Shown: positions 1 through 64,000 of the stretch, piece after piece
How positions within the stretch are numbered: the stretch's first letter is position 1
Layout of the letters: each line of letters starts with the position of its first letter
NCBI GenBank assembly: GCA_039715015.1
Contig: JBDLIE010000005.1
Location: forward strand, 44,460 to 108,459
Length of the DNA stretch: 64,000 nucleotides
Origin: Thermodesulfobacteriota bacterium
Lineage (GTDB): Bacteria > Desulfobacterota > Desulfobulbia > Desulfobulbales > SURF-16
Direction: 5' to 3'
The notes under the pieces: model-generated
The model's database searches: none
What the model saw: the letters and a program-made list of their open reading frames with translations, nothing else
What the model was told of the DNA's origin: nothing
Translations under genes and position numbers: made by a program

Positions 1-1009
1 TGAGCTGACCGTCCATCAGATACTCATCTGGAGCAGGCTTAGTACGATCCTGGCAGTCCTCAGCAAAGATGGCCTTGGTCCTGGAGGTAACGACAACGTA
101 CTTGTCATCCGGGGTGAACATGGCGTCATGGGTCTCTTCCAGAGGAGGCATGGTCTCGGCATCAATGGTTTCCAAGGTGTTGGCATCAATAAGGAACATG
201 ATGTCACCGGTGGCATTGGCAATCATGGAAGAATCGTTTGACCAGTACTGCCTAAAAGAAATAGTCTTCTTCTTGTTGCCGTCAGCAACGCCAGAGGCAA
301 GGAGCTTTACTTTGCCTTTTTCAAGGGCTTTGGCATCGAGCATTTTCAGGTGCAGTTTGCCGACACCGGTGCCGTAGCTGGCAAGAGAGGAGGAATCACT
401 CTCGTTAATTGTGATGAGCATCTTGCTCATGTCTGGAGAGGTGGTGCCGTGAAAGTATTTATAGGGTACTTTGGGGTCAGCCTCAGAGCCTTCCAGGAAA
501 ACACGATGTTTGATCTTGAGATCTTTTTTGGTAAATACATCGATGTAGGCAGGGTTTGACATGGTGATGGGCATGAAATAATCTTTGGTCTGCCCTGATG
601 CGCAGTACATCTTCTTGGTAACCTTGACTTGCTTCGGGGTGGGAACATTAACGTCCATGATAACCTCACCGGTGCGCAGATCTGTTTTGCCAACGTGGGT
701 TTTGCCAGTGGCTGGGTCAAGTTTATAGGTAGACCAATACATGGTGTTACGGTCTTTATAATCGATACGGGCATCGTGGACTGGATGGGACTCGCCATCA
801 CCAATATCAATTTTAGTAAGCTCATTACAGGTAATGGGGGACTCTTTAGCTGGGTCTATGGTACAAACGGCCTTGGCAAAATGGCCACCCATGGCTGCTA
901 CATAAAAAGTAGCTTCGTAGGTTTTGCCTGCCATGGCGCCAGTTGCAATTCCTGCAGTGAGAGCAGTAGCGGTTACAGTGCTCAGCAATGCCTTTTTGGA
1001 AATCTTCAT
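1..1009 (-). CDS. Secreted beta-propeller protein with repeated His motifs (YncE/NosZ/TcDH-like fold); 3' end lies outside the window
   Basis: Not in the ORF track because it has no stop in the window. My translation is open for 336 codons from ATG 1009, with RBS GAGGAG at 1015-1020: MKISKKALLSTVTATALTAGIATGAMA|GKTYEATFYVAAMGGHFA...HPVHDARID...YFHGTTSPDMSKMLIT...THDAMFTPDDKYVVVT. Sec-type signal peptide and SPD/TPD propeller-blade motifs. Confidence 0.85.
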   Translation of the reverse strand, partial: MKISKKALLSTVTATALTAGIATGAMAGKTYEATFYVAAMGGHFAKAVCTIDPAKESPITCNELTKIDIGDGESHPVHDARIDYKDRNTMYWSTYKLDPATGKTHVGKTDLRTGEVIMDVNVPTPKQVKVTKKMYCASGQTKDYFMPITMSNPAYIDVFTKKDLKIKHRVFLEGSEADPKVPYKYFHGTTSPDMSKMLITINESDSSSLASYGTGVGKLHLKMLDAKALEKGKVKLLASGVADGNKKKTISFRQYWSNDSSMIANATGDIMFLIDANTLETIDAETMPPLEETHDAMFTPDDKYVVVTSRTKAIFAEDCQDRTKPAPDEYLMDGQL

Positions 1010-1195
1010 TTTTTCTCCTCGCTTGAGTGTTGTCGCGATCTCTGTTGCAATCGCATTAACATTTGGATTCTGGAACAATGTGTCACTGGTAAAGGGATCA
1101 GAGAAGCCCTGTAGCAGCAGGTTTTACGCTCTCTTTTAGACCTCTTTGGTTTTTCTCCAGTTACAGGAAAATCATGTTGCCAGAAAAAATACTTT

Positions 1196-1234
1196 GTGTG
1201 ACAATCTGTCCCTAGTGTGACAAATTGTCACACT
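1196..1234. promoter_or_regulatory. Tandem RegA/PrrA-type binding boxes in the divergent promoter
   Basis: GTGTGACAATCTGTCCC (1196-1212), then the perfect palindrome AGTGTGACAA-A-TTGTCACACT (1214-1234). Related boxes at 8291, 8900, 8918 and 18220. Confidence 0.7.
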
Positions 1235-1365
1235 GGAAGGTTCCGAAAATAAATGATTGCGAAAAATTTGCAACAAGAAAAAAGAGAAAAACCCTCCCTT
1301 TTCTTGTTTAAAGTTGATTCCTGTTAACGGGGTTATGATCAGTGGCAGGGGCTGGGAAAATAAAA

Positions 1366-2046
1366 ATGTATATCGAATGTGAAAACCTGAACAAAAAATA
1401 CAAGTCTGAAGGGGCTGTTTTAACAGCAGTTGATCAAGTCAATCTTCAGGTGAACAAAGGGGAGTTCGTCGTCATCTTGGGTCATTCCGGTTCTGGAAAG
1501 ACGACGCTTCTATCATTAATTGGCGGATTAACCAAGCCCGATGGCGGCACGGTTAGAATCGACAATATTGATAATTGGCAGCAGGCTGATGATGAGCTTG
1601 CTGTGATGCGCAATAAGAAGATCGGCTTTATTTTTCAATTTGCCAGTCTTATCCCCACCCTGACTGTTCTCGAGAATATTCTTTTACCTCTTTCCTTCAC
1701 AAGCGACCCGCAAGGGGACAGGCAATATGCATTGGACCTTCTGGAGAGAGTCGGCCTCAGTGGCCGGCAGGATGATCTTCCCGGCCAATTGTCAGGCGGC
1801 CAGCAACGCCGTGTCGCCATTGCCCGTTCTTTTATAAATCGCCCAGATATTATTTTAGCAGACGAACCCACAGGTGATCTGGATGAAGAGACTGAGAAAG
1901 AAATTCTTGCCATTTTTAAGGATTTTAATAAACAGGGGATCACTTTTCTTGTTGTAAGCCATAATAAAGATCTGGCTCTCAGTCAGGACAGACCGCGTAT
2001 GTTAACCATGAAAAACGGCTCTTTAGCTGAGACTTCTTCTCCATGA
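1366..2046 (+). CDS. ABC transporter ATP-binding protein (LolD/MacB family)
   Basis: Walker A GHSGSGKT, signature LSGGQQRRVAIAR, ILADEPTGDLD. ATG 1366 preferred over GTG 1342. Confidence 0.9.
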   Translation: MYIECENLNKKYKSEGAVLTAVDQVNLQVNKGEFVVILGHSGSGKTTLLSLIGGLTKPDGGTVRIDNIDNWQQADDELAVMRNKKIGFIFQFASLIPTLTVLENILLPLSFTSDPQGDRQYALDLLERVGLSGRQDDLPGQLSGGQQRRVAIARSFINRPDIILADEPTGDLDEETEKEILAIFKDFNKQGITFLVVSHNKDLALSQDRPRMLTMKNGSLAETSSP

Positions 2047-2537
2047 AAAAACTTTTTTTATTGTGCACCCTGTTGCTATGTTTAGCCGCTTGCGGGCAGT
2101 CCCAACAGGCTCCAGAGCTGCAGGTCGGTGGACCAGCTCCTGGATTTTCCGGCCTTGATATTTCAGGTAATTCCTTTGACCTGGCTGATTTTTCTGGAAA
2201 GCCGGTTATTATTCGTTTTTGGTCAACTGAGTGTAATTACTGCCGGGCAGACACCCCTGTTTTTAATAAGTTGTACGCGAAATATCACGACAAGGGCCTA
2301 CAAATTGCTTATATTAATACATTGTCAAGTTTGCCCCAGGTTAAAGAGTTTGTTGCTGATCTTGCTATTACATTCCCTGTCCTCATGGACGAGGATGGAA
2401 CCATGGCGCGTAGCTACCAGGTGAAGCTTGTTCCCCAAACAATAATTATCGATAAAAAACACAACATTGCTGCTGCTATTCTTGGCGGTGTCAGTGAAAA
2501 GGAAGTTATGGATTTGCTTCAGGAGGATTTGAAATAA
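2043..2537 (+). CDS. TlpA/ResA-like thiol-disulfide oxidoreductase lipoprotein
   Basis: Lipobox LAAC; FWSTECNYC CxxC motif; cis-Pro loop LVPQT; ATGA-coupled to the upstream gene. Confidence 0.85.
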   Translation: MKKLFLLCTLLLCLAACGQSQQAPELQVGGPAPGFSGLDISGNSFDLADFSGKPVIIRFWSTECNYCRADTPVFNKLYAKYHDKGLQIAYINTLSSLPQVKEFVADLAITFPVLMDEDGTMARSYQVKLVPQTIIIDKKHNIAAAILGGVSEKEVMDLLQEDLK

Positions 2538-2538
2538 A

Positions 2539-3042
2539 ATGAGAACTTTGAAAAACATCTTTGTGGTCCTGTGTCTTGCTTTCTTGGCCTCTTCTGCTGT
2601 TGCCGTTGCCGAACCATTAGAAAATATTGCCGATGATAGCCGTTGCAATGTCTGTGGTATGTTTGTTGCCAAGTATCCCAATTGGCTCACCCAGGTTCAT
2701 AGAGCCGATGGACAGGTTTCCCTTTTTGACGGGGTCAAGGATATGATGGTCTTTTATTTCAACCCAGAGAAATATGGTGCCAAGGCAGACACTTTAAAGG
2801 ATATTTGGGTAAAAGATTATTACACCATGAATTGGCTTGATGGCCGTAAAGCCCTCTACGTTGTTGGTAGTGATGTTCATGGCCCCATGGGCCACGAATT
2901 CATCCCCTTTGCCAGTCATGAAGCAGCGGCATCTTTCTTAAAAGATCATTCTGGTAAAGCCATCCTTGCCTTTGATGATATTACCTCTGAAAAGGTGGAA
3001 TCCATGCGCATGGGTATGAAGATGAAAATGAAGATGAAATAG
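2539..3042 (+). CDS. nosL: NosL-family copper chaperone with Met-rich tail
   Basis: Signal peptide; CNVCGM, FDGVKDM and GSDVHGPMG motifs; C-terminus MRMGMKMKMKMK. Confidence 0.85.
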   Translation: MRTLKNIFVVLCLAFLASSAVAVAEPLENIADDSRCNVCGMFVAKYPNWLTQVHRADGQVSLFDGVKDMMVFYFNPEKYGAKADTLKDIWVKDYYTMNWLDGRKALYVVGSDVHGPMGHEFIPFASHEAAASFLKDHSGKAILAFDDITSEKVESMRMGMKMKMKMK

Positions 3043-3068
3043 AGTGCAGCCATCATCTCCATCTTCCT

Positions 3069-3353
3069 GTGCTCTTAATGCGTCCATCCTCCCTTTTTTT
3101 CTTTGTTCTTTTCGCCCTGGCCGTTACTACTGTAACGCTAGCGGCCCATGGCCGTCATCGTGCCCTTAAGGAGAAGGACGCATATTTTGTGCGCGATAGC
3201 CTGACCAGAGAACTTGGTTTAACCGACCTATGTCTGGCCACCGAAGCTCGTTACACCAGACATCCTGCCCTGAGTGATGATCTTGCCCCTTTTATGGATT
3301 ATCCAGCAGCCCTGGAGCATTTTCCCTCAGGTCTCTTCTGGGCGCCCAAATGA
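3069..3353 (+). CDS. Small membrane-anchored hypothetical protein of the NosL-ABC operon
   Basis: N-terminal hydrophobic helix; LTDLCLATEARYTRHP segment; ATGA overlap with the permease. Confidence 0.7.
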   Translation: MLLMRPSSLFFFVLFALAVTTVTLAAHGRHRALKEKDAYFVRDSLTRELGLTDLCLATEARYTRHPALSDDLAPFMDYPAALEHFPSGLFWAPK

Positions 3354-4531
3354 AAGAATTCCTTGAAAAACAGACCAATATTCTTGATTATGCCCTGGCT
3401 TCGCTCTGGCGCCGGAAGGGGAAGAATCTTAGTGTTTTTTGTGTCTTTACCCTGGTTATCTTTCTCTTAGCCTCTTTCCAGTTTTTAACACGATCTCTGT
3501 TGGTGTCTGCTGCTGATACTTTGCAGCAGACACCCGAAATCACCGTCCAACGCATGGTTGCCGGTCGTCAGGAAACAATCCCTGTTGCCTATGGTGAAAA
3601 GATTAAAGCAATCTTCGGGGTGACTAGGGTCAGTGAAAGAGTGTGGGGCTATAAATTTAACGAAGTAACCGGCGCCAACCTTACTGTGATGGCTCTTGCC
3701 GACTTTTCCAAAGACAATCAGGCTGCTCTTGCTGAGGGGCGTTTTTTGGTTCAGGGAGATGCTGGCCAGGCCCTTATTGGTCAAGGGGTTTTAAAAGATC
3801 TGGGTTTGGGGAAACGGCGCAGCTTTTCTTTTTTTAGACCAGATCTCACCCTGAAATCGTTTTCAGTCAGCGGTATTTTTGCTCCTGCAACCGATATACT
3901 GACCTATGATTTGGTTGTCATGAATATCGGCGATGGCCGTGATCTTTTCGGACTCCAGCCTGATGTGGCCACTGATCTTCTTGTCGAAGTTGGAAACCCT
4001 GTGGAGATTGATACCATTGCTAAGAAAATCTCAACGATCTTGCCAGATACCAGAGTGGTTACCCGTCCGCAGATTTTAATGACATACCAGGCTGTTTTTA
4101 GCTGGCGTTCAGGTTTTGCTTCAGTGTGTCTGTTAACAGCTCTTGCTGCCTTTATTATCTTGGCCTGGGACAAGGCCTCCGGCATGTCGCCTGAAGAACG
4201 GCGGGAAATTTCTATTCTGAAAATCCTTGGTTGGCAGACCCCTGATGTTTTAGCAGTTCGGTTCTGGGAAAGTTTTGCCATGGCACTGGTTGCCTTTGTC
4301 TCTGGTAATATTCTGGCCTATATCCATATTGGTTATTTCCATGCAGCCCTTTTTCGTTCGGTGATGATGGGTTGGTCTGTGCTCCGTCCCACTCTTGATA
4401 TTGTTCCGGCTGTATATTCTACGGACCTTTTCTTGCTCTTTTCTCTCTCCGTGCTTCCTTATTTGGCAGCCACGGTAATCCCTGCCTGGCGCTGTGCCTC
4501 AGTTGCCACTGATTCTGCGCTGAGGGGGTAA
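3350..4531 (+). CDS. ABC transporter permease (FtsX/MacB/LolE family)
   Basis: One N-terminal TM, a periplasmic domain, then three TMs with ERREISILKILGW. Confidence 0.9.
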   Translation: MKEFLEKQTNILDYALASLWRRKGKNLSVFCVFTLVIFLLASFQFLTRSLLVSAADTLQQTPEITVQRMVAGRQETIPVAYGEKIKAIFGVTRVSERVWGYKFNEVTGANLTVMALADFSKDNQAALAEGRFLVQGDAGQALIGQGVLKDLGLGKRRSFSFFRPDLTLKSFSVSGIFAPATDILTYDLVVMNIGDGRDLFGLQPDVATDLLVEVGNPVEIDTIAKKISTILPDTRVVTRPQILMTYQAVFSWRSGFASVCLLTALAAFIILAWDKASGMSPEERREISILKILGWQTPDVLAVRFWESFAMALVAFVSGNILAYIHIGYFHAALFRSVMMGWSVLRPTLDIVPAVYSTDLFLLFSLSVLPYLAATVIPAWRCASVATDSALRG

Positions 4532-4535
4532 GTTC

Positions 4536-5219
4536 ATGATTGTTGAGCTCGAGGATATTGTTAAGATTTATAACCAGGGTGAGGCTAATGAAGTAACGGC
4601 CCTTGAGCAGGTTGATCTCACCATTGAGCATGGCTCCATGGTCTGTCTCAAGGGGCCCAGTGGCTCGGGGAAATCGACACTGCTTTCCATTATTGGCTGT
4701 ATTTATCCGCCTACCAGCGGCAGGGCCGTTATAGGCGGCAAGCAGTTGTCACGTCTGCCAGATCGTTTTTTGACCATCCACCGCCGGCAGACCATCGGCT
4801 TTATCTTTCAACAATTCAATATTTTGCCGAAGCTTTCTGTTTTTGAGAATATTGTTCTGCCTCTTCTGCCTTTGGGGGTCTCTCCTGCAAAGCGAAGAGC
4901 CATGGCTGAACCTCTGCTTGAACGTTTTGCCATTAAGCATCGTCAGAATTTTCCTGCCGGCTCTATTTCTGGCGGTGAACTGCAAAGAGTCGCAATTGCC
5001 AGGGCCTTAATTAATAATCCGCCTATCATCATTGCCGATGAACCCACAGCACATCTTGATAGCAACCTTACCAGGGGTTTTCTGCAAACAATGATGGAGC
5101 TGAAGGAGGAGGGGAAAACCATCATTATTGCCTCCCACGACCCGCTTGTCACCGAAGATGCCAGAGTGGACAAGATGTTTAATGTTCTGGATGGCAGGGT
5201 GAGCCAGGATGTTTCTTAA
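4536..5219 (+). CDS. ABC transporter ATP-binding protein (LolD/MacB family)
   Basis: GPSGSGKST, ISGGELQRVAIAR, IIADEPTAHLD. Confidence 0.9.
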   Translation: MIVELEDIVKIYNQGEANEVTALEQVDLTIEHGSMVCLKGPSGSGKSTLLSIIGCIYPPTSGRAVIGGKQLSRLPDRFLTIHRRQTIGFIFQQFNILPKLSVFENIVLPLLPLGVSPAKRRAMAEPLLERFAIKHRQNFPAGSISGGELQRVAIARALINNPPIIIADEPTAHLDSNLTRGFLQTMMELKEEGKTIIIASHDPLVTEDARVDKMFNVLDGRVSQDVS

Positions 5220-6219
5220 CCCATGGAGTCTAGCCCTGTGTCTGCTTAGCGGACTCAGTATCTTTTTGATTGGGGTGGCCTGTAAAACGGCGATCAGGGT
5301 CATCCGCCAGTGGAACCCGGCCGCTGATAGCCAACAACAGATTGAGCTTGAATCGGAGATTTGGCTGTCATCCACCCTGGTCCAGTATGGGCTTGGCTTT
5401 CAGATTATTTCCATGTTTCTCTACGTTCTGGCTGCAGATTCTTTTGCCCAGATGCTTTCCGGGGCCATGTGTGCCACCGGGTCTCTGCTGGCCAACGATT
5501 ATGGCATTCCGCTTCTTGTTGTCAAAATTGCCGGCATGTTCCTGTACGGCTTGTGGATTGTTCTTCATCAGCTCGATATCAGCAGTGAGGAGTATCCTTT
5601 AGTACGGGTTAAATATGTCCTCCTTCTTTTTTTGCTGCCGCTGCTTGTCAGTGACACAGTCCTGTTGATTCTCTACCTGGCTGGATTGGAACCAGATATC
5701 ATTACATCGTGCTGTGCAATTATTTTTGATGAAGGGGCCGGGGGCACGGTTCAGAATCTTTTCGGTGGACGGGGAGGGGAGGGGAGTTTGGCCTTTTATT
5801 ACGGCTGGGCGATGCTTCTTTTCTGTCTTGGTTTTCTTGCCTGGTGGTGGCAGAAATTGGCCGCTTATCTTATCTACGGGATTGGTGTTGCCTTTTTTGG
5901 TGTTCTGGCACTGGAGACTCTCATCACTGTATTTTCATCGTATATATACGCCATGCCCTTCCATAATTGCCCTTTTTGCATACTGAAGAAAGAGTATGGA
6001 TATATTGGTTTTTTTATCTACATCCCCCTCTTTGTTGCTGTTTTCTGTGGCATCACTCCCATGCTTCTTGAGCCGTGTAAAAGAAAGAGTTCCATTGCCA
6101 GTACAGTAGCAACCATGCAGAAAAAACTTGTGGTTGTCTCCCTGGCCTCTCTGGCATTTTATGTCACCCTCTCGTCCTATCATTATCTTGCCTATACCCT
6201 GTTGGGAGGGGAGGGGTAG
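5209..6219 (+). CDS. Polytopic membrane protein with Cys/His motifs, function unknown
   Basis: About 8 hydrophobic helices; GAMCATG, ITSCC and PFHNCPFC motifs; overlaps the upstream stop. Confidence 0.75.
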   Translation: MFLNPWSLALCLLSGLSIFLIGVACKTAIRVIRQWNPAADSQQQIELESEIWLSSTLVQYGLGFQIISMFLYVLAADSFAQMLSGAMCATGSLLANDYGIPLLVVKIAGMFLYGLWIVLHQLDISSEEYPLVRVKYVLLLFLLPLLVSDTVLLILYLAGLEPDIITSCCAIIFDEGAGGTVQNLFGGRGGEGSLAFYYGWAMLLFCLGFLAWWWQKLAAYLIYGIGVAFFGVLALETLITVFSSYIYAMPFHNCPFCILKKEYGYIGFFIYIPLFVAVFCGITPMLLEPCKRKSSIASTVATMQKKLVVVSLASLAFYVTLSSYHYLAYTLLGGEG

Positions 6220-6271
6220 GCGAGGCTAAAGGGCTGGCTGTAAAGACGATGAGTACTTGGGGTACCAAGTA

Positions 6272-6799
6272 TCAGAGGGTGGGGGGGAATTTTTGGAGTT
6301 TGCGCTGCAGGGTGCGGCGATGAATACCCAGCTTCTTAGCGGCCTGTGAAATATTATTGTTGCAGTCGCTTAAAACACGGCTGATATGCTCCCACTCAAC
6401 CCGGGCAAGGGATGGAGCACTGATGCTGTCATCTTCCATTTCACGGAGATCTTCCGATTCAAAGGCAGCTATAATATCTTCAACTTCAGCAGGTTTGGTG
6501 AGATAGCCGATTGCTCCAAGCTTAATCGCCTTGGTGGCTGTGGCAATGGAGCCATAACCCGTCAAAACTACGGCTCGTAGATCGGGGTGGTGCCGCATGC
6601 CAGTCCGGATGACGTCAAGTCCTGACTTCCCTTCCATCTTGAGATCCACAACGGCAAAGGCGGGCTTGTGTCGCGCAATGATCTCCACAGCCCCGATGTA
6701 GTTACTCGCAGTCTCTACGTCGAAGCCACGGCGCTCTAGGGCCTTGGATAAACGGTTCCGGAAAATATCCTCGTCATCAACAAGTAAAATGGTCGGCAT
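6272..6799 (-). CDS. regA: RegA/PrrA/ActR-family response regulator
   Basis: REC domain (LLVDD, VVDLKM, LTGYGSIATA, YLTKP) plus Fis-type HTH EWEHISRVLSDCNNNISQAAKKLGIHRRTLQRKL. Confidence 0.9.
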   Translation of the reverse strand: MPTILLVDDEDIFRNRLSKALERRGFDVETASNYIGAVEIIARHKPAFAVVDLKMEGKSGLDVIRTGMRHHPDLRAVVLTGYGSIATATKAIKLGAIGYLTKPAEVEDIIAAFESEDLREMEDDSISAPSLARVEWEHISRVLSDCNNNISQAAKKLGIHRRTLQRKLQKFPPTL

Positions 6800-6804
6800 G
6801 GTTC

Positions 6805-8160
6805 TTACACCTCCAAATCAGAGTCTGTTTGGGTGGCTAATGATTTGCTGAAAGAGATAGTTATAGTTGTTCCTGTGTCTTCATGGCTTTCAATATCGAG
6901 GGCCCCTTCGAGCTGGGTTGCCAACGATTTTGCCAGAAAAAGGCCAAGTCCCATACCCTTGCCAACAGGTTTTGTGGTGAAGAAAGGGTCTGTCGCCTGT
7001 TCAGCAACTTCTTGTGACATACCACAACCTTGATCAGTTACTATGAAATAAATGTACTCGCCATCCTCTTTACATTCAAGGGTGATTTCTCCGTCAGGCG
7101 GGCTTGCATCTGCTGCATTGGATAACAGGCCCTTTAATGACCAAGAGACAGCATGAGAGGGGACATGGAGTTGTTTGCTTGGAAGCATATTGTTTACAAC
7201 AAGGTTTTGAGAGATATTGCCAAGCAATTCTCGAGCGCTTTCGATGAGTTCATCAGTGGTACTGGGAGTATGTTTTTCCCCTTGGATAGCGCCGGCATCT
7301 GCAGACATTTGAAAGAGGATCTTTTTGCAACGGTTGGTTTGTTCCCGAATGAGCTGGGCGTCATCTAAGAGATCTTTGTCATAGATTTCATTCTCACAAT
7401 GATAGACCATTTCCCCTGATGCCAGACCAATGGTGGCGAGGGGGGTGGAGAGTTCATGGGCAGCCCCTGCAGCCAGGGTGGCAAGAGCGCTAAGCTTGTC
7501 GTTTTGCAGCTTTTCCTGGCGCAGCTTGGCAATGGTACGATGATAGTCCCTGAGGGATTGTTGGATGCGTGAAGCGAAAAAGGTGATCAAAACGGCACTA
7601 ACAGCATAGGCAAACCACATACCCTGTAGATGAAGATCCATATTAAAATTAGTGATATTGCAAACCTGCTGAACCTCCTGACTTGCCCCAGCTCCACTTT
7701 GTTTGAGAAGTGAGGGCAGAAACATGCCCCCATAAGAAAGAATTGTAGAGATGGAAAGGCCCCAGGCAAGAAGAGATGATAACAAGATGGCGCCAAGGGT
7801 GATATGGACCAGATAGATAAAGGTAAATGGGTTCATTGTGCCGCCAGTAATATAGAGCAACCCTGTGAGAAGGATTATGTCGCCATATAAAGTCAGAGGC
7901 AGAAGATATTCAGGTGGTGGCTTTTGGTGGCTGTGAAGACGAAGAGCAAGGGCGGTGTTGGTAATAATTTCAACAATAATTACAGTACTGACGGCAAAGA
8001 TAGGAAGGTCAAGATGGAAAAAGAATGAACCAATGGCAATGGTGAGAATCTGGCCAGCAACGGCCCACCATCGCAATTTGACTAACCAGTTAAGGCCAAT
8101 ACTCCGCGTATCATGGAGATTTTGTTGTGATTCTAAGCTGGTAAAAAGTGAGTGATGCAT
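6805..8160 (-). CDS. regB: RegB/PrrB/ActS-family redox sensor histidine kinase
   Basis: LRWWAVAGQ; quinone-binding motif GGTMNPF; H-box LAAGAAHELSTPLATI; redox Cys in RCKKIL; HATPase DQGCGM...PFFTTK...GMGLGLF. Confidence 0.9.
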   Translation of the reverse strand: MHHSLFTSLESQQNLHDTRSIGLNWLVKLRWWAVAGQILTIAIGSFFFHLDLPIFAVSTVIIVEIITNTALALRLHSHQKPPPEYLLPLTLYGDIILLTGLLYITGGTMNPFTFIYLVHITLGAILLSSLLAWGLSISTILSYGGMFLPSLLKQSGAGASQEVQQVCNITNFNMDLHLQGMWFAYAVSAVLITFFASRIQQSLRDYHRTIAKLRQEKLQNDKLSALATLAAGAAHELSTPLATIGLASGEMVYHCENEIYDKDLLDDAQLIREQTNRCKKILFQMSADAGAIQGEKHTPSTTDELIESARELLGNISQNLVVNNMLPSKQLHVPSHAVSWSLKGLLSNAADASPPDGEITLECKEDGEYIYFIVTDQGCGMSQEVAEQATDPFFTTKPVGKGMGLGLFLAKSLATQLEGALDIESHEDTGTTITISFSKSLATQTDSDLEV

Positions 8161-8290
8161 TTGGTGTTGATTTAATAATTAATAGAAAAAATGCTCTTAA
8201 TTAAAACACGTTAGCATATCAATTTTATGGCTGCTAGGTATTTGAAAAAAGGCTTTGGCATAGCTTGGTGAAAAGGGAAAAAACAGGCCT

Positions 8291-8332
8291 ATGCGACAAT
8301 TTGCCACATTTTTCCGGTCGGCAACTTGTGTT
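8291..8332 (+). repeat. Promoter segment with a RegA-type box, duplicated at 18220-18261
   Basis: ATGCGACAATTTGCCACATTTT...AACTTGTGTT occurs at both 8291 and 18220. Confidence 0.85.
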
Positions 8333-8418
8333 CATGTGAATCCTTTACATATTTCTGATGAGCGAACCCAAGTAAACATTGAATATTTACCCTTTTATCC
8401 TTCTGCTTGTTATGTTGA

Positions 8419-8721
8419 GACACCTTAAACAGCATCATCGTCGATAAAACCCGCGAATATTTTTGCAAGCATGGGTTTGACATAACAACCAATGAATTCC
8501 CTGATCATCTTGTTGTTGAGCTTGACTTCATCGCCTCGCCTGAGGATGAAAAAGAGGCCAGCAGCGAAGAATTTCTGCGCATCTATTTCCGGCCTTGGTT
8601 TGGTCAATTTCGCAACCTTGTTTGTAAAGAAGTTGAGGTTCGCGATATTAAAGCGGCTGTGGAGGGGGTAGATTTTTTCACGAGCAATGAGACTGACGCG
8701 GACTCGGACCAGGCCGCTTAA
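8419..8721 (+). pseudogene. 5'-truncated TorD/DmsD chaperone remnant, paralog of 18434-18985
   Basis: Open frame TLNSIIVDKTREYFCKHGFDITTNEFPDHLVVELDF...YFRPWF...DFFTSNET aligns without gaps to the C-terminal half of the 18434 protein. In-frame TGA at 8416 and no usable start codon. Confidence 0.85.
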
Positions 8722-8899
8722 GATTAGAGCCCTAGAAGGCATATTTTTTTATGGTCTTCATCCATTTGGACACTTTGAATTAGTCCTACTCCGCGCCGCC
8801 GCACACCCTTGCGGCTGTCAATGAAATCTCCCCCCCCCCTTCACCTGCCGCGGGAAACACTCCCCTTTGCGGGGCGAGAATAGAAGCCCCTTCCCAGCC

Positions 8900-8934
8900 T
8901 GCGACACTTCACCAATCTGCGACAATTCGCCATA
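8900..8934 (+). promoter_or_regulatory. Tandem RegA-type boxes upstream of the TonB-receptor operon
   Basis: TGCGACACTTCACCAAT (8900) and TGCGACAATTCGCCATA (8918), 18 bp apart, about 100 bp before the ATG. Confidence 0.6.
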
Positions 8935-9032
8935 TTGATAAAAATTGTATCGGTGGTGTTAACTATTCCTAGAGATTTTCAAGTCTCTGAAATGAATCTT
9001 ATTTTTTAACTTTAACAAGAGAGTACTGAGGC

Positions 9033-11129
9033 ATGATTCTGCGATGCAATGAACGTACTTTATTGCGCGCTGCCCTGGTTACCGGGACAGCGGCATTCTT
9101 TGTTTTGCCGCAACAGGTTTTTGCGGCTGAAGACCAGGTTGTCGAACTCAGTGACGTTGTTATCACGGCCTCCAGGATCAGTCAGCAGGTTAAGGATGCC
9201 CCGGTTGCCATCAGTATTGTTTCCGAACAGGAACTGGACAAAATAAAGGCCAGGAATCCGCAAGAGTTTCTTTCCAGGGTCCCAGGTGTCAACTCCAGTA
9301 ACTTTGGCGGTGAATCAGAGCTTACCTCCATCAGGATACCAACCCATTTCACCAATCCATATACCGTTGTGTTGGTTGATGGCGTGCAGTATGGCAGCTA
9401 TGGTTCCGGTAGCTCGAGCCAGTTTCGGGAGATTAACCTCAACAACATCGCACGTATCGAGGTGATCAAAGGGCCTGCCTCAGCTCTGTATGGCAGTAAC
9501 GCCATCGGCGGTGTCATTAACGTGATCACCAAGGAGCCTTCAGCTTTCCCCCAGGCCAGGATCTGGTCGGAACTGGGAGATTACAGGCAATGGCGGGCCG
9601 GCGTCTCCGGCAGTGGCGGATTTGATAAACTCAGCTATTTTATCGACGCCAATCACACCGATACGGAAGCTGCCCGGGAGCATAGTGGTGTTGATAAGCA
9701 GTCTGGCTCCGTGAAGTTGAACTATACCGCCACTGATGTGTCATTGCTGACCTTTAAAATAGACTATGTCACTGTCGAGAATGACTCCCCAGGCTCTATT
9801 AACCAGGATGATTTCGAAGAAGACTGGCTGCAGAGTTATCATAATTTTGCCTACAACAAGTCAGACAGGGTGGCACCTGCCCTCTCCTATGTCCATTATC
9901 TTGATGCTGCTGAGATGCGGGCAATTTTTGTCTTACGGGACACTGAGGAGGAAACCATACCTAACTACAGCATTCGCCAGCTGACCTTTGGCCCATTTCC
10001 ACGCCCCTATATTGGCAGTTATACAGAGGATGACAGTCTCGATATGAGCCTGCAGCTCTTATATAGTCACGACCTCTCCCTTTGGCGCAGCAAGGTAATT
10101 GTCGGCCTTGATACGGAGTATGGCAGCAAATATTCAAAGACCTATGACCTTTCGGTATCCTATGACAGCGCTCTCAACAAATATGAGAGCTATACCTTAG
10201 GGGACCTCGACAAGTCCTATGATATGACAACCAAGGTGGCAGCGCCATATCTGCAGCTCGAGAGTTCCCCTTGGAAAAAGCTGCGCATAACTGTCGGCGC
10301 CCGCTATGACTCGGCCCGGTATGAAGTTGAAGATCAATTGAGCAACAGCATTGAAAACAAGCGGGGGTTTGCCAAGACCAGCCCCAAAGCCGGTGTTACC
10401 TATGATATTAATGCCAACCTCAACACCTATGTCAGTTACTCAAAGGGCTTTGTTGTGCCCACCACTAGTCAGCTGTGGACCTCGCGCTATGACAACGCCG
10501 ATCTGGATCCTGAAAATGCCGAAAATTATGAGGTCGGTCTGCGCAGCAGCTTTATGAACAGACGTCTTAGGCTCGACATCTCTGTTTATGATATGACTAT
10601 CACAGATAAGATCGTTATCAACAACACCCCGGCGCCGAATACCCGCTACATAAATGCGGGTAAGAGCTCACAGAAAGGCATCGAGGTAATGACCTCTTAC
10701 GCGCCGCTGGAAAGCGTTCAGTTGAGTGTTGCCTACACATATGCCCGCAACAAGTATGAATCTTATAGTGATCAGGGTGTCGATTATAGCGGCAACTGGC
10801 AACCGCGCTCCCCTAAACATCACCTCAACGCCCGCCTGTCTGTATTCCCAGTCGACGGTGTAGAGGTCGAGCTGGAAATGGATGAGGTCAGCAGCCAGTT
10901 TGCTGACGACGCCAACCTTTTTGAGTACACCAGGCCTACCCTTTTTAACCTCCGCGCCTCATACTACTGGAAGCGCTTCACTTTCTGGGGCCATATCCTG
11001 AATCTTACCGATAAGGAGCATGCAAACTATATGAGCTATAGTACCTCGGAAGACACCATGACCCTCTTTCCTGGTATTGCCAGAACGGCATTTGTCGGCC
11101 TTTCCTATCGGTTCGGAGGAGACAAGTAG
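9033..11129 (+). CDS. TonB-dependent outer-membrane receptor
   Basis: Signal peptide; DVVITASR; plug motif IARIEVIKGPASALYGSNAIGGVINVITK; LDPENAENYEVG; C-terminal beta strand GLSYRF. Confidence 0.95.
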   Translation: MILRCNERTLLRAALVTGTAAFFVLPQQVFAAEDQVVELSDVVITASRISQQVKDAPVAISIVSEQELDKIKARNPQEFLSRVPGVNSSNFGGESELTSIRIPTHFTNPYTVVLVDGVQYGSYGSGSSSQFREINLNNIARIEVIKGPASALYGSNAIGGVINVITKEPSAFPQARIWSELGDYRQWRAGVSGSGGFDKLSYFIDANHTDTEAAREHSGVDKQSGSVKLNYTATDVSLLTFKIDYVTVENDSPGSINQDDFEEDWLQSYHNFAYNKSDRVAPALSYVHYLDAAEMRAIFVLRDTEEETIPNYSIRQLTFGPFPRPYIGSYTEDDSLDMSLQLLYSHDLSLWRSKVIVGLDTEYGSKYSKTYDLSVSYDSALNKYESYTLGDLDKSYDMTTKVAAPYLQLESSPWKKLRITVGARYDSARYEVEDQLSNSIENKRGFAKTSPKAGVTYDINANLNTYVSYSKGFVVPTTSQLWTSRYDNADLDPENAENYEVGLRSSFMNRRLRLDISVYDMTITDKIVINNTPAPNTRYINAGKSSQKGIEVMTSYAPLESVQLSVAYTYARNKYESYSDQGVDYSGNWQPRSPKHHLNARLSVFPVDGVEVELEMDEVSSQFADDANLFEYTRPTLFNLRASYYWKRFTFWGHILNLTDKEHANYMSYSTSEDTMTLFPGIARTAFVGLSYRFGGDK

Positions 11130-12181
11130 TGCCTTCTTTTTCAGGTGGTATACCGGGGCTTAAGGGCTCGGTCTGTTTTCTGACTTCAGTTATGCCGTTT
11201 CTTTTGCTGGGCGTTGCGACAGTGACTGAGGCGCAAGGGCTTCCCCCTTTGCGCCTCGCCCTTTCGCCCACTGCCCCTGTCGGTGAAGAATGCCTAGCGC
11301 ATGGTCAAGGCGGCCCTGCCAAGGGCGGCAAGGCTGTAGATGACCGGCGGCCGGTACTTGAGTCAGAGCATAGACCACTGCCTGTCCGCACCTACCACTT
11401 CAACGCTCATCGTCGCTTGGCCGATGTAAAGGCCTATGTCCGGCATCCCGATGGCACAGTAGATGTGCCTGAACTTCGCCTGGGGGCCAATCCGCAACTT
11501 ACTTTTAAAACACCCTTTGGCGATGGCCCCAATCATGGGGCACACAATGTCTATGTTGTCGAGCAGGGCGTTGAGGGAGATGTCCTGGTTGTCCGCACCG
11601 CAAAATGGATTGTCATGCACCATAGCTGCGGTTGGGGACATGATCAAAAATTTAATGAGCAGCTCACCCAACCTCAACCTCTTGAGTCCATTCCCATGGA
11701 AATTCTGATCTCAGACCTTTGGGACGGCAATTTCCACTTCCGGGTGACCACAGGTCAAAAACTTTCAATAACAGTGCTGCGGAATGGTCACCCCCTTGCC
11801 AAAGCCCGGGTAAGCGTGAGGAGTGAGCAAGGCTGGGTCAAAGAGGTAGATGCAGATAAAGATGGTGTCGCCACCTTTCAGCTGATCAGGGATTATTACC
11901 CCACCAGATGGCAGGAGTTTCACCGCACCCGGCGGGGCGAGTTTTTGGCCACGGCAACCTACGAGGCAGAGGAGCACGGCGAATATAAAGGGATACCGTA
12001 TGGGCGTGTGCGCTATATCACAACCCACCCCTGGACCTATGGCCCTTCAAGCTGGGACTATGCCTCCTATTCGATGGGTTTGCTGATCGCCGTCATTGCC
12101 ATGGCCCTTACCGGTGGCGGTGTATTTATCTATCGTGAACGGCGCAAAAAGCCTTATCAGGAGATTGTTTTTGAAGAGTAA
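11129..12181 (+). CDS. Exported His-rich protein with a DUF4198-like/prealbumin-like domain and C-terminal TM anchor
   Basis: Hydrophobic N-terminus; NHGAHN and MHHSCGWGH motifs; VLRNGHPLAKARV...ADKDGVATF; C-terminal TM followed by RERRKK. Confidence 0.65.
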   Translation: MPSFSGGIPGLKGSVCFLTSVMPFLLLGVATVTEAQGLPPLRLALSPTAPVGEECLAHGQGGPAKGGKAVDDRRPVLESEHRPLPVRTYHFNAHRRLADVKAYVRHPDGTVDVPELRLGANPQLTFKTPFGDGPNHGAHNVYVVEQGVEGDVLVVRTAKWIVMHHSCGWGHDQKFNEQLTQPQPLESIPMEILISDLWDGNFHFRVTTGQKLSITVLRNGHPLAKARVSVRSEQGWVKEVDADKDGVATFQLIRDYYPTRWQEFHRTRRGEFLATATYEAEEHGEYKGIPYGRVRYITTHPWTYGPSSWDYASYSMGLLIAVIAMALTGGGVFIYRERRKKPYQEIVFEE

Positions 12182-13160
12182 ACTGCAGACCGCCATCAAT
12201 AACTGTAATGTCAGCCGCTTTCGGTTTTACGTGCAGATCTTCAGCTTTGCACTCCTCGTTTATGGTGGATACCTGGCCATAAATATTGGCGACCAGTTGC
12301 CAACCTTTGCGTGTGTGTTCGATCAAATGAGGGGAGGGGCCTGCTACCTCATGGGCCTGCAGCATCAGATGACCACCCCCTTCAAGAGCTATTTCAGCGG
12401 CCGGGGCATTGGTATGCTGACTGGGCTGCTGACTTTTTTTCTCTTTTTTATCGCCCTCAACAAGGCCTGGTGCGGTTTTGTTTGCCCCCTTGGCACCCTT
12501 CAGGACTGGCTGAGCAGCCTGCGCCGTAAATTCGGGATCCGGTACGCAACGTACTCGGCACAGAATTTCAAGGGCCTCGGTACCATCAAGTATATCCTGC
12601 TGGCCCTGTTGATTCTTCTCCCCATGGCCATAGGCAACAGCTTTTTCGGCCTGCCCAAGCTCAATCATGATTTTGGCGTGCCGTTCTGCATGATTTGTCC
12701 GGGGAGAACCCTGCTCCCGGTTTTTCATGGTGATTTTTCGCAGTTCATCATCGATTTCAGTTCAAAGACCAAGATGGTCTTCACGGCCCTGGGTATGGCG
12801 GTGACAGGTATGTTATTGGCCGGCGCCTTTGCGAAGAAGCGGTTCTTCTGCCTCTTTTGCCCGATGAGCGCCTTTCACTATATCTTCCACAAGGCAGGCT
12901 TGCTGCGCCTTACCAAGGATGGCAGCAAGTGCACCCGTTGCGGAAACTGTTACCGGGCCTGTGATGTTGGTATCCATGCCATCGCCGATGACTTGACCCA
13001 TAAAAATATTATCAAGGATGATTGCATGATGTGCCTGAAATGCATTGAAGCATGCCCGGAGGAAGATTGCCTGAAGGCTTCTTTTTTTGCAATGCCGGTT
13101 TATGAGTCAAGCGCCCAAGGGTTTTTTAAAAGGATGCAGGGGAAATGTCATGGAAAATGA
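12171..13160 (+). CDS. Membrane 4Fe-4S protein (NapH/MauN-like)
   Basis: TM helices; WCGFVCPLG, CMICPG, FCLFCPM; two ferredoxin motifs CTRCGNCYRAC and CMMCLKCIEACP. TTG 12171 follows AGGAG. Confidence 0.85.
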   Translation: MKSKLQTAINNCNVSRFRFYVQIFSFALLVYGGYLAINIGDQLPTFACVFDQMRGGACYLMGLQHQMTTPFKSYFSGRGIGMLTGLLTFFLFFIALNKAWCGFVCPLGTLQDWLSSLRRKFGIRYATYSAQNFKGLGTIKYILLALLILLPMAIGNSFFGLPKLNHDFGVPFCMICPGRTLLPVFHGDFSQFIIDFSSKTKMVFTALGMAVTGMLLAGAFAKKRFFCLFCPMSAFHYIFHKAGLLRLTKDGSKCTRCGNCYRACDVGIHAIADDLTHKNIIKDDCMMCLKCIEACPEEDCLKASFFAMPVYESSAQGFFKRMQGKCHGK

Positions 13161-14463
13161 ACGACTAAGGCGAGTGCGGAAGACGACCCTTCTTCATTTG
13201 GCCATGGAGGCCAAGAACACCCTGCTGAAGATAGAAGAAGAGTTTCCCGATAACCCGGCGGCAATGGACTACTTCTACACGCTCTATAAGGATGTATTCA
13301 ACGACGAGCCGAAGCTGCCCACCGATAAGAAAATTATCGGGACGATGTGCGTCCAGGTCCCCCAAGAGCTTATACATGCTGTTGGGGCATTCCCCTTACG
13401 GTTATGCAATGGGGCTAGTGCCTATGATCAGGTAGGTGCCGAGTTTATGCCTGCCAAGTCCTGCCCTGTGGTGCGGGCGACAATGGGCATGCTTCATGTC
13501 GACCAGGCGCTGTGGGGGGAATCCCTGCAGGCCGTCGTCATCCCTACCACCTGCGACCAAAAGAAAAAATCATGCCAGATTCTTGCCGATATGGGCTACC
13601 CAGTCTATGCCCTGGACATGCCAGCGACCAAGGAGAGCGAGGCCTCTCGTTTTTATTGGCAGGAGTCGATAAAAAAATTCACCCTGGATATGCAAAAAAT
13701 AACCGGGGTGAAAATAACTGCAAAGCGTGTCCAGGCAGCCATAGCAAAAGTAGCCTCAGCATCATCCCTGTACCGGAAGTTGCAGGAATTGCGAAAATCT
13801 GATTATGCCCTGATTCTTGGCAAGGATATGTTTTTGGTCACCAATGCCTATTTTTTTGATGAAATTGATCGCTGGCAGCAGTCTGTCAGCCGGCTGGTCG
13901 CCGAATTGGAAGAACGTAAACGAAACGGCTTTAGCGCCGGCAAGCGCCAGGCCCCACGCATCCTTTTTACCGGTTCGCCACCAATATTTCCCAACCTCAA
14001 GGTTCCCATTCTGGTGGAACAGGCCGGCGGGGTTATCGTGGCAGATGAAACCTGCTCGTCGGGAAGACTTCTCTATGATTCCGTTGCCTTTGATGAAGCA
14101 ACTCTCAACGACATGATTCCCGCTCTTGCCGACCGCTCCCTGAAGCCCTGCACCTGCCCATGTCTCACCCCAAACAAGGACCGGCTGCGGAAGCTCATTA
14201 ACATGGCCAAAGAATTTGAGGCCGATGGCGTTGTCTATCAGGCTTTTTCTGGTTGCCTCCCCTATGAAATGGAGCAGAAGCAGGTTGCCAAGGCCCTGGC
14301 CGAAGCCGAAGTGCCGATGCTATATGTTGAAACCGACTATAGCCCTGAAGATATGGGGCAGCTTTCCACACGGATAGAGGCCTTTATCGAATCGATCCTG
14401 GCCCGGAGAAGAAAAAAGAAGGTTGCCCAGCTTCATCAGAAGGCAGGTGAGGAAGGCTCGTGA
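13150..14463 (+). CDS. 2-hydroxyacyl-CoA dehydratase-family protein, double-cubane cluster protein (DCCP)-like
   Basis: GTMC-x18-C-x18-C-x29-C (TTCDQKKK)-x166-C (DETC)...CTCPCLTPN...SGC; ETDYSPEDMGQLSTRIEAFIE. Confidence 0.8.
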   Translation: MENERLRRVRKTTLLHLAMEAKNTLLKIEEEFPDNPAAMDYFYTLYKDVFNDEPKLPTDKKIIGTMCVQVPQELIHAVGAFPLRLCNGASAYDQVGAEFMPAKSCPVVRATMGMLHVDQALWGESLQAVVIPTTCDQKKKSCQILADMGYPVYALDMPATKESEASRFYWQESIKKFTLDMQKITGVKITAKRVQAAIAKVASASSLYRKLQELRKSDYALILGKDMFLVTNAYFFDEIDRWQQSVSRLVAELEERKRNGFSAGKRQAPRILFTGSPPIFPNLKVPILVEQAGGVIVADETCSSGRLLYDSVAFDEATLNDMIPALADRSLKPCTCPCLTPNKDRLRKLINMAKEFEADGVVYQAFSGCLPYEMEQKQVAKALAEAEVPMLYVETDYSPEDMGQLSTRIEAFIESILARRRKKKVAQLHQKAGEEGS

Positions 14464-15275
14464 ACTACTTTGCAGGTATTGATATCGGTTCGACCTCGAT
14501 AAAGATTGTTCTGGCCGACGACAATGAACAGATTGTTGCCTCAGATGTCTGTCCGACTGGCAGTTTTTTTCATAAAAATACCATGACTGCCTTTGCTGGT
14601 TTATTGACCCAAAAAAATATCGATCGCCAGGAGGTGGTCTATATCATTTCCACCGGCTATGGCCGTAAGCTTTTCAAAGAGTCCGACGAGACTATCAGCG
14701 AGATCACTGCCAATGCCATTGGCGCCCGTAAAATCGGTGAGCGCTATGGCCAGACACGGACAATCATCAATATTGGCGGCCAGGACTTGAAGGTAATTCT
14801 TCTTGATGACGAGGGCCATGTTAAAAACTTTGCCATGAACGACAAGTGTGCGGCTGGTACCGGCCGCTTTCTGGAGATGACTGCCCGCAACCTGGAGGTT
14901 GAGGTTGATGAGCTTGGTGACTTTCATGAAAGGTGCGCCACTATTCCGTTAATCATTAACAGCACCTGTACTGTGTTTGCCGAGTCTGAGATTATCAGCC
15001 TGCTCGCCAACGGTCATGGCAAAGAAGAACTCATTACCGGCATTCACTATTCCGTTGCCAGAAGGGTAGCGCGTCTGGCAAAACGCCATGGCGTAGAGGA
15101 CATGGTCTTCTTTGATGGCGGGCCTGCCTTAAATCAGGGTCTTGTTAAGGCCCTGGAGGATGAGTTGATGCACCGGGTTGTTGTCCCCGACACTCCACAG
15201 ATTACCACCGCCTATGGTGCTGCCTTGTTGGCCAGGGACGCCTATCTCTGTGAAGACGAGGTGGTTAATGGCTGA
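14460..15275 (+). CDS. ATP-dependent [4Fe-4S] activator (BadF/BadG/BcrA/BcrD family; DCCP-reductase-like)
   Basis: GIDIGSTSIK, STGYGR, IGGQDLK, MNDKCAAGTGRFLE, STCTVFAESE. Confidence 0.9.
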   Translation: MNYFAGIDIGSTSIKIVLADDNEQIVASDVCPTGSFFHKNTMTAFAGLLTQKNIDRQEVVYIISTGYGRKLFKESDETISEITANAIGARKIGERYGQTRTIINIGGQDLKVILLDDEGHVKNFAMNDKCAAGTGRFLEMTARNLEVEVDELGDFHERCATIPLIINSTCTVFAESEIISLLANGHGKEELITGIHYSVARRVARLAKRHGVEDMVFFDGGPALNQGLVKALEDELMHRVVVPDTPQITTAYGAALLARDAYLCEDEVVNG

Positions 15276-15873
15276 ACTCTTCAGCTTTCTCGGCCTCGGT
15301 GTACTGTACGGCTGCACCATGTGTAGCTTTACCTGCCTGCCATACCTGGGCATCTATCTCATGGGTACTGGCCAGGGTTTTGGCGACGGGGTGCGGGCAT
15401 CGTTTTTTTTTCTGCTGGGAAAGGTTTGCACCTATACCTTGTTCGGGGCCTTGGCCGGGGCCTTGGGGATGGTCCTTGATTTGAGCGCCACCCAGGGCAA
15501 GGTATTGGGCCTTGTCTTGATAACGACCGGTATTTTCTTGCCCTTTGTGGCCAGGAAGCAATGCCAGGGGACTTGCCGGCAATCAGGGAAAAGACTCTCT
15601 CTCTTTTCCCTGGGCATGGCCACCAGTCTGTTACCATGCCCGCCCTTGGCTGCGGTTTTTCTTGTGGCTGCCCAAAAAGGCTCCTGGCTCCTGGGGGCAG
15701 GATACGGAGCGCTGTTCGGTCTGGGCCTTTTTGTGTCGCCGCTCCTGCTGGCTGGAGGAGGGCTGGCCCATATAACAAAGACAATCCAGTTTGAAGCAAA
15801 GGGATTCACCCCCTACCTGCAGGGTATTTCCATGTTGATAATAGTAGTGATTGGTCTGCGAGTTTTTATCTAA
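15268..15873 (+). CDS. DsbD_2/TauE-SafE/UreH-like membrane protein
   Basis: Six TMs; GCTMCSFTCLP and LLPCPPL Cys motifs; ATG 15268 after GAGG. Confidence 0.75.
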   Translation: MAELFSFLGLGVLYGCTMCSFTCLPYLGIYLMGTGQGFGDGVRASFFFLLGKVCTYTLFGALAGALGMVLDLSATQGKVLGLVLITTGIFLPFVARKQCQGTCRQSGKRLSLFSLGMATSLLPCPPLAAVFLVAAQKGSWLLGAGYGALFGLGLFVSPLLLAGGGLAHITKTIQFEAKGFTPYLQGISMLIIVVIGLRVFI

Positions 15874-15879
15874 GGGGGA

Positions 15880-16314
15880 ATGGCTATGGAATGGCTTAAG
15901 GATGTCATTGATTATGGAATAATTGGTTTCTTGCTGGTGATGAGTGTGGTTGCATGCGCCATCGCCATAGAAAGGTTCTTGGTTTTTCGTTCTATCAGGC
16001 TTGACGACTACCCCAACAAGCAGCTCTTGCAGATTGAGCTCACCAAAAAGCTGCATGTCATTGCGATCATCGGCAGCAATGCCCCCTATTTGGGTCTGCT
16101 TGGCACGGTCCTCGGTATTATGCTGACCTTCTATAATCTGGGCCGGGAAGGCTTTATGGATACCAGCGAGATAATGGTGGGTTTGGCCTTGGCCCTGAAG
16201 GTAACAGCTGTTGGCTTGGTCGTGGCGATTCCGGCCGTTTTTCTTTATAATATGCTGCTGCGCCAGGCAAAGGTGCTGATGTTGCAATGGGAGAGTACCC
16301 ATGGACGAGACTGA
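15880..16314 (+). CDS. exbB: TonB energizer ExbB
   Basis: IGSNAPYLGLLGTVLGIMLTF; LALKVTAVGLVVAIPA. Confidence 0.92.
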   Translation: MAMEWLKDVIDYGIIGFLLVMSVVACAIAIERFLVFRSIRLDDYPNKQLLQIELTKKLHVIAIIGSNAPYLGLLGTVLGIMLTFYNLGREGFMDTSEIMVGLALALKVTAVGLVVAIPAVFLYNMLLRQAKVLMLQWESTHGRD

Positions 16315-16681
16315 GTTCAATACCTTGAATGTGATCCCCCTCGTCGATGTGATGCTGGTCTTGCTGACCATTGTTTTGATGACATCGACTTTTATTGCGG
16401 TGGGCGGACTTTCCATTGAATTGCCGCAAGCCGCCGGGGAAAAAGTGGAAATGTTAAAGACGCTGACCATCGAAATAGATAGTGAGGGCACCATATTTCT
16501 TGAGGCCGCGGCAATATCACTTGCCGGGTTGACTGATTCCTTGGCCGGAACCGATAAGGAGACACCCCTAATCATCCGGGCCGACAAGAAATTGGCCTTA
16601 CAACATTTTGTTGAGGTGATGAGTGCGGCAAAGGCTTTGGGTTTCACCAAGGTAAGCCTGCAAACCGAGGTGACCTCATGA
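16301..16681 (+). CDS. exbD: ExbD
   Basis: LNVIPLVDVMLVLLTIVL; IRADK. Confidence 0.92.
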   Translation: MDETEFNTLNVIPLVDVMLVLLTIVLMTSTFIAVGGLSIELPQAAGEKVEMLKTLTIEIDSEGTIFLEAAAISLAGLTDSLAGTDKETPLIIRADKKLALQHFVEVMSAAKALGFTKVSLQTEVTS

Positions 16682-17412
16682 ATTATCAAGGCTGGGGCTT
16701 AGGAATATCCATGATGCTCCATGGCCTTTTGGCCTGGGGGCTGTTGAGCACAATTACCACTTCCACCCTGAATCCCTTGGACGGCAAGAGCCGGATAAGC
16801 CTTGATTTCTGCCTGCTGCCTCTCCAGGCGGTGGTGCTGGCACAAAGCTCACCATCTCCGCCCCAACCTAGGAAGGTGGTGAAAAAAAAACCAGCCACGC
16901 CTGTCAAGGTGCGGGAGATAGCCAAACCTGAAGCCAGCAAGAAAAAAACTGTCGTTGCCGAAAAACAACCCGATCCGGCCCAGGTTGCCCCGGCACTGGC
17001 TGAAGAACGGCTGGTTGCCAAACAGGAAGTTGGAGCTGAAGATTTGCCGCCAGCCGGCTTTAGCGAGGCTGGGCCGGGCACGGCTGACGAGGCTGCCACC
17101 GTTCCGCAGGCTTCTCTGCAAGCCGCCAAACGGCAGCAGTATGTTGATACCTATTTTTCTGATATCTGCCAAAAGATACAGCAAAACATGCGTTATCCCA
17201 AACTAGCCCGCCGTATGGGCCTGGAAGGGAAGGTTGTGGTCTCATTTATGGTTCATAAAGATGGCAATATTGATGATGTGCGTATAGTGCAAAGCTCCGG
17301 GGTGAGAATTCTTGATAAAAACGCCATTGATACCATAAAAAATACGGCCCCCTTTCCGAAGCCGCCGATCACTGCCGAGTTGATTGTGCCGATCAAATAC
17401 GGTTTGGTCTGA
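16678..17412 (+). CDS. tonB: Energy transducer TonB
   Basis: TM with SxxLH; Pro/Lys-rich linker; YPKLARRMGLEGKVVVSF...SSG...LD. Confidence 0.92.
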   Translation: MNYQGWGLGISMMLHGLLAWGLLSTITTSTLNPLDGKSRISLDFCLLPLQAVVLAQSSPSPPQPRKVVKKKPATPVKVREIAKPEASKKKTVVAEKQPDPAQVAPALAEERLVAKQEVGAEDLPPAGFSEAGPGTADEAATVPQASLQAAKRQQYVDTYFSDICQKIQQNMRYPKLARRMGLEGKVVVSFMVHKDGNIDDVRIVQSSGVRILDKNAIDTIKNTAPFPKPPITAELIVPIKYGLV

Positions 17413-18219
17413 AACCGTTGATCCTTGCAGGTCTTCTTGCCTGTAATCCCATGGCAGGTAATGTAACTGCCTGCTGTTAATGGCTTTTTCCAAGACTCTC
17501 ATTTCATCGACTTAGATACAAATCCAAAGACCTGGCAGGTATCGGCTAGGTGCTTGGATTTTGTGGTACTTGAGCGAGAATCAAACTCGAACGGGCGCAA
17601 TGTCAAACCGCTTTGAAAATTAACCTCTCAACCGCGTCCAATTTTGCCCCCTTATTTTAAACAAAAGAGATCATTTTCTGTTTTTCAACCTCCAATTCTC
17701 CCTTGTGAAGAGTGTCATTGCAGGGCCAATCAGCAACCGGTTCTTTACGGAGCGTCAGGGGCTCAGTCGGGGTGATTCTTGCCAAGGCGGTTGGCTCCTA
17801 CTCTCTGGCAATGGTGCGGTGTCACTCGCTTAAGGATTGCTGAATGTGCGAGACGAAAAAGGTCGTTAAAATTGCACTTATGGCAGAAGCAAGCTCCATA
17901 CCCTATAGATGAAGGTCCATATTCAAGGTAGTAATAGTGCAAACCTGCTGGAAAAGAAATGAACCGATCTTGATCGTAAGAATTTGGCTGGCCACGGCCC
18001 ACCAACGTAATTTTAGCAGCCACAAGAGACCAATTCGCTTGGTGTTATGAGTATTTTGCTAAGGATTCAGTCTGCTTAGAAAAGTGGGATCCATTGTGTT
18101 TGGTTGAGGTGGAAGGGAAGGTGTCGACTGAATCAAAATCAGCACATCAACCTCAAGCCCGCCAACCACCTAAGGGACACTTTCTCAATATCTTTTGGCC
18201 AAAAGGATCAACGAGACTT

Positions 18220-18238
18220 ATGCGACAATTTGCCACAT
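18220..18238 (+). promoter_or_regulatory. RegA-type box upstream of torD-psrAB
   Basis: ATGCGACAATTTGCCACAT, an imperfect palindrome identical to 8291-8309. Confidence 0.65.
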
Positions 18239-18433
18239 TTTCCCTGCCGCTAACTTGTGTTAAGGAGAATCGTTTACAAGGAAAAGGTGAATTGGCCTAA
18301 GTATGCAATGCTTATACAAAATTCATTCTCTTATTTTTTTTAACGAGTATGTAAAGCTCCTTTGAATATTTGATTCTCATTTTTTTTATTTTGTAATGAG
18401 TACACCAATATATTCTGACAACCACGGTATCTT

Positions 18434-18985
18434 ATGTCAGCAGCAGACGAGCCAATCAGGCTTGCAGAAATCTATCGTTTCCTGGCGCAGACCATGCGCT
18501 ATCCAGAGTCATCATGGTTCCATGATGACTATCTCTCTGTTTTTAAAGAGATGCTCGTTCAGCTTGAGTGGCAAGATAACGTCAATGCCCTTCCTGAGAG
18601 GATTACTGACGAGATCCTTGAAGAGATTCAGGTTGATTACACCCGCCTTTTTATCAATGCCGTTCCTCATGTTATAGCCCCTCCTTATGCCTCGGTATAT
18701 ATCGATGGTACCTTAAATAGCACCACTGCTGATAAGACCCGCGAGTATTTCCGCCAGAAAGGCTTCGATACCACAAACACCGAGTTCCCTGACCATCTTG
18801 TTACTGAACTTGATTTCCTGTCCTTGCTTGAGGATGAGAGTGAGGGCAGTAGCGAAGAATTTTTAACCCAATATTTTCGCCCCTGGTTTGAGATGTTTCG
18901 CGATCTTGTTCTAAAAGAGGTTGAAGTTTCATACATCAAATCAGCCATTGAACTAATAGATTTTTTCACCACCAATGAGACCTAA
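18434..18985 (+). CDS. TorD/DmsD-family molybdoenzyme chaperone
   Basis: DYTRLF, APPYASVY, EFPDHLVTELDF; directly upstream of a Tat molybdoenzyme. Confidence 0.9.
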   Translation: MSAADEPIRLAEIYRFLAQTMRYPESSWFHDDYLSVFKEMLVQLEWQDNVNALPERITDEILEEIQVDYTRLFINAVPHVIAPPYASVYIDGTLNSTTADKTREYFRQKGFDTTNTEFPDHLVTELDFLSLLEDESEGSSEEFLTQYFRPWFEMFRDLVLKEVEVSYIKSAIELIDFFTTNET

Positions 18986-19008
18986 GCGGGCTGTGAACAG
19001 GCCGCTTA
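18983..19008 (+). promoter_or_regulatory. Intercistronic hairpin between torD and psrA (possible RNA stability or attenuation element)
   Basis: TAAGCGG-gCTGTgaACAGg-CCGCTTA stem-loop. Confidence 0.4.
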
Positions 19009-19085
19009 ATATATGAGTCTACAAAGCATATTTTTTTTGAAGCTTACTGTTTCAAATAATTAAAACCTGAGGGAGGTAAGAGAAT

Positions 19086-21290
19086 ATGGCTTTCAACTTA
19101 ACAAGACGTAAATTCCTGCAAACGGCTTCGCTTGCAGCGGCTTCTGTGCCGTTGGCAAATGTTGTCGCTGCAGAGGCCGGCGTTGCCAAGTCGCCATTTA
19201 CACCGTCTGGTACCATTGCAGATAAAACTGCTGTTGGCGGTATCTGTGAGATGTGTTTTTGGCGCTGTCAGCTTGTCGGTAAGGTTCGTGACAACAAGCT
19301 CATGAAGCTTGAGGGTAACCCCAAGTCGATTGACAACGGCAAGGCGATTTGTGCCCGCGGTAATGCCGGTGTCCAGCTTCTTTATGATAAGGATCGTCTC
19401 AAGTACCCCATGAAAAATGTCGGTAAGCGTGGTGCTCCTAAGTGGAAGAGAATCTCCTGGGACGAAGCCCTTGATACCTGTGCCAAGAAGCTGAAAGCCA
19501 CTGAGAAGAAGTTTGGCGCCAAGGGTATCTGTATGTTTCCCCATGGTGCTTCAGCCAAATATCCCATGCATTATTTTGAGAAGACAGTTGGTACTCACAA
19601 TGTAAGTGAGGCCTCTTTCTTCCAGTGCCGTGGTATCCGTGACACTGCCTTTGTTAATACCATCGGAACCCCTCCAGGTGAGAATGTTGATATGGCAAAC
19701 GCCAAGGTTATCTTTGCCCTTGGTGGCCATTTTGGCGAGAACGTTCATGTCTCCCATGTGAAGCGTTACCTGAAAGGCCTGGAGAATGGTGCCAAGCTGG
19801 TTATCGTTGATCCCCGTTTTTCCGCCTCTGCCGCCAAGGCTGATGAGTGGGTACCTGTTAAGCCTGGTACTGATACCGCTCTTATGCTCGGTATGATGAA
19901 CTACATCATCAAAAAAGGTAAGCACAACAAGGCATTCATTGAGAAGCACGGAAGCGGTTTTGACGAGTTCAAAGAGGCTATTTCCGGCTGGTCCATTAAG
20001 AAGACCGCTAAGACCTGTGACGTTCCTGCTGATCAGATCAAACGCGTTGCTAATCTTTTGGCTGACAATGCTCCTAATGTATCAATCCATCCCGGCCGTC
20101 ACGTAAGTTGGCATGGTAATGACTTCCAGCGTCAGCGCTCTCTTGGCTGTATGATGGGTCTGCTTGGCGCCATGGGGGTCAAGGGCGGATTTGTTAAGGG
20201 TAAAGGCCCTAAAGGTGTCGGCAAGGTGAGCTGGCCTAAAGGTGACCATCATGAAGAGGCCCTTCATGTCGCCGCAGATGTCCATCATTTCGCGCCTCCA
20301 GGAACACCCACTGATCTGATTCGTGATGCGGCAATTACCGGTAATCCCTATCCGATCAAGTCCTGCGTTATCTGGGGCCAGAACCCTATGCAGACTATTC
20401 CGAACCAGAAAAAGACCATCGATATGCTTAAGCAGATGGATTTTGTAATGTGTGTTGATGTTATGCCCACCGACATCACCATGTATGCTGATATCCTCCT
20501 GCCCGAGGGTTCGTATCTGGAACGTTACGACTATATCAAGAAGGGTACTCAGTGGAACCTCTCCGGCAAACAGGAGCAGTATATCTCTGCTCGTATGCCA
20601 ATGGTGAAGGCTGATTTCGAACGTAAGGACCAGGTCTACATCACCAACGAAATAGCTGAACGTATGGGTTATGGTGATAAGATTCCTGTTAAGACTCTTC
20701 CCGAGATGGTTGATAAGCAGCTTGCCGGTGCCGGTCTTTCTATCAAGAAACTAGTTGCTGAAAATGGTATCCATGTCCAGCCAGGTAAAGATCCCTATGG
20801 TGTTTCCGAGGACCTGGAAGTCATCTTCAATAATGAAGAGATTGGCGAGCTCGGTTATCCGTCCTCACCGACCTATATTCCTGTTGAAGAGGTGCCATCC
20901 GGTCATTTTCGTCTGCTTTACGGTCGTTCACCTGTGCATACCTTTAACCGCAGTCAGAACAATGTTTGGCTCCATAACGCCATGCCTGAAAATCCTGTAT
21001 GGCTTAATGATGCAATGGCTGAAAAACTTGGTCTTAAAGATGGTGACCGGGTATATTGTGTTAACAGCGAAGGCGTGAAGTCTCGCACCACTACATCTGT
21101 CAAGGTCACCCCAGGTATCCGCAAAGACTGCGTATACATGGCCCATGGCTATGGTTCCATGAACCCTGCTTTGAGCGTTGGTGTGGGCGCTGGTATTGAT
21201 GATCAGTCTCTGATCACCAAGCTGGCTGTGGATCCAGAAACAGGTTGTCACGGTATGCGTAATAACTTTGTTAAACTGGTTAAAGCGTAA
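19086..21290 (+). CDS. Tat-exported Mo/W-bisPGD oxidoreductase, PsrA/PhsA (polysulfide/thiosulfate reductase) family
   Basis: TRRKFL Tat motif; FS0 CEMCFWRC...CARG; probable Cys ligand in SFFQCRG; PGTDTAL, ADILLPEGSYLER, YGRSPVHT. Confidence 0.88.
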   Translation: MAFNLTRRKFLQTASLAAASVPLANVVAAEAGVAKSPFTPSGTIADKTAVGGICEMCFWRCQLVGKVRDNKLMKLEGNPKSIDNGKAICARGNAGVQLLYDKDRLKYPMKNVGKRGAPKWKRISWDEALDTCAKKLKATEKKFGAKGICMFPHGASAKYPMHYFEKTVGTHNVSEASFFQCRGIRDTAFVNTIGTPPGENVDMANAKVIFALGGHFGENVHVSHVKRYLKGLENGAKLVIVDPRFSASAAKADEWVPVKPGTDTALMLGMMNYIIKKGKHNKAFIEKHGSGFDEFKEAISGWSIKKTAKTCDVPADQIKRVANLLADNAPNVSIHPGRHVSWHGNDFQRQRSLGCMMGLLGAMGVKGGFVKGKGPKGVGKVSWPKGDHHEEALHVAADVHHFAPPGTPTDLIRDAAITGNPYPIKSCVIWGQNPMQTIPNQKKTIDMLKQMDFVMCVDVMPTDITMYADILLPEGSYLERYDYIKKGTQWNLSGKQEQYISARMPMVKADFERKDQVYITNEIAERMGYGDKIPVKTLPEMVDKQLAGAGLSIKKLVAENGIHVQPGKDPYGVSEDLEVIFNNEEIGELGYPSSPTYIPVEEVPSGHFRLLYGRSPVHTFNRSQNNVWLHNAMPENPVWLNDAMAEKLGLKDGDRVYCVNSEGVKSRTTTSVKVTPGIRKDCVYMAHGYGSMNPALSVGVGAGIDDQSLITKLAVDPETGCHGMRNNFVKLVKA

Positions 21291-21336
21291 GACTTTATAA
21301 GCCTACGAGATACTCTATTAAGGAGGATTTACCGTT

Positions 21337-22137
21337 ATGCAATACGGAATGGTTATAGATTTAAATAAGTGTGTTGGCTGTCACGCCTGCACCATCGCCT
21401 GTAAAGCCGAGTGGGAAGTGCCGGCAGATAAGGGCAGAAACTGGGTTCATCGTCTGGGCCCTGCCAATACTCCCCATGGCCTGGCTTCCACTTACTATCC
21501 AGGTCTATGCAACCACTGCAATGAGCCTGCCTGTGTTCCTGTCTGCCCTGCTGACACCGTTCAGAAGACCTTCAAGGACAAGAAAACCGGCAAGACCAAG
21601 AGCATGGAAGTGGCTGCAACATATAAAGATCCCTTTAACGGTACTGTTCAGATCGATAAGGAACGTTGCCTGGGTTGTGGTGCTTGTGCTGATGCCTGTC
21701 CTTACAGCGCTCGTTATGTGAACGAGAACCAGATCAACGAGGAAATTGGCAGTGAAGGTACGGCTGACAAGTGCACTTACTGCATGCCCCGGGTAGAGAA
21801 GGGCCTTGAACCTGCCTGTGTTCAGACCTGTCTGGCTGGCGCTCGCATCTTTGGCGACCTGGATGATCCTAACTCTGCGCCTTCCAAGTACAAGAAGGAT
21901 GGGGCCAAGAGTCTGTCGTCCGCCAAGGTCAATATTGGCTCTAACGGTCTCTATTACGGCAACAAACGTGATATGGCACTGCTAACCTCCATGTCAACTC
22001 CCCAGGAGATGCCGGAGGCCAATATGCGCCGTATCCTGATGGCTAAAATGAAGCCTGGCTTCAATAAGGCCAAAAAACTTGGCATGCTGGGCCTTGTTGG
22101 CGCAGTAGCTATGAAAGGAATGAGCGAAGAAGAGTAG
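21337..22137 (+). CDS. Four-[4Fe-4S] electron-transfer subunit (PsrB/NrfC/TtrB family)
   Basis: CVGCHACTIAC, CNHCNEPACVPVC, CLGCGACADACP, CTYC...CVQTC; short hydrophobic C-terminal tail. Confidence 0.9.
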   Translation: MQYGMVIDLNKCVGCHACTIACKAEWEVPADKGRNWVHRLGPANTPHGLASTYYPGLCNHCNEPACVPVCPADTVQKTFKDKKTGKTKSMEVAATYKDPFNGTVQIDKERCLGCGACADACPYSARYVNENQINEEIGSEGTADKCTYCMPRVEKGLEPACVQTCLAGARIFGDLDDPNSAPSKYKKDGAKSLSSAKVNIGSNGLYYGNKRDMALLTSMSTPQEMPEANMRRILMAKMKPGFNKAKKLGMLGLVGAVAMKGMSEEE

Positions 22138-22161
22138 ACTCTTTAGATCTTTAGGCCTTGT

Positions 22162-22202
22162 AAGGCGTCCCCGGGGAATTTTTCCGGGGACGCCTTTTTT
22201 TA
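22162..22202 (+). terminator. Rho-independent terminator after psrB
   Basis: AGGCGTCCCCGG...CCGGGGACGCCT followed by a T run. Confidence 0.9.
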
Positions 22203-22438
22203 TGTCAGAAATGGTGAGCGAAAAACTAAGGGGCCTCGATATGCAGGGTCCCGCTGAGGGTAATGGGTAGAAACGCGAATATGAACATGTAGGAGTTAAA
22301 TAGCTATATATATGGCCATTCTCGTAAATGATGGAGGTTTGAGTGTCTCAAGAAATATGTCTGGACAACTTTCTGAGGATGATAGAGGCAGTTAACGTAC
22401 TGATTTGTAAATATTGAATTACTTTAAAGAAAGAGAGC

Positions 22439-23080
22439 TTAAGAGAGAATTGCTTTCTTAAGACTTTCTATACCTGCCCGTTCTACAAAACGAGCTGTTC
22501 TTTCCCCCTTCTTGGCATTTTTTAGGTAATAATTAAGGCATTTCTCCACAACGGAAAACACCTCACTGTCGCTTAAGCCTTCAATAATTATATCCGCAAT
22601 GCGTGGTTTGGCGCCGGCATTACCACCAAAGACCAGGGTCCAGCCACTGAGATTAGCAAAAAGGCCAATGTCTTTAGTGAAACTGGCACAACAGTTTCTG
22701 GGACAGCTTGAGATCCCGATCTTGAGTTTTGCTGGTGATAAGAGGTTGTTGAAAAGGCTTTCAATGTCTGCTGTGAGAGCATCTAATGAAAAACAGGCAT
22801 GTTTGCAGCTGTTACGTTCCTGGCAGGCTATGACATAACCCGTAGTACCCCTGGCCCCCACGTGAAAATAACGATCAATATGGTCCTTGATTGACTCCCT
22901 ATCTTTTTCTTTGGCCCCACTAAAGGCAAGGCGTTTAGCCGAGGTAATCTTTATTCTTGGGACCTGGTATTTTTTGGCAATATGGATGATTTCTTCCATA
23001 TCGGCAAGAGACATCACTCCTGATGCTTTACCTGGGATAATGAGGGGGGATGATGGTTTTTTTTGGGATCCATTGGGCAT
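22439..23080 (-). CDS. Small nitrite/sulfite reductase 4Fe-4S domain protein
   Basis: KITSAKRL ferredoxin-like half; CQERNSC and SSCPRNC cluster motifs; KDIGL, GGNAG, ERTARFVER. Confidence 0.8.
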   Translation of the reverse strand: MPNGSQKKPSSPLIIPGKASGVMSLADMEEIIHIAKKYQVPRIKITSAKRLAFSGAKEKDRESIKDHIDRYFHVGARGTTGYVIACQERNSCKHACFSLDALTADIESLFNNLLSPAKLKIGISSCPRNCCASFTKDIGLFANLSGWTLVFGGNAGAKPRIADIIIEGLSDSEVFSVVEKCLNYYLKNAKKGERTARFVERAGIESLKKAILS

Positions 23081-23155
23081 TTGATACTCTTTTGGTTATA
23101 GATATGGCAAAGGTAACCAGTGCTTATCGTTTTAAGTAGGAAGAAACTGTAGCTT

Positions 23156-24985
23156 ATGTCGTCACAAAATATTTCTAAACATCCAGTGCTTACGAACGCC
23201 TTTCTCAAGGGAGTGGCGACCGGTCCGGGTGTTTATTTAATGAAGGATAGCAAAAAACGGGTCATCTATGTTGGTAAGGCGCGTAACCTTCGTAAGCGGC
23301 TTACCTCCTATGCCCGCCTGCAGGCCCAGGCACATAATAAGACCAAGGCCCTGGTCGCCAAAATAGCAGCAGTAGAGACAATCCTCACTGCCACTGAAAA
23401 AGAGGCTCTCATTCTTGAAGCCTCTCTCATAAAAAAAAATAAACCAAAATATAATGTCATTTTACGTGATGACAAGAACTATCCCTTTATAAAGGTCACA
23501 GTTCAGGACAAGTGGCCACGGCTCATGATGACCCGCAGGCGTCTTAAAGATAAGGCCCGTTATTTTGGGCCGTATTCATCTGTGTCGTCCATGTGGGCTG
23601 CCATAAAACTTTTGGGGAACCTTTTCCCTCTGCGGCGCTGTAAAGTAGTAAGGCCGAGGAAGAGGCCGTGTTTGAACGGTCAGATGGGTGCCTGCTTGGC
23701 GCCCTGTGTCCCAGGTTGTGACGAGCGTATGTATATGCAAGCGGTTGACAATGTCATCATGGTTCTTGAAGGAAAGAGCCAGGAACTGCTTAAGCGATTG
23801 CGTGAGAAGATGACGGTGGCTTCAGGTAATCTCGATTTTGAAGAGGCAGCGCTTTGTCGTGACCAGATTACATCCCTGGAAAAAACTCTGGAAAAGCAGG
23901 TGATGGTGGCCAGCAGCAGCCATGATATTGATGTTTTCGGAGTCCAGAGACAGGCCGGCTCAATGGCGATATCAGTTATCACAGTGCGGAGCGGCAAGGT
24001 GGAGGGGCACCAATCATTTTTTATTGCCGAACCGGTTGGTGATGATCATGACGTCCTCGCTGAGGCCCTTCGGCGATTTTATAGTGATGATATCTATATC
24101 CCCAAATTGGTTTTGCTCCCGTGGTCTACAGGGGAAGAGGCGTTTTTTGAGGAGTACCTTACTGATCAGAAAAGTGGCAAGGTTACCATGCGCATTCCAC
24201 AAAAGGGCGATTTGCGTCGTCTTGTAGCCATGGCAAATGAAAATGCCGCCCAGGTTTTTAGTGATAGGGATAAACAGGAAAAGTCGTGGCAGGTTATGGC
24301 TCGTCAGCTCAAAGAAACTCTTAACCTCTCAAGGTTACCCCGCCGGATTGAATGTTTGGATATTTCCAACACAAGCGGCAAGGAGGCTGTGGGCTCCCTC
24401 GTCTGTTTTGTGGATGGGGAGAAGGCTGCAACTCATTATCGTCATTATAAGATTAGGAGTGTTGCAGGGCCCGATGATTACGCAATGATGGCCGAAGTTC
24501 TTTGCCGTCGTTTTGCCCCTGAGAAGGGTCCTGAATTGCCCGATCTGTTTATTGTTGATGGCGGTAAAGGGCAGCTGAATATCGGGGTGAAAATTTTCAA
24601 AGATCTGGCTATTTTTAACGAAGTTGATCTTCTGGGCATTGCCAAGGAGCGGCAAGGGGAAGGGGAAAAACTCTTTCGGCCCGGCAGAAAAAATCCATAT
24701 CAGCTGGCCCGTCACTCCCAGCTTCTTCTTTTTGTTATGCGTATTCGTGATGAATCGCATCGCTATGGTGTTACCTTTCACCGAAAGTTGCGGAAGAAAA
24801 GAACCCTTACATCCGAGCTCGATCATGTCGTGGGAATTGGGCCTGCCAGGCGGAAGAGATTGCTTAGTCATTTCGGCAGCGTTGCAGGGGTTAAAAAGGC
24901 CTCTCTTGAAGAGCTTGCATCCGTTGATACCGTCGGCAAAGAGCTTGCGCAAACCATCTTTCACGCCTTGCACCGTCAAGGTTAA
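23156..24985 (+). CDS. uvrC: Excinuclease ABC subunit C
   Basis: GIY-YIG PGVYLM..VIYVGKARNLRKR; RIECLDISN; VDGGKGQL; IRDESHR; HhH GIGPARR. Confidence 0.97.
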   Translation: MSSQNISKHPVLTNAFLKGVATGPGVYLMKDSKKRVIYVGKARNLRKRLTSYARLQAQAHNKTKALVAKIAAVETILTATEKEALILEASLIKKNKPKYNVILRDDKNYPFIKVTVQDKWPRLMMTRRRLKDKARYFGPYSSVSSMWAAIKLLGNLFPLRRCKVVRPRKRPCLNGQMGACLAPCVPGCDERMYMQAVDNVIMVLEGKSQELLKRLREKMTVASGNLDFEEAALCRDQITSLEKTLEKQVMVASSSHDIDVFGVQRQAGSMAISVITVRSGKVEGHQSFFIAEPVGDDHDVLAEALRRFYSDDIYIPKLVLLPWSTGEEAFFEEYLTDQKSGKVTMRIPQKGDLRRLVAMANENAAQVFSDRDKQEKSWQVMARQLKETLNLSRLPRRIECLDISNTSGKEAVGSLVCFVDGEKAATHYRHYKIRSVAGPDDYAMMAEVLCRRFAPEKGPELPDLFIVDGGKGQLNIGVKIFKDLAIFNEVDLLGIAKERQGEGEKLFRPGRKNPYQLARHSQLLLFVMRIRDESHRYGVTFHRKLRKKRTLTSELDHVVGIGPARRKRLLSHFGSVAGVKKASLEELASVDTVGKELAQTIFHALHRQG

Positions 24986-25007
24986 GGCAAGATATGACAA
25001 ACAATAA

Positions 25008-25036
25008 TTGACAGCCCGGAGAACCGTTGTTAGAAG
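25008..25036 (+). promoter_or_regulatory. Putative sigma70 promoter for nifUS
   Basis: TTGACA, 17 bp spacer ending in TGn, then TAGAAG. Confidence 0.45.
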
Positions 25037-25157
25037 TCTAATCTGCTAGAATTTTTTATGATATTACTCTTTTCATGCCCTATGGCTGAAATGTCAAATG
25101 ACAGGGGGCTCACCGTTCTAAGCAGCTCCTCTGTTGTATAATGGAGATTTTATAATC

Positions 25158-25994
25158 ATGTGGGAATATACGGATAAGGTTAAGGACCATTTTCTTAACC
25201 CAAGAAATGTCGGAGAAATAGAAGATGCCGACGGGGTAGGGGATGTTGGGTCCCTGTCCTGCGGTGATGCTTTGAAGTTTACCTTCAAGTTGGGCGATGA
25301 TGGCCGGATTGTTGATGCAAAATTTAAGACATTTGGCTGTGCAAGTGCCATTGCATCGTCTTCAGCCCTGACCTTGATGGTTATTGGCCTCACCCTGGCA
25401 GAGGCCGAAAAAATTACCAATGAGGACCTCGCTGATTTCTTGGGTGGTTTACCTAAAGAGAAGATGCACTGCTCGGTGATGGGGCGTGAAGCCCTGGAAG
25501 CAGCTATTGCTAACTATCGCGGTGTTGAGTTGCCGCAGGCTGAAGGTGAGGTGGTTTGTGAGTGTTTTGGCGTTACCGATGTTGAAATACGCCGGGCCAT
25601 TGAAGAAAGTGATCTAAAAACGCTTGAAGAGGTTACAAATTTCACCAAGGCCGGCGGTGGTTGCGGCAAGTGTGAAGATCGTATCCAGGAGTTGATAGAT
25701 GAGGTCCGTAAGAACGCTCCAAAAACTATCCCCATGTCAGGTGCTAAACGCTTGACCACAGTCCAGAAAATCAAGATGATCGAGGATGTTTTTGAGCGTG
25801 AAGTCAGGCCCAATCTGAAAAAAGATGGTGGAGACATTGAGCTCGTCGATGTTGATGGCGATTATGTTATAGTATCTTTGCGCGGAGCCTGTGTCAGCTG
25901 CGCAAAATCCCAGACCACCCTGAAAGAGTATGTTGAAAAGAAGCTACGGGAAGAGGTCCTTGAGACCCTGATTGTTGAGGAGAGCAAAGGATGA
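25158..25994 (+). CDS. nifU: Fe-S cluster scaffold NifU
   Basis: MWEYTDKVKDHF; SCGD, TFGCASA, KMHCS; CECFG...GGGCGKC; C-terminal Nfu GACVSC. Confidence 0.95.
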   Translation: MWEYTDKVKDHFLNPRNVGEIEDADGVGDVGSLSCGDALKFTFKLGDDGRIVDAKFKTFGCASAIASSSALTLMVIGLTLAEAEKITNEDLADFLGGLPKEKMHCSVMGREALEAAIANYRGVELPQAEGEVVCECFGVTDVEIRRAIEESDLKTLEEVTNFTKAGGGCGKCEDRIQELIDEVRKNAPKTIPMSGAKRLTTVQKIKMIEDVFEREVRPNLKKDGGDIELVDVDGDYVIVSLRGACVSCAKSQTTLKEYVEKKLREEVLETLIVEESKG

Positions 25995-27217
25995 GCGAGC
26001 CTAAAACCATATATATGGACAACAACGCAACAACTCGTGTTGCCCCTGAAGTTCTTGAGATCATGTTGCCATATTTCAGCGATCTCTATGGCAATCCCTC
26101 TTCAATGCATAGTTTCGGAGATCAAGTCGGTGGTGCGGTGAAGAAGGCCAGGCAGCAGATTGCCGATCTGCTTGGTGCTCATCCTGATGAGATTATTTTC
26201 ACCAGTTGCGGCACAGAGAGTGATTCCACGGCTATTTTCTCGGCACTGCAGACTTCGGTTGAGAAGCGTCATATCGTCACCACCCGTGTCGAACATCCGG
26301 CTGTGAAAAATCTATGTGAGAACCTTGATCGCCTCACCGGCCATAAGCATCGTGTTACCCAGCTTCCTGTTGAAAGTGATGGCACCATAGACCTGAAACG
26401 CTATGAGAATGCCTTGTCCGACGACACAGCCATTGTCAGTGTCATGTGGGCTAATAACGAAACCGGAGTCATTTTTCCCATTGATGAAATGGCCAGGATT
26501 GCCAAAAGTCGTGGTATTCTCTTCCATACTGACGCGGTTCAGGCGGTGGGTAAGATACCTATAAATCTTGCTGAAACGCCGGTTGATTTTCTTTCCCTGT
26601 CTGGTCATAAGCTCCACGCTCCCAAGGGAGTTGGGGTTCTTTATGTCCGTAAACGTACTCCTTATATGCCTTTTCTCATGGGTGGCCACCAGGAACATGG
26701 TCGCCGGGGCGGTACAGAGAATGTTGCGTCTATTATTGGTCTTGGCAAGGCCTGTGAACTTGCCGGTAAAAATATGCAGCGGGAAAATACCACGGTTCGT
26801 GTTCTGCGTGATAAGCTTGAAAACGGCTTAATGAACTCCATACCAAATACCATTCTTAATGGTCATAAAGAAGATCGGCTCCCAAACACCACTAATGTCA
26901 GCTTTGAATATGTGGAAGGAGAGGCCATCTTACTGCATCTGGATCGATTCGGCATTTGTGCCTCTTCGGGCTCAGCCTGTACTTCCGGCTCTTTAGAGCC
27001 ATCCCATGTTTTGCGTGCCATGGGTGTGCCTTTTACAGCTGCTCACGGCTCCATTCGTTTCAGTCTAAGTGTCTATAATACAGAGGACGAGGTTGATTAT
27101 ATTTTAGAGCAATTACCGCCCATCATCGCTAATCTTCGTGAGATGTCTCCTTTCTGGAAAGATCGTGATAAGATAGCCGGCGGTGGCTCCTGTAGCAGTT
27201 GCGGATGTGGTAAATAA
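25991..27217 (+). CDS. nifS: Cysteine desulfurase NifS
   Basis: YMDNNATT, HTDAVQ, SGHKLHAPKG, SSGSACTS. Confidence 0.95.
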   Translation: MSEPKTIYMDNNATTRVAPEVLEIMLPYFSDLYGNPSSMHSFGDQVGGAVKKARQQIADLLGAHPDEIIFTSCGTESDSTAIFSALQTSVEKRHIVTTRVEHPAVKNLCENLDRLTGHKHRVTQLPVESDGTIDLKRYENALSDDTAIVSVMWANNETGVIFPIDEMARIAKSRGILFHTDAVQAVGKIPINLAETPVDFLSLSGHKLHAPKGVGVLYVRKRTPYMPFLMGGHQEHGRRGGTENVASIIGLGKACELAGKNMQRENTTVRVLRDKLENGLMNSIPNTILNGHKEDRLPNTTNVSFEYVEGEAILLHLDRFGICASSGSACTSGSLEPSHVLRAMGVPFTAAHGSIRFSLSVYNTEDEVDYILEQLPPIIANLREMSPFWKDRDKIAGGGSCSSCGCGK

Positions 27218-27295
27218 GTAAGTAGTCAAGCCCTGAGAGTTTGTTTTTCCATCGGGCTTGATAATTCCTTTTAACCTAAGACTTCCTGAGAAAAT

Positions 27296-28249
27296 ATGAT
27301 TGTCATCCCACCATCCTATGAGATCCTGAACGATCTTGATCAGCAGAGCCTCCCTATTCGTATCGAGGTTTGTGGTCGCCTTTGCTACAAAAGTGAAGAT
27401 AAGATTACTGATGAGTCAGCCCCGGCTTTTATTAGAAATATCTTAAAGCATGGCCATAATTCTGTGGCGGAAATGGCAGTTGTCACCTTGGAAGTAATAG
27501 TAGAGAAAGAATCGCTTGCCAGCCAGCTTTTTAAAGCACAGCCCAAATTCTTGAATGTTGACTTGTTGGAGAAAAACATTCTCCTTATCACAGCATCTGT
27601 GCGGGCATTTCGTGAGCTGTATCTTGACCACGGTAATATTAAAATAGTCAAAGCCATCACAGCCTTTCTTCTGAAAAGGCATCCCCTCTTTTTTGAGGAT
27701 ATAACCCCTGAGCGTGGAATTGTGCCTCAGAGCGGGGTTATGGTTAAGAAACTCTACCTCTCGGAGGTGGAGAATCTTCCTGTTAATATCTTTGCCCGTC
27801 ATCGTTATCTTGCCGTTAAATTTACGGTTAATCGGGCTGTAACCCATGAGATGGTGCGCCACCGTCCATGTAGTTTCCTGCAGGAGAGCCAGCGCTATTG
27901 CCGTTATGGCACAGATAAGTTTGGCAACCAGGTCACCTTTGTGAAACCTCTTTTTTATGATGACCAGGAGAGCGAAGAGTACAAGCTGTGGGCCCAGGCC
28001 ATGGAGGATACCGAGAAAATCTATCTCAAACTTCTGGAAACATCCACCCCCCAAGCTGCTCGGACAGTTCTTCCTAATTCCTGCAAAACCGAGTTGATTG
28101 TCTATGCCAACCTTATCCAGTGGGTTCATATGTTTAAGCTGCGTGTTGCTAAGGGCGCTGATCCGTCAATGCGTGAGGTCATGATCCCCCTGTTGGCTGA
28201 TTTTGCTGAACAGTTTCCTGAGGTTTTTGGACCTCTGGTGCAGGAATAA
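27296..28249 (+). CDS. thyX: FAD-dependent thymidylate synthase (long form)
   Basis: GRLCYKSE, GHNSVAE, RAVTHEMVRHRPCSFLQESQRY, ARTVLP. Confidence 0.92.
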   Translation: MIVIPPSYEILNDLDQQSLPIRIEVCGRLCYKSEDKITDESAPAFIRNILKHGHNSVAEMAVVTLEVIVEKESLASQLFKAQPKFLNVDLLEKNILLITASVRAFRELYLDHGNIKIVKAITAFLLKRHPLFFEDITPERGIVPQSGVMVKKLYLSEVENLPVNIFARHRYLAVKFTVNRAVTHEMVRHRPCSFLQESQRYCRYGTDKFGNQVTFVKPLFYDDQESEEYKLWAQAMEDTEKIYLKLLETSTPQAARTVLPNSCKTELIVYANLIQWVHMFKLRVAKGADPSMREVMIPLLADFAEQFPEVFGPLVQE

Positions 28250-28289
28250 AATAATTCAGCATTTTTTCTGTTAAGGGGAATGGTCCCTG

Positions 28290-28329
28290 AAAAGCTCCTC
28301 CATTCATCTAGTTGGCGGGAGCTTTTTTT
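28290..28329 (+). terminator. Probable terminator after thyX
   Basis: AAAAGCTCC...GGAGCTTTT followed by a T tract; imperfect stem. Confidence 0.55.
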
Positions 28330-28525
28330 GCGTGTGGCAAAATAAGTAGTTCTGCGGATTGCCTTTTGCGGAAAACTAGGGTAATCACACTAGGCTTTTT
28401 TTGAATTATACCGCTGTTTACTTACAACGTTAATTTGAGTGGTTATTTTTTTTAACCGCTTATTTTTTTAAGCTAATGACGAGTCAGAAATTCTCGTCTT
28501 AGTGAAACTTTATATGGAGGGAAAA

Positions 28526-30292
28526 ATGGCTCTTGATCCTACTAAGCATGCGGATTGGGAAATCGCGCAAGATGCAGAAAAGAACATGAAAACCGTCTAT
28601 GAGCTTGGCGAGATACTCGGTCTTGATAAAGAAGAGGTTCTGCCCTACGGCCACTATGTTGGTAAGCTTGATTTTAATAAAATCATGGGTCGCCTCGCCG
28701 ACAAACCAGATGGCAAGTATGTTGACGTAACAGCTATTTCCCCCACCCCCCTTGGTGAAGGTAAATCCACCTGTGCCATGGGTCTTGTTCAGGGTCTTGG
28801 CAAGCGTAACAAGTCTGTTGTTGGTGCTATTCGCCAGCCCTCCGGCGGACCCACCATGAACATCAAGGGCTCTGCCGCTGGTGGTGGTCTTGCTCAGTGT
28901 ATTCCCCTTACCGAGTTTTCCCTCGGTCTCACCGGTGACATCAACGCCATCATGAACGCCCATAACCTGGGTATGGTGGCTCTGACCTCCCGTATGCAGC
29001 ATGAGGCCAACTACACCGATGAGCAGCTTGGTAAGCGTAACCTCAAGCGCCTTAATATCCATCCCAAGAAGGTTGAGTTCAACTGGATCTTGGATTTCTG
29101 TGCCCAGGCCCTGCGGGATATCACCATTGGTCAGGGACCCGGCAAGATGGACGGCTTTACCATGAAGTCCTCCTTTGCCATTGCCGTATCTTCCGAGATC
29201 ATGGCTATCCTTTCTGTTGCCAATGACCTGGCTGATATGCGTCGCCGTATCGCTAAGATCGTTGTTGCCTATGACAAACAGGATCGTCCCATCACCACTG
29301 CTGACCTTGAAGTTGACGGCGCTATGACCGCTTGGATGGTCCAGGCCCTGAACCCCAACCTGATGCAGACCCTGGAAGGCCAGCCGGTCCTGGTTCATGC
29401 CGGTCCTTTTGCCAATATCGCCATTGGTCAGTCCTCAGTTATTGCTGACCGTGTTGGTCTGAAGATTGCCGACTACAACGTAACCGAGTCTGGCTTTGGT
29501 GCTGATATCGGTTTTGAGAAGTTCTGGAACCTCAAGTGTCGTTTCTCCGGTAATAAGCCTAACTGTGCTGTTGTTGTTGCCACCATCCGCGCTCTGAAAT
29601 GCCACGGTGGTGCACCTATTCCGGTACCTGGAAAGCCCATGCCTGATGAGTATAATAAGGAGAATGTCGGCTGGGTTGAAGAGGGTTGTAAGAACCTTAT
29701 CCACCACATTGAGACCGTTAAGAAGGCAGGTATCAACCCTGTTGTCTGTATCAACGCCTTCTACACCGATACCGACAACGAGATTAAGGCTGTGCGCCGC
29801 ATCTGTGAGGCTGCCGGTGCCCGCGTTGCCCTGTCCCGTCATTGGGAACATGGTGGTGACGGTGCTCTGGAGTTTGCTGACGCCGTTGTTGATGCCTGTG
29901 AAGAGCCTAACGACTTCAAGTTTCTCTATGATCTCTCTGATCCCCTTGAGAAGCGTATCGATCTCATTGCCAAAGAGGTATACGGCGCTGATGGCGTAAC
30001 TTATACCCCTGAGGCCCAGGCCAAGCTCAAGCGTCTTGAGGCTGATCCTGAGCTGAAGGAGATGGGGACCTGTATGGTTAAGACCCATCTCTCTCTCTCC
30101 CATAATCCTGCCCTCAAAGGTACTCCTAAGGGCTGGACCCTGCCAATCCGCGACATCCTCACCTATAAGGGTGCTGGTTTTGTTGTGCCTGTTGCTGGGG
30201 CCATCAGCCTTATGCCTGGTACCGGGTCTGATCCGGCCTATCGCCGTGTTGATGTTGATGTTGAGACTGGCAAGGTTAAGGGTGTTTTCTAA
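28526..30292 (+). CDS. fhs: Formate--tetrahydrofolate ligase
   Basis: [52 protein letters not shown] 28526 after GGAGG. Confidence 0.97.
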
Positions 30293-30321
30293 GAAATTTA
30301 CACACTTACATCTTGATTCAT

Positions 30322-30358
30322 AAAAAAAGCAGAGTCTATTTTAGACTCTGCTTTTTTT
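30322..30358. terminator. Bidirectional-type terminator after fhs
   Basis: AAAAAAAGCAGAGTCTA-ttt-TAGACTCTGCTTTTTTT. Confidence 0.9.
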
Positions 30359-30469
30359 ATTTGGCTTCGTGGAGAATAAAGTTGCATCTGGGCTAACTCT
30401 TCTCCTACAATAACTTGATGGGATCCCGTTATTTTAATCTTTTAATCTCTTTATTATCATATTTTATAC

Positions 30470-32686
30470 ATGACCGCGAGCAATCCAAAAGCAGGTAAGA
30501 GCAGCCTTTCCGCTTCAGTAAAAGATCAATCCGGGGCCGGAAAGCTCAAAATTGGTGAGATCCTTCGTAAAGAGGGGCAGATCACCAAGAATATGCTTGA
30601 ACAGGCTGTTGGTATCCAAAAGAAACAGGGGGGGCGTCTCAGCTCTATTCTTCTTAGCCTTGGCTATATCGACGAGGACACGGTTTGTAAGATTCTCAGC
30701 CGCGTTCAGAGTTTTACCGTCATCACCATAAAGGACGAGCATCCGAATAAGGAAGTTTTTGATCTTGTTCCCTACGAATTGGCTAAGAAATACATGATGC
30801 TGCCAATTCGTAAGACTGACAAGACCCTGCAGATCACCATGGCCGAGCCCACTGATACCCAAGCTGTGGATGAACTTCAGTTTGAATTGAAGCTTGGCCT
30901 TTCGGTAGGAGTGTCAACAGAACGTGATATCATCGAGGGTTTTAAGGAATTCTACAATATTCCTAATGAGGAGTATCTTGAACTGCTCAACATTGAAGAG
31001 GGTGTTGGGGAGGAAGAGGAAGAGATAACCAGTATTGATGATTTTGGCTCCTTGGCCTCGGAAGTTGCTGATGATATGGCCATTGAGGCTGATGATATGG
31101 ATGAGGGGCCTGAGGAGTTTTCCGCCTCTGATGCGCCGATCATCAAGCTTGTGAACGGTATCTTGATCAAGGCGGTCAAGGATGGGGTGAGTGACGTTCA
31201 TATCGAACCCTATGAGAAAAATCTTCAGGTTCGTTACCGTCTTGATGGCTCCCTCTACAAGTCCATGAATCTGCCCATAGGAATCAAGAATGCCCTGACC
31301 TCAAGGATGAAAATCCTTGCCACACTTGATATCACCGAGCGCCGAATTCCCCAGGATGGTCGTATCAAGATGCGTATCGGCAAAAACAGGGTGGTTGATT
31401 TTCGTGTCTCCACCTTGCCCACCCTTTGGGGTGAGTCCATTGTTCTGCGTATCTTGGATAAGAGTTCTCTTAATGTCGACCTTGTTAAGCTCGGTTTTGA
31501 GGTTGCAACCTTTGATGCCTTAAAGCGTTGCCTCAATCGCCCCCAAGGTTTGCTGCTTGTTACAGGTCCCACCGGTTCCGGTAAAACAGTTACCCTCTAC
31601 TCTGCTCTTAATTCGTTGAACCAGGAGGACACAAAAATCCTCACCGCTGAAGATCCGGTGGAATTTAACTTTAAAGGGATTAACCAGGTTAATGTCCATC
31701 AGGAAGTGGGAATGACCTTTCCGGCCGCCCTGAAGGCCTTTCTTCGCCAGGATCCTGATATCATCATGGTTGGTGAGATTCGTGATATGGAGACTGCTGA
31801 AATCGCTATTAAGGCAGCGATGACCGGTCATCTTGTTTTCTCGACCCTCCATACCAATGACGCGGCTGCCACCATTGGTCGTCTTGTCGATATCGGCATC
31901 CCGCCCTATATGTTGGCCTCGTCCCTTACCATGGTTCTGGCTCAGCGCCTCGGCCGCCGCCTCTGTCAAAAATGTATGTCTCCCATTGATCGCCCTGATG
32001 AAAAATTGTTGTTGTCCATGGGGTTCACTGAGGAATTGCTTGAAAAAGAATGGACTCTCCATGAAAAGAAAGGCTGTTCGGCATGTAATGGCGGTGGTTA
32101 TAAAGGCCGGGTAGGGTTTTTCGAGCTCATGGAGGTGACTGATGATGTTGCTGAGGCCATTAATGCCCAAGTGGCTGAAGAGCAGCTGCGCAAGGTTGCC
32201 GTTCAGGAGGGCATGAACCCACTGCGCTATGCCGCCATACTCAAGGCAACTCAGGGAATCACTGATTTGCATGAGGTGGAGCGTCGTACTATTCTTAACG
32301 AGGAGAGTTTGCCGGCCTATCTGGTGAACCCTGATGTTGAACTGTATGAAGATGGCGACGACATCATACATCAAGGCAATAAGGATAGTGATTTTTTCCA
32401 GCTCCTGCAGGGGACGGTGATGGTTGTTCGTGACGGGAAAAGGATCGCAGACATTAAGGAGCCCGGCGAATATTTTGGTGAGATGTCAGCTATCTCTGGG
32501 GAGCCACGCTCTGCGTCCATTGTTTCCAAAGGGCGCTCAAAGATCAAACGGTATCCGGGCGACAAGATTATGGAGGTTATCCAGACCCAGCCCAAGGTTG
32601 CCCGTTACCTCTTTAAGACTCTGGTCAATCGTCTTTCTCAAACATCTGATATTATTGTCAAGCTTGCTGAAAACGCCCATCGCTAA
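30470..32686 (+). CDS. pilB: Type IV pilus assembly ATPase PilB with C-terminal cyclic-nucleotide-binding domain
   Basis: MshEN-like N-terminus; SDVHIEP, ERRIPQDGR, GPTGSGKT, TAEDPVE, LRQDPD, STLHTND; Zn Cys pairs; extra ~120 aa with FGEMS...PRSAS. Confidence 0.92.
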   Translation: MTASNPKAGKSSLSASVKDQSGAGKLKIGEILRKEGQITKNMLEQAVGIQKKQGGRLSSILLSLGYIDEDTVCKILSRVQSFTVITIKDEHPNKEVFDLVPYELAKKYMMLPIRKTDKTLQITMAEPTDTQAVDELQFELKLGLSVGVSTERDIIEGFKEFYNIPNEEYLELLNIEEGVGEEEEEITSIDDFGSLASEVADDMAIEADDMDEGPEEFSASDAPIIKLVNGILIKAVKDGVSDVHIEPYEKNLQVRYRLDGSLYKSMNLPIGIKNALTSRMKILATLDITERRIPQDGRIKMRIGKNRVVDFRVSTLPTLWGESIVLRILDKSSLNVDLVKLGFEVATFDALKRCLNRPQGLLLVTGPTGSGKTVTLYSALNSLNQEDTKILTAEDPVEFNFKGINQVNVHQEVGMTFPAALKAFLRQDPDIIMVGEIRDMETAEIAIKAAMTGHLVFSTLHTNDAAATIGRLVDIGIPPYMLASSLTMVLAQRLGRRLCQKCMSPIDRPDEKLLLSMGFTEELLEKEWTLHEKKGCSACNGGGYKGRVGFFELMEVTDDVAEAINAQVAEEQLRKVAVQEGMNPLRYAAILKATQGITDLHEVERRTILNEESLPAYLVNPDVELYEDGDDIIHQGNKDSDFFQLLQGTVMVVRDGKRIADIKEPGEYFGEMSAISGEPRSASIVSKGRSKIKRYPGDKIMEVIQTQPKVARYLFKTLVNRLSQTSDIIVKLAENAHR

Positions 32687-33054
32687 AAAATCTTTTTAGC
32701 CTCATTTCCCCCTCTTTTCCCGTTCGTCCAACCCTCTTCTGTAATATTACCTAATCTTCTTAGGTAGAGTTACTGGCTTTTAAAAAAGTGTGTGAAAAAA
32801 GCGGCTTACTCCTGTCGAAAATGAAGTTTAGAACGTATAAATTTGTTGCGAAAAGCATTTTTTTTCACTAGTATCTATGACTCCAAATCTTCGTGGTTAT
32901 TCCCGGTTGAGCTCATAATTTAAGCGAACTTTTAACGATTTTAGGAACAGTATAAGGAAAACTACGCTCCTGGAAATAGGAAGATTTTAGTCCGACATAC
33001 TATTCATGGTTTAATTTTTTTTTGATTCACCATATTTGTTTATAAGGAGATCCA

Positions 33055-33939
33055 ATGAGTGCCAAGATTATAAGTGGAACCGAAACAGCAAAGGCTATTC
33101 GGGAAGAACTGCAGGTTGAAGTAGCTGAACTTAAGGACAAGCATGGCGTTGTGCCAGGCCTTGTAACAATTCTTGTCGGCGAGGACCCTGCTTCACAATC
33201 CTACGTGAGTGCAAAAAATAAAACAGCTCATGCTCTTGGTATACATTCTGAGCAGGTAACCTTGGATGTCGACACCAGTGAGGAAGATCTCCTGGCCCTT
33301 GTTGATAAATATAATAAAGACGACAAAATTAACGGCATCTTGGTTCAGCTCCCTTTGCCTAAGCATATCAACGAAGCCAAGGTCCTCTACGCAATTGACC
33401 CTGAAAAGGATGTTGACGGTTTTCATCCTGTTAATGTCGGCAAAATGGTGCTTGGAGAGCAATGCTTTTTGCCATGTACTCCCCACGGCATCCTGGAACT
33501 CCTTACCCGTTCCGGCGTTGAAACCAGTGGTGCTGAGGTTGTCGTGGTTGGTCGTTCTAATATTGTCGGCAAACCCATTGCTAACCTCATGCTGCAAAAG
33601 CGTGATGCCGGTAACGCCACCATTACCCTGTGTCATACCCGCACCAAGGATATGGATATCCACCTTAAGCGCGCAGATATCATCATTGCCGCTGTTGGTG
33701 TGGCAAATATGATTAAGGCTGACCAGGTCAAAGAAGGCGTTGTGGTTATTGACGTTGGTGTTAACCGTGTCGGCATGAGTGCAAGCGGTAAGGCTATTTT
33801 GGCCGGTGATGTTGAGTTTGATTCCGTCAAGGAGAAGGCTTCGGCCATTACTCCTGTTCCCGGCGGCGTTGGTCCTATGACCATTACAATGTTAATGAAA
33901 AATACAGTTCAAGCGGCTCGCCAGGCGAACGGTATTTAG
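33055..33939 (+). CDS. folD: Methylene-THF dehydrogenase/cyclohydrolase
   Basis: GILVQLPLP, KDVDGFHP, PCTP, GRSNIVGKP, TPVPGGVGPMT. Confidence 0.97.
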   Translation: MSAKIISGTETAKAIREELQVEVAELKDKHGVVPGLVTILVGEDPASQSYVSAKNKTAHALGIHSEQVTLDVDTSEEDLLALVDKYNKDDKINGILVQLPLPKHINEAKVLYAIDPEKDVDGFHPVNVGKMVLGEQCFLPCTPHGILELLTRSGVETSGAEVVVVGRSNIVGKPIANLMLQKRDAGNATITLCHTRTKDMDIHLKRADIIIAAVGVANMIKADQVKEGVVVIDVGVNRVGMSASGKAILAGDVEFDSVKEKASAITPVPGGVGPMTITMLMKNTVQAARQANGI

Positions 33940-33967
33940 TGTTTTCAATTTTTTTGAGGAAATATAG

Positions 33968-35959
33968 ATGGCTACTTCAAAAACTGGGTGTGAAGGGTGC
34001 ACTGATATCACGTGCTCTTCCACGAAATTAGTTCTTGAGCAAGATATAGCAAAAGACGTTACCACTGCTTATGACCGTATTCAGGCCCGTGGTATGTCTG
34101 CATGTCTGTTCGGTTCCGGTGGTACGTGTTGCCGTAACTGTAACATGGGGCCTTGTCAGATCATAGATGGTGTTGCTGACATGATCGGTGTTTGTGGCGC
34201 CACTGCTGATACAGTTGCCGCCAGGAATTTCGCGCGAACTGTTGCTGCCGGTTCTGCCTCTCATGGTGACCATGCCCGTGAAATGGTTAAGGGTTTTATT
34301 GAGACTGCCAAAGGTAACGGCCCGCATGAAATTAAAGATGTGGACAAGCTGCACGATCTTGCCAAGGTTTTCGGCATTGAGACCGAGGATCGCGACAAGA
34401 ACGAGATTGCCCTTGAGCTTGGCGAAATGGCCTTGGCCGAATTTGGCAGCCAGAACGACAAAGGCTTGACCATGCTCCAGCGTGCCCCTAAAAAACGCCA
34501 GGATATTTGGAAAAAACTTGGTGTTGAGCCTCGTGGTGTTGACCGTGAAGTAGTTGAGATGATGCATCGTACCCATATGGGGGTTGATCAGGAATATGAG
34601 AATATCATGCTCCAGGCCTCCCGTTGTGCTCTCTCTGACGGTTGGGGTTCTTCCATGCTCTCCACCGAGCTTACTGACATCATGTTCGGCACCCCTGTTC
34701 CTCGCCGTTCCATCGTTGATCTTGGCGTCTTGAAGCCCGATCAGGTAAATGTCACCGTTCATGGTCATGAGCCCCTGCTTGCAGAATCTCTCTGTATCGC
34801 AGCCCAAGATCCTGAGATGCTTGCCCTTGCCAAGAAGCAGGGTGCCAAGGGAATCAACCTTGCCGGTGTCTGCTGTACTGGTAACGAGATCCTTATGCGC
34901 CGCGGTATCCCTGTCGCAGCCGGTTTTGTTCAGCAGGAGATTGCTCTTTCCACTGGTGCTGTTGAGGCCATGGTCGTTGATGTCCAGTGTGTAATGCAGT
35001 CTGTGGCTGACGTTGCCAAGAGCTTTCATACCGATATTATTACCACCAATTACCGCGCTAAGATGCCTGGTGGCGTTCATATTCAGTTTGATGAGCATGA
35101 GGCCTTAAACTCTGCAAAAGAGATTTTGACCAAAGCCATTATGAACTATAAGAAGCGTGGTAAGTTCTTTATCCCTGAAGAGACTAAGCTTGATGTGGTT
35201 GTCGGTTTCAGCCATGAAACCATCAACTATATGCTTGGTGGTCGTTTCCGGGCCAGCTATCGTCCTTTGAATGATAACATTATCAATGGTCGTATTCGTG
35301 GTGTTGCCGCCATTGTTGGTTGTGACAATTTTAAGCTTGCAGATGATTCTCATGAGGTCATTGTTCGGGAACTTTTAAAGAACAATATCCTTGTTGTGGC
35401 CACCGGTTGTGCGGCCACCTCCTTGGGGCGTGCTGGTTTAGTAAATCCTGAAGCTGCTCAGTATTGTGGTGACAGTCTGCGTGAGGTTTGCGAGACCGTT
35501 GGTATGCCACCTGTCCTTCATATGGGTTCCTGCGTTGATAACAGCCGCATCCTTATTGCTCTTACTCAGATGGTTCTCCAGGGCGGTCTTGGTGAAGATA
35601 TCAACGATCTGCCAGCCATTGGTACAGCTCCCCTGTGGATGAGTGAGAAAGCCGTAGCCATTGGCCAGTATTTCGTGGCTAGTGGTGCTCAGGTTGTCTT
35701 CCAGGATTTGGCCACCTCCGGTGCCAAAACCTTCAACAAGTATCTTCTTGAAGACATGATGGGAACCTATGGTGCCCATTGGAATGTTGCCAAGGATCCT
35801 AAAGAGATTGCCCGTGTCATGATTGAGGCCATTGAGTCTAAGCGCGATGCCCTTGGTATCAATAAGAAGAAAGAGCGTGTTCTTTTTGATATGAATATGC
35901 GTCGTGATCTTGGCGATGGTCAAGGCCTTACCGATGTCGGCTGTCACGGACCTGCCTAA
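33968..35959 (+). CDS. cooS: Anaerobic Ni-CO dehydrogenase catalytic subunit
   Basis: CCRNCNMGPC, HGDHAR, VHGHEP, CCTGNE, VDVQC, GCDN, TGC, GSCVDNSR, WMSEKA. Confidence 0.95.
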   Translation: MATSKTGCEGCTDITCSSTKLVLEQDIAKDVTTAYDRIQARGMSACLFGSGGTCCRNCNMGPCQIIDGVADMIGVCGATADTVAARNFARTVAAGSASHGDHAREMVKGFIETAKGNGPHEIKDVDKLHDLAKVFGIETEDRDKNEIALELGEMALAEFGSQNDKGLTMLQRAPKKRQDIWKKLGVEPRGVDREVVEMMHRTHMGVDQEYENIMLQASRCALSDGWGSSMLSTELTDIMFGTPVPRRSIVDLGVLKPDQVNVTVHGHEPLLAESLCIAAQDPEMLALAKKQGAKGINLAGVCCTGNEILMRRGIPVAAGFVQQEIALSTGAVEAMVVDVQCVMQSVADVAKSFHTDIITTNYRAKMPGGVHIQFDEHEALNSAKEILTKAIMNYKKRGKFFIPEETKLDVVVGFSHETINYMLGGRFRASYRPLNDNIINGRIRGVAAIVGCDNFKLADDSHEVIVRELLKNNILVVATGCAATSLGRAGLVNPEAAQYCGDSLREVCETVGMPPVLHMGSCVDNSRILIALTQMVLQGGLGEDINDLPAIGTAPLWMSEKAVAIGQYFVASGAQVVFQDLATSGAKTFNKYLLEDMMGTYGAHWNVAKDPKEIARVMIEAIESKRDALGINKKKERVLFDMNMRRDLGDGQGLTDVGCHGPA

Positions 35960-36031
35960 AATGTAATTTCTTTTACCGGCAGCGCACGCTGTCTGTGAAT
36001 ATCTAAGAATGTAACGAGAAGGATATAGCCG

Positions 36032-38725
36032 ATGAAATCGGGTAGTCGTTTAGAACGTATATTAAAGGCCGGTCATTTTGCTGTGACTGGTGAGCTTGGT
36101 CCGCCAAAGAGTGGTGATCCTGAGGTAGTTCGTAAGAAGGCCCGCATCCTGAAAGGCCATGTTGACGCAGTTAATATTACTGATTGTCAGACCGCCATTG
36201 TCCGGATGTCCAGTATTGCTGCAGGCCTTATCACCCAGCAGGAAGGTGTTGAGCCGGTAATCCAGATGACTTGCCGTGACCGTAATAGGATCGGTATGCA
36301 GAGTGATATCCTCGGTGCTTCAGCCTTGGGATTGAAAAATCTTCTCTGCCTCACTGGTGATCACCAGAAATTTGGTAACCACCCTGGTTCCAAGGGTGTC
36401 TTTGACATGGACTCCATCCAGCTTTTAGGGATGGTTAAGGACATGCGGGATGAAAAGCAGTTTCAATGCGGTGAAGCAATTAAATCTGCTGAACCAAAGC
36501 TCTTTTTAGGCTGTGCAGCTAATCCCTTTGCCTTTCCTTTCGAGTTTCGCGCCAAGCGTCTTGCCAAAAAGGTGGCCAACGGTGCTGATTTTGTCCAGAC
36601 CCAGATCATCTATAATGTTGAGAAATTTGCCAAATTCATGGAAATGGCCCGTGATATCGGCCTCCATGAAAAGGTGCATATCCTTGCCGGTGTAACCCCG
36701 CCGAAATCCCTCGGCATGGCCCGTTACATGAAAAATTTCGTGCCGGGTATGGATGTTACTGATGATGTTATCCAGCGCCTGAAAGATGCCAAGGATAAGC
36801 AGGATGAGGCCATAAATATCTGTGTGGATGTAATCAATCAGATTAAGGAGATTGAAGGTGTTGCCGGTGCCCATGTCATGGCAATTGAGTGGGAAGAAGC
36901 CGTACCTGAAATTGTTAAACGGGCTGGGATGGATTCTCGTCCTGTTCTTGATGATGATGTTGCTGAAGCAGCTCCGTCTGAGACAAGAGAAACCATTGAA
37001 GTTCAAACTTTTGCCGCAGGGGAGAGTAAAGCTACTCTTGATGATGCCAAGGCAGAGGCTGAAAAGATAATAGCAGCAGCAAAGGCTGAGGCCGCTAAAC
37101 TTGTAGAACTCGAGAAGAGCGCTACTCCGGCACCTGTTTCAGCCCAACCTTCTGAAAAAGATAACGTTGTCGAAACGCAAGATGATGCAGGAGAACATGA
37201 GATGAACGAAAGAGAACGTCTGATGGCGTTAGAATCTGTTCAGAATGGTCTGAAGGCTTTGAAGGAGGCCTTTAACCTTACCGATGAACAGTTTGATGCC
37301 CTGGCAAATTTTGCTGGTGCTAAAAGCGTCCTTGAAAAAGATCCAAATGTGACACCGGCTCCTGCAGCCCCTGTCTCTGCAGCTCCTGCCGCACCGGTCG
37401 CCCCTGCTGCGCCGGCTCCTGCAAGTACTGCAAGTGCAGCTTCTGCCGCTGCCCTTGAAAAACCAGCGCCAACTCCTCAGACTGCTGTTGACCTTCCTTC
37501 AGCTGTAGTGGCACGATACGAAGAGTTGATGAAACGTGCCGGCGCTTCAGTGCCATCTGCTGCTGCACCTGCTGCCGAGGCTGTTGATACAGCTGCCGCA
37601 GATGCTGCTGCCAAGAAGAAGGCTGAAGAAGAGGCTGCAGCTGAGAAGAAGAAAGCAGCAAAGCCGGCTGCCAAGAAAAAAGCAGCTCCTAAAAAGAAGA
37701 AGGCTGCTAAGTCGGCTCCGGTTGCAACTGGTGATGTCGGAGCATTTGCCGTCGAGCAGGAAGCCCTTGCTGATCGAGCTTCAAAGGTTCCTGTTGACTC
37801 CTACACTCAGAAATACACAGGTGCTATTCGTGAAACTACCCTGGGTAACGGCGATAATACCTTAACCATTGGTGGCGAGGATTCCATGCCCTTCCAGCTT
37901 TTTGAAGGGACCATGGCTAACAAACCACGCATTGCTATGGATATCGTTGATGTCGACCCCAAAGAATGGCCAGAGACTCTGCGCCGTCATTTTGAGGATG
38001 TTATTGATAATCCGGTTGCTTGGGCTCAGAAATGTGTCAACGAGTACAATGCAGAGGCAATCTGCATTTCCCTGGTTTCAACCGATCCTAACGGTATGAA
38101 CAGAGACTCTGCAGAAGCTGCCAAGACTGCTGCCGAGGTAATTGAAAATATCGACGTCCCCACCATTGTCTGGGGTTGTGGAAACGCTGATAAGGATACC
38201 GATACACTCCGTGAACTCACCTCTCTCATCGGTGACAAGAAGGTTTCTTTGGCTCCCCTTGAAGACAGCAACTACCGCTCTCTGGGCGCAACAGCAATGG
38301 CTTTCCAGCATCCCATTGTTGCTGCAAGCCCCATTGATGTAAACCTGGCCAAACAGCTCAACATTCTCTTGGAAAATCTTGGTGTCGGTCTTGACAACGT
38401 CATGATCGATCCTTCTGTGGGTGCACTTGGTTATGGTATCGAATATACTTACTCTGTCATGGAGCGTATCCGTCAGGCTGCCTTAATGCAGCAGGATGAA
38501 AAACTGCAGGTACCTATTATCTGTAACCTTGGTCGTGAAGTATGGAAGGCGAAAGAATGTCGTCTGCCTTCTGATGATCTTATTGGTGACCAGGAAACCA
38601 GAAGCATCCTGATGGAAGCTATTACCGCAAGCTGTATGTTGATGGCTGGTGGTGAGTTGATGATTATGCGTCATCCTAAGTCAATGAATCTGACCAAGGC
38701 TGTAATTGAAGGCCTCATGGCATAA
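36032..38725 (+). CDS. Fusion of methylene-THF reductase MetF with the corrinoid Fe-S protein small subunit AcsD/CdhD via a long low-complexity linker
   Basis: N-terminus AVTGELGPPK, CRDRNRIG, LTGDH, GADFVQTQ (MetF). C-terminus IGGED, SPIDVNLAKQLN, ALGYGIEYTYSVMERIR, IMRHP (AcsD). One uninterrupted ORF. Confidence 0.9.
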   Translation: MKSGSRLERILKAGHFAVTGELGPPKSGDPEVVRKKARILKGHVDAVNITDCQTAIVRMSSIAAGLITQQEGVEPVIQMTCRDRNRIGMQSDILGASALGLKNLLCLTGDHQKFGNHPGSKGVFDMDSIQLLGMVKDMRDEKQFQCGEAIKSAEPKLFLGCAANPFAFPFEFRAKRLAKKVANGADFVQTQIIYNVEKFAKFMEMARDIGLHEKVHILAGVTPPKSLGMARYMKNFVPGMDVTDDVIQRLKDAKDKQDEAINICVDVINQIKEIEGVAGAHVMAIEWEEAVPEIVKRAGMDSRPVLDDDVAEAAPSETRETIEVQTFAAGESKATLDDAKAEAEKIIAAAKAEAAKLVELEKSATPAPVSAQPSEKDNVVETQDDAGEHEMNERERLMALESVQNGLKALKEAFNLTDEQFDALANFAGAKSVLEKDPNVTPAPAAPVSAAPAAPVAPAAPAPASTASAASAAALEKPAPTPQTAVDLPSAVVARYEELMKRAGASVPSAAAPAAEAVDTAAADAAAKKKAEEEAAAEKKKAAKPAAKKKAAPKKKKAAKSAPVATGDVGAFAVEQEALADRASKVPVDSYTQKYTGAIRETTLGNGDNTLTIGGEDSMPFQLFEGTMANKPRIAMDIVDVDPKEWPETLRRHFEDVIDNPVAWAQKCVNEYNAEAICISLVSTDPNGMNRDSAEAAKTAAEVIENIDVPTIVWGCGNADKDTDTLRELTSLIGDKKVSLAPLEDSNYRSLGATAMAFQHPIVAASPIDVNLAKQLNILLENLGVGLDNVMIDPSVGALGYGIEYTYSVMERIRQAALMQQDEKLQVPIICNLGREVWKAKECRLPSDDLIGDQETRSILMEAITASCMLMAGGELMIMRHPKSMNLTKAVIEGLMA
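37350..37725 (+). repeat. Ala/Pro- and Ala/Lys-rich low-complexity linker
   Basis: PAPAAPVSAAPAAPVAPAAPAPAS...AAAKKKAEEEAAAEKKKAAKPAAKKKAAPKKKKAAK. Confidence 0.85.
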
Positions 38726-38769
38726 TAGAGCAAAGATTTTTACCCGATCTTCAGTAGAGGAATTATTCA

Positions 38770-40977
38770 ATGTCTAAAATAATCTGTTCAGCAGCAATTC
38801 GCGGTGCTCATAATATCGTGGATATGGCTGAGGAAAAATATGAAGAAGCCCTGAAGAAATATGGAGCGGATCAGGATGTCAGCTTTCCGAATACCGCCTA
38901 TTTCTTGCCCATTATCTACTCAATGCTTGGTGCCAAGGTCGAAAAGATTGGCGACATGAAGGATATCTTCCAGGAATGTCGCAAGCTTCTTCCTGAGCTT
39001 GTTACCGATCACACCTGGCTTCCCTATCTTGCTCCGGCCCTTGATGCTGGTATGGCCACCTATTTCGCTGAAGAGATGTATGAGGCCATTCGCTACATCG
39101 ATACACCTGAATTTTATACCAAGAGCGAAGATCCCACTGACAGCAATTTATGGCTTGGTGCTGCTGATGATGTCATCTTCCGTAAGCGTGGTGTAGAATT
39201 TGTTGATGGTTCTGCCCCTGGTTTTGCCGCAATTGTCGGTGCTCCTGATGATAAAGATGTAGCTTCTAAGATTGCCCTGGAGCTGCAGGAAAAGAATCTT
39301 TACATCTTCATGCACGACCACAGCAAAAACGGCAAAAACATGTCGCAGCAGTTGGTTGATAGTGGTGTTCAGGTTGGCTGGAATACCCGTCTGGTGCCTT
39401 TTGCTGATAATTATACATCCGTTGTTTTTGCCATTGGTTTTGCCTGTCGTGTGGCCATGGCCTTCGGTGGAATCAAGCCCGGTGATTACACCGGTAACCT
39501 GATTTACAATAAGGATCGTACCTTTGCCTTTGTTATGGCCTTTGGCGATGTCTCTGATGAGTGGTATGCCAATGCCGCTGGTGCCATCAACTGGGGCTTC
39601 CCAACCATCTCTGACTACGATATCCCTGAGGTGCTGCCAACTGGTATCTGCACCTACGAGCATGTTGTCTCCAACGTGCCCCATGATGAGTTTGTCCAGA
39701 AGGCCATTGAGGTCCGCGGCCTGAAGGTTAATGTTACCAAGATTGACATCCCCATGTCCTTTGGTCCTGCCTTTGAGGGTGAGCGTATCCGTAAGGATGA
39801 CCTGTTCATGGAATGTGGTGGTGGCCGTACAACTGGCGTTGAGGTTCTTATCTCCAAAGAGATGGACGAGGTTGAAGACGGCCTTGTTACTCTGGAAGGC
39901 TTAGATATCTCTGATATCAAACAGGGTCAGAACCTGCCCATCAGTATCCTGGTTGAGGTTGCCGGCCGCGAGATGCAGTCAGATTTTGAGCCTATTTTGG
40001 AGCGTCAATTCCATCACCTGATGAATTATATCCAGGGTATCATGCATATTGGTCAGCGTGATATTATGTGGATCAGGATTGGTCACGGTGCTGTTGAAAA
40101 AGGATTCTCTTTCAAGCACTTGGGTAAAGTGCTTCACGGAAAGCTTCATCAGGAGTTTGGTGCAATCCTTGATAAGGTTCAGGTTAAAATCTCCACTGTT
40201 CAGGAAACAGTTGAGCAGGTTCTTGCCCTTGCCAAAGAGACCTATGGTGAACGTGACCTTCGCCTCGGCAACATGACCGATGAGACTGAAGAGGTCTTCT
40301 ACTCATGTACCCTGTGTCAGTCTTTCGCCCCATCCCACGTCTGTGTTATCACCCCGGAGCGTGTCGGTATGTGTGGTGCCTATAACTGGCTGGATGGTAA
40401 GGCCTCTTTCCAGATCAACCCCACCGGACCGAACCAGCCCATTGAGAAGGGTGAATGTACTGATGAAGAGCTTGGTGATTTTGTCGGAATTAACGACTTT
40501 GTTAACCAGGCCTCCCGTGGTGCTGTCCCTGAGGTAAGCTGTTACTCCCTGATGAACAACCCCATGACCGCTTGCGGTTGTTTTGAGGCCATTGCTGCCA
40601 TGCTGCCTCAATGTAACGGCATCATGGTCGTTAACCGCGACTATATGGGGATGACACCTTCTGGTATGAAGTTCACCTCCCTGGCTGGTATGGCTGGTGG
40701 TGGCGCCCAGACCCCTGGTTTCATGGGTGTTTCTAAACATTACATGACCAGCCGTAAGCTGTTCATGGCTGAGGGTGGTCTCAAGCGTGTTGTTTGGATT
40801 CCTAAGATCCTCAAGGATGAGATTAGCGACAAGCTGAGGGCTCGCTGCGAAGAGATCGGTATGCCGGAACTTTACGATATGATTGCCACAGAAGAGCAGG
40901 GCACCACTGAAGAGGAAATCCTTGCCTTCCTGAAAGAAAAAGGTCATCCGGCCTTGGAGATGGAGTCTGCAGTATAA
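38770..40977 (+). CDS. acsB: Acetyl-CoA synthase
   Basis: FPNTAYFLP; A-cluster motifs YSCTLCQSFAPSHVC, GMCGA, PMTACGCFE. Confidence 0.96.
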   Translation: MSKIICSAAIRGAHNIVDMAEEKYEEALKKYGADQDVSFPNTAYFLPIIYSMLGAKVEKIGDMKDIFQECRKLLPELVTDHTWLPYLAPALDAGMATYFAEEMYEAIRYIDTPEFYTKSEDPTDSNLWLGAADDVIFRKRGVEFVDGSAPGFAAIVGAPDDKDVASKIALELQEKNLYIFMHDHSKNGKNMSQQLVDSGVQVGWNTRLVPFADNYTSVVFAIGFACRVAMAFGGIKPGDYTGNLIYNKDRTFAFVMAFGDVSDEWYANAAGAINWGFPTISDYDIPEVLPTGICTYEHVVSNVPHDEFVQKAIEVRGLKVNVTKIDIPMSFGPAFEGERIRKDDLFMECGGGRTTGVEVLISKEMDEVEDGLVTLEGLDISDIKQGQNLPISILVEVAGREMQSDFEPILERQFHHLMNYIQGIMHIGQRDIMWIRIGHGAVEKGFSFKHLGKVLHGKLHQEFGAILDKVQVKISTVQETVEQVLALAKETYGERDLRLGNMTDETEEVFYSCTLCQSFAPSHVCVITPERVGMCGAYNWLDGKASFQINPTGPNQPIEKGECTDEELGDFVGINDFVNQASRGAVPEVSCYSLMNNPMTACGCFEAIAAMLPQCNGIMVVNRDYMGMTPSGMKFTSLAGMAGGGAQTPGFMGVSKHYMTSRKLFMAEGGLKRVVWIPKILKDEISDKLRARCEEIGMPELYDMIATEEQGTTEEEILAFLKEKGHPALEMESAV

Positions 40978-41050
40978 GCCGACCCCCATTCTTACCCAGA
41001 TAATGATAAAAATTGATTGTATTTATATAAATAAGAGAGAGGGCTAGAAA

Positions 41051-42406
41051 ATGGCTTTAACTGGTATCCAGATCCTCAAAATGCTCCCCAAGAAGAATTG
41101 TGGTGAGTGTCAAATTCCTACCTGCCTTGCCTTTGCAATGAAAGTTGCAGCTGGTCAGGCTGAGATTGGCGAGTGTCCTTACGTAAGTGACGAAGCAAAG
41201 GCCACCATTGGCGAGGCCTCAGCCCCTCCTATCCGTACTGTTCAGGTGGGTAATGGCGACACCGCCTTTAAGGCTGGTGGTGAGACATGCCTCTATCGTC
41301 ATGAAAAGCGTTTTGAAAATCCCACTGGTATTGCCGTACTTGTTACAACGGAAATGGCAGATGCTGATGTTGACGGTCGGGTCGAGCGTTTTAAGACCCT
41401 TCGCTATGATCGCGTTGGCGTGAACTTGAAGGCCGATCTTATTGCTATCAAAGATAGTGACGGTGATCAGGGTAAGTTTACTAGCCTTGTTCAGAAAGTC
41501 CTGGATGGTGCAACTGATGCCAACATTATCCTCATGACTGAAGATGCCGGTAATATGGCTGCTGGAGCTAAACTCTGCGGCGACCGTAAGCCGCTTCTCT
41601 TTGGTGCCACCGATGGAAATGTTGGTGAAATGGCGGCATTAGCCAAAGATAGCGGTTACGCTTTGGGCTGTAAGGGTACCAATATGGATAACCTTGTTGA
41701 TGTGTCTGAAAAGGCTCAGGCAGAAGGCCTTAAGGACCTTATGATCGACACCGGTGCCCGTACCCTCCGTGCTGTTTTTGAAGACAATGTCGTTGCCCGT
41801 CGGGCCGCTGTTAACAGCAAGTATAAGCCCCTAGGTTTCCCGACCATCACCTTCCCCTGTGAGATGACTGACGATCCAATGATGGAGGCGATGATTGCCT
41901 CTGTTGTGATGGCTAAGTATGCCGGCATAGTGGTTCTGTCTGATCTTCAGGGCGATATTCTCTTTCCTCTGCTTCTTGAGCAGCTGAACATCTTCACTGA
42001 TCCTCAGCGCCCAATGGTTGTTCAGGAGGACATTTATAATATCAACGGGCCTGACGAGAATTCTCCGGTCCTGATTACCTGTAACTTCTCACTGACTTAT
42101 TTCATTGTCTCTGGTGAGATTGAGGGTGCTAATGTTCCTTCCTGGTTATTGATCAAGGATACAGAGGGCCTGTCCGTTCTTACTGCCTGGGCTGCTGGTA
42201 AATTTGGTGCAGATCTCATTGCTCAGTTCATGAAGAAGGCTGCCATTGAGGATAAGGTCAAGCATCGTGAGCTGATCATTCCCGGTTATCTTGCCTCTAT
42301 GAAGGGTGAGCTTGAGGAAGAGCTCCCTGGTTGGACCATCACCATTGGTCCCCGTGAGGCTGGTCACCTGCCATCCTTTCTGAAAGAATGGAAACCTGCA
42401 GCCTAA
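41051..42406 (+). CDS. acsC: Corrinoid iron-sulfur protein large subunit
   Basis: LPKKNCGECQIPTCLAFAM...CPY; NIFTDPQRP; GLSVLTAWAAGKF; GPREA. Confidence 0.96.
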   Translation: MALTGIQILKMLPKKNCGECQIPTCLAFAMKVAAGQAEIGECPYVSDEAKATIGEASAPPIRTVQVGNGDTAFKAGGETCLYRHEKRFENPTGIAVLVTTEMADADVDGRVERFKTLRYDRVGVNLKADLIAIKDSDGDQGKFTSLVQKVLDGATDANIILMTEDAGNMAAGAKLCGDRKPLLFGATDGNVGEMAALAKDSGYALGCKGTNMDNLVDVSEKAQAEGLKDLMIDTGARTLRAVFEDNVVARRAAVNSKYKPLGFPTITFPCEMTDDPMMEAMIASVVMAKYAGIVVLSDLQGDILFPLLLEQLNIFTDPQRPMVVQEDIYNINGPDENSPVLITCNFSLTYFIVSGEIEGANVPSWLLIKDTEGLSVLTAWAAGKFGADLIAQFMKKAAIEDKVKHRELIIPGYLASMKGELEEELPGWTITIGPREAGHLPSFLKEWKPAA

Positions 42407-42523
42407 TCAAACTGTTGTTGAAGAAATAAGGATTCAGAGGATGTGATAGTTTGGCTGTCTTATGCTGGCCAACTGTCCTTTTTTTGAACTCTTCATTCTT
42501 AAGTCTTAGATTCGTAAAGAAAC

Positions 42524-45500
42524 ATGTCGACGATTACTTTAGAAATAGACGGCTCTGAAATCATTGCCGAAGACGGGCTTACTATCCTCGAAATAGCTAA
42601 GCGTTCGGGGATTCATATTCCTACCCTTTGTCATGTCAATGGCAAGCATGGTCAAGTTCCCTGCCAGCTCTGTGTTGTTGAGGTTGAAGGTTCTGATGAT
42701 TTTGTGCGCTCCTGTGCCACTGTTGCCACAGCAGGCATGAAAATTATCACTGAATCAAAAGACCTGACAAAACATCGGCAGGATAGACTTTCCACTGTTT
42801 CAGCCAGCCATTTTGGTGACTGTAAGGCTCCCTGTAACCTTACCTGCCCTGGCCAGCTTAATGTCCAAGGTTATATTGCCCATGTTTCCAAGGGGGAATA
42901 TGAAGAGGCGCTGCGCCTTGTCATGGATCGTAATCCCTTCCCCTTTTCCGTGGGCAGGGTGTGTCCTCGTTTCTGCGAAACACGGTGCAGGCGCCTGATG
43001 GTTGATGAACCTGTTTCTATCAACCATCTTAAGCGTTTTGTTGCTGATTGGTGCATGACCAATAACATTGACCTGCATATCCCCCGGGAGAAGAATACAG
43101 GCAAGCGTGTTGCTGTTATCGGCGGTGGCCCTGCCGGATTGACTGCGGCCTATTTTCTTGCCCAAAAGGGCCATGAAGTTACTGTTTTTGAAGCAAACCC
43201 CAAGGTCGGCGGTATGCTTCGCTATGGAATGCCTGAATATAAGATTCCCCGTAAGGTTCTTGATTATGAGACGAACATGATCATGAAAATGGGGATTTCA
43301 GTCCGTTTGAATCAAAAATGGGGTGAAGATTTTAATCTCCAGGACCTGAAGGACCAGGGCCATGATGCCATTTTCGTCGCCACTGGCGCCGGGGTAGATG
43401 TTCGTCTGGATGTTCCAGGCTGTCAGCTCCCAATGGTTCATCGTGCGGCTGAATTCCTTAAGGCTATAGCCACTGGCAAAAAACGTAATTATGGCAAAAC
43501 CGCTGCTGTTATTGGCGGTAATAATATTGCCATGGAATGCGCCCGCTCTTTATTACGGCAAGGTGTTGAGCAGGTTACCGTGATTTTTCACCGTGCTCAG
43601 GAAGAGATGACTGCTAACCAGCGTGTCATCCGCCAGGCTCTTGGTGAAGGTGTTCAATTCCTGCTTATGGCCGCCCCTGTTCAGGTTTCAGATGTTGACG
43701 GGAAGATGAAGGTGGAGCTTGTCCGTATGCGGCTTGGCGAACCTGACGAAAAGGGCACCAGACATCCTGAGGCGGTTCCAAACTCCAGTAATTCCTTAAT
43801 CGTTGATACTGTAGTTTCTTCCTTGGGGCAGATGGCCTGCGATGGTTCCTTTGCTGGAGGTGAGTTGGAAAATGAGCTTGCGATTTCACCGAAAAATACC
43901 ATAAAGGCTTCGCCTCGTGACTTTTTGACTTCTGTCCCTGGGGTCTATGCGGCTGGTGATTGCGTATCCGGACCTAGAACAGTTATCCAGACGGTTGTTG
44001 CAGCCCGTAAGGCTGCAAACAATATCCACGCCTTTATTACTGGTGAACCGAAAGAAGAGGCGGACAACAGGTTTAACTTCACCCGCGGTAAATCCTTTGA
44101 TCAGGTTGATATGGCCAACTTCGAAGGTGTCGGCATTAAGCTTCGTGAGAAGATGCCCACCCGGCCACCGGAAACAGCTATTCAGGATTTCAGCGAGGTC
44201 AAGCTCGGTTTCTCTGAAGAGATGGCCAAGAATGAGGCAGATCGTTGTCTCTCCTGTGGTTGTACAGCCTTTGATCGCTGTGATCTAAAAAAATTGGATA
44301 TTGATCACAAGGTCAATATCAATAAGACCGGCATGGGCACCACACCTATTTATGCCAAGGATACTTCCCATCCGGTTATCACGGTTGACCTAAATAAGTG
44401 TGTCTATTGTCAGCGCTGTGTAAACAGCTGTGAGTATGATGCCCTTGATCTGGGCCATGACGGTTTTGATGAAAATGGCATGCCGGCCAATATCAGCCTT
44501 AACTTTAATGACAACTGTGTAAACTGCGGTAATTGTGTTGATAATTGCTCGACTGGTTCCCTTAATAAGAAAACCTCCATCGTCCCCCTTAACTATGAGA
44601 AGATGGAAGAGGTACGGACCACCTGTCCTTATTGTGGTGCTGGTTGCCAGCTCCTTTTAAAGGTCAAAGGCGACACCTTGATGGAAGTTTCTTCAGAGCC
44701 TGATCTGGCCCCTAATTATGGCGCTCTCTGTGTTAAGGGACGTTTTGCCCATAATTTTGTCCAGTCAGAAGAGCGCCTCACCAAGCCTCTTGTTCGGCGT
44801 CATGGCCAGTTAGTTGAGACGACCTGGGAAGATGCCTATAACGTCATTGCCAAGAATTTCTTCGATATCAAGTCCATGTATGGCCCTGACTCCATTGCCG
44901 GTTTCAGCTGCGCACGGGCGACCAACGAAGAAAATTATTTAATGCAGAAATTTATGCGCACAGCGATCGGCACTAATAACATCGATCACTGTGCCCGACT
45001 CTGACACGCTCCCACGGTGGCCAGTTTGGCCCTCACCTTTGGCAGCGGCGCAATGACTAACTCCATTGCAGATACAGAGAAGACAGATCTCTTTTTGATG
45101 ATTGGTTCAAACCCTGATACCGGTCATCCCACCATTGGCCTTCGTGTTCATCAGGCGGTTGATCGTGGCGCTAAACTTATTGTCGTTGATCCCCGCCGCA
45201 CTAAGCTTGCTGACCGTGCTGATCATTGGCTGCGTATCGAGCCTGGTACGGATGTCGCCTTCCTTAACGGTTTGATGCATATCATTCTCGAAGAGGATCT
45301 CTGGGACAAGAAGTTTGTTGAGGACCGCACCGAAGATTTTGATGAGTTGCAAAGGCTGGTCAAAAAATATACCCCAGAACATGTCTCCGGCATTACCGGT
45401 ATTCCGGAGGAGCAACTCTATGCCGTTGCCCGGCTCTATGCCGCAGAAGGGCGCCATGCCATCTTCCACGGTATGGGTATCACCCATTATGTAACTGGTA

Positions 45501-46651
45501 CTGACCGTGTGAAGAGTATTGCCAATCTTGCCATGCTCTGCGGTAAGGTCGGTGTCGAAGGTGGTGGCTGTAACCCTCTGCGCGGCCAGAACAATGTCCA
45601 GGGCGCCTGTGATATGGGTGCGCTCTTTAATACCCTGCCTGGTTATGGCGCTCTTAATAATGAAAATATGCTGGACAGGCTGGAAGAGCTCTGGAAGGTT
45701 AAGGTCCCGCGTAAGCCTGGTAAGCCTGCCACTGAGGTTTGGGACAATGTTACTAGTGGCGATATTCGCGCCCTCTATGTCTTTGGTGAAGATCCAGCTG
45801 TTGCTGATGCCAATATCGCCCACGTCCAGGCTGCCCTTGAGAAGGTGGATTTCCTGGTGGTTCAGGACCTCTTTCTTACCGATACAGCCAAGGCTGCTGA
45901 CGTTGTTTTGCCCGCCGCCTGCTTTGCAGAAAAGGACGGAACCTTTTCCAATACCGAACGCCGTGTCCAGAGGGTTCGTAAGGCCGTCAATCCTCCCGGT
46001 GATGCCAAACCGGACTGGCAGATTTTCTCTGAGCTCTCCCAGAAGATGGGATATGACAACATGCAATACAGCTCAGCAGAAGAGGTCTTTGAGGAGATTC
46101 GTAATCTTCTTCCCCAGTATAAGGGCATTACCTACCAGCGTTTGGAAGAGGTTGGCTTGCAGTGGCCTGTGCCCACAGAGGATCATCCTGGCACGCCGGT
46201 CCTCCATACCGAGACCTTTACCCGCGGCAAAGGTCTGTTCATCCCTGAGGATTATATCCCACCCGTTGAACTGCCGGACGATGAGTATCCCATGAAGTTT
46301 ACCACGGGCCGTGATATTGCCCGTTATAACTTCAGCAGTATGACCGGTAAAACCGCTGAAATTGATGTTATCAGCCCAGAGGCCTTTGCTGAGGTCAATC
46401 CTGTTGATGCTGAACGTCTCGGTATCAAGGAGGGCAACTGGATTCGGATGACCTCTCGCCGCGGTTCCGTTGAGATGCGGGCGACCATTACTGATCGTTC
46501 CCAACTGGGGACAATTTTTACAACATATAACCATATAGAAGCGTTAGTTAACTTCTTGACTCTGGATGCCCTGGATCGTCTTTCCAGGACTCCGGAATAT
46601 AAGCTCTGTGCAATTAAAGTTGAAGTACTAGGTGATGATTTGTCCAACTAG
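42524..46651 (+). CDS. fdhA: Selenocysteine-containing formate dehydrogenase alpha subunit fused to 2Fe-2S, GltD-like flavin and ferredoxin modules (1375 aa)
   Basis: The two track ORFs (42524, 45017) are in frame, joined by TGA 45002-45004 in NNIDHCARL-U-HAPTV. Also CPYCGAGC, LCVKG, PLRGQNNVQG, and an N-terminal GGGPAG flavin module. Confidence 0.93.
45016..45037 (+). promoter_or_regulatory. SECIS-like hairpin (fdhA)
   Basis: GGTG-GCCA-GTT-TGGC-cct-CACC; apical G 20 nt after the UGA. Confidence 0.75.
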
Positions 46652-46684
46652 GACAATAGAATATTTTACTTATTTGGTGTGATT

Positions 46685-49600
46685 ATGGGACAAGCAAAAG
46701 GGAAAGGATCCGGATCAGTAATGGTCGTCGGTGGTGGTATCGCCGGTGTCCAGGCTGCTCTTGATCTTACCGAACTTGGCTATTATGTCTATTTAGTGGA
46801 AAAGGGGCCCGCTGTCGGCGGCGCTATGGCCCAGCTCGATAAAACGTTTCCGACCAATGATTGTTCGCTTTGAATCCTGGCGCCTAAGCTGGTAGAGGCC
46901 GGTCGGTCTCCAAATATCGAAATAGTCAGTAACGCTGATCTTCTCTCTCTTGAGGGAAAACCAGGTGATTTTAAAGCAAAAGTACGCCTGCGTCCCCGGT
47001 ATATTGATGCAGATAAGTGTACAGCCTGCGGGCTCTGTACTCAGTACTGCCCCCGTCATCTTACCGATGAGTACAATGAAGGCTTGTCAATAACCAGACC
47101 CATCCATATTGACTATCCTCAGGCAGTACCCGCCACCTACTACATTGATCCGGGCGCCTGCCTGCATCTTAAGCATGATACCTGTCAGATCTGTGTGCCG
47201 GTTTGCCAATCAAAGGCTATTGATTTTAGTCAGAAGCCTACGGATAAGACCCTGTCCGTCGGGGCAGTGATCATGTCTCCAGGTTTCGGTAAGATTTCAG
47301 ACGAAACCTTGGCCCAGTTCGGCTATGGCAAGCATCCAGATGTTGTTACCTCATTGGAATTCGAGAGAATGACCAATGCCTCCGGCCCCTTTGAGGGTGA
47401 GGTGGTCTGTGCTGATAAATCCCATCCTAAGCGTCTGGCCTTCATTCAATGCGTAGGTTCCCGTGACCTTGGCTGCGGCAACGGCTATTGTTCCTCTGTG
47501 TGCTGTATGTACGCCATTAAAGAGGCCATGGTAGCCAAAGAGCATGATCCTGAGTGTGAGGTCACCATTTTCTACATGGATATCCGGACCCAGGGTAAGG
47601 ATTTTGACATGGCCCGTACCCGGGCGGAAGAGCAATATGGCGTCAAATTCGTCCGTGCTAAGGTTGCTGATGTTATGCCTTGGGGTAAAGACCTGAAGCT
47701 GACCTATGCCACCATGGACGGTAATCATCGTTTTGAGGCCTTTGATATGGTTGTTCTCTCAGTTGGCTTGGACTCCCCTAAGGATGCCAAGAATCTTGCT
47801 GAGATTGGCGATTTTGGCCTCAATGAGTATGACTTTGCCCAGACCGCTACCTTTGATCCACTGCAGACCAGTCGACCTGGAGTGATGGTGGCAGGTGCTT
47901 TTCAGGGCCCTAAGGATATTCCTGAGTCAGCCACCCAATCATCTGCTGCTGCCAGTCTTGCTGCCGGCATCATGAAGGAACAGCGCAACGCTGCCATCGT
48001 CGTTAAGGAATACCCAAAGGAGCAAGAGGTTGCTGAGGACGATGAGGTTCGCATCGGCGTCTTTGTCTGCCATTGCGGTATTAATATTAGCAGCACGGTT
48101 GATGTGGAAAAGGTTGCTAACTACGCCGGTGGTATGGAGAATGTCGCCTACTATAGCGAAACCCTCTATGCCTGCTCTCAGGATGCCCAGGAGGTTATCA
48201 AGGAGAAGATTAAGGAGCATAAGCTGAACCGTCTGGTTATGTCTGCCTGTTCTCCCCGTACCCATGAGCCTCTTTTTCAGGAGACCTTGAAGGATGCCGG
48301 GTTGAACCGCTCTCTCTTTGAGATGGTCAATATCCGTGACCATTGTTCCTGGGTTCATGCCCAAGAGCCGGAAGAGGCCACTGATAAGTCCATGGACCTT
48401 GTCCGTATGGGTGTTGCCAAGGCCCGCCATATCAAGCCCCTGCCTGAGCAGAAGGTGCCTGTAACATCCGGGGCCCTGATCATTGGTGGTGGTGTTGCCG
48501 GTATGACCGCGGCTGAGAATCTCGCCAACCAGGGGTTTGAGTGTCATCTTGTTGAACGGGATGCCAAACTGGGCGGTAATCTTGCCAATATTAAGTCCAC
48601 CATCTGGGGTGATGATCCAGCGACCTTGCTCAAGGATCTCACCGCCCGGGTGAAGAAGAATAAGAACATATCCGTTTATACTAATACGGAACTGGCTACC
48701 ACCTCTGGTTTTATCGGTAATTTCTCCTCGGTCATTGCCAAGAAATCAGCCCAAAAGACCACTGAGAAGACCATTGACCATGGTGTCATTGTTATGGCCA
48801 CTGGCGGCAAGGAGCATCGCACCAAGAACTTTATGCTCGGCAAGGACAAGAAGGTTGTTACCCAACTTGAGCTTGAGGCCAAGCTGGCTGGCAAGGGCAA
48901 GAACAGGGCTCCTGGCTCGGTGGTGATGATCCAGTGTGCTGGCAGCCGCGGTGATGACCTCAATTACTGCTCCAAGGTTTGCTGTAATCAGGCCGTTAAG
49001 AACGCCCTGAAAATCAAAGAGATAAACCCTGAATCGCAGGTAATTGTTCTCTATCGCGATATGCGTACCTATGGCTATGCTGAGGATGCCTATCGTGAGG
49101 CCCGTCAGAAGGGTGTTATTTTTATTCCTTACGAGGTGGATGACAAGCCCAAGGTTCATAACAAAGGTAAGTCAACCGTGGTTTCCTTCTTTGATCCCAT
49201 CCTTCAGGATAAGGTGACCATGAATCCTGATATGGTTGCCCTCAGTGTTGGTGTGGTTCCTGAGGGAACTGAAGAGCTTTCCAAGCTTCTTAAGGCTCCG
49301 GTCACTGCTGATGAGTTCTATCTTGAGGCCCATGTTAAGCTGCGGCCTGTCGAGCTTTCCGTAGACGGTGTTTATGTCTGCGGTCTGGCCCACTCGCCGA
49401 AGCCTATCGAAGAGACCATTGTTCAGGCCCAGGCTGCGGCTGGTAAGGCAGCTATTCCGTTGGTCAGTGGTTCTGTTACCGTAGCACCTATTGTTTCCAT
49501 CATTGATAAGGAAGCCTGTATTGGTTGCGGTATCTGTGAGGCCCTCTGTCCCTATAAGGCCATCAAGATGGTCAAGGTTGACAAGAAGCGCAAGGCCGAG

Positions 49601-49738
49601 ACCATTGCCGCTTCCTGTAAGACTTGCGGTATCTGCGCCTCACGTTGCCCCACCTTTGCCATTGACATGGGTGGTTTCACCCAGGATCAAATTTTTGCCC
49701 AGATTGCCGCCTTTGGCGCCATTGAAGAGGATAAGTAA
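46685..49738 (+). CDS. hdrA: Selenocysteine-containing HdrA-family flavoprotein with a duplicated HdrA core (1017 aa)
   Basis: TGA 46871-46873 lies in [18 protein letters not shown], and the frame stays open into the 47084 ORF. Two GGGxAG and two IQCxGSR...YCSxVCC motifs; internal GVFVCHCG...ACSPRTHE; ferredoxin motifs. Confidence 0.93.
46890..46912 (+). promoter_or_regulatory. SECIS-like hairpin (hdrA)
   Basis: TGG-ta-GAGGCC-GGTC-GGTCTC-CA; apical G about 28 nt after the UGA. Confidence 0.65.
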
Positions 49739-50334
49739 TGAGTGATTATAATCCCAAAATATTAGGGTTTCTCTGTAACTGGTGTTGTTACGCTGCAGCA
49801 GATGCTGCCGGTGTTGCCCGTTACCAATACCCGCCTAATCTTCGAACCATCCGTGTTATGTGTACTGGCCGTATTGACCCTGCCTTTATTCTCCGTGGCT
49901 TTGTCGAAGGTGCCGCCGGCATCTTCACAGGCGGCTGACAACTTGGCGAATGCCATTACCAGTTTGGTAATTATGATGCCATGGGTGTTGATGCTCTTGT
50001 TCACAAGGTTCTTCGTGATATCGGTGTAGATGAACGTCGTTATAATCTGCAATGGGCCTCTGCTGCTGAAGCCCCTCGTTTCGTTAAGCTCATTACTGAG
50101 TTTACCGCTCAGGTTCGCGAGCTTGGTCCTCTGGGCCATGCTGAAGGTGTAGCCCCTGATGAGATGAAGGACCGTCTTGAAACAGCCCTTGAGGCCCTCT
50201 CAAGTCGAAAGGTACGAACCACGTTTGGTACGGCGACACGTTCACTGCGAAAGGACAATGTCTTAGATAAAAAGGCAATCACTGAGACTGTTGAAACAAA
50301 AATTGAAAAGAGTTTGGCTTCAGCACTGGGCTAA
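49738..50334 (+). CDS. mvhD: Selenocysteine-containing MvhD/FlpD [2Fe-2S] subunit
   Basis: FLCNWCCY, RVMCTGR, then GG-U(TGA 49936-49938)-QLGECHY in frame with the 49981 ORF (WASAAEAPRF). Confidence 0.92.
49955..49971 (+). promoter_or_regulatory. SECIS-like hairpin (mvhD)
   Basis: ATTACCA-GTT-TGGTAAT perfect stem; apical G 24 nt after the UGA; same CCAGTTTGG apex as in fdhA. Confidence 0.75.
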
Positions 50335-50356
50335 ACATCTTTTTATCTAGAACCTC

Positions 50357-50398
50357 AAGGGGCCTGATCGACGTTATGTCGGTCAGGCCCCTTTTTTT
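50357..50398 (+). terminator. Rho-independent terminator closing the Wood-Ljungdahl/fdh-hdrA-mvhD run
   Basis: AAGGGGCCTGATCGAC...GTCGGTCAGGCCCCTT followed by a T run. Confidence 0.9.
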
Positions 50399-50569
50399 GT
50401 GGCCTATTCCCCTTATCCCTCCTTATTTATGCGCTCGAAAACTCTTCTAGCTAGAGCATAATAAATAACTATCCACAGTCATTGACTGTTCGTAATGACA
50501 CTCTTAAATTCTTTAAAAAGGTCTTTTATTTCATCTCGCATCATTCTTCTAGTCCATGGAGGACCTGAA

Positions 50570-50920
50570 ATGGATAACCGTAATTTAAAGATTTTTCGGA
50601 AAACTTCTATCTCCCTATATCTCTTGGTTTTTATTTGTTTTTTCTTGTTGCCGGTTCAACTTTCCTGGGCTGAAGATCAAGAAGATGTCCTGTCTATTAA
50701 TGGTGTGGTTAAAGAGATACTCCTGATAGAACGTAGCCTCATAGTTAAGCCTAAAGAAGGGAAGAGACATAAAATTGTTTTTACTGAGCAGACTGTCTTT
50801 AAAGGTGTTGCCGGCGCCGGTAATATTGAGGTGAAACAGAAGGTGAGGATCTGGTATGTGCGAGAAAATGACCTTCTTAAGGCCTTGAAGATTAAGGTGA
50901 TGCCTGAACTTGGCTGCTGA
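50570..50920 (+). CDS. Small exported OB-fold-like hypothetical protein
   Basis: RBS GGAGG before ATG 50570; signal peptide ending SWA; beta-rich GVVKEI...KVRIWY. Confidence 0.6.
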   Translation: MDNRNLKIFRKTSISLYLLVFICFFLLPVQLSWAEDQEDVLSINGVVKEILLIERSLIVKPKEGKRHKIVFTEQTVFKGVAGAGNIEVKQKVRIWYVRENDLLKALKIKVMPELGC

Positions 50921-50978
50921 AAAGATCTCTTGTTTCTTTCGAGTATTTTTTTCTTACCCTGACGTTGGGAGGTGAATC

Positions 50979-51476
50979 ATGTTTTCTCTATTTCGTTTGA
51001 CCCTCGTAGTTTTAATTTTCTCTTTTTTCTCTAGCCCGTTGACTGCCGCTACCCAAGGACAGGTTCTGCCAGAAGCTGTTAAGGCTTCTGGATTGCGTGT
51101 TTATTTTGATGTTAATGTCGGTGTCCCCCATAAGCTGGAAATCAGGCTCATGCTCATAAATAAAACATATGACCAGCTTTTGCAGCTAGGTCATCAGCCT
51201 GAGTTTGTTGTCGGTTTCAGGAGTACGGCCAGCTATTTTGTTACAAAAGGTGATGAGTATGTGGAACCGGAAGAACTTGTCTTAAAGAAAAAGATCCACC
51301 AGTGGGTGAAAACTCTCAAGAGTAAGGGGATTCGGATTGAGCAATGCCTACTTGCTGCCGATTTTGTCGACATCGAACATGAAGATTTCCTGTCTGAAAT
51401 GGCATTGGTGAAAAACGGCTATGTGTCGATGATTATCTATCAAAGTCAGGGGTTTGCCCATGTTTCCATGGACTAA
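50979..51476 (+). CDS. Exported DsrE/DsrF-like protein
   Basis: Signal peptide; VYFDVN, GIRIEQC, NGYVSMIIYQSQGFA. Confidence 0.7.
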   Translation: MFSLFRLTLVVLIFSFFSSPLTAATQGQVLPEAVKASGLRVYFDVNVGVPHKLEIRLMLINKTYDQLLQLGHQPEFVVGFRSTASYFVTKGDEYVEPEELVLKKKIHQWVKTLKSKGIRIEQCLLAADFVDIEHEDFLSEMALVKNGYVSMIIYQSQGFAHVSMD

Positions 51477-51705
51477 TATTGCGAACCTCCGATAATGGTG
51501 AAGGTCATTATCGCCCAGGGTCTAGGGATTCGAGCAGTTCTCCCCGGCCAACTCTATGCCCTGATGCTTGAGGGAGACTTCCAGGAGATTAAAGGAGCTG
51601 TTAGCGATTTTGGCAGGTGTTTTGAATTTACTGTTTTTCTTATAGGCCTCTGCCAAGATCATGGTCTTAAGCTGGCCGCGGATTTCGCTGTACGGCCTCA
51701 ATGTG

Positions 51706-52797
51706 TCAGACATGTTCAGGAGACTCCATGGTCATGGTATAAAGTGGCGGCAAAGACGTTATTTTTGTTTTGATAATTTCAACATCCGCTTCCTGGTCAT
51801 TACCACTTAGCTGCAAGTGGTGAATGAGGTCCTTCCCACGTTTGAAAACGCCACGATCATAATAGGTGTCATAATAGGAGAGCAAGATGGCGCAGGCTTT
51901 GTCGAAATGATCGTTGGTAATATATTCCTCCACCTTCTTTGCTTTCTCTTGGCCCAGTTTTTTTGCAATCCGTTGAGTCGCCTCAACAAGTTGAAGCTTT
52001 GGCGTGTCAGCATAATCATCAATTAGTCTGGCGATACGAGCCTCCATGGGAACCTTTAAGGACACTAAAGGAGCAGAGCGCATTTGCATAAAAAAAGGCT
52101 CCGGCAAATGCACCTTACCGATTACCCGGCTTTCATTCTCAACAAGGATTACTTTATTTGGGTCGAGACGTTGAAGTTCATGGAAGAGATTATTCGAGAA
52201 CTGTTCATTGGTGGGCTGCGGCTCTTCATTGAGATGGCCGAAGGCGGAACCCTTATGATTTGCCAAGCCTTCCAGGTCGAGGACCTGAAGATTGTTTTCG
52301 GCCAACTGCAGAAGAAGAGCGGTCTTACCACTGCCGGTATAGCCACCTAGCAAAAGCAAGGGGATGGGATGAGAAAATGAATGACGAACATGGCTGCGAT
52401 AGGCTTTGTAACCACCAGCAAGTCGCCGGCAATGAATGCCACTGAGCTTCATCAGGCCACAGACGCTTTCACTGCGCATACCGCCTCGCCAGCAGTAGAT
52501 GAGAGGGGCAGGGCCGCCATGCTTTCGAACCTGTTTGACTATATTTGCTAGCTTGGGGCCAACAAATTCAAGGCCCTTGTTAAAAGCGGCTTGGCGGCTC
52601 ACCTGTTTGTAAAGGCTGCCCACCTTGGCCCGCTCTTCATCGCTGAAGAGCGGAACGTTATAGGCGCCTGGTATATGTCCTTCCTGAAATTCCGCAGGGG
52701 AGCGTACGTCTATGAACTGAGGTGGGGCAACCCAGGAGATAGAGACCACATCCAAAAGGGTTCTGCTTGCCTCAGGTTTGCGGCTTTTTTCAGCCAT
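51706..52797 (-). CDS. mnmH: tRNA 2-selenouridine synthase
   Basis: Rhodanese domain DVRSPAEF..GHIPGA, YCWRGGMRS; P-loop GYTGSGKT; DLEGLANHKGSAFG. Confidence 0.93.
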   Translation of the reverse strand: MAEKSRKPEASRTLLDVVSISWVAPPQFIDVRSPAEFQEGHIPGAYNVPLFSDEERAKVGSLYKQVSRQAAFNKGLEFVGPKLANIVKQVRKHGGPAPLIYCWRGGMRSESVCGLMKLSGIHCRRLAGGYKAYRSHVRHSFSHPIPLLLLGGYTGSGKTALLLQLAENNLQVLDLEGLANHKGSAFGHLNEEPQPTNEQFSNNLFHELQRLDPNKVILVENESRVIGKVHLPEPFFMQMRSAPLVSLKVPMEARIARLIDDYADTPKLQLVEATQRIAKKLGQEKAKKVEEYITNDHFDKACAILLSYYDTYYDRGVFKRGKDLIHHLQLSGNDQEADVEIIKTKITSLPPLYTMTMESPEHV

Positions 52798-53446
52798 AAA
52801 CTGCGGCTCCAATAGCCTTGCCTAATTTTTCCAGAGCAGCAATGGTTTTCGGGGAGTCTTCCAAAAGATTAATGCCGATTTTTTCAATGGTTGCATCTGG
52901 GCCAAATATCATTTTGAGGCCTGAAACAGAACATTGACCATCATCACCACAATTAACACAGGGCACGTTGCCGGCAACATTGACACCTCCGACAAAGTTC
53001 ATGCCTTCTTCCATCATATAGCTTTGGATGGCGCCGATACCAAGATCTCCGGCCGGGGGCATTCCTTCGTAGCCGGGAGGAATAGCCGAAGTAACAATAG
53101 CAGCGCCTGGTTTGCCGGCCATCAGGCCGTGACGGTGGCGTAAAGGATACAGCCTCTCCATAAAGGTCTTGGTGCGGCTGTCAATAGAGGAGTAGGGGGT
53201 CCAACCGGCAATGATCAGCGCATTGGCCTTATAGACCTTTTCTGCCAGCATGACGCCATCATCCTCAATGACGCATCTGTTTGAATCAATACAAGCCAAG
53301 CAGGCATCGCAGGGTGCTATTGAGTGATCGCTTAACTTAACGAATTCGGTTCGATGACCGGTTGCATCAAGAACAATCTGCAGGGCCCGGTCTGTATTAC
53401 TGTTTTTTAATGGTGATCCGGAAACACCAAGAATTTTAATAGCCAT
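52790..53446 (-). CDS. Iron-sulfur flavoprotein (flavodoxin-like, NADPH-FMN reductase family)
   Basis: GVSGSP..NSNT; CDACLAC..NRC; second CVNC...C motif. ATG 53446 after GGAGG. Confidence 0.85.
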   Translation of the reverse strand: MAIKILGVSGSPLKNSNTDRALQIVLDATGHRTEFVKLSDHSIAPCDACLACIDSNRCVIEDDGVMLAEKVYKANALIIAGWTPYSSIDSRTKTFMERLYPLRHRHGLMAGKPGAAIVTSAIPPGYEGMPPAGDLGIGAIQSYMMEEGMNFVGGVNVAGNVPCVNCGDDGQCSVSGLKMIFGPDATIEKIGINLLEDSPKTIAALEKLGKAIGAAVYG

Positions 53447-53601
53447 AACATCCTCCTTAGGTAGATAAAGAGGCATTGTAAACATGAGGGAGCTGCTCGT
53501 CAATACGATGAACAAAGAGCTTTGCTAGAAACTGGTTCAATGGATGAATTATATGGTCAATCCGTGATGTTAGATGAAATGCAGAGACGCTGGCTTGTTA
53601 G

Positions 53602-54612
53602 CTACCAGAGGCCAGGGACGACTTCTTGGCAGCTTGCGCATCTAGCCCCAGAAATTTTAATGTCTCTGGTCTGCATGCCATATCGGCTGATAATCTCTGT
53701 CCCGCAGGATGGGCAATAGGTGTTTTCGCCACCCTCACCAGGGATATTGCCTTCATAGACAAAATGGAGACCCTCTTTAAGGCCGATATCACGAGCCTTA
53801 CGTAGGGTTTCAACCGGGGTAGGGGGGCGATCTGTCAATTTGTAAGTAGGATAGAAGGCTGTGACATGCCAGGGGATTGTTGGATCAATATCCTTAATAA
53901 AGCGGGCCAGTTTCTGTAACTCCTCAGTGGAGTCATTAAGGCCTGGGATCAGCAGAGTGGTGACCTCAACCCAGACACCCAACTCATGCATGAGCCGAAC
54001 ATTGTCCAGCACTGGTTGCAGGCGTGCCTTGCATATTTTTTTGTAGAAGTCATCGCTGAAGGCCTTGATGTCTATATTGATGCCATCCAGCACCGGCGCC
54101 ACATGACGTGTAACTTCCGGAGTCATGTAACCGTTACTGACAAAAGCGTTCTTCAGGCCTCTTTTGTGGGCCAGGGTGCAACAGTCATAGGCAAACTCAT
54201 AGAAGATGGTTGGTTCGACATAGGTATAACTAATACTGGCACTTCCCGAGGCCAAGGCCGCCTCGATGACCTGTTGAGGACTCCTTTTGTTGCCTGATAT
54301 CTCTCCACCTGAGAGGTGGGGATATTGAGATATCTGGTAATTTTGACAATGTTCACAGCGGAAGTTGCAGCCCACTGTTGCTATGGAATAAGAGGTCGTG
54401 CCGGGCAGGAAGTGGAAGAGAGGTTTTTTTTCGATGGGATCGGTATTCCCAGAAACCAGGTGACCGTATACTAAGGTATAGAGTGTACCGTCTTGATTTT
54501 CCCTTACCCCGCAGATACCGCGTTTTCCCTGCTTAATTCGGCAGTGATGATTGCAAAGCCTGCAGGATACTGTTTTGTCAGCATCGGCTGAGTAGAAAAG
54601 AGCTTCTTTCAT
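53602..54612 (-). CDS. amrS: AmmeMemoRadiSam system radical SAM enzyme
   Basis: CRLCNHHC, GICGVR, DPIEKKPLFHF, GCNFRCEHCQN, NTYCPSCG. Confidence 0.9.
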   Translation of the reverse strand: MKEALFYSADADKTVSCRLCNHHCRIKQGKRGICGVRENQDGTLYTLVYGHLVSGNTDPIEKKPLFHFLPGTTSYSIATVGCNFRCEHCQNYQISQYPHLSGGEISGNKRSPQQVIEAALASGSASISYTYVEPTIFYEFAYDCCTLAHKRGLKNAFVSNGYMTPEVTRHVAPVLDGINIDIKAFSDDFYKKICKARLQPVLDNVRLMHELGVWVEVTTLLIPGLNDSTEELQKLARFIKDIDPTIPWHVTAFYPTYKLTDRPPTPVETLRKARDIGLKEGLHFVYEGNIPGEGGENTYCPSCGTEIISRYGMQTRDIKISGARCASCQEVVPGLW

Positions 54613-54846
54613 TTTCTATTCCTGTTTTATGAGACAGCTTGAAAGCCTGCCATTGCCAGAAAAAGGGGTCAGTGAACTCTTTAAAAGTTATATGAAACCT
54701 TATCGTGATTATAGGATGGCAGGCAATAATAAGTTTGCTGCTGAAGCTCTTTTTTTAGGTTTGTGAGAAGGGTGATGCATGCTGTAAAAAGGGTTTGCCT
54801 AAACCCGCAAACCTGAACTTACTACTATCATTGATGAAAAATGCAG

Positions 54847-55989
54847 TTAGAGGGAAAGCTCTGACAGGCTGGCGTCCTGCATGCCTTTTTGGAAGAGAAA
54901 GAAGTAAAGTATCACGATATAGCTACAGACTGCAGCCACAGCAAATATCTGATTGTAATAGCCCAGGGGGCAGAGCACAAGCACTGTGGACCAGTGTAAA
55001 GCGACGAGCTTGCCGGAATGGAGCTGGATAGGAAACTCATGCTGGCGGACAATGACTGCCAGACCGCTGAGGTTCCAGCCGTATAGTGACAAGTAGGCGT
55101 GGATCTTGAGAAGGAACTTATACTTTTCAGGGTGATAGGCTGGCTCAAAGGTGACAACGATATAGAGAATGCCGGTGATGGCGGTGGCAACGAGAAAAAG
55201 CATACCGGACGTGAGGAAATACTTCTGCTGCAGCTTGTTGCCCAGGTTACGATAGAGCATATAGATGAGCATAACAGCGCAAAAGAGAATAGAAGCCACA
55301 ATCACCTGGAGAACTAACTTATCGAAAAGAATAAACAAAAAGAAGATAATGACGCCGAGGTTAATCGTCCAGAAGCAGGTTTCCTTCAGCATCTTGACCA
55401 AGCGGTTGATTGACTCCGGTTGACTCTCCGTTCCGAGGCTATTTATCTGGCTGAAAATAACTGACATGCTGATTAGTGATATTGGAACGGAGAAACCGAG
55501 AAAAAAGGTGTTTAGTTCCAGCTTGCTAAGTTCCAGCCAAAAGAAAAATTCATTATTGGCAATGACCAAGCTGGAAGCAAGGAGGCCAAGACTTAGGCAG
55601 ACAAGGGCCGCATGGTGGAATTTGGTCTGAACTGAAATAACAGGCGAAAAGAAACTTTTTGGGGTCCAGGAGAAATGGCGAACTCGCACCGCCTCCACAA
55701 GCCCAGCCAACAAAACTCCGACTATCAAAGCCGGGAGGTAGATTTCATAAAAAGCGAGGAGCGCATAGCTAAGAGAGAGGATGAGAAATGTTTTGCCAGC
55801 TCCGGTCAATTTCCGTGAATTTTCGGTGAAATAGACCAGGATAGTGCCGCCGCTGCACAGGTTAAACAAGAAGATGTGCAGACGTTCGAAATCAAACTGA
55901 ACATCATGGCCGACAAAAAGGCCGGTATAGCCAAAGCCAAGAGCAGTGGCCATAAGCACGAGAAATATAAGACGAAGGCTAATAGACAT
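54847..55989 (-). CDS. Polytopic membrane protein, function unknown
   Basis: About 11-12 hydrophobic helices; FERLHIFLFNLC and HAYLSLYGWNLSG motifs. Confidence 0.75.
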   Translation of the reverse strand: MSISLRLIFLVLMATALGFGYTGLFVGHDVQFDFERLHIFLFNLCSGGTILVYFTENSRKLTGAGKTFLILSLSYALLAFYEIYLPALIVGVLLAGLVEAVRVRHFSWTPKSFFSPVISVQTKFHHAALVCLSLGLLASSLVIANNEFFFWLELSKLELNTFFLGFSVPISLISMSVIFSQINSLGTESQPESINRLVKMLKETCFWTINLGVIIFFLFILFDKLVLQVIVASILFCAVMLIYMLYRNLGNKLQQKYFLTSGMLFLVATAITGILYIVVTFEPAYHPEKYKFLLKIHAYLSLYGWNLSGLAVIVRQHEFPIQLHSGKLVALHWSTVLVLCPLGYYNQIFAVAAVCSYIVILYFFLFQKGMQDASLSELSL

Positions 55990-55991
55990 TT

Positions 55992-57368
55992 TTAGGTAAT
56001 AGTTCCAAGGAGATAATCAAGGGCAGTACCTAGAGATGGATAGCGGAAACGAAAGCCGCTGGCAAGGAGTTTCTCCGGCATTACCCGGGTGCTGGCCAGG
56101 GGAATTTCATCTGCCATTTCTCCGAAGCGTAAACGTAAAAGGGATGCCGGGATGGCCGGGATGAGGGGCCGGCCAATTTTTGCCGCCAGAATTTTAATAA
56201 AATTACGGTTGGGTAAAGGTTCAGGAGCGCAGATATTTATGGGGCCACCAAGCTCTTCTTGCATGGCAATGTGGTGAATGGCCCAGATGAGATCATTGAT
56301 GGAGAGCCAGCTCATATATTGTCGCCCACTGCCCAGGGCGCCGATAATGCCAAATTTGGCCGGGCCAAGCATCGCCTGTAAAGCGCCTCCTTTCGGCGTT
56401 AAGGCCACGCCAATGCGGAGTAATGCCAGTCTGATACCCGCCTCTTGCGCAGGGAGAGCTGCGGCCTCCCAGTCTGCACAGACCTCGGAAATAAAATCAG
56501 TCCCCATAGGGCTCTTTTCCGTGAGTAGGTCATGGTGACGGTTACCATAAAAGCCGATGGCAGAGGCCGATAAAAAGGCTCGGGGTTTCTGGAGGCGTTG
56601 GGCCATCTTTTCAGCCAAAAGCCGCGTACCTCTAATCCGGCTGTCAATTATTCTCCTCTTTTTTTCAGCGCTCCAGCGGCCACTGTCGATATTTTCCCCA
56701 GCAAGATGAACGACAACATCTATTTGTTGTGAATCTGAAATGTTCAAAACCCCGTGATCAGGGTCCCAGAAAATCTCGTCTTGGTCAACAGGATGGCGGC
56801 GTACCAGTTTTAGAACTCGATGGCCGCCAGTAGTTAAAAATGGGGTGAGATTGCGGCCTACAACACCACTGGCGCCGCTGATTAGAAAGGTAAGTGCTTC
56901 TGCTGTGTTTCCCTGATGAGCTGCAATATCTTCAGCAAGAATATGATGACGGTATTTGAAGGTCTGGCTCAACTGTTTTTGAATGAAGCCCGCAAAGAGA
57001 TCGCCCAGTTTCCCTAAGGGCAGCTCAAAATCAATGGAGTCAATAAGTGTGGAATTGTTGGTTGATTGGCCTTGAAAGCTATGGGTGTGGCTGAAATGCC
57101 TAAAAGGGCCGCGCTCCTGTTCATCTCGGAAAAAGTCGTCTTGTTCAAAGCCGGTATGGCGGGCCCGCCACGGTACCGGCAATGGCCCGGCTTTCATGAG
57201 AAGGTCCACCTGCGCTCCTTCTTTGATATGTCCATCCTTACGAATGACTCGTAAAGGGTCCCAGGGTGGAATTAATCGTTCCAGGGCACCAGGCCTTTCA
57301 TGCCAGGCAAACAGGGTCTTAAGGCCGGCAGGAAAGGTCGATTGCTTGCTGAAATGATGCAGGCTCAT
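55992..57368 (-). CDS. SRPBCC domain fused to a TIGR01777/YfcH-family NAD-dependent epimerase
   Basis: FAWHERPGALERLIPPW...DEQERGPF; ISGASGVVG, HLAGENI..RWS, SASAIGFYG, GSGRQYMSW. Confidence 0.88.
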   Translation of the reverse strand: MSLHHFSKQSTFPAGLKTLFAWHERPGALERLIPPWDPLRVIRKDGHIKEGAQVDLLMKAGPLPVPWRARHTGFEQDDFFRDEQERGPFRHFSHTHSFQGQSTNNSTLIDSIDFELPLGKLGDLFAGFIQKQLSQTFKYRHHILAEDIAAHQGNTAEALTFLISGASGVVGRNLTPFLTTGGHRVLKLVRRHPVDQDEIFWDPDHGVLNISDSQQIDVVVHLAGENIDSGRWSAEKKRRIIDSRIRGTRLLAEKMAQRLQKPRAFLSASAIGFYGNRHHDLLTEKSPMGTDFISEVCADWEAAALPAQEAGIRLALLRIGVALTPKGGALQAMLGPAKFGIIGALGSGRQYMSWLSINDLIWAIHHIAMQEELGGPINICAPEPLPNRNFIKILAAKIGRPLIPAIPASLLRLRFGEMADEIPLASTRVMPEKLLASGFRFRYPSLGTALDYLLGTIT

Positions 57369-58441
57369 GAAACCATGTCTTTCTTGCCTTCCTTGTTGGC
57401 CAGCTGACCGCAGGCCGCCGAGATATCATCACCCCGGCTGGTCCTGATCAGGACCGTGTAGCCCGCCTTGCGGAGAATATCCTGGAAGGCATAGACCCGG
57501 TTGCGGCTTGGCTTGCTAAAGGAGATTTCCGGAGCCTCATTACAGGGCAGAAGATTTATCTTACAGGGTAGCCCTCGCAAAAGTTTGGCGAGCTTTCTGG
57601 CATCGTCATCACTGTCATTCACTCCTGCCAAAAGAATGTACTCAAACATGATTCTCTTTCTTTTCGGGAGGGGAAATTGTCGACAGGCCTCCAGCACCTC
57701 AGCAATGGGGTAGGTGAGGTTCACCGGCATGATCTTGTTACGGGTCTCATCATCAGCGCCATGGAGGGAAATGGCAAGATTGACCTTAATTCGCTCACCC
57801 AGCTTGACAATTTGAGGGGCCAGGCCGCAGGTGGAGACAGTAGTGCGCCTATCTGAGAAATCCAGCCCCAGTTCATCCATGATGATTTGCAAAGCAATAA
57901 TAAGATTGTCGAAATTGGCCAGAGGTTCACCCATACCCATAAAGACCAGATTACTTATCCGGCCCTTGTCTTTTTCAGCCAGGTCAGCCTGGATAGCACA
58001 GATCTGGCCAACAATTTCGGCAGGGGTTAAGTTGCGCTTAAAACCGATGGTGCCAGTGAGGCAGAAGGTACATCCCATGGCGCAACCTACCTGGGAAGAG
58101 ATGCAGAGTGTGTTGCGGTCATCTTCTGGAATGAGAACGCTCTCGATCATCAAGTCGTCTTGGAGCTTAAGGCCATACTTGATGGTGCCGTCCTGGGAGA
58201 CTTCGCGTACTGCAATGGGCAACGAGCTGATGAAGGAAATCTCTTTTAACTCCTCGCGGAACTTCTTGGAGAGATCGGTCATCTGATCAAAATCAGTTAT
58301 GCCTGGGCGATAGAGCCAGGCGAAAATCTGCCTTGCCCGGTAAGTGGAGTGGCCAAGGGAGGTAATCCACTCTTGGAGCTGGTCCCTGCCCATATTTTTG
58401 AGATCGATCTTGTCAGTTGTCATCAATGGTTGTTTTGTCAT
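57365..58441 (-). CDS. rlmN: Dual-specificity RNA methyltransferase RlmN
   Basis: CISSQVGCAMGCTFC, FMGMGEP, VSTCG, DISAACGQL. Confidence 0.96.
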   Translation of the reverse strand: MTKQPLMTTDKIDLKNMGRDQLQEWITSLGHSTYRARQIFAWLYRPGITDFDQMTDLSKKFREELKEISFISSLPIAVREVSQDGTIKYGLKLQDDLMIESVLIPEDDRNTLCISSQVGCAMGCTFCLTGTIGFKRNLTPAEIVGQICAIQADLAEKDKGRISNLVFMGMGEPLANFDNLIIALQIIMDELGLDFSDRRTTVSTCGLAPQIVKLGERIKVNLAISLHGADDETRNKIMPVNLTYPIAEVLEACRQFPLPKRKRIMFEYILLAGVNDSDDDARKLAKLLRGLPCKINLLPCNEAPEISFSKPSRNRVYAFQDILRKAGYTVLIRTSRGDDISAACGQLANKEGKKDMVS

Positions 58442-58530
58442 GGGTTACTCGTTACAATCTCAATACCTTTGTTTACAGAGGCCTGTCAAGGAACCAATGC
58501 CAGGCCTCCGGCTCTGTTTCCGTGATATCT

Positions 58531-59442
58531 ATGAAAATGACGCCTTCGTACAAATTTTTTGTTTTGGCTTTGCTTTTTCTGCCATCCTGCACCTTTTCTC
58601 CTCAAATAGACCCTAGTGAGGATATTTTTCTGAATCTTCGTTTCGCTTGGCAAACGAAGGCTGTTTTTGATAACCCTGAATCAGTTGTTTTTGACCCCGT
58701 GGCCAAGATTCTCTTTGTTTCCAATGTGAACGGCCCTTCCATGAAAAAGGATGGCAACGGCTATTTGAGCAAAGTGGCTTTGAACGGTGTGGTGCTTGAT
58801 CCTAAATGGCTGACTGGTCTTGATGCTCCCAAGGGTATGGCCTTACAGGGTAACACCCTCTATGTCTCTGATATCACCAGCTTGGCCGTGGTTGATCTCA
58901 CCTCTGGGCTTATGAAGAAATATAGGGCCAAGGGGGCTAAATTTTTAAATGATGTTACTGTTGATAGGAAGGGGAGGGTGTATGTTTCTGATCTGTACAC
59001 CGATTCCATTTATATCCTTGAAGACAACCAGATACGCCTCTGGCTGCGTGATATGCGCCTTGCCTCACCTAACGGCCTTTATGTTGAAGATGATGCTCTT
59101 TATGTCGGCAGTTGGGGCGTGAGAAAATGCGGTGTAGAAACGGAGATGCGGGGCCATCTTCTCAAGGTAGATATAGATACTAAAATAATTAGTGATGTGG
59201 GAGGCGGTGCACCGCTGGCCAATATTGATGGCGTCGAGGTTTTGGGAAAACGTGGATTTCTCATCACGGACCGGATAGAGGGCTCCCTTATCCACCTGAA
59301 TCGCCAGGGGGAAATTGTCCAAACCATTAATATGGGTAAAGGGGTTGCTGACCTTGATTTTTTGCCGGAAGATTGGGAGCTTGTGGTGGTTCCGATGATC
59401 AAGGATAATGTTTTAAAGGCCTTTACTCTGCCGCTCCCGTAA
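58531..59442 (+). CDS. Beta-propeller lipoprotein (SMP-30/gluconolactonase-like)
   Basis: Lipobox-like LPSC; PESV, KDGNGYLS, GLDAPKGM, FLNDV, PNGL, IDGV. Start codon uncertain. Confidence 0.75.
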   Translation: MKMTPSYKFFVLALLFLPSCTFSPQIDPSEDIFLNLRFAWQTKAVFDNPESVVFDPVAKILFVSNVNGPSMKKDGNGYLSKVALNGVVLDPKWLTGLDAPKGMALQGNTLYVSDITSLAVVDLTSGLMKKYRAKGAKFLNDVTVDRKGRVYVSDLYTDSIYILEDNQIRLWLRDMRLASPNGLYVEDDALYVGSWGVRKCGVETEMRGHLLKVDIDTKIISDVGGGAPLANIDGVEVLGKRGFLITDRIEGSLIHLNRQGEIVQTINMGKGVADLDFLPEDWELVVVPMIKDNVLKAFTLPLP

Positions 59443-59530
59443 AGACCTACTCTAAAAAGATTGCCAGGGCCGTTAGTCAGTCGATATACTAAGATGATCT
59501 TTTTATTATTTTCCCCAAGGTGAGTTGCCA

Positions 59531-59926
59531 ATGTCTTCTTCTGATGAAGAAAACGAAATTCTTGATCTAAGAAAAATGGAGGATGTTTTTGCATGCCTGG
59601 AGGCTGTTGCCATGGCCCAGGTCGTGCTGAGTGGTGTCGATCCTGATACGGCCAATGAGTTGGAAAAGGTCACCGAGGCCCTGGGAGCCCTTTCCCTAGT
59701 AATTGATCAGGGAGACCTGGTACAAGTCGTTGAAAAAAAGGTCGAGGTTCCTGGAGAGGGAGGGCAGGCGGCAGCCCAGCCTGTGGCACCTCCTGCCTCT
59801 GGGAAAAAGGGCATTGATGACTTGGTTGAATTTGTTGGCGGCGGCAAACCAAAGGGGACCCATTCCATGCCTCGAGATAAAGAAGAGGGCATTGTTGATA
59901 TACTTACCGGTGAAAAGGTCCGCTGA
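59531..59926 (+). CDS. Hypothetical acidic protein
   Basis: Fills the gap before the convergent porin gene; AAGGTG upstream; no recognisable motif. Confidence 0.5.
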   Translation: MSSSDEENEILDLRKMEDVFACLEAVAMAQVVLSGVDPDTANELEKVTEALGALSLVIDQGDLVQVVEKKVEVPGEGGQAAAQPVAPPASGKKGIDDLVEFVGGGKPKGTHSMPRDKEEGIVDILTGEKVR

Positions 59927-59941
59927 AATATTATCTGTAAA

Positions 59942-62791
59942 TTAAAAGTCGAAACGGTAGCCAACTGTTGCAAAGTAGCCGCTCGTTTTTTCTGTTTCAG
60001 TTGGCAGTTTGTTATCAACCCATTCACCACCAATTTCCAGCTCAAAACGAGCACGTGGCTTTCTTAAGCTATAGTCAATTTTTAGCAGGGGTCTTATTTT
60101 AAACTGTTCGACCCCATCTGTTTTATTTTCTCGCCAATCCACGCGTACACGTGGATTAATCCTCCAGGACCGGTTGAAGGGGTAACGGGTGTTCAGGCTC
60201 GCTGAATATGTTTCATGGGTGCTGGCATCGGTATAGTTGAAGCCAACTATGGCAATGTCACCCTCTTTCAAGAGGCTGCTGCCAATGAGTTGTAGCGAGT
60301 AATAATAGTCGTAATCGGTACCGGGCACTGCCTCGAGCCTTATTCCCCTTGATGTTTCGAAGGCATCCAGAGATGATAATTTTGATGCCGTGGCATCAGC
60401 GCTTATTTGCAGTTTGCTGGTAAGTGGTTGAACGATGCCTAACATGAATGTCTTACTTCTGGCAGTCCGATTAATGGCAATTTCTTTTAATTCGTCCTCG
60501 CTGTAAAGAGGGGCTAAATCGCTTATCGACGTATAGCCGACATGTCCTTGCAGTGCATTGTTAATACTAAGAATAGGGCTGTTCCGATAGTCCGCCATCA
60601 TATTGATCATGGTTTTATTCGGAAAGGTGATGTTGCCGTTAAAAAGAAAGGTGTTGAGCTTGTCGTAGTATATGTCATAGTCGGTGAGCGTGAAGAAGGT
60701 AGCATTGGGATGAAAGAAACGAATTTCTCCACCAATGGCCTGGCGATCCGTAAGACCGTTAATTTTCTGCTCAATCACATAGGGACTGAAATCCCAATAA
60801 GAGCCAAAAGTACCGAAATCAAGGCTCATTCCGTAGAAGTATTTATCAGTGCTGAAATCGTCAATATCGGTCGAGGAAACGGAGTAGCCGCCTACGCCGG
60901 TTACTTTAATCTTGGGCGTTAAGTTATAGCTTGCTTGGCCACCATCAAAACGTCCCAGAACACCGCCTGTACTCTTGGACTGGCGGCCGAATCTTCCTGA
61001 TAGATTCCTCTTCTTGTCCACTGCATCAACGTAGAGATTGGTGATTCTGGTTTCATTATTGGAACTGTCTTCGAAGTCTGCCTCATATCCACCCACGGCC
61101 AGGGTCCGAATGTCATAGGTTGCAGTACGTTTGCGGATACTAAAATCCATGTTTGAAGACAATGAAGATCTGTTTACCACTGTATTACCCGTTTCGTCGG
61201 TGGTTTCGTCATAGTAATAAAATTGGGAAACACTTCCATATACCTGAAGAGGATATTCTTTTTTTGTTTTCTTGAGCTTTTTTTGTGGTGATACTCTTGC
61301 TGTCATAAGGCCTGCCAGGCGTTGGCGAACCCGCTCTGTATCTTCTCCTTCAGGGTAAAGTTCGATATATTTTTTATATTCGGCCCTGGCATGGGCAAGC
61401 TGACCATTACGCTCTCTGGCATGGGCAAGAAGTTCCAAGGCCAATTTTCTCTTTTTATGTTCCTTGTCCGTCAATATTTTGGTGTAAATCTGGATAGCCC
61501 GGCGGAAATTACCACTTGTCATTTCCTTTTCTGCTTCAGCAAAGAGTTTGTCGATCTGCTCCATTGGAATCGCTTTAAGCTTTTTCGAGGGGACTTTGGT
61601 TTTAGGCATCACTTTTTTTGCGCGTTCAATAACGGCCAGGGTTGAGGTCGCCTGGTATCTTGCAGTTGCAATAGACTGATCTTCAGATTGAATTTTTTCT
61701 TGAGCAGATACTAAGGTGATCCAGGCCTGAGGGTAGAATTCTTTCAAGATTGTCAACATTTCTTCAGCCTGCTCTTTTCTAGAAAAGAAGCCGAGACGCA
61801 ATCGATTGCTGATCCGACCATCATCTGTTTTGAATTTGGTTATATAGAGTTGGTATAGGTGCTGTTCGGCCTGGGCCTTAATTTTTTCAGGCTTTTGGGT
61901 TTGATAGTCTGCAGGAGGGGTGAGGGTCCATCCCGGCCCCATCTTCAACTCTTTGTTTAGTTGATCAGTTTGCCTCTTTAAACTGGCAAGATCATACTGT
62001 GCTGCGGAGTCTAGGTTGATTGCATAGGAGGGGCGCTCTATGGTTTGGCCCTTGGCTACTTTTGCTATCCATGCTGTTGGAAACTGTTTCTTCAGTTTGG
62101 CGAGTCCCTTTCTCGCTTGGCTTTCAGTATCAAAATATCCTAGACGCAGCCGATGGATTGTTAAGTCGTTTTTCTGAAAACGTGAGGTGTAGACCTTATA
62201 GTTGTCAAATCCTGAGAGAGGCGGAATGTCAGTTTTAGTAAAGGGCTTTGTTGATGACTTGAGGGTTATGGTATAGGCGTATTTTTGGATGCTTTTCGAG
62301 GGTTTGGCTACCTTCTTGGCAATCTGAGGTGGCTGTATAGGTGTTGGGGATACGCCTCTTTTCTTGATGGCAATTGTCAGGCTCTGCAGATCATCACCAG
62401 TTGTAATTTTAAATTGGACCTGGCGCTGAAAGGTGAACAGTAAGTTGGGGTTGCCGGCAGAGTCAACCTCAAGGTGAATGTCTTCAAGGGGAAGATCAGG
62501 ACTTTGGGACCATCTTACCTCTTCACGGTCATCAATATCTCCCGGGATAATTTTTTGAAAAAAAACCTGAAGAATTTTTCCCTCACTAGCAGGGGTATGT
62601 GAAAGATAACGAATAGGTGCCGTAAAATCGATCTTGATATCTTGTCGACCTGCTCTTTCAATAACTTCGACATTATCAACGAGTTGTCCATTTGCAAACG
62701 CTCCTACACAACTCACAAGGATGAGTGAAAAAGAAAACAGGAGGTGTGAGATTAGAACTTGTATTTTTTTTAAATTACACATGTAAATCAA
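59942..62791 (-). CDS. Large outer-membrane protein: AMIN-like N-domain, two SPOR domains, TPR, C-terminal beta-barrel (putative cytochrome-associated porin)
   Basis: Signal peptide; two RLRLGxF...AWI SPOR repeats; TPR ARAEYKKYIELYPEGE; about 430 aa of amphipathic strands ending GYRFDF. Confidence 0.8.
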   Translation of the reverse strand: MIYMCNLKKIQVLISHLLFSFSLILVSCVGAFANGQLVDNVEVIERAGRQDIKIDFTAPIRYLSHTPASEGKILQVFFQKIIPGDIDDREEVRWSQSPDLPLEDIHLEVDSAGNPNLLFTFQRQVQFKITTGDDLQSLTIAIKKRGVSPTPIQPPQIAKKVAKPSKSIQKYAYTITLKSSTKPFTKTDIPPLSGFDNYKVYTSRFQKNDLTIHRLRLGYFDTESQARKGLAKLKKQFPTAWIAKVAKGQTIERPSYAINLDSAAQYDLASLKRQTDQLNKELKMGPGWTLTPPADYQTQKPEKIKAQAEQHLYQLYITKFKTDDGRISNRLRLGFFSRKEQAEEMLTILKEFYPQAWITLVSAQEKIQSEDQSIATARYQATSTLAVIERAKKVMPKTKVPSKKLKAIPMEQIDKLFAEAEKEMTSGNFRRAIQIYTKILTDKEHKKRKLALELLAHARERNGQLAHARAEYKKYIELYPEGEDTERVRQRLAGLMTARVSPQKKLKKTKKEYPLQVYGSVSQFYYYDETTDETGNTVVNRSSLSSNMDFSIRKRTATYDIRTLAVGGYEADFEDSSNNETRITNLYVDAVDKKRNLSGRFGRQSKSTGGVLGRFDGGQASYNLTPKIKVTGVGGYSVSSTDIDDFSTDKYFYGMSLDFGTFGSYWDFSPYVIEQKINGLTDRQAIGGEIRFFHPNATFFTLTDYDIYYDKLNTFLFNGNITFPNKTMINMMADYRNSPILSINNALQGHVGYTSISDLAPLYSEDELKEIAINRTARSKTFMLGIVQPLTSKLQISADATASKLSSLDAFETSRGIRLEAVPGTDYDYYYSLQLIGSSLLKEGDIAIVGFNYTDASTHETYSASLNTRYPFNRSWRINPRVRVDWRENKTDGVEQFKIRPLLKIDYSLRKPRARFELEIGGEWVDNKLPTETEKTSGYFATVGYRFDF

Positions 62792-62908
62792 AAGCCTTTA
62801 ATAGGTGGAAATTTGGCCGCAGGAGCGCTGAATTAGCGAGACTGTTGTAAGAAAAGAGAGATGCAGGGAAACATTTCTACTATTTTCTCTCTGCTGAGAC
62901 TCCTAGCT

Positions 62909-63370
62909 TTAAGGAGAGCATGGTGTTGTTGTCGACGGAAGGAACACTTTGATAACAATGCTCCGGAAATCACTGCCCTGCTGAACGGTATAGGAGACCG
63001 GATGTTTAAAAAAAATGGTTAGGAATTGATCACCATTTTCCCCTCCCTCGTAGATAATTTGATCAATTGCCGCGATTTCAGATTCTGGCGGAATAATAGA
63101 TTCTTCCTGGGTTATGGCCTCTTTTTCGCTGGGGGTGAGGGCAATTGGCTCGAGCTGAATGCGCAGTTCTTCCCCTGACTTAAAAGGAAAATGCTTTTTA
63201 TAGCGGACCCGCAAATTAAACCCGACTGTGATAACGGCGCATTCTGGTTTGTCAATGATCTGGGTTTCGTCCAGGACCTCTCGCAAGGTCGGTTGGCCAT
63301 GAACCGGTCCTGTAAAAAGAAATGTCAATCCAACCAGTGCAATAAAAGATATCAAGTTACTATTTTTCAT
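62909..63370 (-). CDS. Small exported protein homologous to the N-domain of the neighbouring porin
   Basis: Signal peptide; VGFNLRVRYKKHFP..GEEL and FKHPVSYTVQQGSDFRSI resemble IDFTAPIRYLSHTP..GKIL and FQRQVQFKITTGDDLQSL. Confidence 0.75.
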   Translation of the reverse strand: MKNSNLISFIALVGLTFLFTGPVHGQPTLREVLDETQIIDKPECAVITVGFNLRVRYKKHFPFKSGEELRIQLEPIALTPSEKEAITQEESIIPPESEIAAIDQIIYEGGENGDQFLTIFFKHPVSYTVQQGSDFRSIVIKVFLPSTTTPCSP

Positions 63371-63372
63371 AA

Positions 63373-64000
63373 TTACCATCCGCTGTCAGAAACTCTGTGC
63401 TGACTGTTTCTAGTTCTGGAAATTGTTGATAGAGAGCTGTCGGTATATATGTGACAAGAGCCGGCACAATCTCTTAGTTCACTAACGTTATAGTTAATTG
63501 ATCCATATTTATCATGGTCACCGCTTTCATAATCACCAGCATGACACCCGGCGCAGTCTGGTTTGTAAGCTGGGCTGCTCCATGCTACCACTTGGCTGTT
63601 GCTTGGGTGACATGTGGCACATGCTAAGCTTCCTCCATGATCCCCAGGGTAACTGCCTGAGAAATGACTATAATTGAGGGTAGGTATCCAGGCGTTTGTT
63701 GTGTGGCATTGATCACACTCTACTGTTGTCACAAAATGGCTTGCCGGTTTGCCAGTGGCGCTGCTGCCGTTATGACAACTTGCACATGTGCCTATCGCAG
63801 AGGTGTGGTCCATAACCGCAGGAATCCAGGCGTTGGTGTTGTGGCAATCATCACAAGTTGAGGTCGATTGAATGTGGCTCGGGTTCTTACCAGTGGCCGT
63901 GCTGCCGTTATGGCAGGAGGCGCAGGTGCCGATGACCTCGAGATGATCGACCGGGGCCGGAATCCAGGCGTTGGTGTTGTGGCAGCTGTCGCAGCTGGTG
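63373..64000 (-). CDS. Repeat-built multiheme cytochrome c; 5' end lies outside the window
   Basis: Frame open to the window edge. CDSCH, CASCH, CDDCH, CASCH, CDQCH, CATCH, CAGCH plus CAGSCH within 208 aa. Confidence 0.93.
   Translation of the reverse strand, partial: TSCDSCHNTNAWIPAPVDHLEVIGTCASCHNGSTATGKNPSHIQSTSTCDDCHNTNAWIPAVMDHTSAIGTCASCHNGSSATGKPASHFVTTVECDQCHTTNAWIPTLNYSHFSGSYPGDHGGSLACATCHPSNSQVVAWSSPAYKPDCAGCHAGDYESGDHDKYGSINYNVSELRDCAGSCHIYTDSSLSTISRTRNSQHRVSDSGW
63685..63993 (-). repeat. 138-bp (46-aa) two-heme tandem repeat
   Basis: AATCCAGGCGTTGGTGTTGTGGCA occurs at 63823 and 63961; unit CDxCHxTNAWIP..DH...GTCASCHNG..ATGK..SH. Confidence 0.9.

Follow-up and report, generated by a model that had tools for sequence, protein, structure and literature searches.

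The first gene in the 64,000-nucleotide stretch analysed here (the window) encodes a secreted six-bladed beta-propeller protein, found in bacteria of the sulfur cycle and of no known family, that may be a haem-copper enzyme. We tentatively favour the reading that it is a haem c and copper redox enzyme working like NosZ and the thiocyanate dehydrogenase TcDH while belonging to neither family, a proposal we regard as possible but short of probable. The gene lies on the minus strand (1..1009), where an ORF opens at ATG 1009 with GAGGAG 6 nt upstream and continues past the window edge. Codons 1-336 of 382 fall within the window; we recovered the 3' end, 139 nt to its left, from the host genome (whole gene G000:C5:44320-45468) and could read the full 382-aa protein, including the last 46 residues. 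An earlier note had proposed a Sec-exported propeller gene missed by the ORF track, and this gene proved real, with a Sec-type leader that lacks a twin Arg and a signal peptide of approximately residues 1-27.

The AF2 model of the protein (pLDDT 93) contains 24 strands arranged in six blades, and the top VIA structure matches are also six-bladed, confirming the propeller fold but not the seven-bladed NosZ/TcDH type suggested previously. Pfam and NCBIfam profile searches assigned the protein to no family, the cytochrome c models of Pfam did not match it, and a PDB sequence search with the single protein found nothing; searching the PDB with family profiles gave weak matches at the level of blades, and Cytochrom_D1 was weakly matched by 4 of 29 family members. 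The best PDB structure matches were generic propellers at 8-15% identity, with no catalytic homologue among them. When the structure was compared with NosZ and TcDH, to which the earlier note had likened the protein, both scored well (Z about 20) but level with Kelch, YncE and WD40 propellers.

The conserved residues are M40, H43, H78, D79, C136, M150, H187, R253, H294, D295, R310, C354-x-x-C357-H358 and C374. Among aligned rows, H43 and H78 are each kept in 123/124, C136, M150 and H187 in 125/126, H294 and R310 in 123/123 and C374 in 120/122, with Arg253 near-invariant too. The four His motifs on which the copper proposal had rested (MGGHFA, HPVHDAR, FHGTTSPD and THDAMFTPD) are all present and H43, H78, H187 and H294 are near-invariant, in a register like that of the NosZ/TcDH ligands; H75 of HPVHDAR, however, is found in only 14 of 29 rows of a diverse alignment, whereas H78 is kept. 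The blades start at H78, C136, F186-H187, F252-R253, H294 and C374. Four of the inner strands begin at H78, C136, H294 and C374 in one shared register, and H187, R253, D79 and D295 sit one residue after that position. Judged by this register and DSSP, the conserved residues lie at inner-strand starts and in channel-facing b-c loops, as in metal-binding propellers, and the conserved His, Cys, Met and Arg side chains would converge on one face. Paralogues at 21-24% identity retain H43, C136, H294, R310, the CxxCH and C374 and gain Cys/His at the starts of blades 4 and 5, an exchange that would be typical of metal ligands. From these features we infer a periplasmic soft-metal site, copper most likely, at the mouth of the six-bladed propeller.

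The part of the protein beyond the window also carries C354-L-A-C357-H358, its only CxxCH, so the absence of the motif noted earlier applies to the visible 336 residues and not to the full protein. C354, C357 and H358 are conserved in 123/123, 122/122 and 122/122 aligned rows, and every sequence has the His immediately after the second Cys, the spacer between the two Cys being 2 residues long in 187 of them, 3 in 1, 4 in 3 and 6 in 1. The motif is located inside the closing loop of the propeller, where the model places a short helix at 355-361, and the chain ends at residue 382 with the closing strand. For cytochrome c assembly the host genome has two genes, and 34 of its ORFs contain three or more CxxCH. 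The invariant His after the second Cys, the Sec export and these host genes together make haem attachment the default reading of the motif, as expected of a c-type cytochrome; a single such motif that no cytochrome fold surrounds may nevertheless bind metal in place of haem.

Divergently transcribed from the propeller gene is the plus-strand operon previously described, whose composition we confirmed. It comprises a LolD/MacB-type ABC ATPase (1342..2046, start possibly ATG 1366) that travels with the propeller and a Cys-Cys permease, a TlpA/ResA-like lipoprotein thiol-disulfide reductase with C64-x-x-C67 (2043..2537), a NosL-family Cu(I) chaperone (2539..3042; PF05573, E 1.5e-34, 119.6 bits against a cut-off of 24), a 94-aa small protein with an EARYTRHP motif (3069..3353), a second FtsX/MacB-type permease without the Cys-Cys motif (3350..4531), a second ABC ATPase (4536..5219) and an all-helical Cys-motif membrane protein with invariant M87-C88, C168-C169 and H252-x-C254 (5209..6219). 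NosL C36, C39, M41 and M117 are conserved in 58/58 rows, and C39, M41 and M117 match by motif the Cu(I) ligands Cys62, Met64 and Met145 (PMC8457098). Neither the small protein nor the Cys-motif membrane protein has a Pfam or NCBIfam family, and Foldseek returned no match for the latter at E<=0.001; its assignment as CcsA/CcmF-like was rejected, the Atlas TM scores of 0.35-0.38 being under the bar.

The lack of nosZ and nosD noted for the window extends to profile searches of the whole host genome, which is 99.99% complete (nosD searched as PF05048, with the control positive in 6/14 genomes), so no nosZ outside the window accounts for NosL. No haem-copper oxidase was found there as another NosL client, and the genome does carry a CopA-type multicopper oxidase. 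Across the host order, the nosZ model exceeded its cut-off in 5/300 genomes, while the propeller family occurs in 94/300 and, at E<=0.001, in 72/201 genomes of a second phylum; a metagenome scan for the locus gave one. NosL lies near the propeller in 35/48 loci of the host order, and NosL or PCuAC in 12/18 loci of the second phylum, where PCuAC replaces NosL. Two unrelated Cu(I) chaperones thus adjoin the gene in different phyla, which strengthens its link to copper. The idea that the NosL operon is dedicated to the propeller did not hold up: the full operon is adjacent in only 1/18 second-phylum loci, NosL is missing from the fetched region in 14/15 loci of distant paralogues, and the operon marker, the Cys-motif membrane protein, occurs without the propeller in 75/300 genomes, including single-contig genomes searched with a broad profile. 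NosL must therefore have another job.

The divergent intergenic region holds two RegA/RegR-type palindromes (TGTGAC-N5-GTC, 1197..1232) resembling RegA ChIP sites (PMC5359404). A RegA/RegB-like two-component system below NCBIfam cut-offs is encoded on the minus strand at 6272..8160 and likely regulates this promoter; such genes are also adjacent in loci L005-L009, L014, L074, L079, L080 and L082. A RegA-type box recurs at 18221..18237, upstream of torD-psrAB (18434-22137), and again upstream of HAO-like and OTR-like multihaem genes, and a sigma-70 scan was uninformative (4 sites against 4.7 expected). The suggested co-regulation with the Psr/Phs-like enzyme is consistent with the box common to both promoters, but there is no conserved tie: among 300 genomes, 46 have both propeller and Psr, 48 the propeller only, 120 Psr only and 86 neither. 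We rejected Psr as a conserved partner and, because the two do not co-occur, a role of the propeller in sulfur chemistry is weakly supported.

The constant partner of the propeller is not NosL but an FtsX(Cys-Cys) permease and its ATPase. In the host, the permease, with vicinal Cys118-Cys119 (C5:43050-44240), and an FmdE-family gene (C5:42103-42690) are co-oriented with the propeller gene and downstream of it, outside the window. Such a permease lies directly 3' in 79/87 loci and in 15/15 loci of distant paralogues, with the Cys-Cys in 99% of 69 downstream permeases, and in some genomes several divergent propeller copies each have their own. This arrangement underlies the main rival explanation, in which the propeller serves the FtsX(Cys-Cys)/ATPase transporter as a periplasmic subunit for binding metal or handing it over, capturing Cu or Fe and delivering it to the cysteines of the permease; a haem, if present, would set the redox state of the metal, and the protein would not be a respiratory enzyme. 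FtrD-like genes (adjoining the cluster in L142 and L147) and DUF4418 genes among the neighbours likewise suggest metal handling rather than catalysis and, with TlpA, NosL and PCuAC, recall Campylobacter fetABCDEF, an ABC transporter with a DUF2318/YHS protein and two thioredoxins that is needed under iron limitation (PMC10783030). The FetMP-FetABCDEF systems resemble the locus in their ABC permeases and ATPase, periplasmic thioredoxins and Cys-motif/YHS protein (PMC10783030), but have no propeller, whereas the propeller locus has a redox-type promoter box that is also present at respiratory genes. Further points against a transporter subunit are that no Ftr1 or P19 was seen, by eye, among the ORFs of the loci inspected, that stand-alone copies exist without a permease (L085, L141, L145 and L162), and that both invariant Arg, like the CxxCH, are in keeping with a catalytic site. 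A complex prediction for the propeller, two permease periplasmic domains and haem scored 0.02 against a mark of 0.32 and gave no contacts, which counts neither for nor against this explanation. Overall, we consider the subunit explanation rather unlikely.

Less probable still is the version of the earlier note, a propeller enzyme with a multicopper or Cu-S site and no haem; C354, C357 and H358 would then serve as additional metal ligands or form a disulfide. A Cu(I) cluster could be bound by four invariant Cys, five His and Met, there is no cytochrome c fold around the CxxCH, and TlpA and copper chaperones adjoin; the motif itself, with its tolerated spacers, and the features that make haem the default argue against it, and the full protein holds two more invariant Cys.

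We compared the propeller with NosZ, TcDH, MccA/SirA, c-type cytochromes and FetMP-FetABCDEF. TcDH (EC 1.8.2.7; PDB 5F75, 8Q9X) is likewise a propeller of the periplasm whose metal ligands sit where inner strands start, and has copper chaperone and thioredoxin-like genes nearby (PMC6504805). The spacing of H294-D295...R310 equals that of TcDH His528-Asp529...Arg544, Arg(+16) (PMC6504805), and VIA aligned 281-297 residues (Z 19.9-20.4, rmsd 3.6-4.4, 13-15% identity). Only this His-Asp...Arg part of the TcDH site (Lys103/His135/His136/His206/Asp314/His381/His437/His482/His528) is mirrored, however, and TcDH has seven blades, Tat export, three Cu and no haem, whereas the propeller has six blades, a Sec-type leader, a CxxCH and Cys/Met in its conserved ring. 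NosZ shares His at blade starts, an ABC transporter and NosL in its gene cluster, and comparable Z scores (19.8-20.4), but differs in its seven blades with seven CuZ histidines (the propeller has no PF18764 match), its C-terminal cupredoxin CuA domain and its NosDFY, the ABC units here being of MacB/FtsX rather than NosFY type and the NosL module separable. That the propeller is a divergent NosZ or TcDH performing N2O reduction or thiocyanate oxidation is thus very improbable, given its 382 aa and the Cys and Arg where those enzymes have His, despite the common ligand register and weak matches to TcDH (spanning one or two blades at E 0.08-0.18) and NosZ (H294 with His178, hhalign probability 22.9% over 75 columns).

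A precedent for a haem c that has copper beside it and acts on a sulfur oxyanion is MccA/SirA, reportedly described by Hermann et al. in 2015 as a sulfite reductase with haem c and copper. In MccA the copper is ligated by two Cys, and a NosL-like chaperone is involved. It is an octahaem protein that has a lyase of its own and, in the active site, a CX15CH motif (PMC6976685), whereas the propeller has a single haem motif. Propeller and haem also meet in one enzyme in cytochrome cd1, NirN, hydrazine synthase and the QHNDH beta subunit, the group to which automatic Atlas names and weak matches point. These enzymes carry their haem c on cytochrome domains apart from the propeller, which has 7-8 blades.

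Should the haem c and copper reading be right, the cytochrome c maturation system would attach haem to C354/C357 after Sec export, with H358 as proximal ligand and the 355-361 helix on the channel face, flanked by blades 6 and 1. C136 and C374 would be kept reduced by TlpA and Cu(I) supplied by NosL, or by PCuAC in other lineages; Cys-ligated Cu sites are built by TlpA and PCuAC elsewhere (PMC7558416). The MacB-type FtsX(Cys-Cys)/ATPase would spend ATP on transferring metal, or sulfur, to the propeller, the role that NosFY has for NosZ. One to three Cu beside the haem would be held by H43/M40, H78, C136, M150, H187, H294 and C374, and R253 and R310 would bind an anionic substrate. A sulfur oxyanion or polysulfide is our tentative suggestion for that substrate, and a nitrogen oxide or O2 is nearly as likely, with other substrates also conceivable. 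Electrons would pass via periplasmic multihaem cytochromes, whose genes adjoin the propeller in L092, L097, L138, L140, L141, L143, L144 and L153, and expression would follow redox state via RegBA.

To our knowledge, the periplasmic chemistry of sediment bacteria living by sulfur oxidation or disproportionation is poorly understood, and in sulfidic anaerobes with dsrAB one would not expect copper enzymes to have a central role. In the titles and abstracts of openly searchable papers we found nothing on the propeller family or on NosL in sulfur disproportionation; the propeller genes may appear as hypothetical proteins in proteomics data for sulfur disproportionators. Common as the family is, neither Pfam nor NCBIfam has a model of it, and it lacks a solved relative. 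At its most ambitious, and doubtful as it stands, the proposal is of a new respiratory enzyme class: a six-bladed propeller whose channel mouth unites a single haem c with a copper cluster bound by His/Cys/Met. A MacB-type ABC transporter would load it by way of vicinal cysteines, and it would catalyse a sulfur (or nitrogen-oxide) step in the periplasm of these sediment bacteria. If the haem c and copper reading is true, the propeller would join the oxidases and MccA as a third haem-copper architecture and be a candidate for the missing periplasmic steps of sulfur oxidation or disproportionation; if it is instead a transporter subunit, it would be the client that a widespread MacB-type transporter with Cys-Cys serves in the periplasm. 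Either would account for genomes that have NosL and PCuAC genes but neither nosZ nor oxidases.

The propeller gene under study (product P0001) reads on the minus strand from an ATG at window position 1009, with a GAGGAG site 6 nt upstream, and stops 139 nt beyond the left edge of the window (contig C5:44460-108459); it encodes a protein of 382 aa without a match in Pfam or NCBIfam. Its last 46 residues, which lie outside the window, contain C354-L-A-C357-H358 and C374, so that the absence of CxxCH, which the earlier note gave for the visible 336 aa, does not extend to the full-length product. AlphaFold2, run with 126 sequences, returned a 24-stranded model (pLDDT 93.3, pTM 0.89) with six blades and a C-terminal strand that closes the ring; its one helix (355-361) bears the CxxCH and follows blade 6, ahead of the closing strand. 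The earlier note had pointed to N2O reductase (NosZ) and thiocyanate dehydrogenase (TcDH), and both match the model (Z 19.8-20.4, 9-15% identity), but the best matches are six-bladed proteins (nidogen, Z 25.5, rmsd 2.7, 257 aligned) and Kelch, YncE and WD40 propellers score level with NosZ and TcDH; the fold therefore assigns P0001 to no family.

Conservation was assessed in a 126-row alignment, with denominators counting the rows aligned at each position. The histidines pointed out in the earlier note are largely conserved, with H43 (123/124), H78 (123/124), H187 (125/126) and H294 (123/123) retained, but H75 is poorly kept (14/29 in a diverse alignment). Also retained are C136 (125/126), M150 (125/126), C374 (120/122), R253 (124/126) and R310 (123/123), and position 40 is Met or His in 115/124 rows. 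Four inner strands begin in the same register with H78, C136, H294 and C374, the residue following an inner-strand start is D79, H187, R253 or D295, and the b-c turns hold H43, M150 and R310. Such positions in propellers face the channel mouth, and from this register we infer that the conserved residues converge there. Seven paralogues at 21-24% identity retain H43, C136, H294, R310, the CxxCH and C374; at the starts of blades 4 and 5 they carry Cys and His in place of the Phe-His and Phe-Arg of P0001. The haem motif itself is invariant (C354 123/123, C357 122/122, H358 122/122); its spacer is two residues in 187 motifs and three, four or six in five, with His directly after the second Cys in every case. 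P0001 probably carries covalently attached haem.

Among 4948 candidates we identified 851 homologues (113 representatives at 50% identity). In the order Desulfobulbales a profile had hits in 96 of 300 genomes, a count that falls to 94 once the weak hits in long ORFs of G420 and G500 are set aside; in a second phylum, which we take to be Nitrospirota, in agreement with the Atlas, it had hits in 72 of 201 genomes. Some members are lipoproteins, and tandem duplication and circular permutation also occur; certain lipoproteins (loci L015, L084, L107, L108; proteins P0121, P0125, P0127) combine two circularly permuted propellers with a pair of CxxCH motifs. Beside distant paralogues lies a second single-CxxCH lipoprotein of ~320 aa without a Pfam family (L101:12055-13002, L104:12662-13630). 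In one case the locus is sortase-linked, which suggests that its carrier is Gram-positive. Targeted searches of the openly accessible literature found no paper on the family.

Co-oriented with the propeller gene and downstream of it, outside the window, are an FtsX/MacB permease (contig positions 43050-44240; ORF and family search) and an FmdE-family gene. Neighbourhoods were compared on long contigs only: 48 close loci from the order (in each of two pairs both loci are the same contig), 18 strong second-phylum loci, 15 distant paralogues, five duplicated forms and genome G168. The permease is directly downstream in 79/87 loci (45/48, 16/18, 15/15, 2/5 and 1/1, respectively), and 99% of 69 aligned permeases have a vicinal Cys118-Cys119 in the periplasmic domain. 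Two permeases of this subfamily occur at some loci. Between propeller and ATPase, 7/51 loci have an HTH protein of ~125 aa whose tail is rich in Cys (L010:9512-9904, L097:11557-11934); in genomes without the propeller it lies upstream of tlpA.

ORFs and Pfam/NCBIfam searches confirmed the gene content of the divergent NosL operon. Within the fetched regions, and in the same group order, NosL occurs in 35/48, 6/18, 1/15, 0/5 and 1/1 loci, and the Cys membrane protein in 35/48, 1/18, 0/15, 0/5 and 0/1. A PCuAC chaperone adjoins the propeller unit in at least 7/18 second-phylum loci (20 chosen ORFs scanned), so NosL or PCuAC is present in 12/18. The window's NosL retains the Cu(I) ligands described in PMC8457098, and in PMC7558416 Cys-ligated CuA is built by TlpA together with PCuAC. 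Contrary to what had been proposed, the operon is not dedicated to the propeller: its Cys membrane marker occurs in 163/300 genomes of the order (88 with both, 75 marker only, 6 propeller only, 131 neither; kin are not independent), family f103 has the tlpA-nosL-small-permease-ATPase-membrane block without a propeller, and a search with a broader profile failed to find a propeller in G420, G421, G425 and G466 and gave weak repeats only in G492. Because of these counts, this stand-alone block and these propeller-free genomes, we recognize two modules, namely propeller-FtsX(Cys-Cys)-ATPase and the NosL block, a near-constant companion in the order that also occurs separately. Searches of the source genome (99.99% complete) for nosZ, nosD, PCuAC and subunit I of a haem-copper oxidase were negative; dsrA, a CopA-type multicopper oxidase and two genes for cytochrome c assembly are present. 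A nosZ gene is ruled out as the reason for NosL there, and likewise fails to explain the block across the order, with 5/300 genomes over the cut-off.

The f103 blocks (L111-L124) often have as neighbours a gene of ~1000 aa and a small HTH-Cys regulator; a paralogous small/permease/ATPase/membrane block (L114:4896-7239, L126:3766-6203) follows a SCO1/SenC gene and a CxxCH periplasmic-binding-protein fusion. The Cys membrane protein (window 5209-6219) is helical and without family, with invariant Cys/His/Met clusters, Atlas relatives in Nitrospirota and Campylobacterota, and a weak, sub-threshold likeness to CcsA/CcmF. A second NosL-domain protein of the source genome (contig C17:12177-12500; 308 aa, MerB-like part) showed no linkage to any copper enzyme.

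The divergent intergenic region contains two TGTGAC-N5-GTC palindromes resembling the RegA sites that PMC5359404 lists for ccoN and cydA, among others. The window has five matches against 1.86 expected, one upstream of torD-psrAB (18434-22137), and regA/regB (6272-8160) follow the divergent operon. A degenerate box, its pattern drawn from this genome itself, precedes the propeller in 21/66 loci versus 2.9 in shuffles, and in none of 18 second-phylum loci. Elsewhere in the genome, boxes at C6:4811, C8:51636 and 51848, and C71:9375 precede genes for one HAO-like octahaem and two OTR-like multihaem proteins, all below family cut-offs. The proposed co-regulation with the Psr/Phs-like enzyme gains from the shared box but not from gene distribution: Psr adjoins 6/51 loci, all close relatives, and does not co-occur across the 300 genomes (both 46, propeller only 48, Psr only 120, neither 86). 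Given the shared box and the adjacent regA/regB, it is plausible that the propeller promoter and psr are co-regulated within a general redox regulon. The regB/torD promoter is duplicated (8270-8350 and 18200-18280) around a block at 9033-17412 (TonB receptor, NapH-like, double-cubane reductase and activator, DsbD-like, ExbBD/TonB) that L005-L009 and L014 do not have between these two genes; this block is an insertion that split the divergent promoter.

The most likely reading, which we hold tentatively, is that P0001 is a haem c and copper redox enzyme; what goes beyond sequence, fold and gene order is inferred. The protein would be exported by Sec, haem would be attached at C354/C357/H358, TlpA would hold the thiols reduced, NosL or PCuAC would deliver Cu(I), and an ATP-powered hand-over would proceed via the permease Cys-Cys, giving a copper site beside the haem where two Arg may take an anionic substrate. 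Sulfur-handling neighbours are sporadic (YeeE in L094, L136 and L140; rhodanese in L015 and L088; NrfD in L068; DsrE-like in L086 and L140). FtrD-like and DUF4418 genes near the propeller in four loci recall the Fet iron cluster (PMC10783030). As the main, less likely alternative, the propeller would be the metal-binding subunit of the permease-ATPase transporter; the conserved haem motif and Arg pair would better suit a catalytic site. A haem-free Cu or Cu-S enzyme would suit the His, Cys and Met positions but not the invariant CxxCH, and is improbable.

Membership of NosZ or TcDH is very unlikely, and membership failed for these two and for MccA. The likeness to NosZ lies in its histidines, which share the strand-start register of P0001, H294 aligning with NosZ His178, a CuZ ligand; taken as a whole, the two match weakly (hhalign 22.9% over 75 columns, using four NosZ sequences). 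MccA, reportedly a haem-copper enzyme with two-Cys copper ligation, would be alike only if haem and copper pair in P0001. PMC6976685 describes it as an octahaem protein with a CX15CH active-site motif. In PMC6504805, TcDH (also described in PMC9456337) has His528-Asp529...Arg544, the same spacing as H294-D295...R310. Ligand placement and the need for chaperone and ABC genes in both NosZ and TcDH resemble the P0001 system, and the propeller family may, with considerable reservation, constitute a new enzyme class.

Follow-up and report, generated by a model that had tools for sequence, protein, structure and literature searches.

A nine-gene operon of a Thermodesulfobacteriota bacterium (Desulfobulbales SURF-16) joins a TonB uptake system to a reductase that, by sequence, is a true double-cubane cluster protein (DCCP). 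We propose that the operon serves copper acquisition, importing a tightly bound Cu complex and then unloading it by reduction, and give this reading a probability of roughly 0.4; the metal, the substrate and the electron wiring are all what we infer. Papers from 2020, 2022 and 2025 state that the physiological function of homodimeric DCCPs is not known, and our literature search found no paper connecting DCCP with TonB. With this operon the homodimeric DCCP acquires a specific conserved setting and identifiable partners, which makes its function a directly testable question.

The window, the whole stretch of DNA analysed, comprises 64,000 nt of contig JBDLIE010000005.1 (assembly GCA_039715015.1). 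ORF positions and family matches agree with a first-pass annotation of nine overlapping or abutting genes: positions 9033-17412 hold nine + strand ORFs, each abutting or overlapping the next, and no ABC importer is encoded among them. Longest-ORF calls overextend three genes, whose likely true starts, from alignments, are TTG 12171 (NapH-like), ATG 13150 (DCCP) and ATG 15268 (DsbD_2).

9033..11129, + strand: TonB-dependent receptor, clade A of the two clades serving the operon (family search)
11129..12181, + strand: DUF4198-fold protein of the periplasm, signal at the N-terminus, membrane anchor at the C-terminus (Foldseek, structure comparison)
12171..13160, + strand: NapH/CcoG/YccM-like membrane polyferredoxin, Fer4_5 (family match, hydropathy)
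13150..14463, + strand: DCCP, long N-terminal type, complete seven-Cys motif (NF040772, 6ENO/7YYL match)
14460..15275, + strand: ASKHA-type ATP-dependent activator, putative DCCP-R role (BcrAD_BadFG; TIGR00241, 239 bits)
15268..15873, + strand: DsbD_2-family membrane protein, invariant CxxxC and PC (family match, hhalign)
15880..16314, + strand: ExbB (TIGR02805, above cut-off)
16301..16681, + strand: ExbD (family match)
16678..17412, + strand: TonB (TonB_C), the genome's only match to this TonB query

The reductase and its activator

The reductase had been recognised as DCCP-type from its Cys spacing, and comparison with the Carboxydothermus protein bears this out. It belongs to the HGD-D family, scores 364.6 bits against NCBIfam NF040772 (cut-off 350) and matches PDB 6ENO/7YYL in sequence with E 2e-77. 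Counted from ATG 13150, its Cys residues lie at 67, 86, 105, 135, 302, 334/336 and 369 (spacing x18, x18, x29, x166, x31/33, x34/32); C67, C86, C105, C135, C302, C336 and C369 are invariant in 29/29 DCCP sequences and align to the Cys of 6ENO. The published motif, CX19CX18-19CX29CX166-170CX32-34CX32C, holds six ligands and a seventh Cys (PMC7317905); the first gap is 18 in the operon DCCP and likewise, by alignment, in 6ENO. The genome holds one full-length PF06050 (HGD-D) gene and no partner subunit. The activator gene overlaps the DCCP stop, giving a single subunit with an adjacent ASKHA activator, whose Cys130 and Cys170 sit in cluster-binding motifs. It is established for the family that ATP hydrolysis by the activator loads low-potential electrons into the [8Fe-9S] cluster.

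The C. hydrogenoformans DCCP/DCCP-R pair (6ENO, 7YYL; PMC7317905, PMC9351452) shares the seven-Cys motif, the single subunit, the N-terminal extension and the adjacent ASKHA activator. It differs in reading ETTCDG where the operon DCCP reads PTTCDQ (Pro is also common among relatives, 78/106), and in its surroundings: the operon protein is encoded among TonB genes and genes for membrane electron carriers, in diderm hosts. In the tree the operon DCCPs group as a single clade (support 1.0), separate from the C. hydrogenoformans protein.

Conservation of the operon

Searching with the periplasmic protein yielded 87 loci, 41 from genomes and 46 from metagenomes, some of them duplicated between the collections. 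The first-pass annotation had linked the TonB genes to the reductase and asked how often their order is conserved. Gene order is kept in at least four phyla (Desulfobacterota, Nitrospirota, Spirochaetota, Myxococcota). DCCP lies at most 1.5 kb downstream of the periplasmic protein in 63/63 loci that are long enough, the activator is present in all 51 long enough to show it, and a receptor stands directly upstream in 53/60. This linkage is far beyond chance. Neither an ordinary HgdAB/FldBC/Bcr grouping nor a loss of linkage in other genomes, both of which that annotation had allowed for, was found.

Copper genes near the operon in some loci

The neighbours that recur are copper genes; nik, mod, feo and nifHDK are not among them. 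NosL lies in the flanks of 6 of the 41 genome loci, against 0.24 expected, and the window itself carries a NosL cassette upstream:

1342..6219, + strand: putatively co-regulated cassette of NosL, TlpA, FtsX-ABC and a 336-aa membrane protein (headed by an operator box at 1216)

In L023 the operon is continuous with a cluster of cbb3-type oxidase, P-type ATPase, ccoG-like, DsbD_2 and NosL genes, all carrying the operator box described below, with regBA at its end. A heavy-metal P-type ATPase and DsbD_2 lie directly upstream in L029, PCuAC lies two genes downstream in L112, and in L131 the operon stands back to back with nosZ-nosD. Together these neighbours (NosL, cco, nosZ, PCuAC), with the leaders described below, narrow the earlier suggestion of Cu, Mo/W or Ni towards copper. 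Rhodaneses flank L005 and L103, a NiFe hydrogenase L024 only, and a ModA-like protein L016 only.

Carrier genomes were also set against background genomes from one phylum, related genomes not being independent: NosL is present in 41/46 carriers and 41/201 background genomes, the 336-aa cassette protein in 36/46 and 64/401, and a heme-motif propeller protein in 20/45 and 10/401. Since nifD above cut-off is enriched as well (24/46 against 35/201), these enrichments partly reflect lineage. Eight of the 46 carriers have nosZ, none of them with the propeller; nosZ or a cbb3-type subunit occurs in only 21/46, and neither occurs in the window's genome. Thirteen of the 46, mostly incomplete MAGs, contain none of nosZ, cbb3 and propeller.

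Regulation

6272..6799, - strand: RegA-like response regulator (best match NF033791, 187.6, below the cut-off of 250)
6805..8160, - strand: RegB-like kinase (best match NF033792, 224.7, below the cut-off of 350; GGxxNPF present)
8918..8934, + strand: imperfect palindromic operator box TGCGACAATTCGCCATA (pattern search of upstream regions)

The box, a candidate RegA/RegR-type site by its consensus, occurs in 15/35 operon upstream regions, against a mean of 0.04 and at most 1 in shuffled sequences, and a TGTGGTA-like element usually follows 18-20 nt after it; reversed-pattern controls gave 0 in 5 genomes. The RegA/RegB-like pair, divergent from the operon, is its probable regulator. L007 and L023 have such a pair next to the operon as well, and L002 a RegB-like gene. 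Genes for a TAT molybdoenzyme and for proteins with 8, 10 and 12 hemes also follow the box, as would be expected of a general respiratory regulon; this counts against the copper reading. The 35 upstream regions showed no pattern for Fur, FNR, NikR or ModE, and a Zur-like one appeared in 2, at 6 mismatches; with the approximate consensus patterns used, this is a weak argument. Rfam gave no match in 5 sources.

Some loci carry putative stalling leaders resembling the copper-sensing CruR/CutF (DUF2946) leaders of TonB operons, which precede a receptor and have an export signal, a Cys and, a set distance away, a RAPP-like motif at the end (PMC9426467). The full motif occurs in L022 only, where a DUF2946 ORF (E 4e-4, just under cut-off) has CxxC 45 residues before RAPP, a distance matching the one published for copper-sensing CruR (PMC9426467), and is followed by nosL and then the operon. 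Nitrospirota operons have a leader with a signal-like N-terminus, one conserved Cys and xPP 49-50 residues later, with neither CxxC nor a DUF2946 match. The window has no CruR-like leader.

A proposed model for reductive copper release

We suggest that the receptor would import a Cu complex with organic or sulfur ligands, which the anchored DUF4198-fold protein would hold at the inner membrane. Electrons energised by ATP on DCCP would enter the NapH/CcoG-like protein at its cytoplasmic clusters and cross via its Cys sites, with help from DsbD_2, to the bound complex. Cu(I) would then be handed to chaperones of the NosL/PCuAC type that supply copper enzymes in the periplasm, the candidate clients being cbb3 oxidase, NosZ or the heme-motif propeller protein. 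DCCP may thus act as an electron store for the membrane relay and not as a catalytic site.

In a bolder and doubtful form of the model, the system would be a nitrogenase-like machine whose ATP-charged [8Fe-9S] electrons cross the inner membrane and strip copper from inert TonB-imported complexes (Cu-sulfide, polysulfide/thiometallate clusters, foreign chalkophores). Sulfur-cycling anaerobes in sulfidic sediments could then equip themselves with copper enzymes for respiration, and homodimeric DCCP would gain its first physiological role. We know of no periplasmic metal-release reductase that is ATP-driven; such an enzyme would be a new way of mobilising metals. If the metal is copper, the operon bears on the copper supply of N2O-, O2- and nitrate-respiring sulfur bacteria where sulfide makes copper scarce.

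The periplasmic protein and the choice of metal

The periplasmic protein, previously called His-rich and anchored, is indeed anchored and periplasmic and is better described as a DUF4198-fold protein with six invariant His/Cys (H81, H136, H165, C167, H171, H203). Foldseek matched it to Zcp with E 3e-10. Its predicted fold, the two-beta-sandwich of Zcp and IsDUF4198, gave Z 16.7 with Zcp (rmsd 3.1, 197 aligned) and 14.5 with the Ni-DUF4198 protein IsDUF4198 (rmsd 3.3, 180 aligned), the next unrelated match reaching 6.7. Its PF10670 score is 23.7 bits (gathering cut-off 34), and the conserved His at 81-203 lie away from the mature N-terminus, where the DUF4198-type His metal site would be. By its modelled fold it would work like the DUF4198 metal-capture proteins, as a non-canonical relative. 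According to PMC12663993 and PMC12537917, the DUF4198 family binds Zn, Cu, Co and Ni and neighbours TonB receptors, and the solved proteins favour Zn or Ni, which counts against copper.

Import and reduction might serve another metal: Ni, Co or Zn (DUF4198, NikK-like); Fe, drawn from highly stable siderophores to supply the many multiheme cytochromes; or Mo/W, taken from thiometallates to supply nitrogenase and molybdoenzymes. The boxes before multiheme and molybdoenzyme genes and the enrichment of nifD suit this unlikely but serious alternative. Chemically, Fe(III) catecholates would give a better reason for using low potentials. Clusters of TonB receptor, DUF4198 and PepSY proteins are tied to iron, with an inner-membrane reductase proposed to free chelated metal reductively in the periplasm (bioRxiv 10.1101/2021.01.07.425746). 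In the operon, PepSY/flavinylation is replaced by the NapH/CcoG-like protein, DsbD_2 and the ATP-driven double-cubane pair, and the DUF4198-fold protein is membrane-anchored with another His/Cys motif. Against other metals stand the copper-related neighbours, the hydrogenase and ModA-like genes confined to one locus each, and, weakly, the missing Fur, NikR and ModE patterns.

The receptor and its cargo

Operon receptors fall into two unrelated clades, swapped while the core stays constant. Among solved structures, both clades have PqqU/YncD (PDB 9C4O, 6V81; PMC12124388) as closest match; the window receptor reaches 154 bits (cut-off 1200). It keeps Y99 of the PqqU signature and has R304 replaced by E and R365 by S (phmmer alignment, low identity), neither Arg being conserved, and PF01011 PQQ enzymes are absent from 46/46 carrier genomes. 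PQQ import was accordingly rejected. Conserved Tyr/Trp residues are plentiful in both clades, and clade A also has a single conserved His and a single conserved Met. An ionic Cu receptor of the OprC/NosA kind, marked by a CxxxM-HxM motif (PMC7558416), was rejected too, as neither clade has this motif or any conserved Cys, an observation that also tells against copper.

The PqqU likeness and the Tyr/Trp richness would suit a receptor for a small organic cofactor, a shuttle or an S/Se compound, which DsbD_2 would move inward and DCCP reduce in the cytoplasm while the polyferredoxin donates to the activator. The rhodaneses point the same way, as do two features of small-molecule class I that DCCP keeps, its N-terminal extension and its seventh Cys, and the selenium genes of another DCCP cluster type (PMC10418091). 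We nevertheless consider this distinctly unlikely: the PqqU signature and PF01011 are missing, class I DCCP channels are narrow, and the copper neighbours and leaders go unexplained.

The candidate membrane electron carriers

The polyferredoxin has 4 predicted TM segments (topology from hydropathy), two [4Fe-4S] motifs, and CxxxCP and CxxCP motifs, the combination expected of CcoG in a Fer4_5 membrane protein; C73, C83, H90, C198, M199 and C201 (numbering from 12096) are invariant in predicted periplasmic loops. It scores below cut-off in NapH models, and the window has no cco operon around it. The operon has in common with CcoG/YccM cupric reductases and the copper assembly set ccoGHIS-DsbD_2 (PMC7558416, PMC8267372) a Fer4_5 polyferredoxin and a DsbD_2 homologue bearing CxxxC and PC (hhalign 95.6%), and both sets adjoin in L023 and L029. 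Homology to the cco-linked polyferredoxin is confined to the C-terminal 84 columns, and the operon protein has extra periplasmic-side Cys. Compared with the CcdA/DsbD-beta electron shuttles, which have a six-helix fold and two PC-type Cys, the DsbD_2 model gave Z 7.6 with CcdA (rmsd 4.5, 189 aligned) and 9.0/8.8 with RnfA/NqrE, all below the level trusted for helical proteins, and DsbD_2 had no match among PDB sequences. CcoG-family proteins reduce Cu(II) without ATP (PMC7558416) and have no described ATP-driven partner. A double cubane would therefore make sense only for a complex that resists reduction to an exceptional degree, which counts against the copper reading.

NapH-like proteins serve periplasmic reductases such as NosZ, and the core might be a NosR-like maturation or activation module delivering low-potential electrons to periplasmic metalloenzymes or Cu/thiol assembly lines, its receptor co-regulated and mechanistically uncoupled. 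The swapped receptors favour this, as do TlpA as a neighbour of the operon (L026, L099, L106), the core of L133, where receptor and TonB genes are absent within its 19 kb, and L131, where only a receptor-like C-terminal remnant is left. It is improbable given the receptor's usual place directly upstream, its position inside the operon after rearrangement in L017, and the lack of a client enzyme common to all carriers.

Relation to dehydratases and benzoyl-CoA reductases

In class I benzoyl-CoA reductase, BzdN (PMC11971306) uses a double cubane loaded by an ATP-dependent module as electron store and relay, the role proposed here for DCCP; it forms a heterodimer with BzdO, the catalytic subunit, whereas the operon DCCP has no partner subunit and scores 103 bits against TIGR03190 (cut-off 454). 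That a subunit of the usual 2-hydroxyacyl-CoA dehydratase or benzoyl-CoA reductase kind adjoins TonB genes by accident is highly improbable and effectively refuted: the activator is closer to HadI (5e-61) than to C. hydrogenoformans DCCP-R (2e-43), but NF040772 is passed, the BzdN, HadC and BcrC models fall far below cut-off, and the single HGD-D gene is linked in 63/63 loci. HAD/class I BCR membership was rejected, as neither two paralogous subunits nor family models above cut-off were found.

The operon encodes, by sequence, a genuine double-cubane protein

The operon is real and its double-cubane cluster protein (DCCP) is genuine by sequence. All nine open reading frames of the first-pass annotation are there, on a single strand with ends that abut or overlap, and the gene families it named agree with our assignments. 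The HGD-D protein that it took for a DCCP passes the curated double-cubane model NF040772 (364.6 bits; cut-off 350), scores far below the cut-offs of the BzdN, HadC and BcrC models, and has C. hydrogenoformans DCCP as its best solved match (E 2e-77). The seven cysteines of the DCCP motif described in PMC7317905 are invariant in 29/29 aligned operon proteins. The source genome holds a single full-length HGD-D gene and thus no second dehydratase subunit; the chance that we are dealing with an ordinary dehydratase is very slight. In a FastTree phylogeny of 117 sequences (18 operon proteins plus the 99 of 150 profile matches kept at a length of 370-480 aa), the operon DCCPs form one clade of 24 tips with support 1.0. 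A Glu-to-Pro change near the cluster was rejected as a trait of this clade, as it also occurs outside it. A nifU-nifS pair lies 8 kb from the operon (window 25134-27217), and directly follows tonB in two other genomes (G266 and G315; loci L050 and L051), possibly supplying Fe-S clusters to DCCP.

A constant core in a rare operon

Using the periplasmic protein as query, we found 41 loci in genome contigs and 46 in metagenomes, some of them the same DNA, with records titled Desulfobacterota, Nitrospirota, Spirochaetota, Myxococcota and others. The linkage of TonB and reductase genes is kept in other genomes: 53 of 60 loci have the receptor immediately upstream, and among the remaining seven, blastp detects a receptor in two and L017 carries it at the operon end. 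DCCP lies within 1.5 kb downstream of the periplasmic protein in 63/63 loci with enough sequence, and the activator is present downstream in 51/51. Searches by tblastn of all 41 genome loci, even those that are truncated, recovered the receptor in 37, polyferredoxin in 40, DCCP in 38, activator in 36, DsbD_2 in 30, exbB in 32, exbD in 29 and tonB in 28. The constant unit is the periplasmic protein, polyferredoxin, DCCP and activator. Two loci are divergent: L053 has ThiS, ThiF and a second receptor as neighbours, with no activator found within 15 kb, and L054 has the order core, receptor, canonical DUF4198 gene. The system is rare in the phylum, where a survey of 401 genomes, the source genome included, gave five strong matches and one distant one; the five other matching genomes also carry the reductase genes, and one of them duplicates locus L032.

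Receptor, periplasmic protein and membrane proteins

In a quick tree the receptors fall into two clades (18 and 14 sequences), ~24% identical, that serve the same core. The solved structure closest to either clade is PqqU. PQQ import was nevertheless rejected, because the window receptor lacks two of the three PqqU signature residues described in PMC12124388 and a PF01011 enzyme occurs in 0/46 carrier genomes. Each of the source genome's two other TonB-barrel genes (G000:C2:48875-50923 and C2:71438-73426) is followed by a periplasmic-like gene and a sensor kinase, which suggests signalling more than import.

The AlphaFold model of the periplasmic protein (pLDDT 81.7) matches only DUF4198 structures above background, namely Zcp (Z 16.7) and a Ni-bound Ideonella protein (Z 14.5; next match 6.7). 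DUF4198 structures are described as binding Zn, Cu, Co and Ni through histidines (PMC12663993, PMC12537917). The protein had been annotated as His-rich and anchored; the anchor stands, at the C terminus, and the histidine content resolves into five invariant residues plus one cysteine on a DUF4198 fold (H81, H136, H165, C167, H171 and H203 in 39/39). This set differs from that of the solved DUF4198 proteins.

Four helices are predicted for the polyferredoxin. It carries two [4Fe-4S] motifs, and two Cys motifs face the predicted cytoplasmic side, while each of the two predicted periplasmic loops contains invariant Cys/His/Met, a layout that could form an electron relay across the membrane. CxxxC and PC are retained in the DsbD_2 protein, a homologue of the DsbD_2 encoded in a cco cluster (hhalign 95.6%); its top fold matches are RnfA, NqrE, RnfE and CcdA, with scores under the decisive level for helical proteins.

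Linkage to copper genes

Copper-related genes recur around the operon and in the 46 carrier genomes. Two features of the neighbourhood enter the comparison:

Window 1-1100 and upstream (G000:C5:44320-45537; L042:14321-15538), minus strand: secreted propeller gene, a candidate copper protein.
Window 5209-6219: 336-aa membrane protein of the NosL/ABC cassette.

NosL lies in the flanks of at least 6 of 41 loci, against 0.24 expected from per-genome NosL counts, a lower bound because the scan was confined to the closest unlabelled ORFs. L023 runs on into a cluster of Rieske/cytochrome b, cbb3-type oxidase, P-type ATPase, ccoG-like, DsbD_2 and NosL genes. In L029 the operon is preceded by a heavy-metal ATPase and DsbD_2, in L112 an FtrD-like gene and PCuAC come after it and a propeller homologue is close by, and in L131 it stands back to back with nosZ-nosD. 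NosL is found in 41/46 carriers versus 41/201 background genomes, the cassette membrane protein in 36/46 versus 64/401, and the propeller in 20/45 versus 10/401, the background being one phylum and the carriers related genomes, not independent, from several. The propeller is absent from all 8 nosZ-bearing carriers.

Against copper we count that the background and kinship are as just described, that nifD is also enriched (24/46 versus 35/201), that nosZ or a cbb3-type subunit (E < 1e-50) occurs in only 21/46 carriers and neither in the source genome, and that 13/46 carriers show no candidate client. That the operon serves a metal other than copper is somewhat unlikely.

Upstream box and leader peptides

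A 17-base box lies upstream in 15/35 regions examined, versus a shuffle mean of 0.04; three of the regions scanned are not true upstream DNA because their first ORF is truncated. The box resembles what we take to be the RegA/RegR site, and our search found no literature confirming that consensus. The window has a regB-regA-like pair transcribed divergently from the operon, and such a pair adjoins it in L007 and L023. The source genome holds 8 matches at up to 2 mismatches, versus 0 and 1 in two shuffles. Copies were located as follows:

Window 1216, 8292, 8918 and 18221: box copies.
G000 C6:4306, C6:4811, C8:51848 and C71:9375: box copies.

Boxes lie upstream of the NosL/ABC cassette and of the heme-motif propeller gene that diverges from it, and also in front of a TAT molybdoenzyme and several multiheme cytochromes. 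The copies mark out an apparently undescribed regulon that takes in multiheme cytochromes, DUF2202, a C_GCAxxG_C_C protein and the TAT molybdoenzyme; genomes G417 and G423 also hold many sites.

Nitrospirota operons (leader set L016, L019, L029, L034, L039, L112) have no box. Upstream is an ORF whose N-terminus is hydrophobic and in which a conserved Cys precedes xPP by 49-50 residues (background for a PP ending: 51/998 small ORFs):

L016:7213-7500: leader ORF.
L019:7376-7660: leader ORF.
L029:1218-1499 and 7157-7474: leader ORFs.
L034:7172-7564: leader ORF.
L039:6773-7150: leader ORF.
L128:4572-4976: leader ORF.

The family ends in FQK(D/E)xPP, with the Cys at a fixed distance and no Pfam match; these may be new metal-sensing stalling peptides. 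Cys-rich leaders with a PP end also occur in L026, L033 and L099. In L022 a DUF2946-like ORF carries CxxC and, 45 residues further on, RAPP, the spacing described for the copper sensor CruR (PMC9426467). Riboswitches gave 0 Rfam matches in 5 sources, cobalamin patterns matched upstream in 1/35 each, matches that are not credible, and an upstream sigma-70 scan found nothing.

A proposed mechanism

Every part of the operon can be placed in a known family or fold. In the literature searched, which covered main texts and few subscription papers, we did not find the combination. Within that scope we also found no paper on a double-cubane protein with TonB, although supplements may list DCCP neighbourhoods. 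Likewise, no relevant paper was found on DsbD_2 and copper, judging from the listing, or on the transcriptome of a cultured relative, and DUF4198 does not appear in the paper on nickel in cable bacteria. We infer that the operon is a new form of reductive TonB metal uptake built on DCCP.

DCCP-R uses ATP hydrolysis to reduce the double cubane, a step beyond the reach of dithionite (PMC9351452), and the double cubane of BzdN serves as an electron store (PMC11971306). CcoG reduces Cu(II), its donor being given as unknown (PMC7558416). Clusters of receptor, DUF4198 protein and membrane reductase have been proposed to release metal in the periplasm (10.1101/2021.01.07.425746). With a probability of about 0.4, we favor the following: the receptor would import a Cu complex, the anchored periplasmic protein would hold it, DCCP would send electrons outward by way of the polyferredoxin and the DsbD_2 protein to release it, and Cu(I) would be handed to chaperones. 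The chemistry is the weak step. Since plain Cu(II) can be reduced with far less, the reading requires an unusually inert substrate; Cu-sulfur clusters or foreign chelators are candidates.

The operon has no ABC importer, and neither DCCP nor the activator has membrane segments. Locus L133 has the core and no receptor or TonB genes within 19 kb. Of the other readings, that an organic or S/Se substrate is reduced by DCCP itself is unlikely, and that the operon is a maturation module is improbable.

Neighbouring genes

The propeller is His-rich with a C-terminal CxxCH, and shares a box with the divergent NosL/ABC cassette. It has no Pfam or PDB match, and like the polyferredoxin membrane part and the DsbD_2 protein it has no solved relative by sequence; the ESM Atlas returned generic YncE/QHNDH-beta-like neighbours and no name. 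The Atlas likewise gave no name for the 336-aa protein, a distant homologue of which is part of the DCCP operon in L053 and is found close to it in L023 and L029.

Window 18434-22137 encodes a TorD-like chaperone, TAT molybdopterin enzyme and Fe-S subunit behind a boxed promoter, with no adjoining membrane anchor gene; the enzyme is closest to PhsA (439 bits; cut-off 694). In a MAG titled Desulfobacteraceae, L081:16672-4048 (G423:C90) is an operon of FAD/Fe-S oxidoreductase, Rieske, cytochrome b, and hexaheme and diheme cytochromes, with a divergent cbb3-type oxidase.
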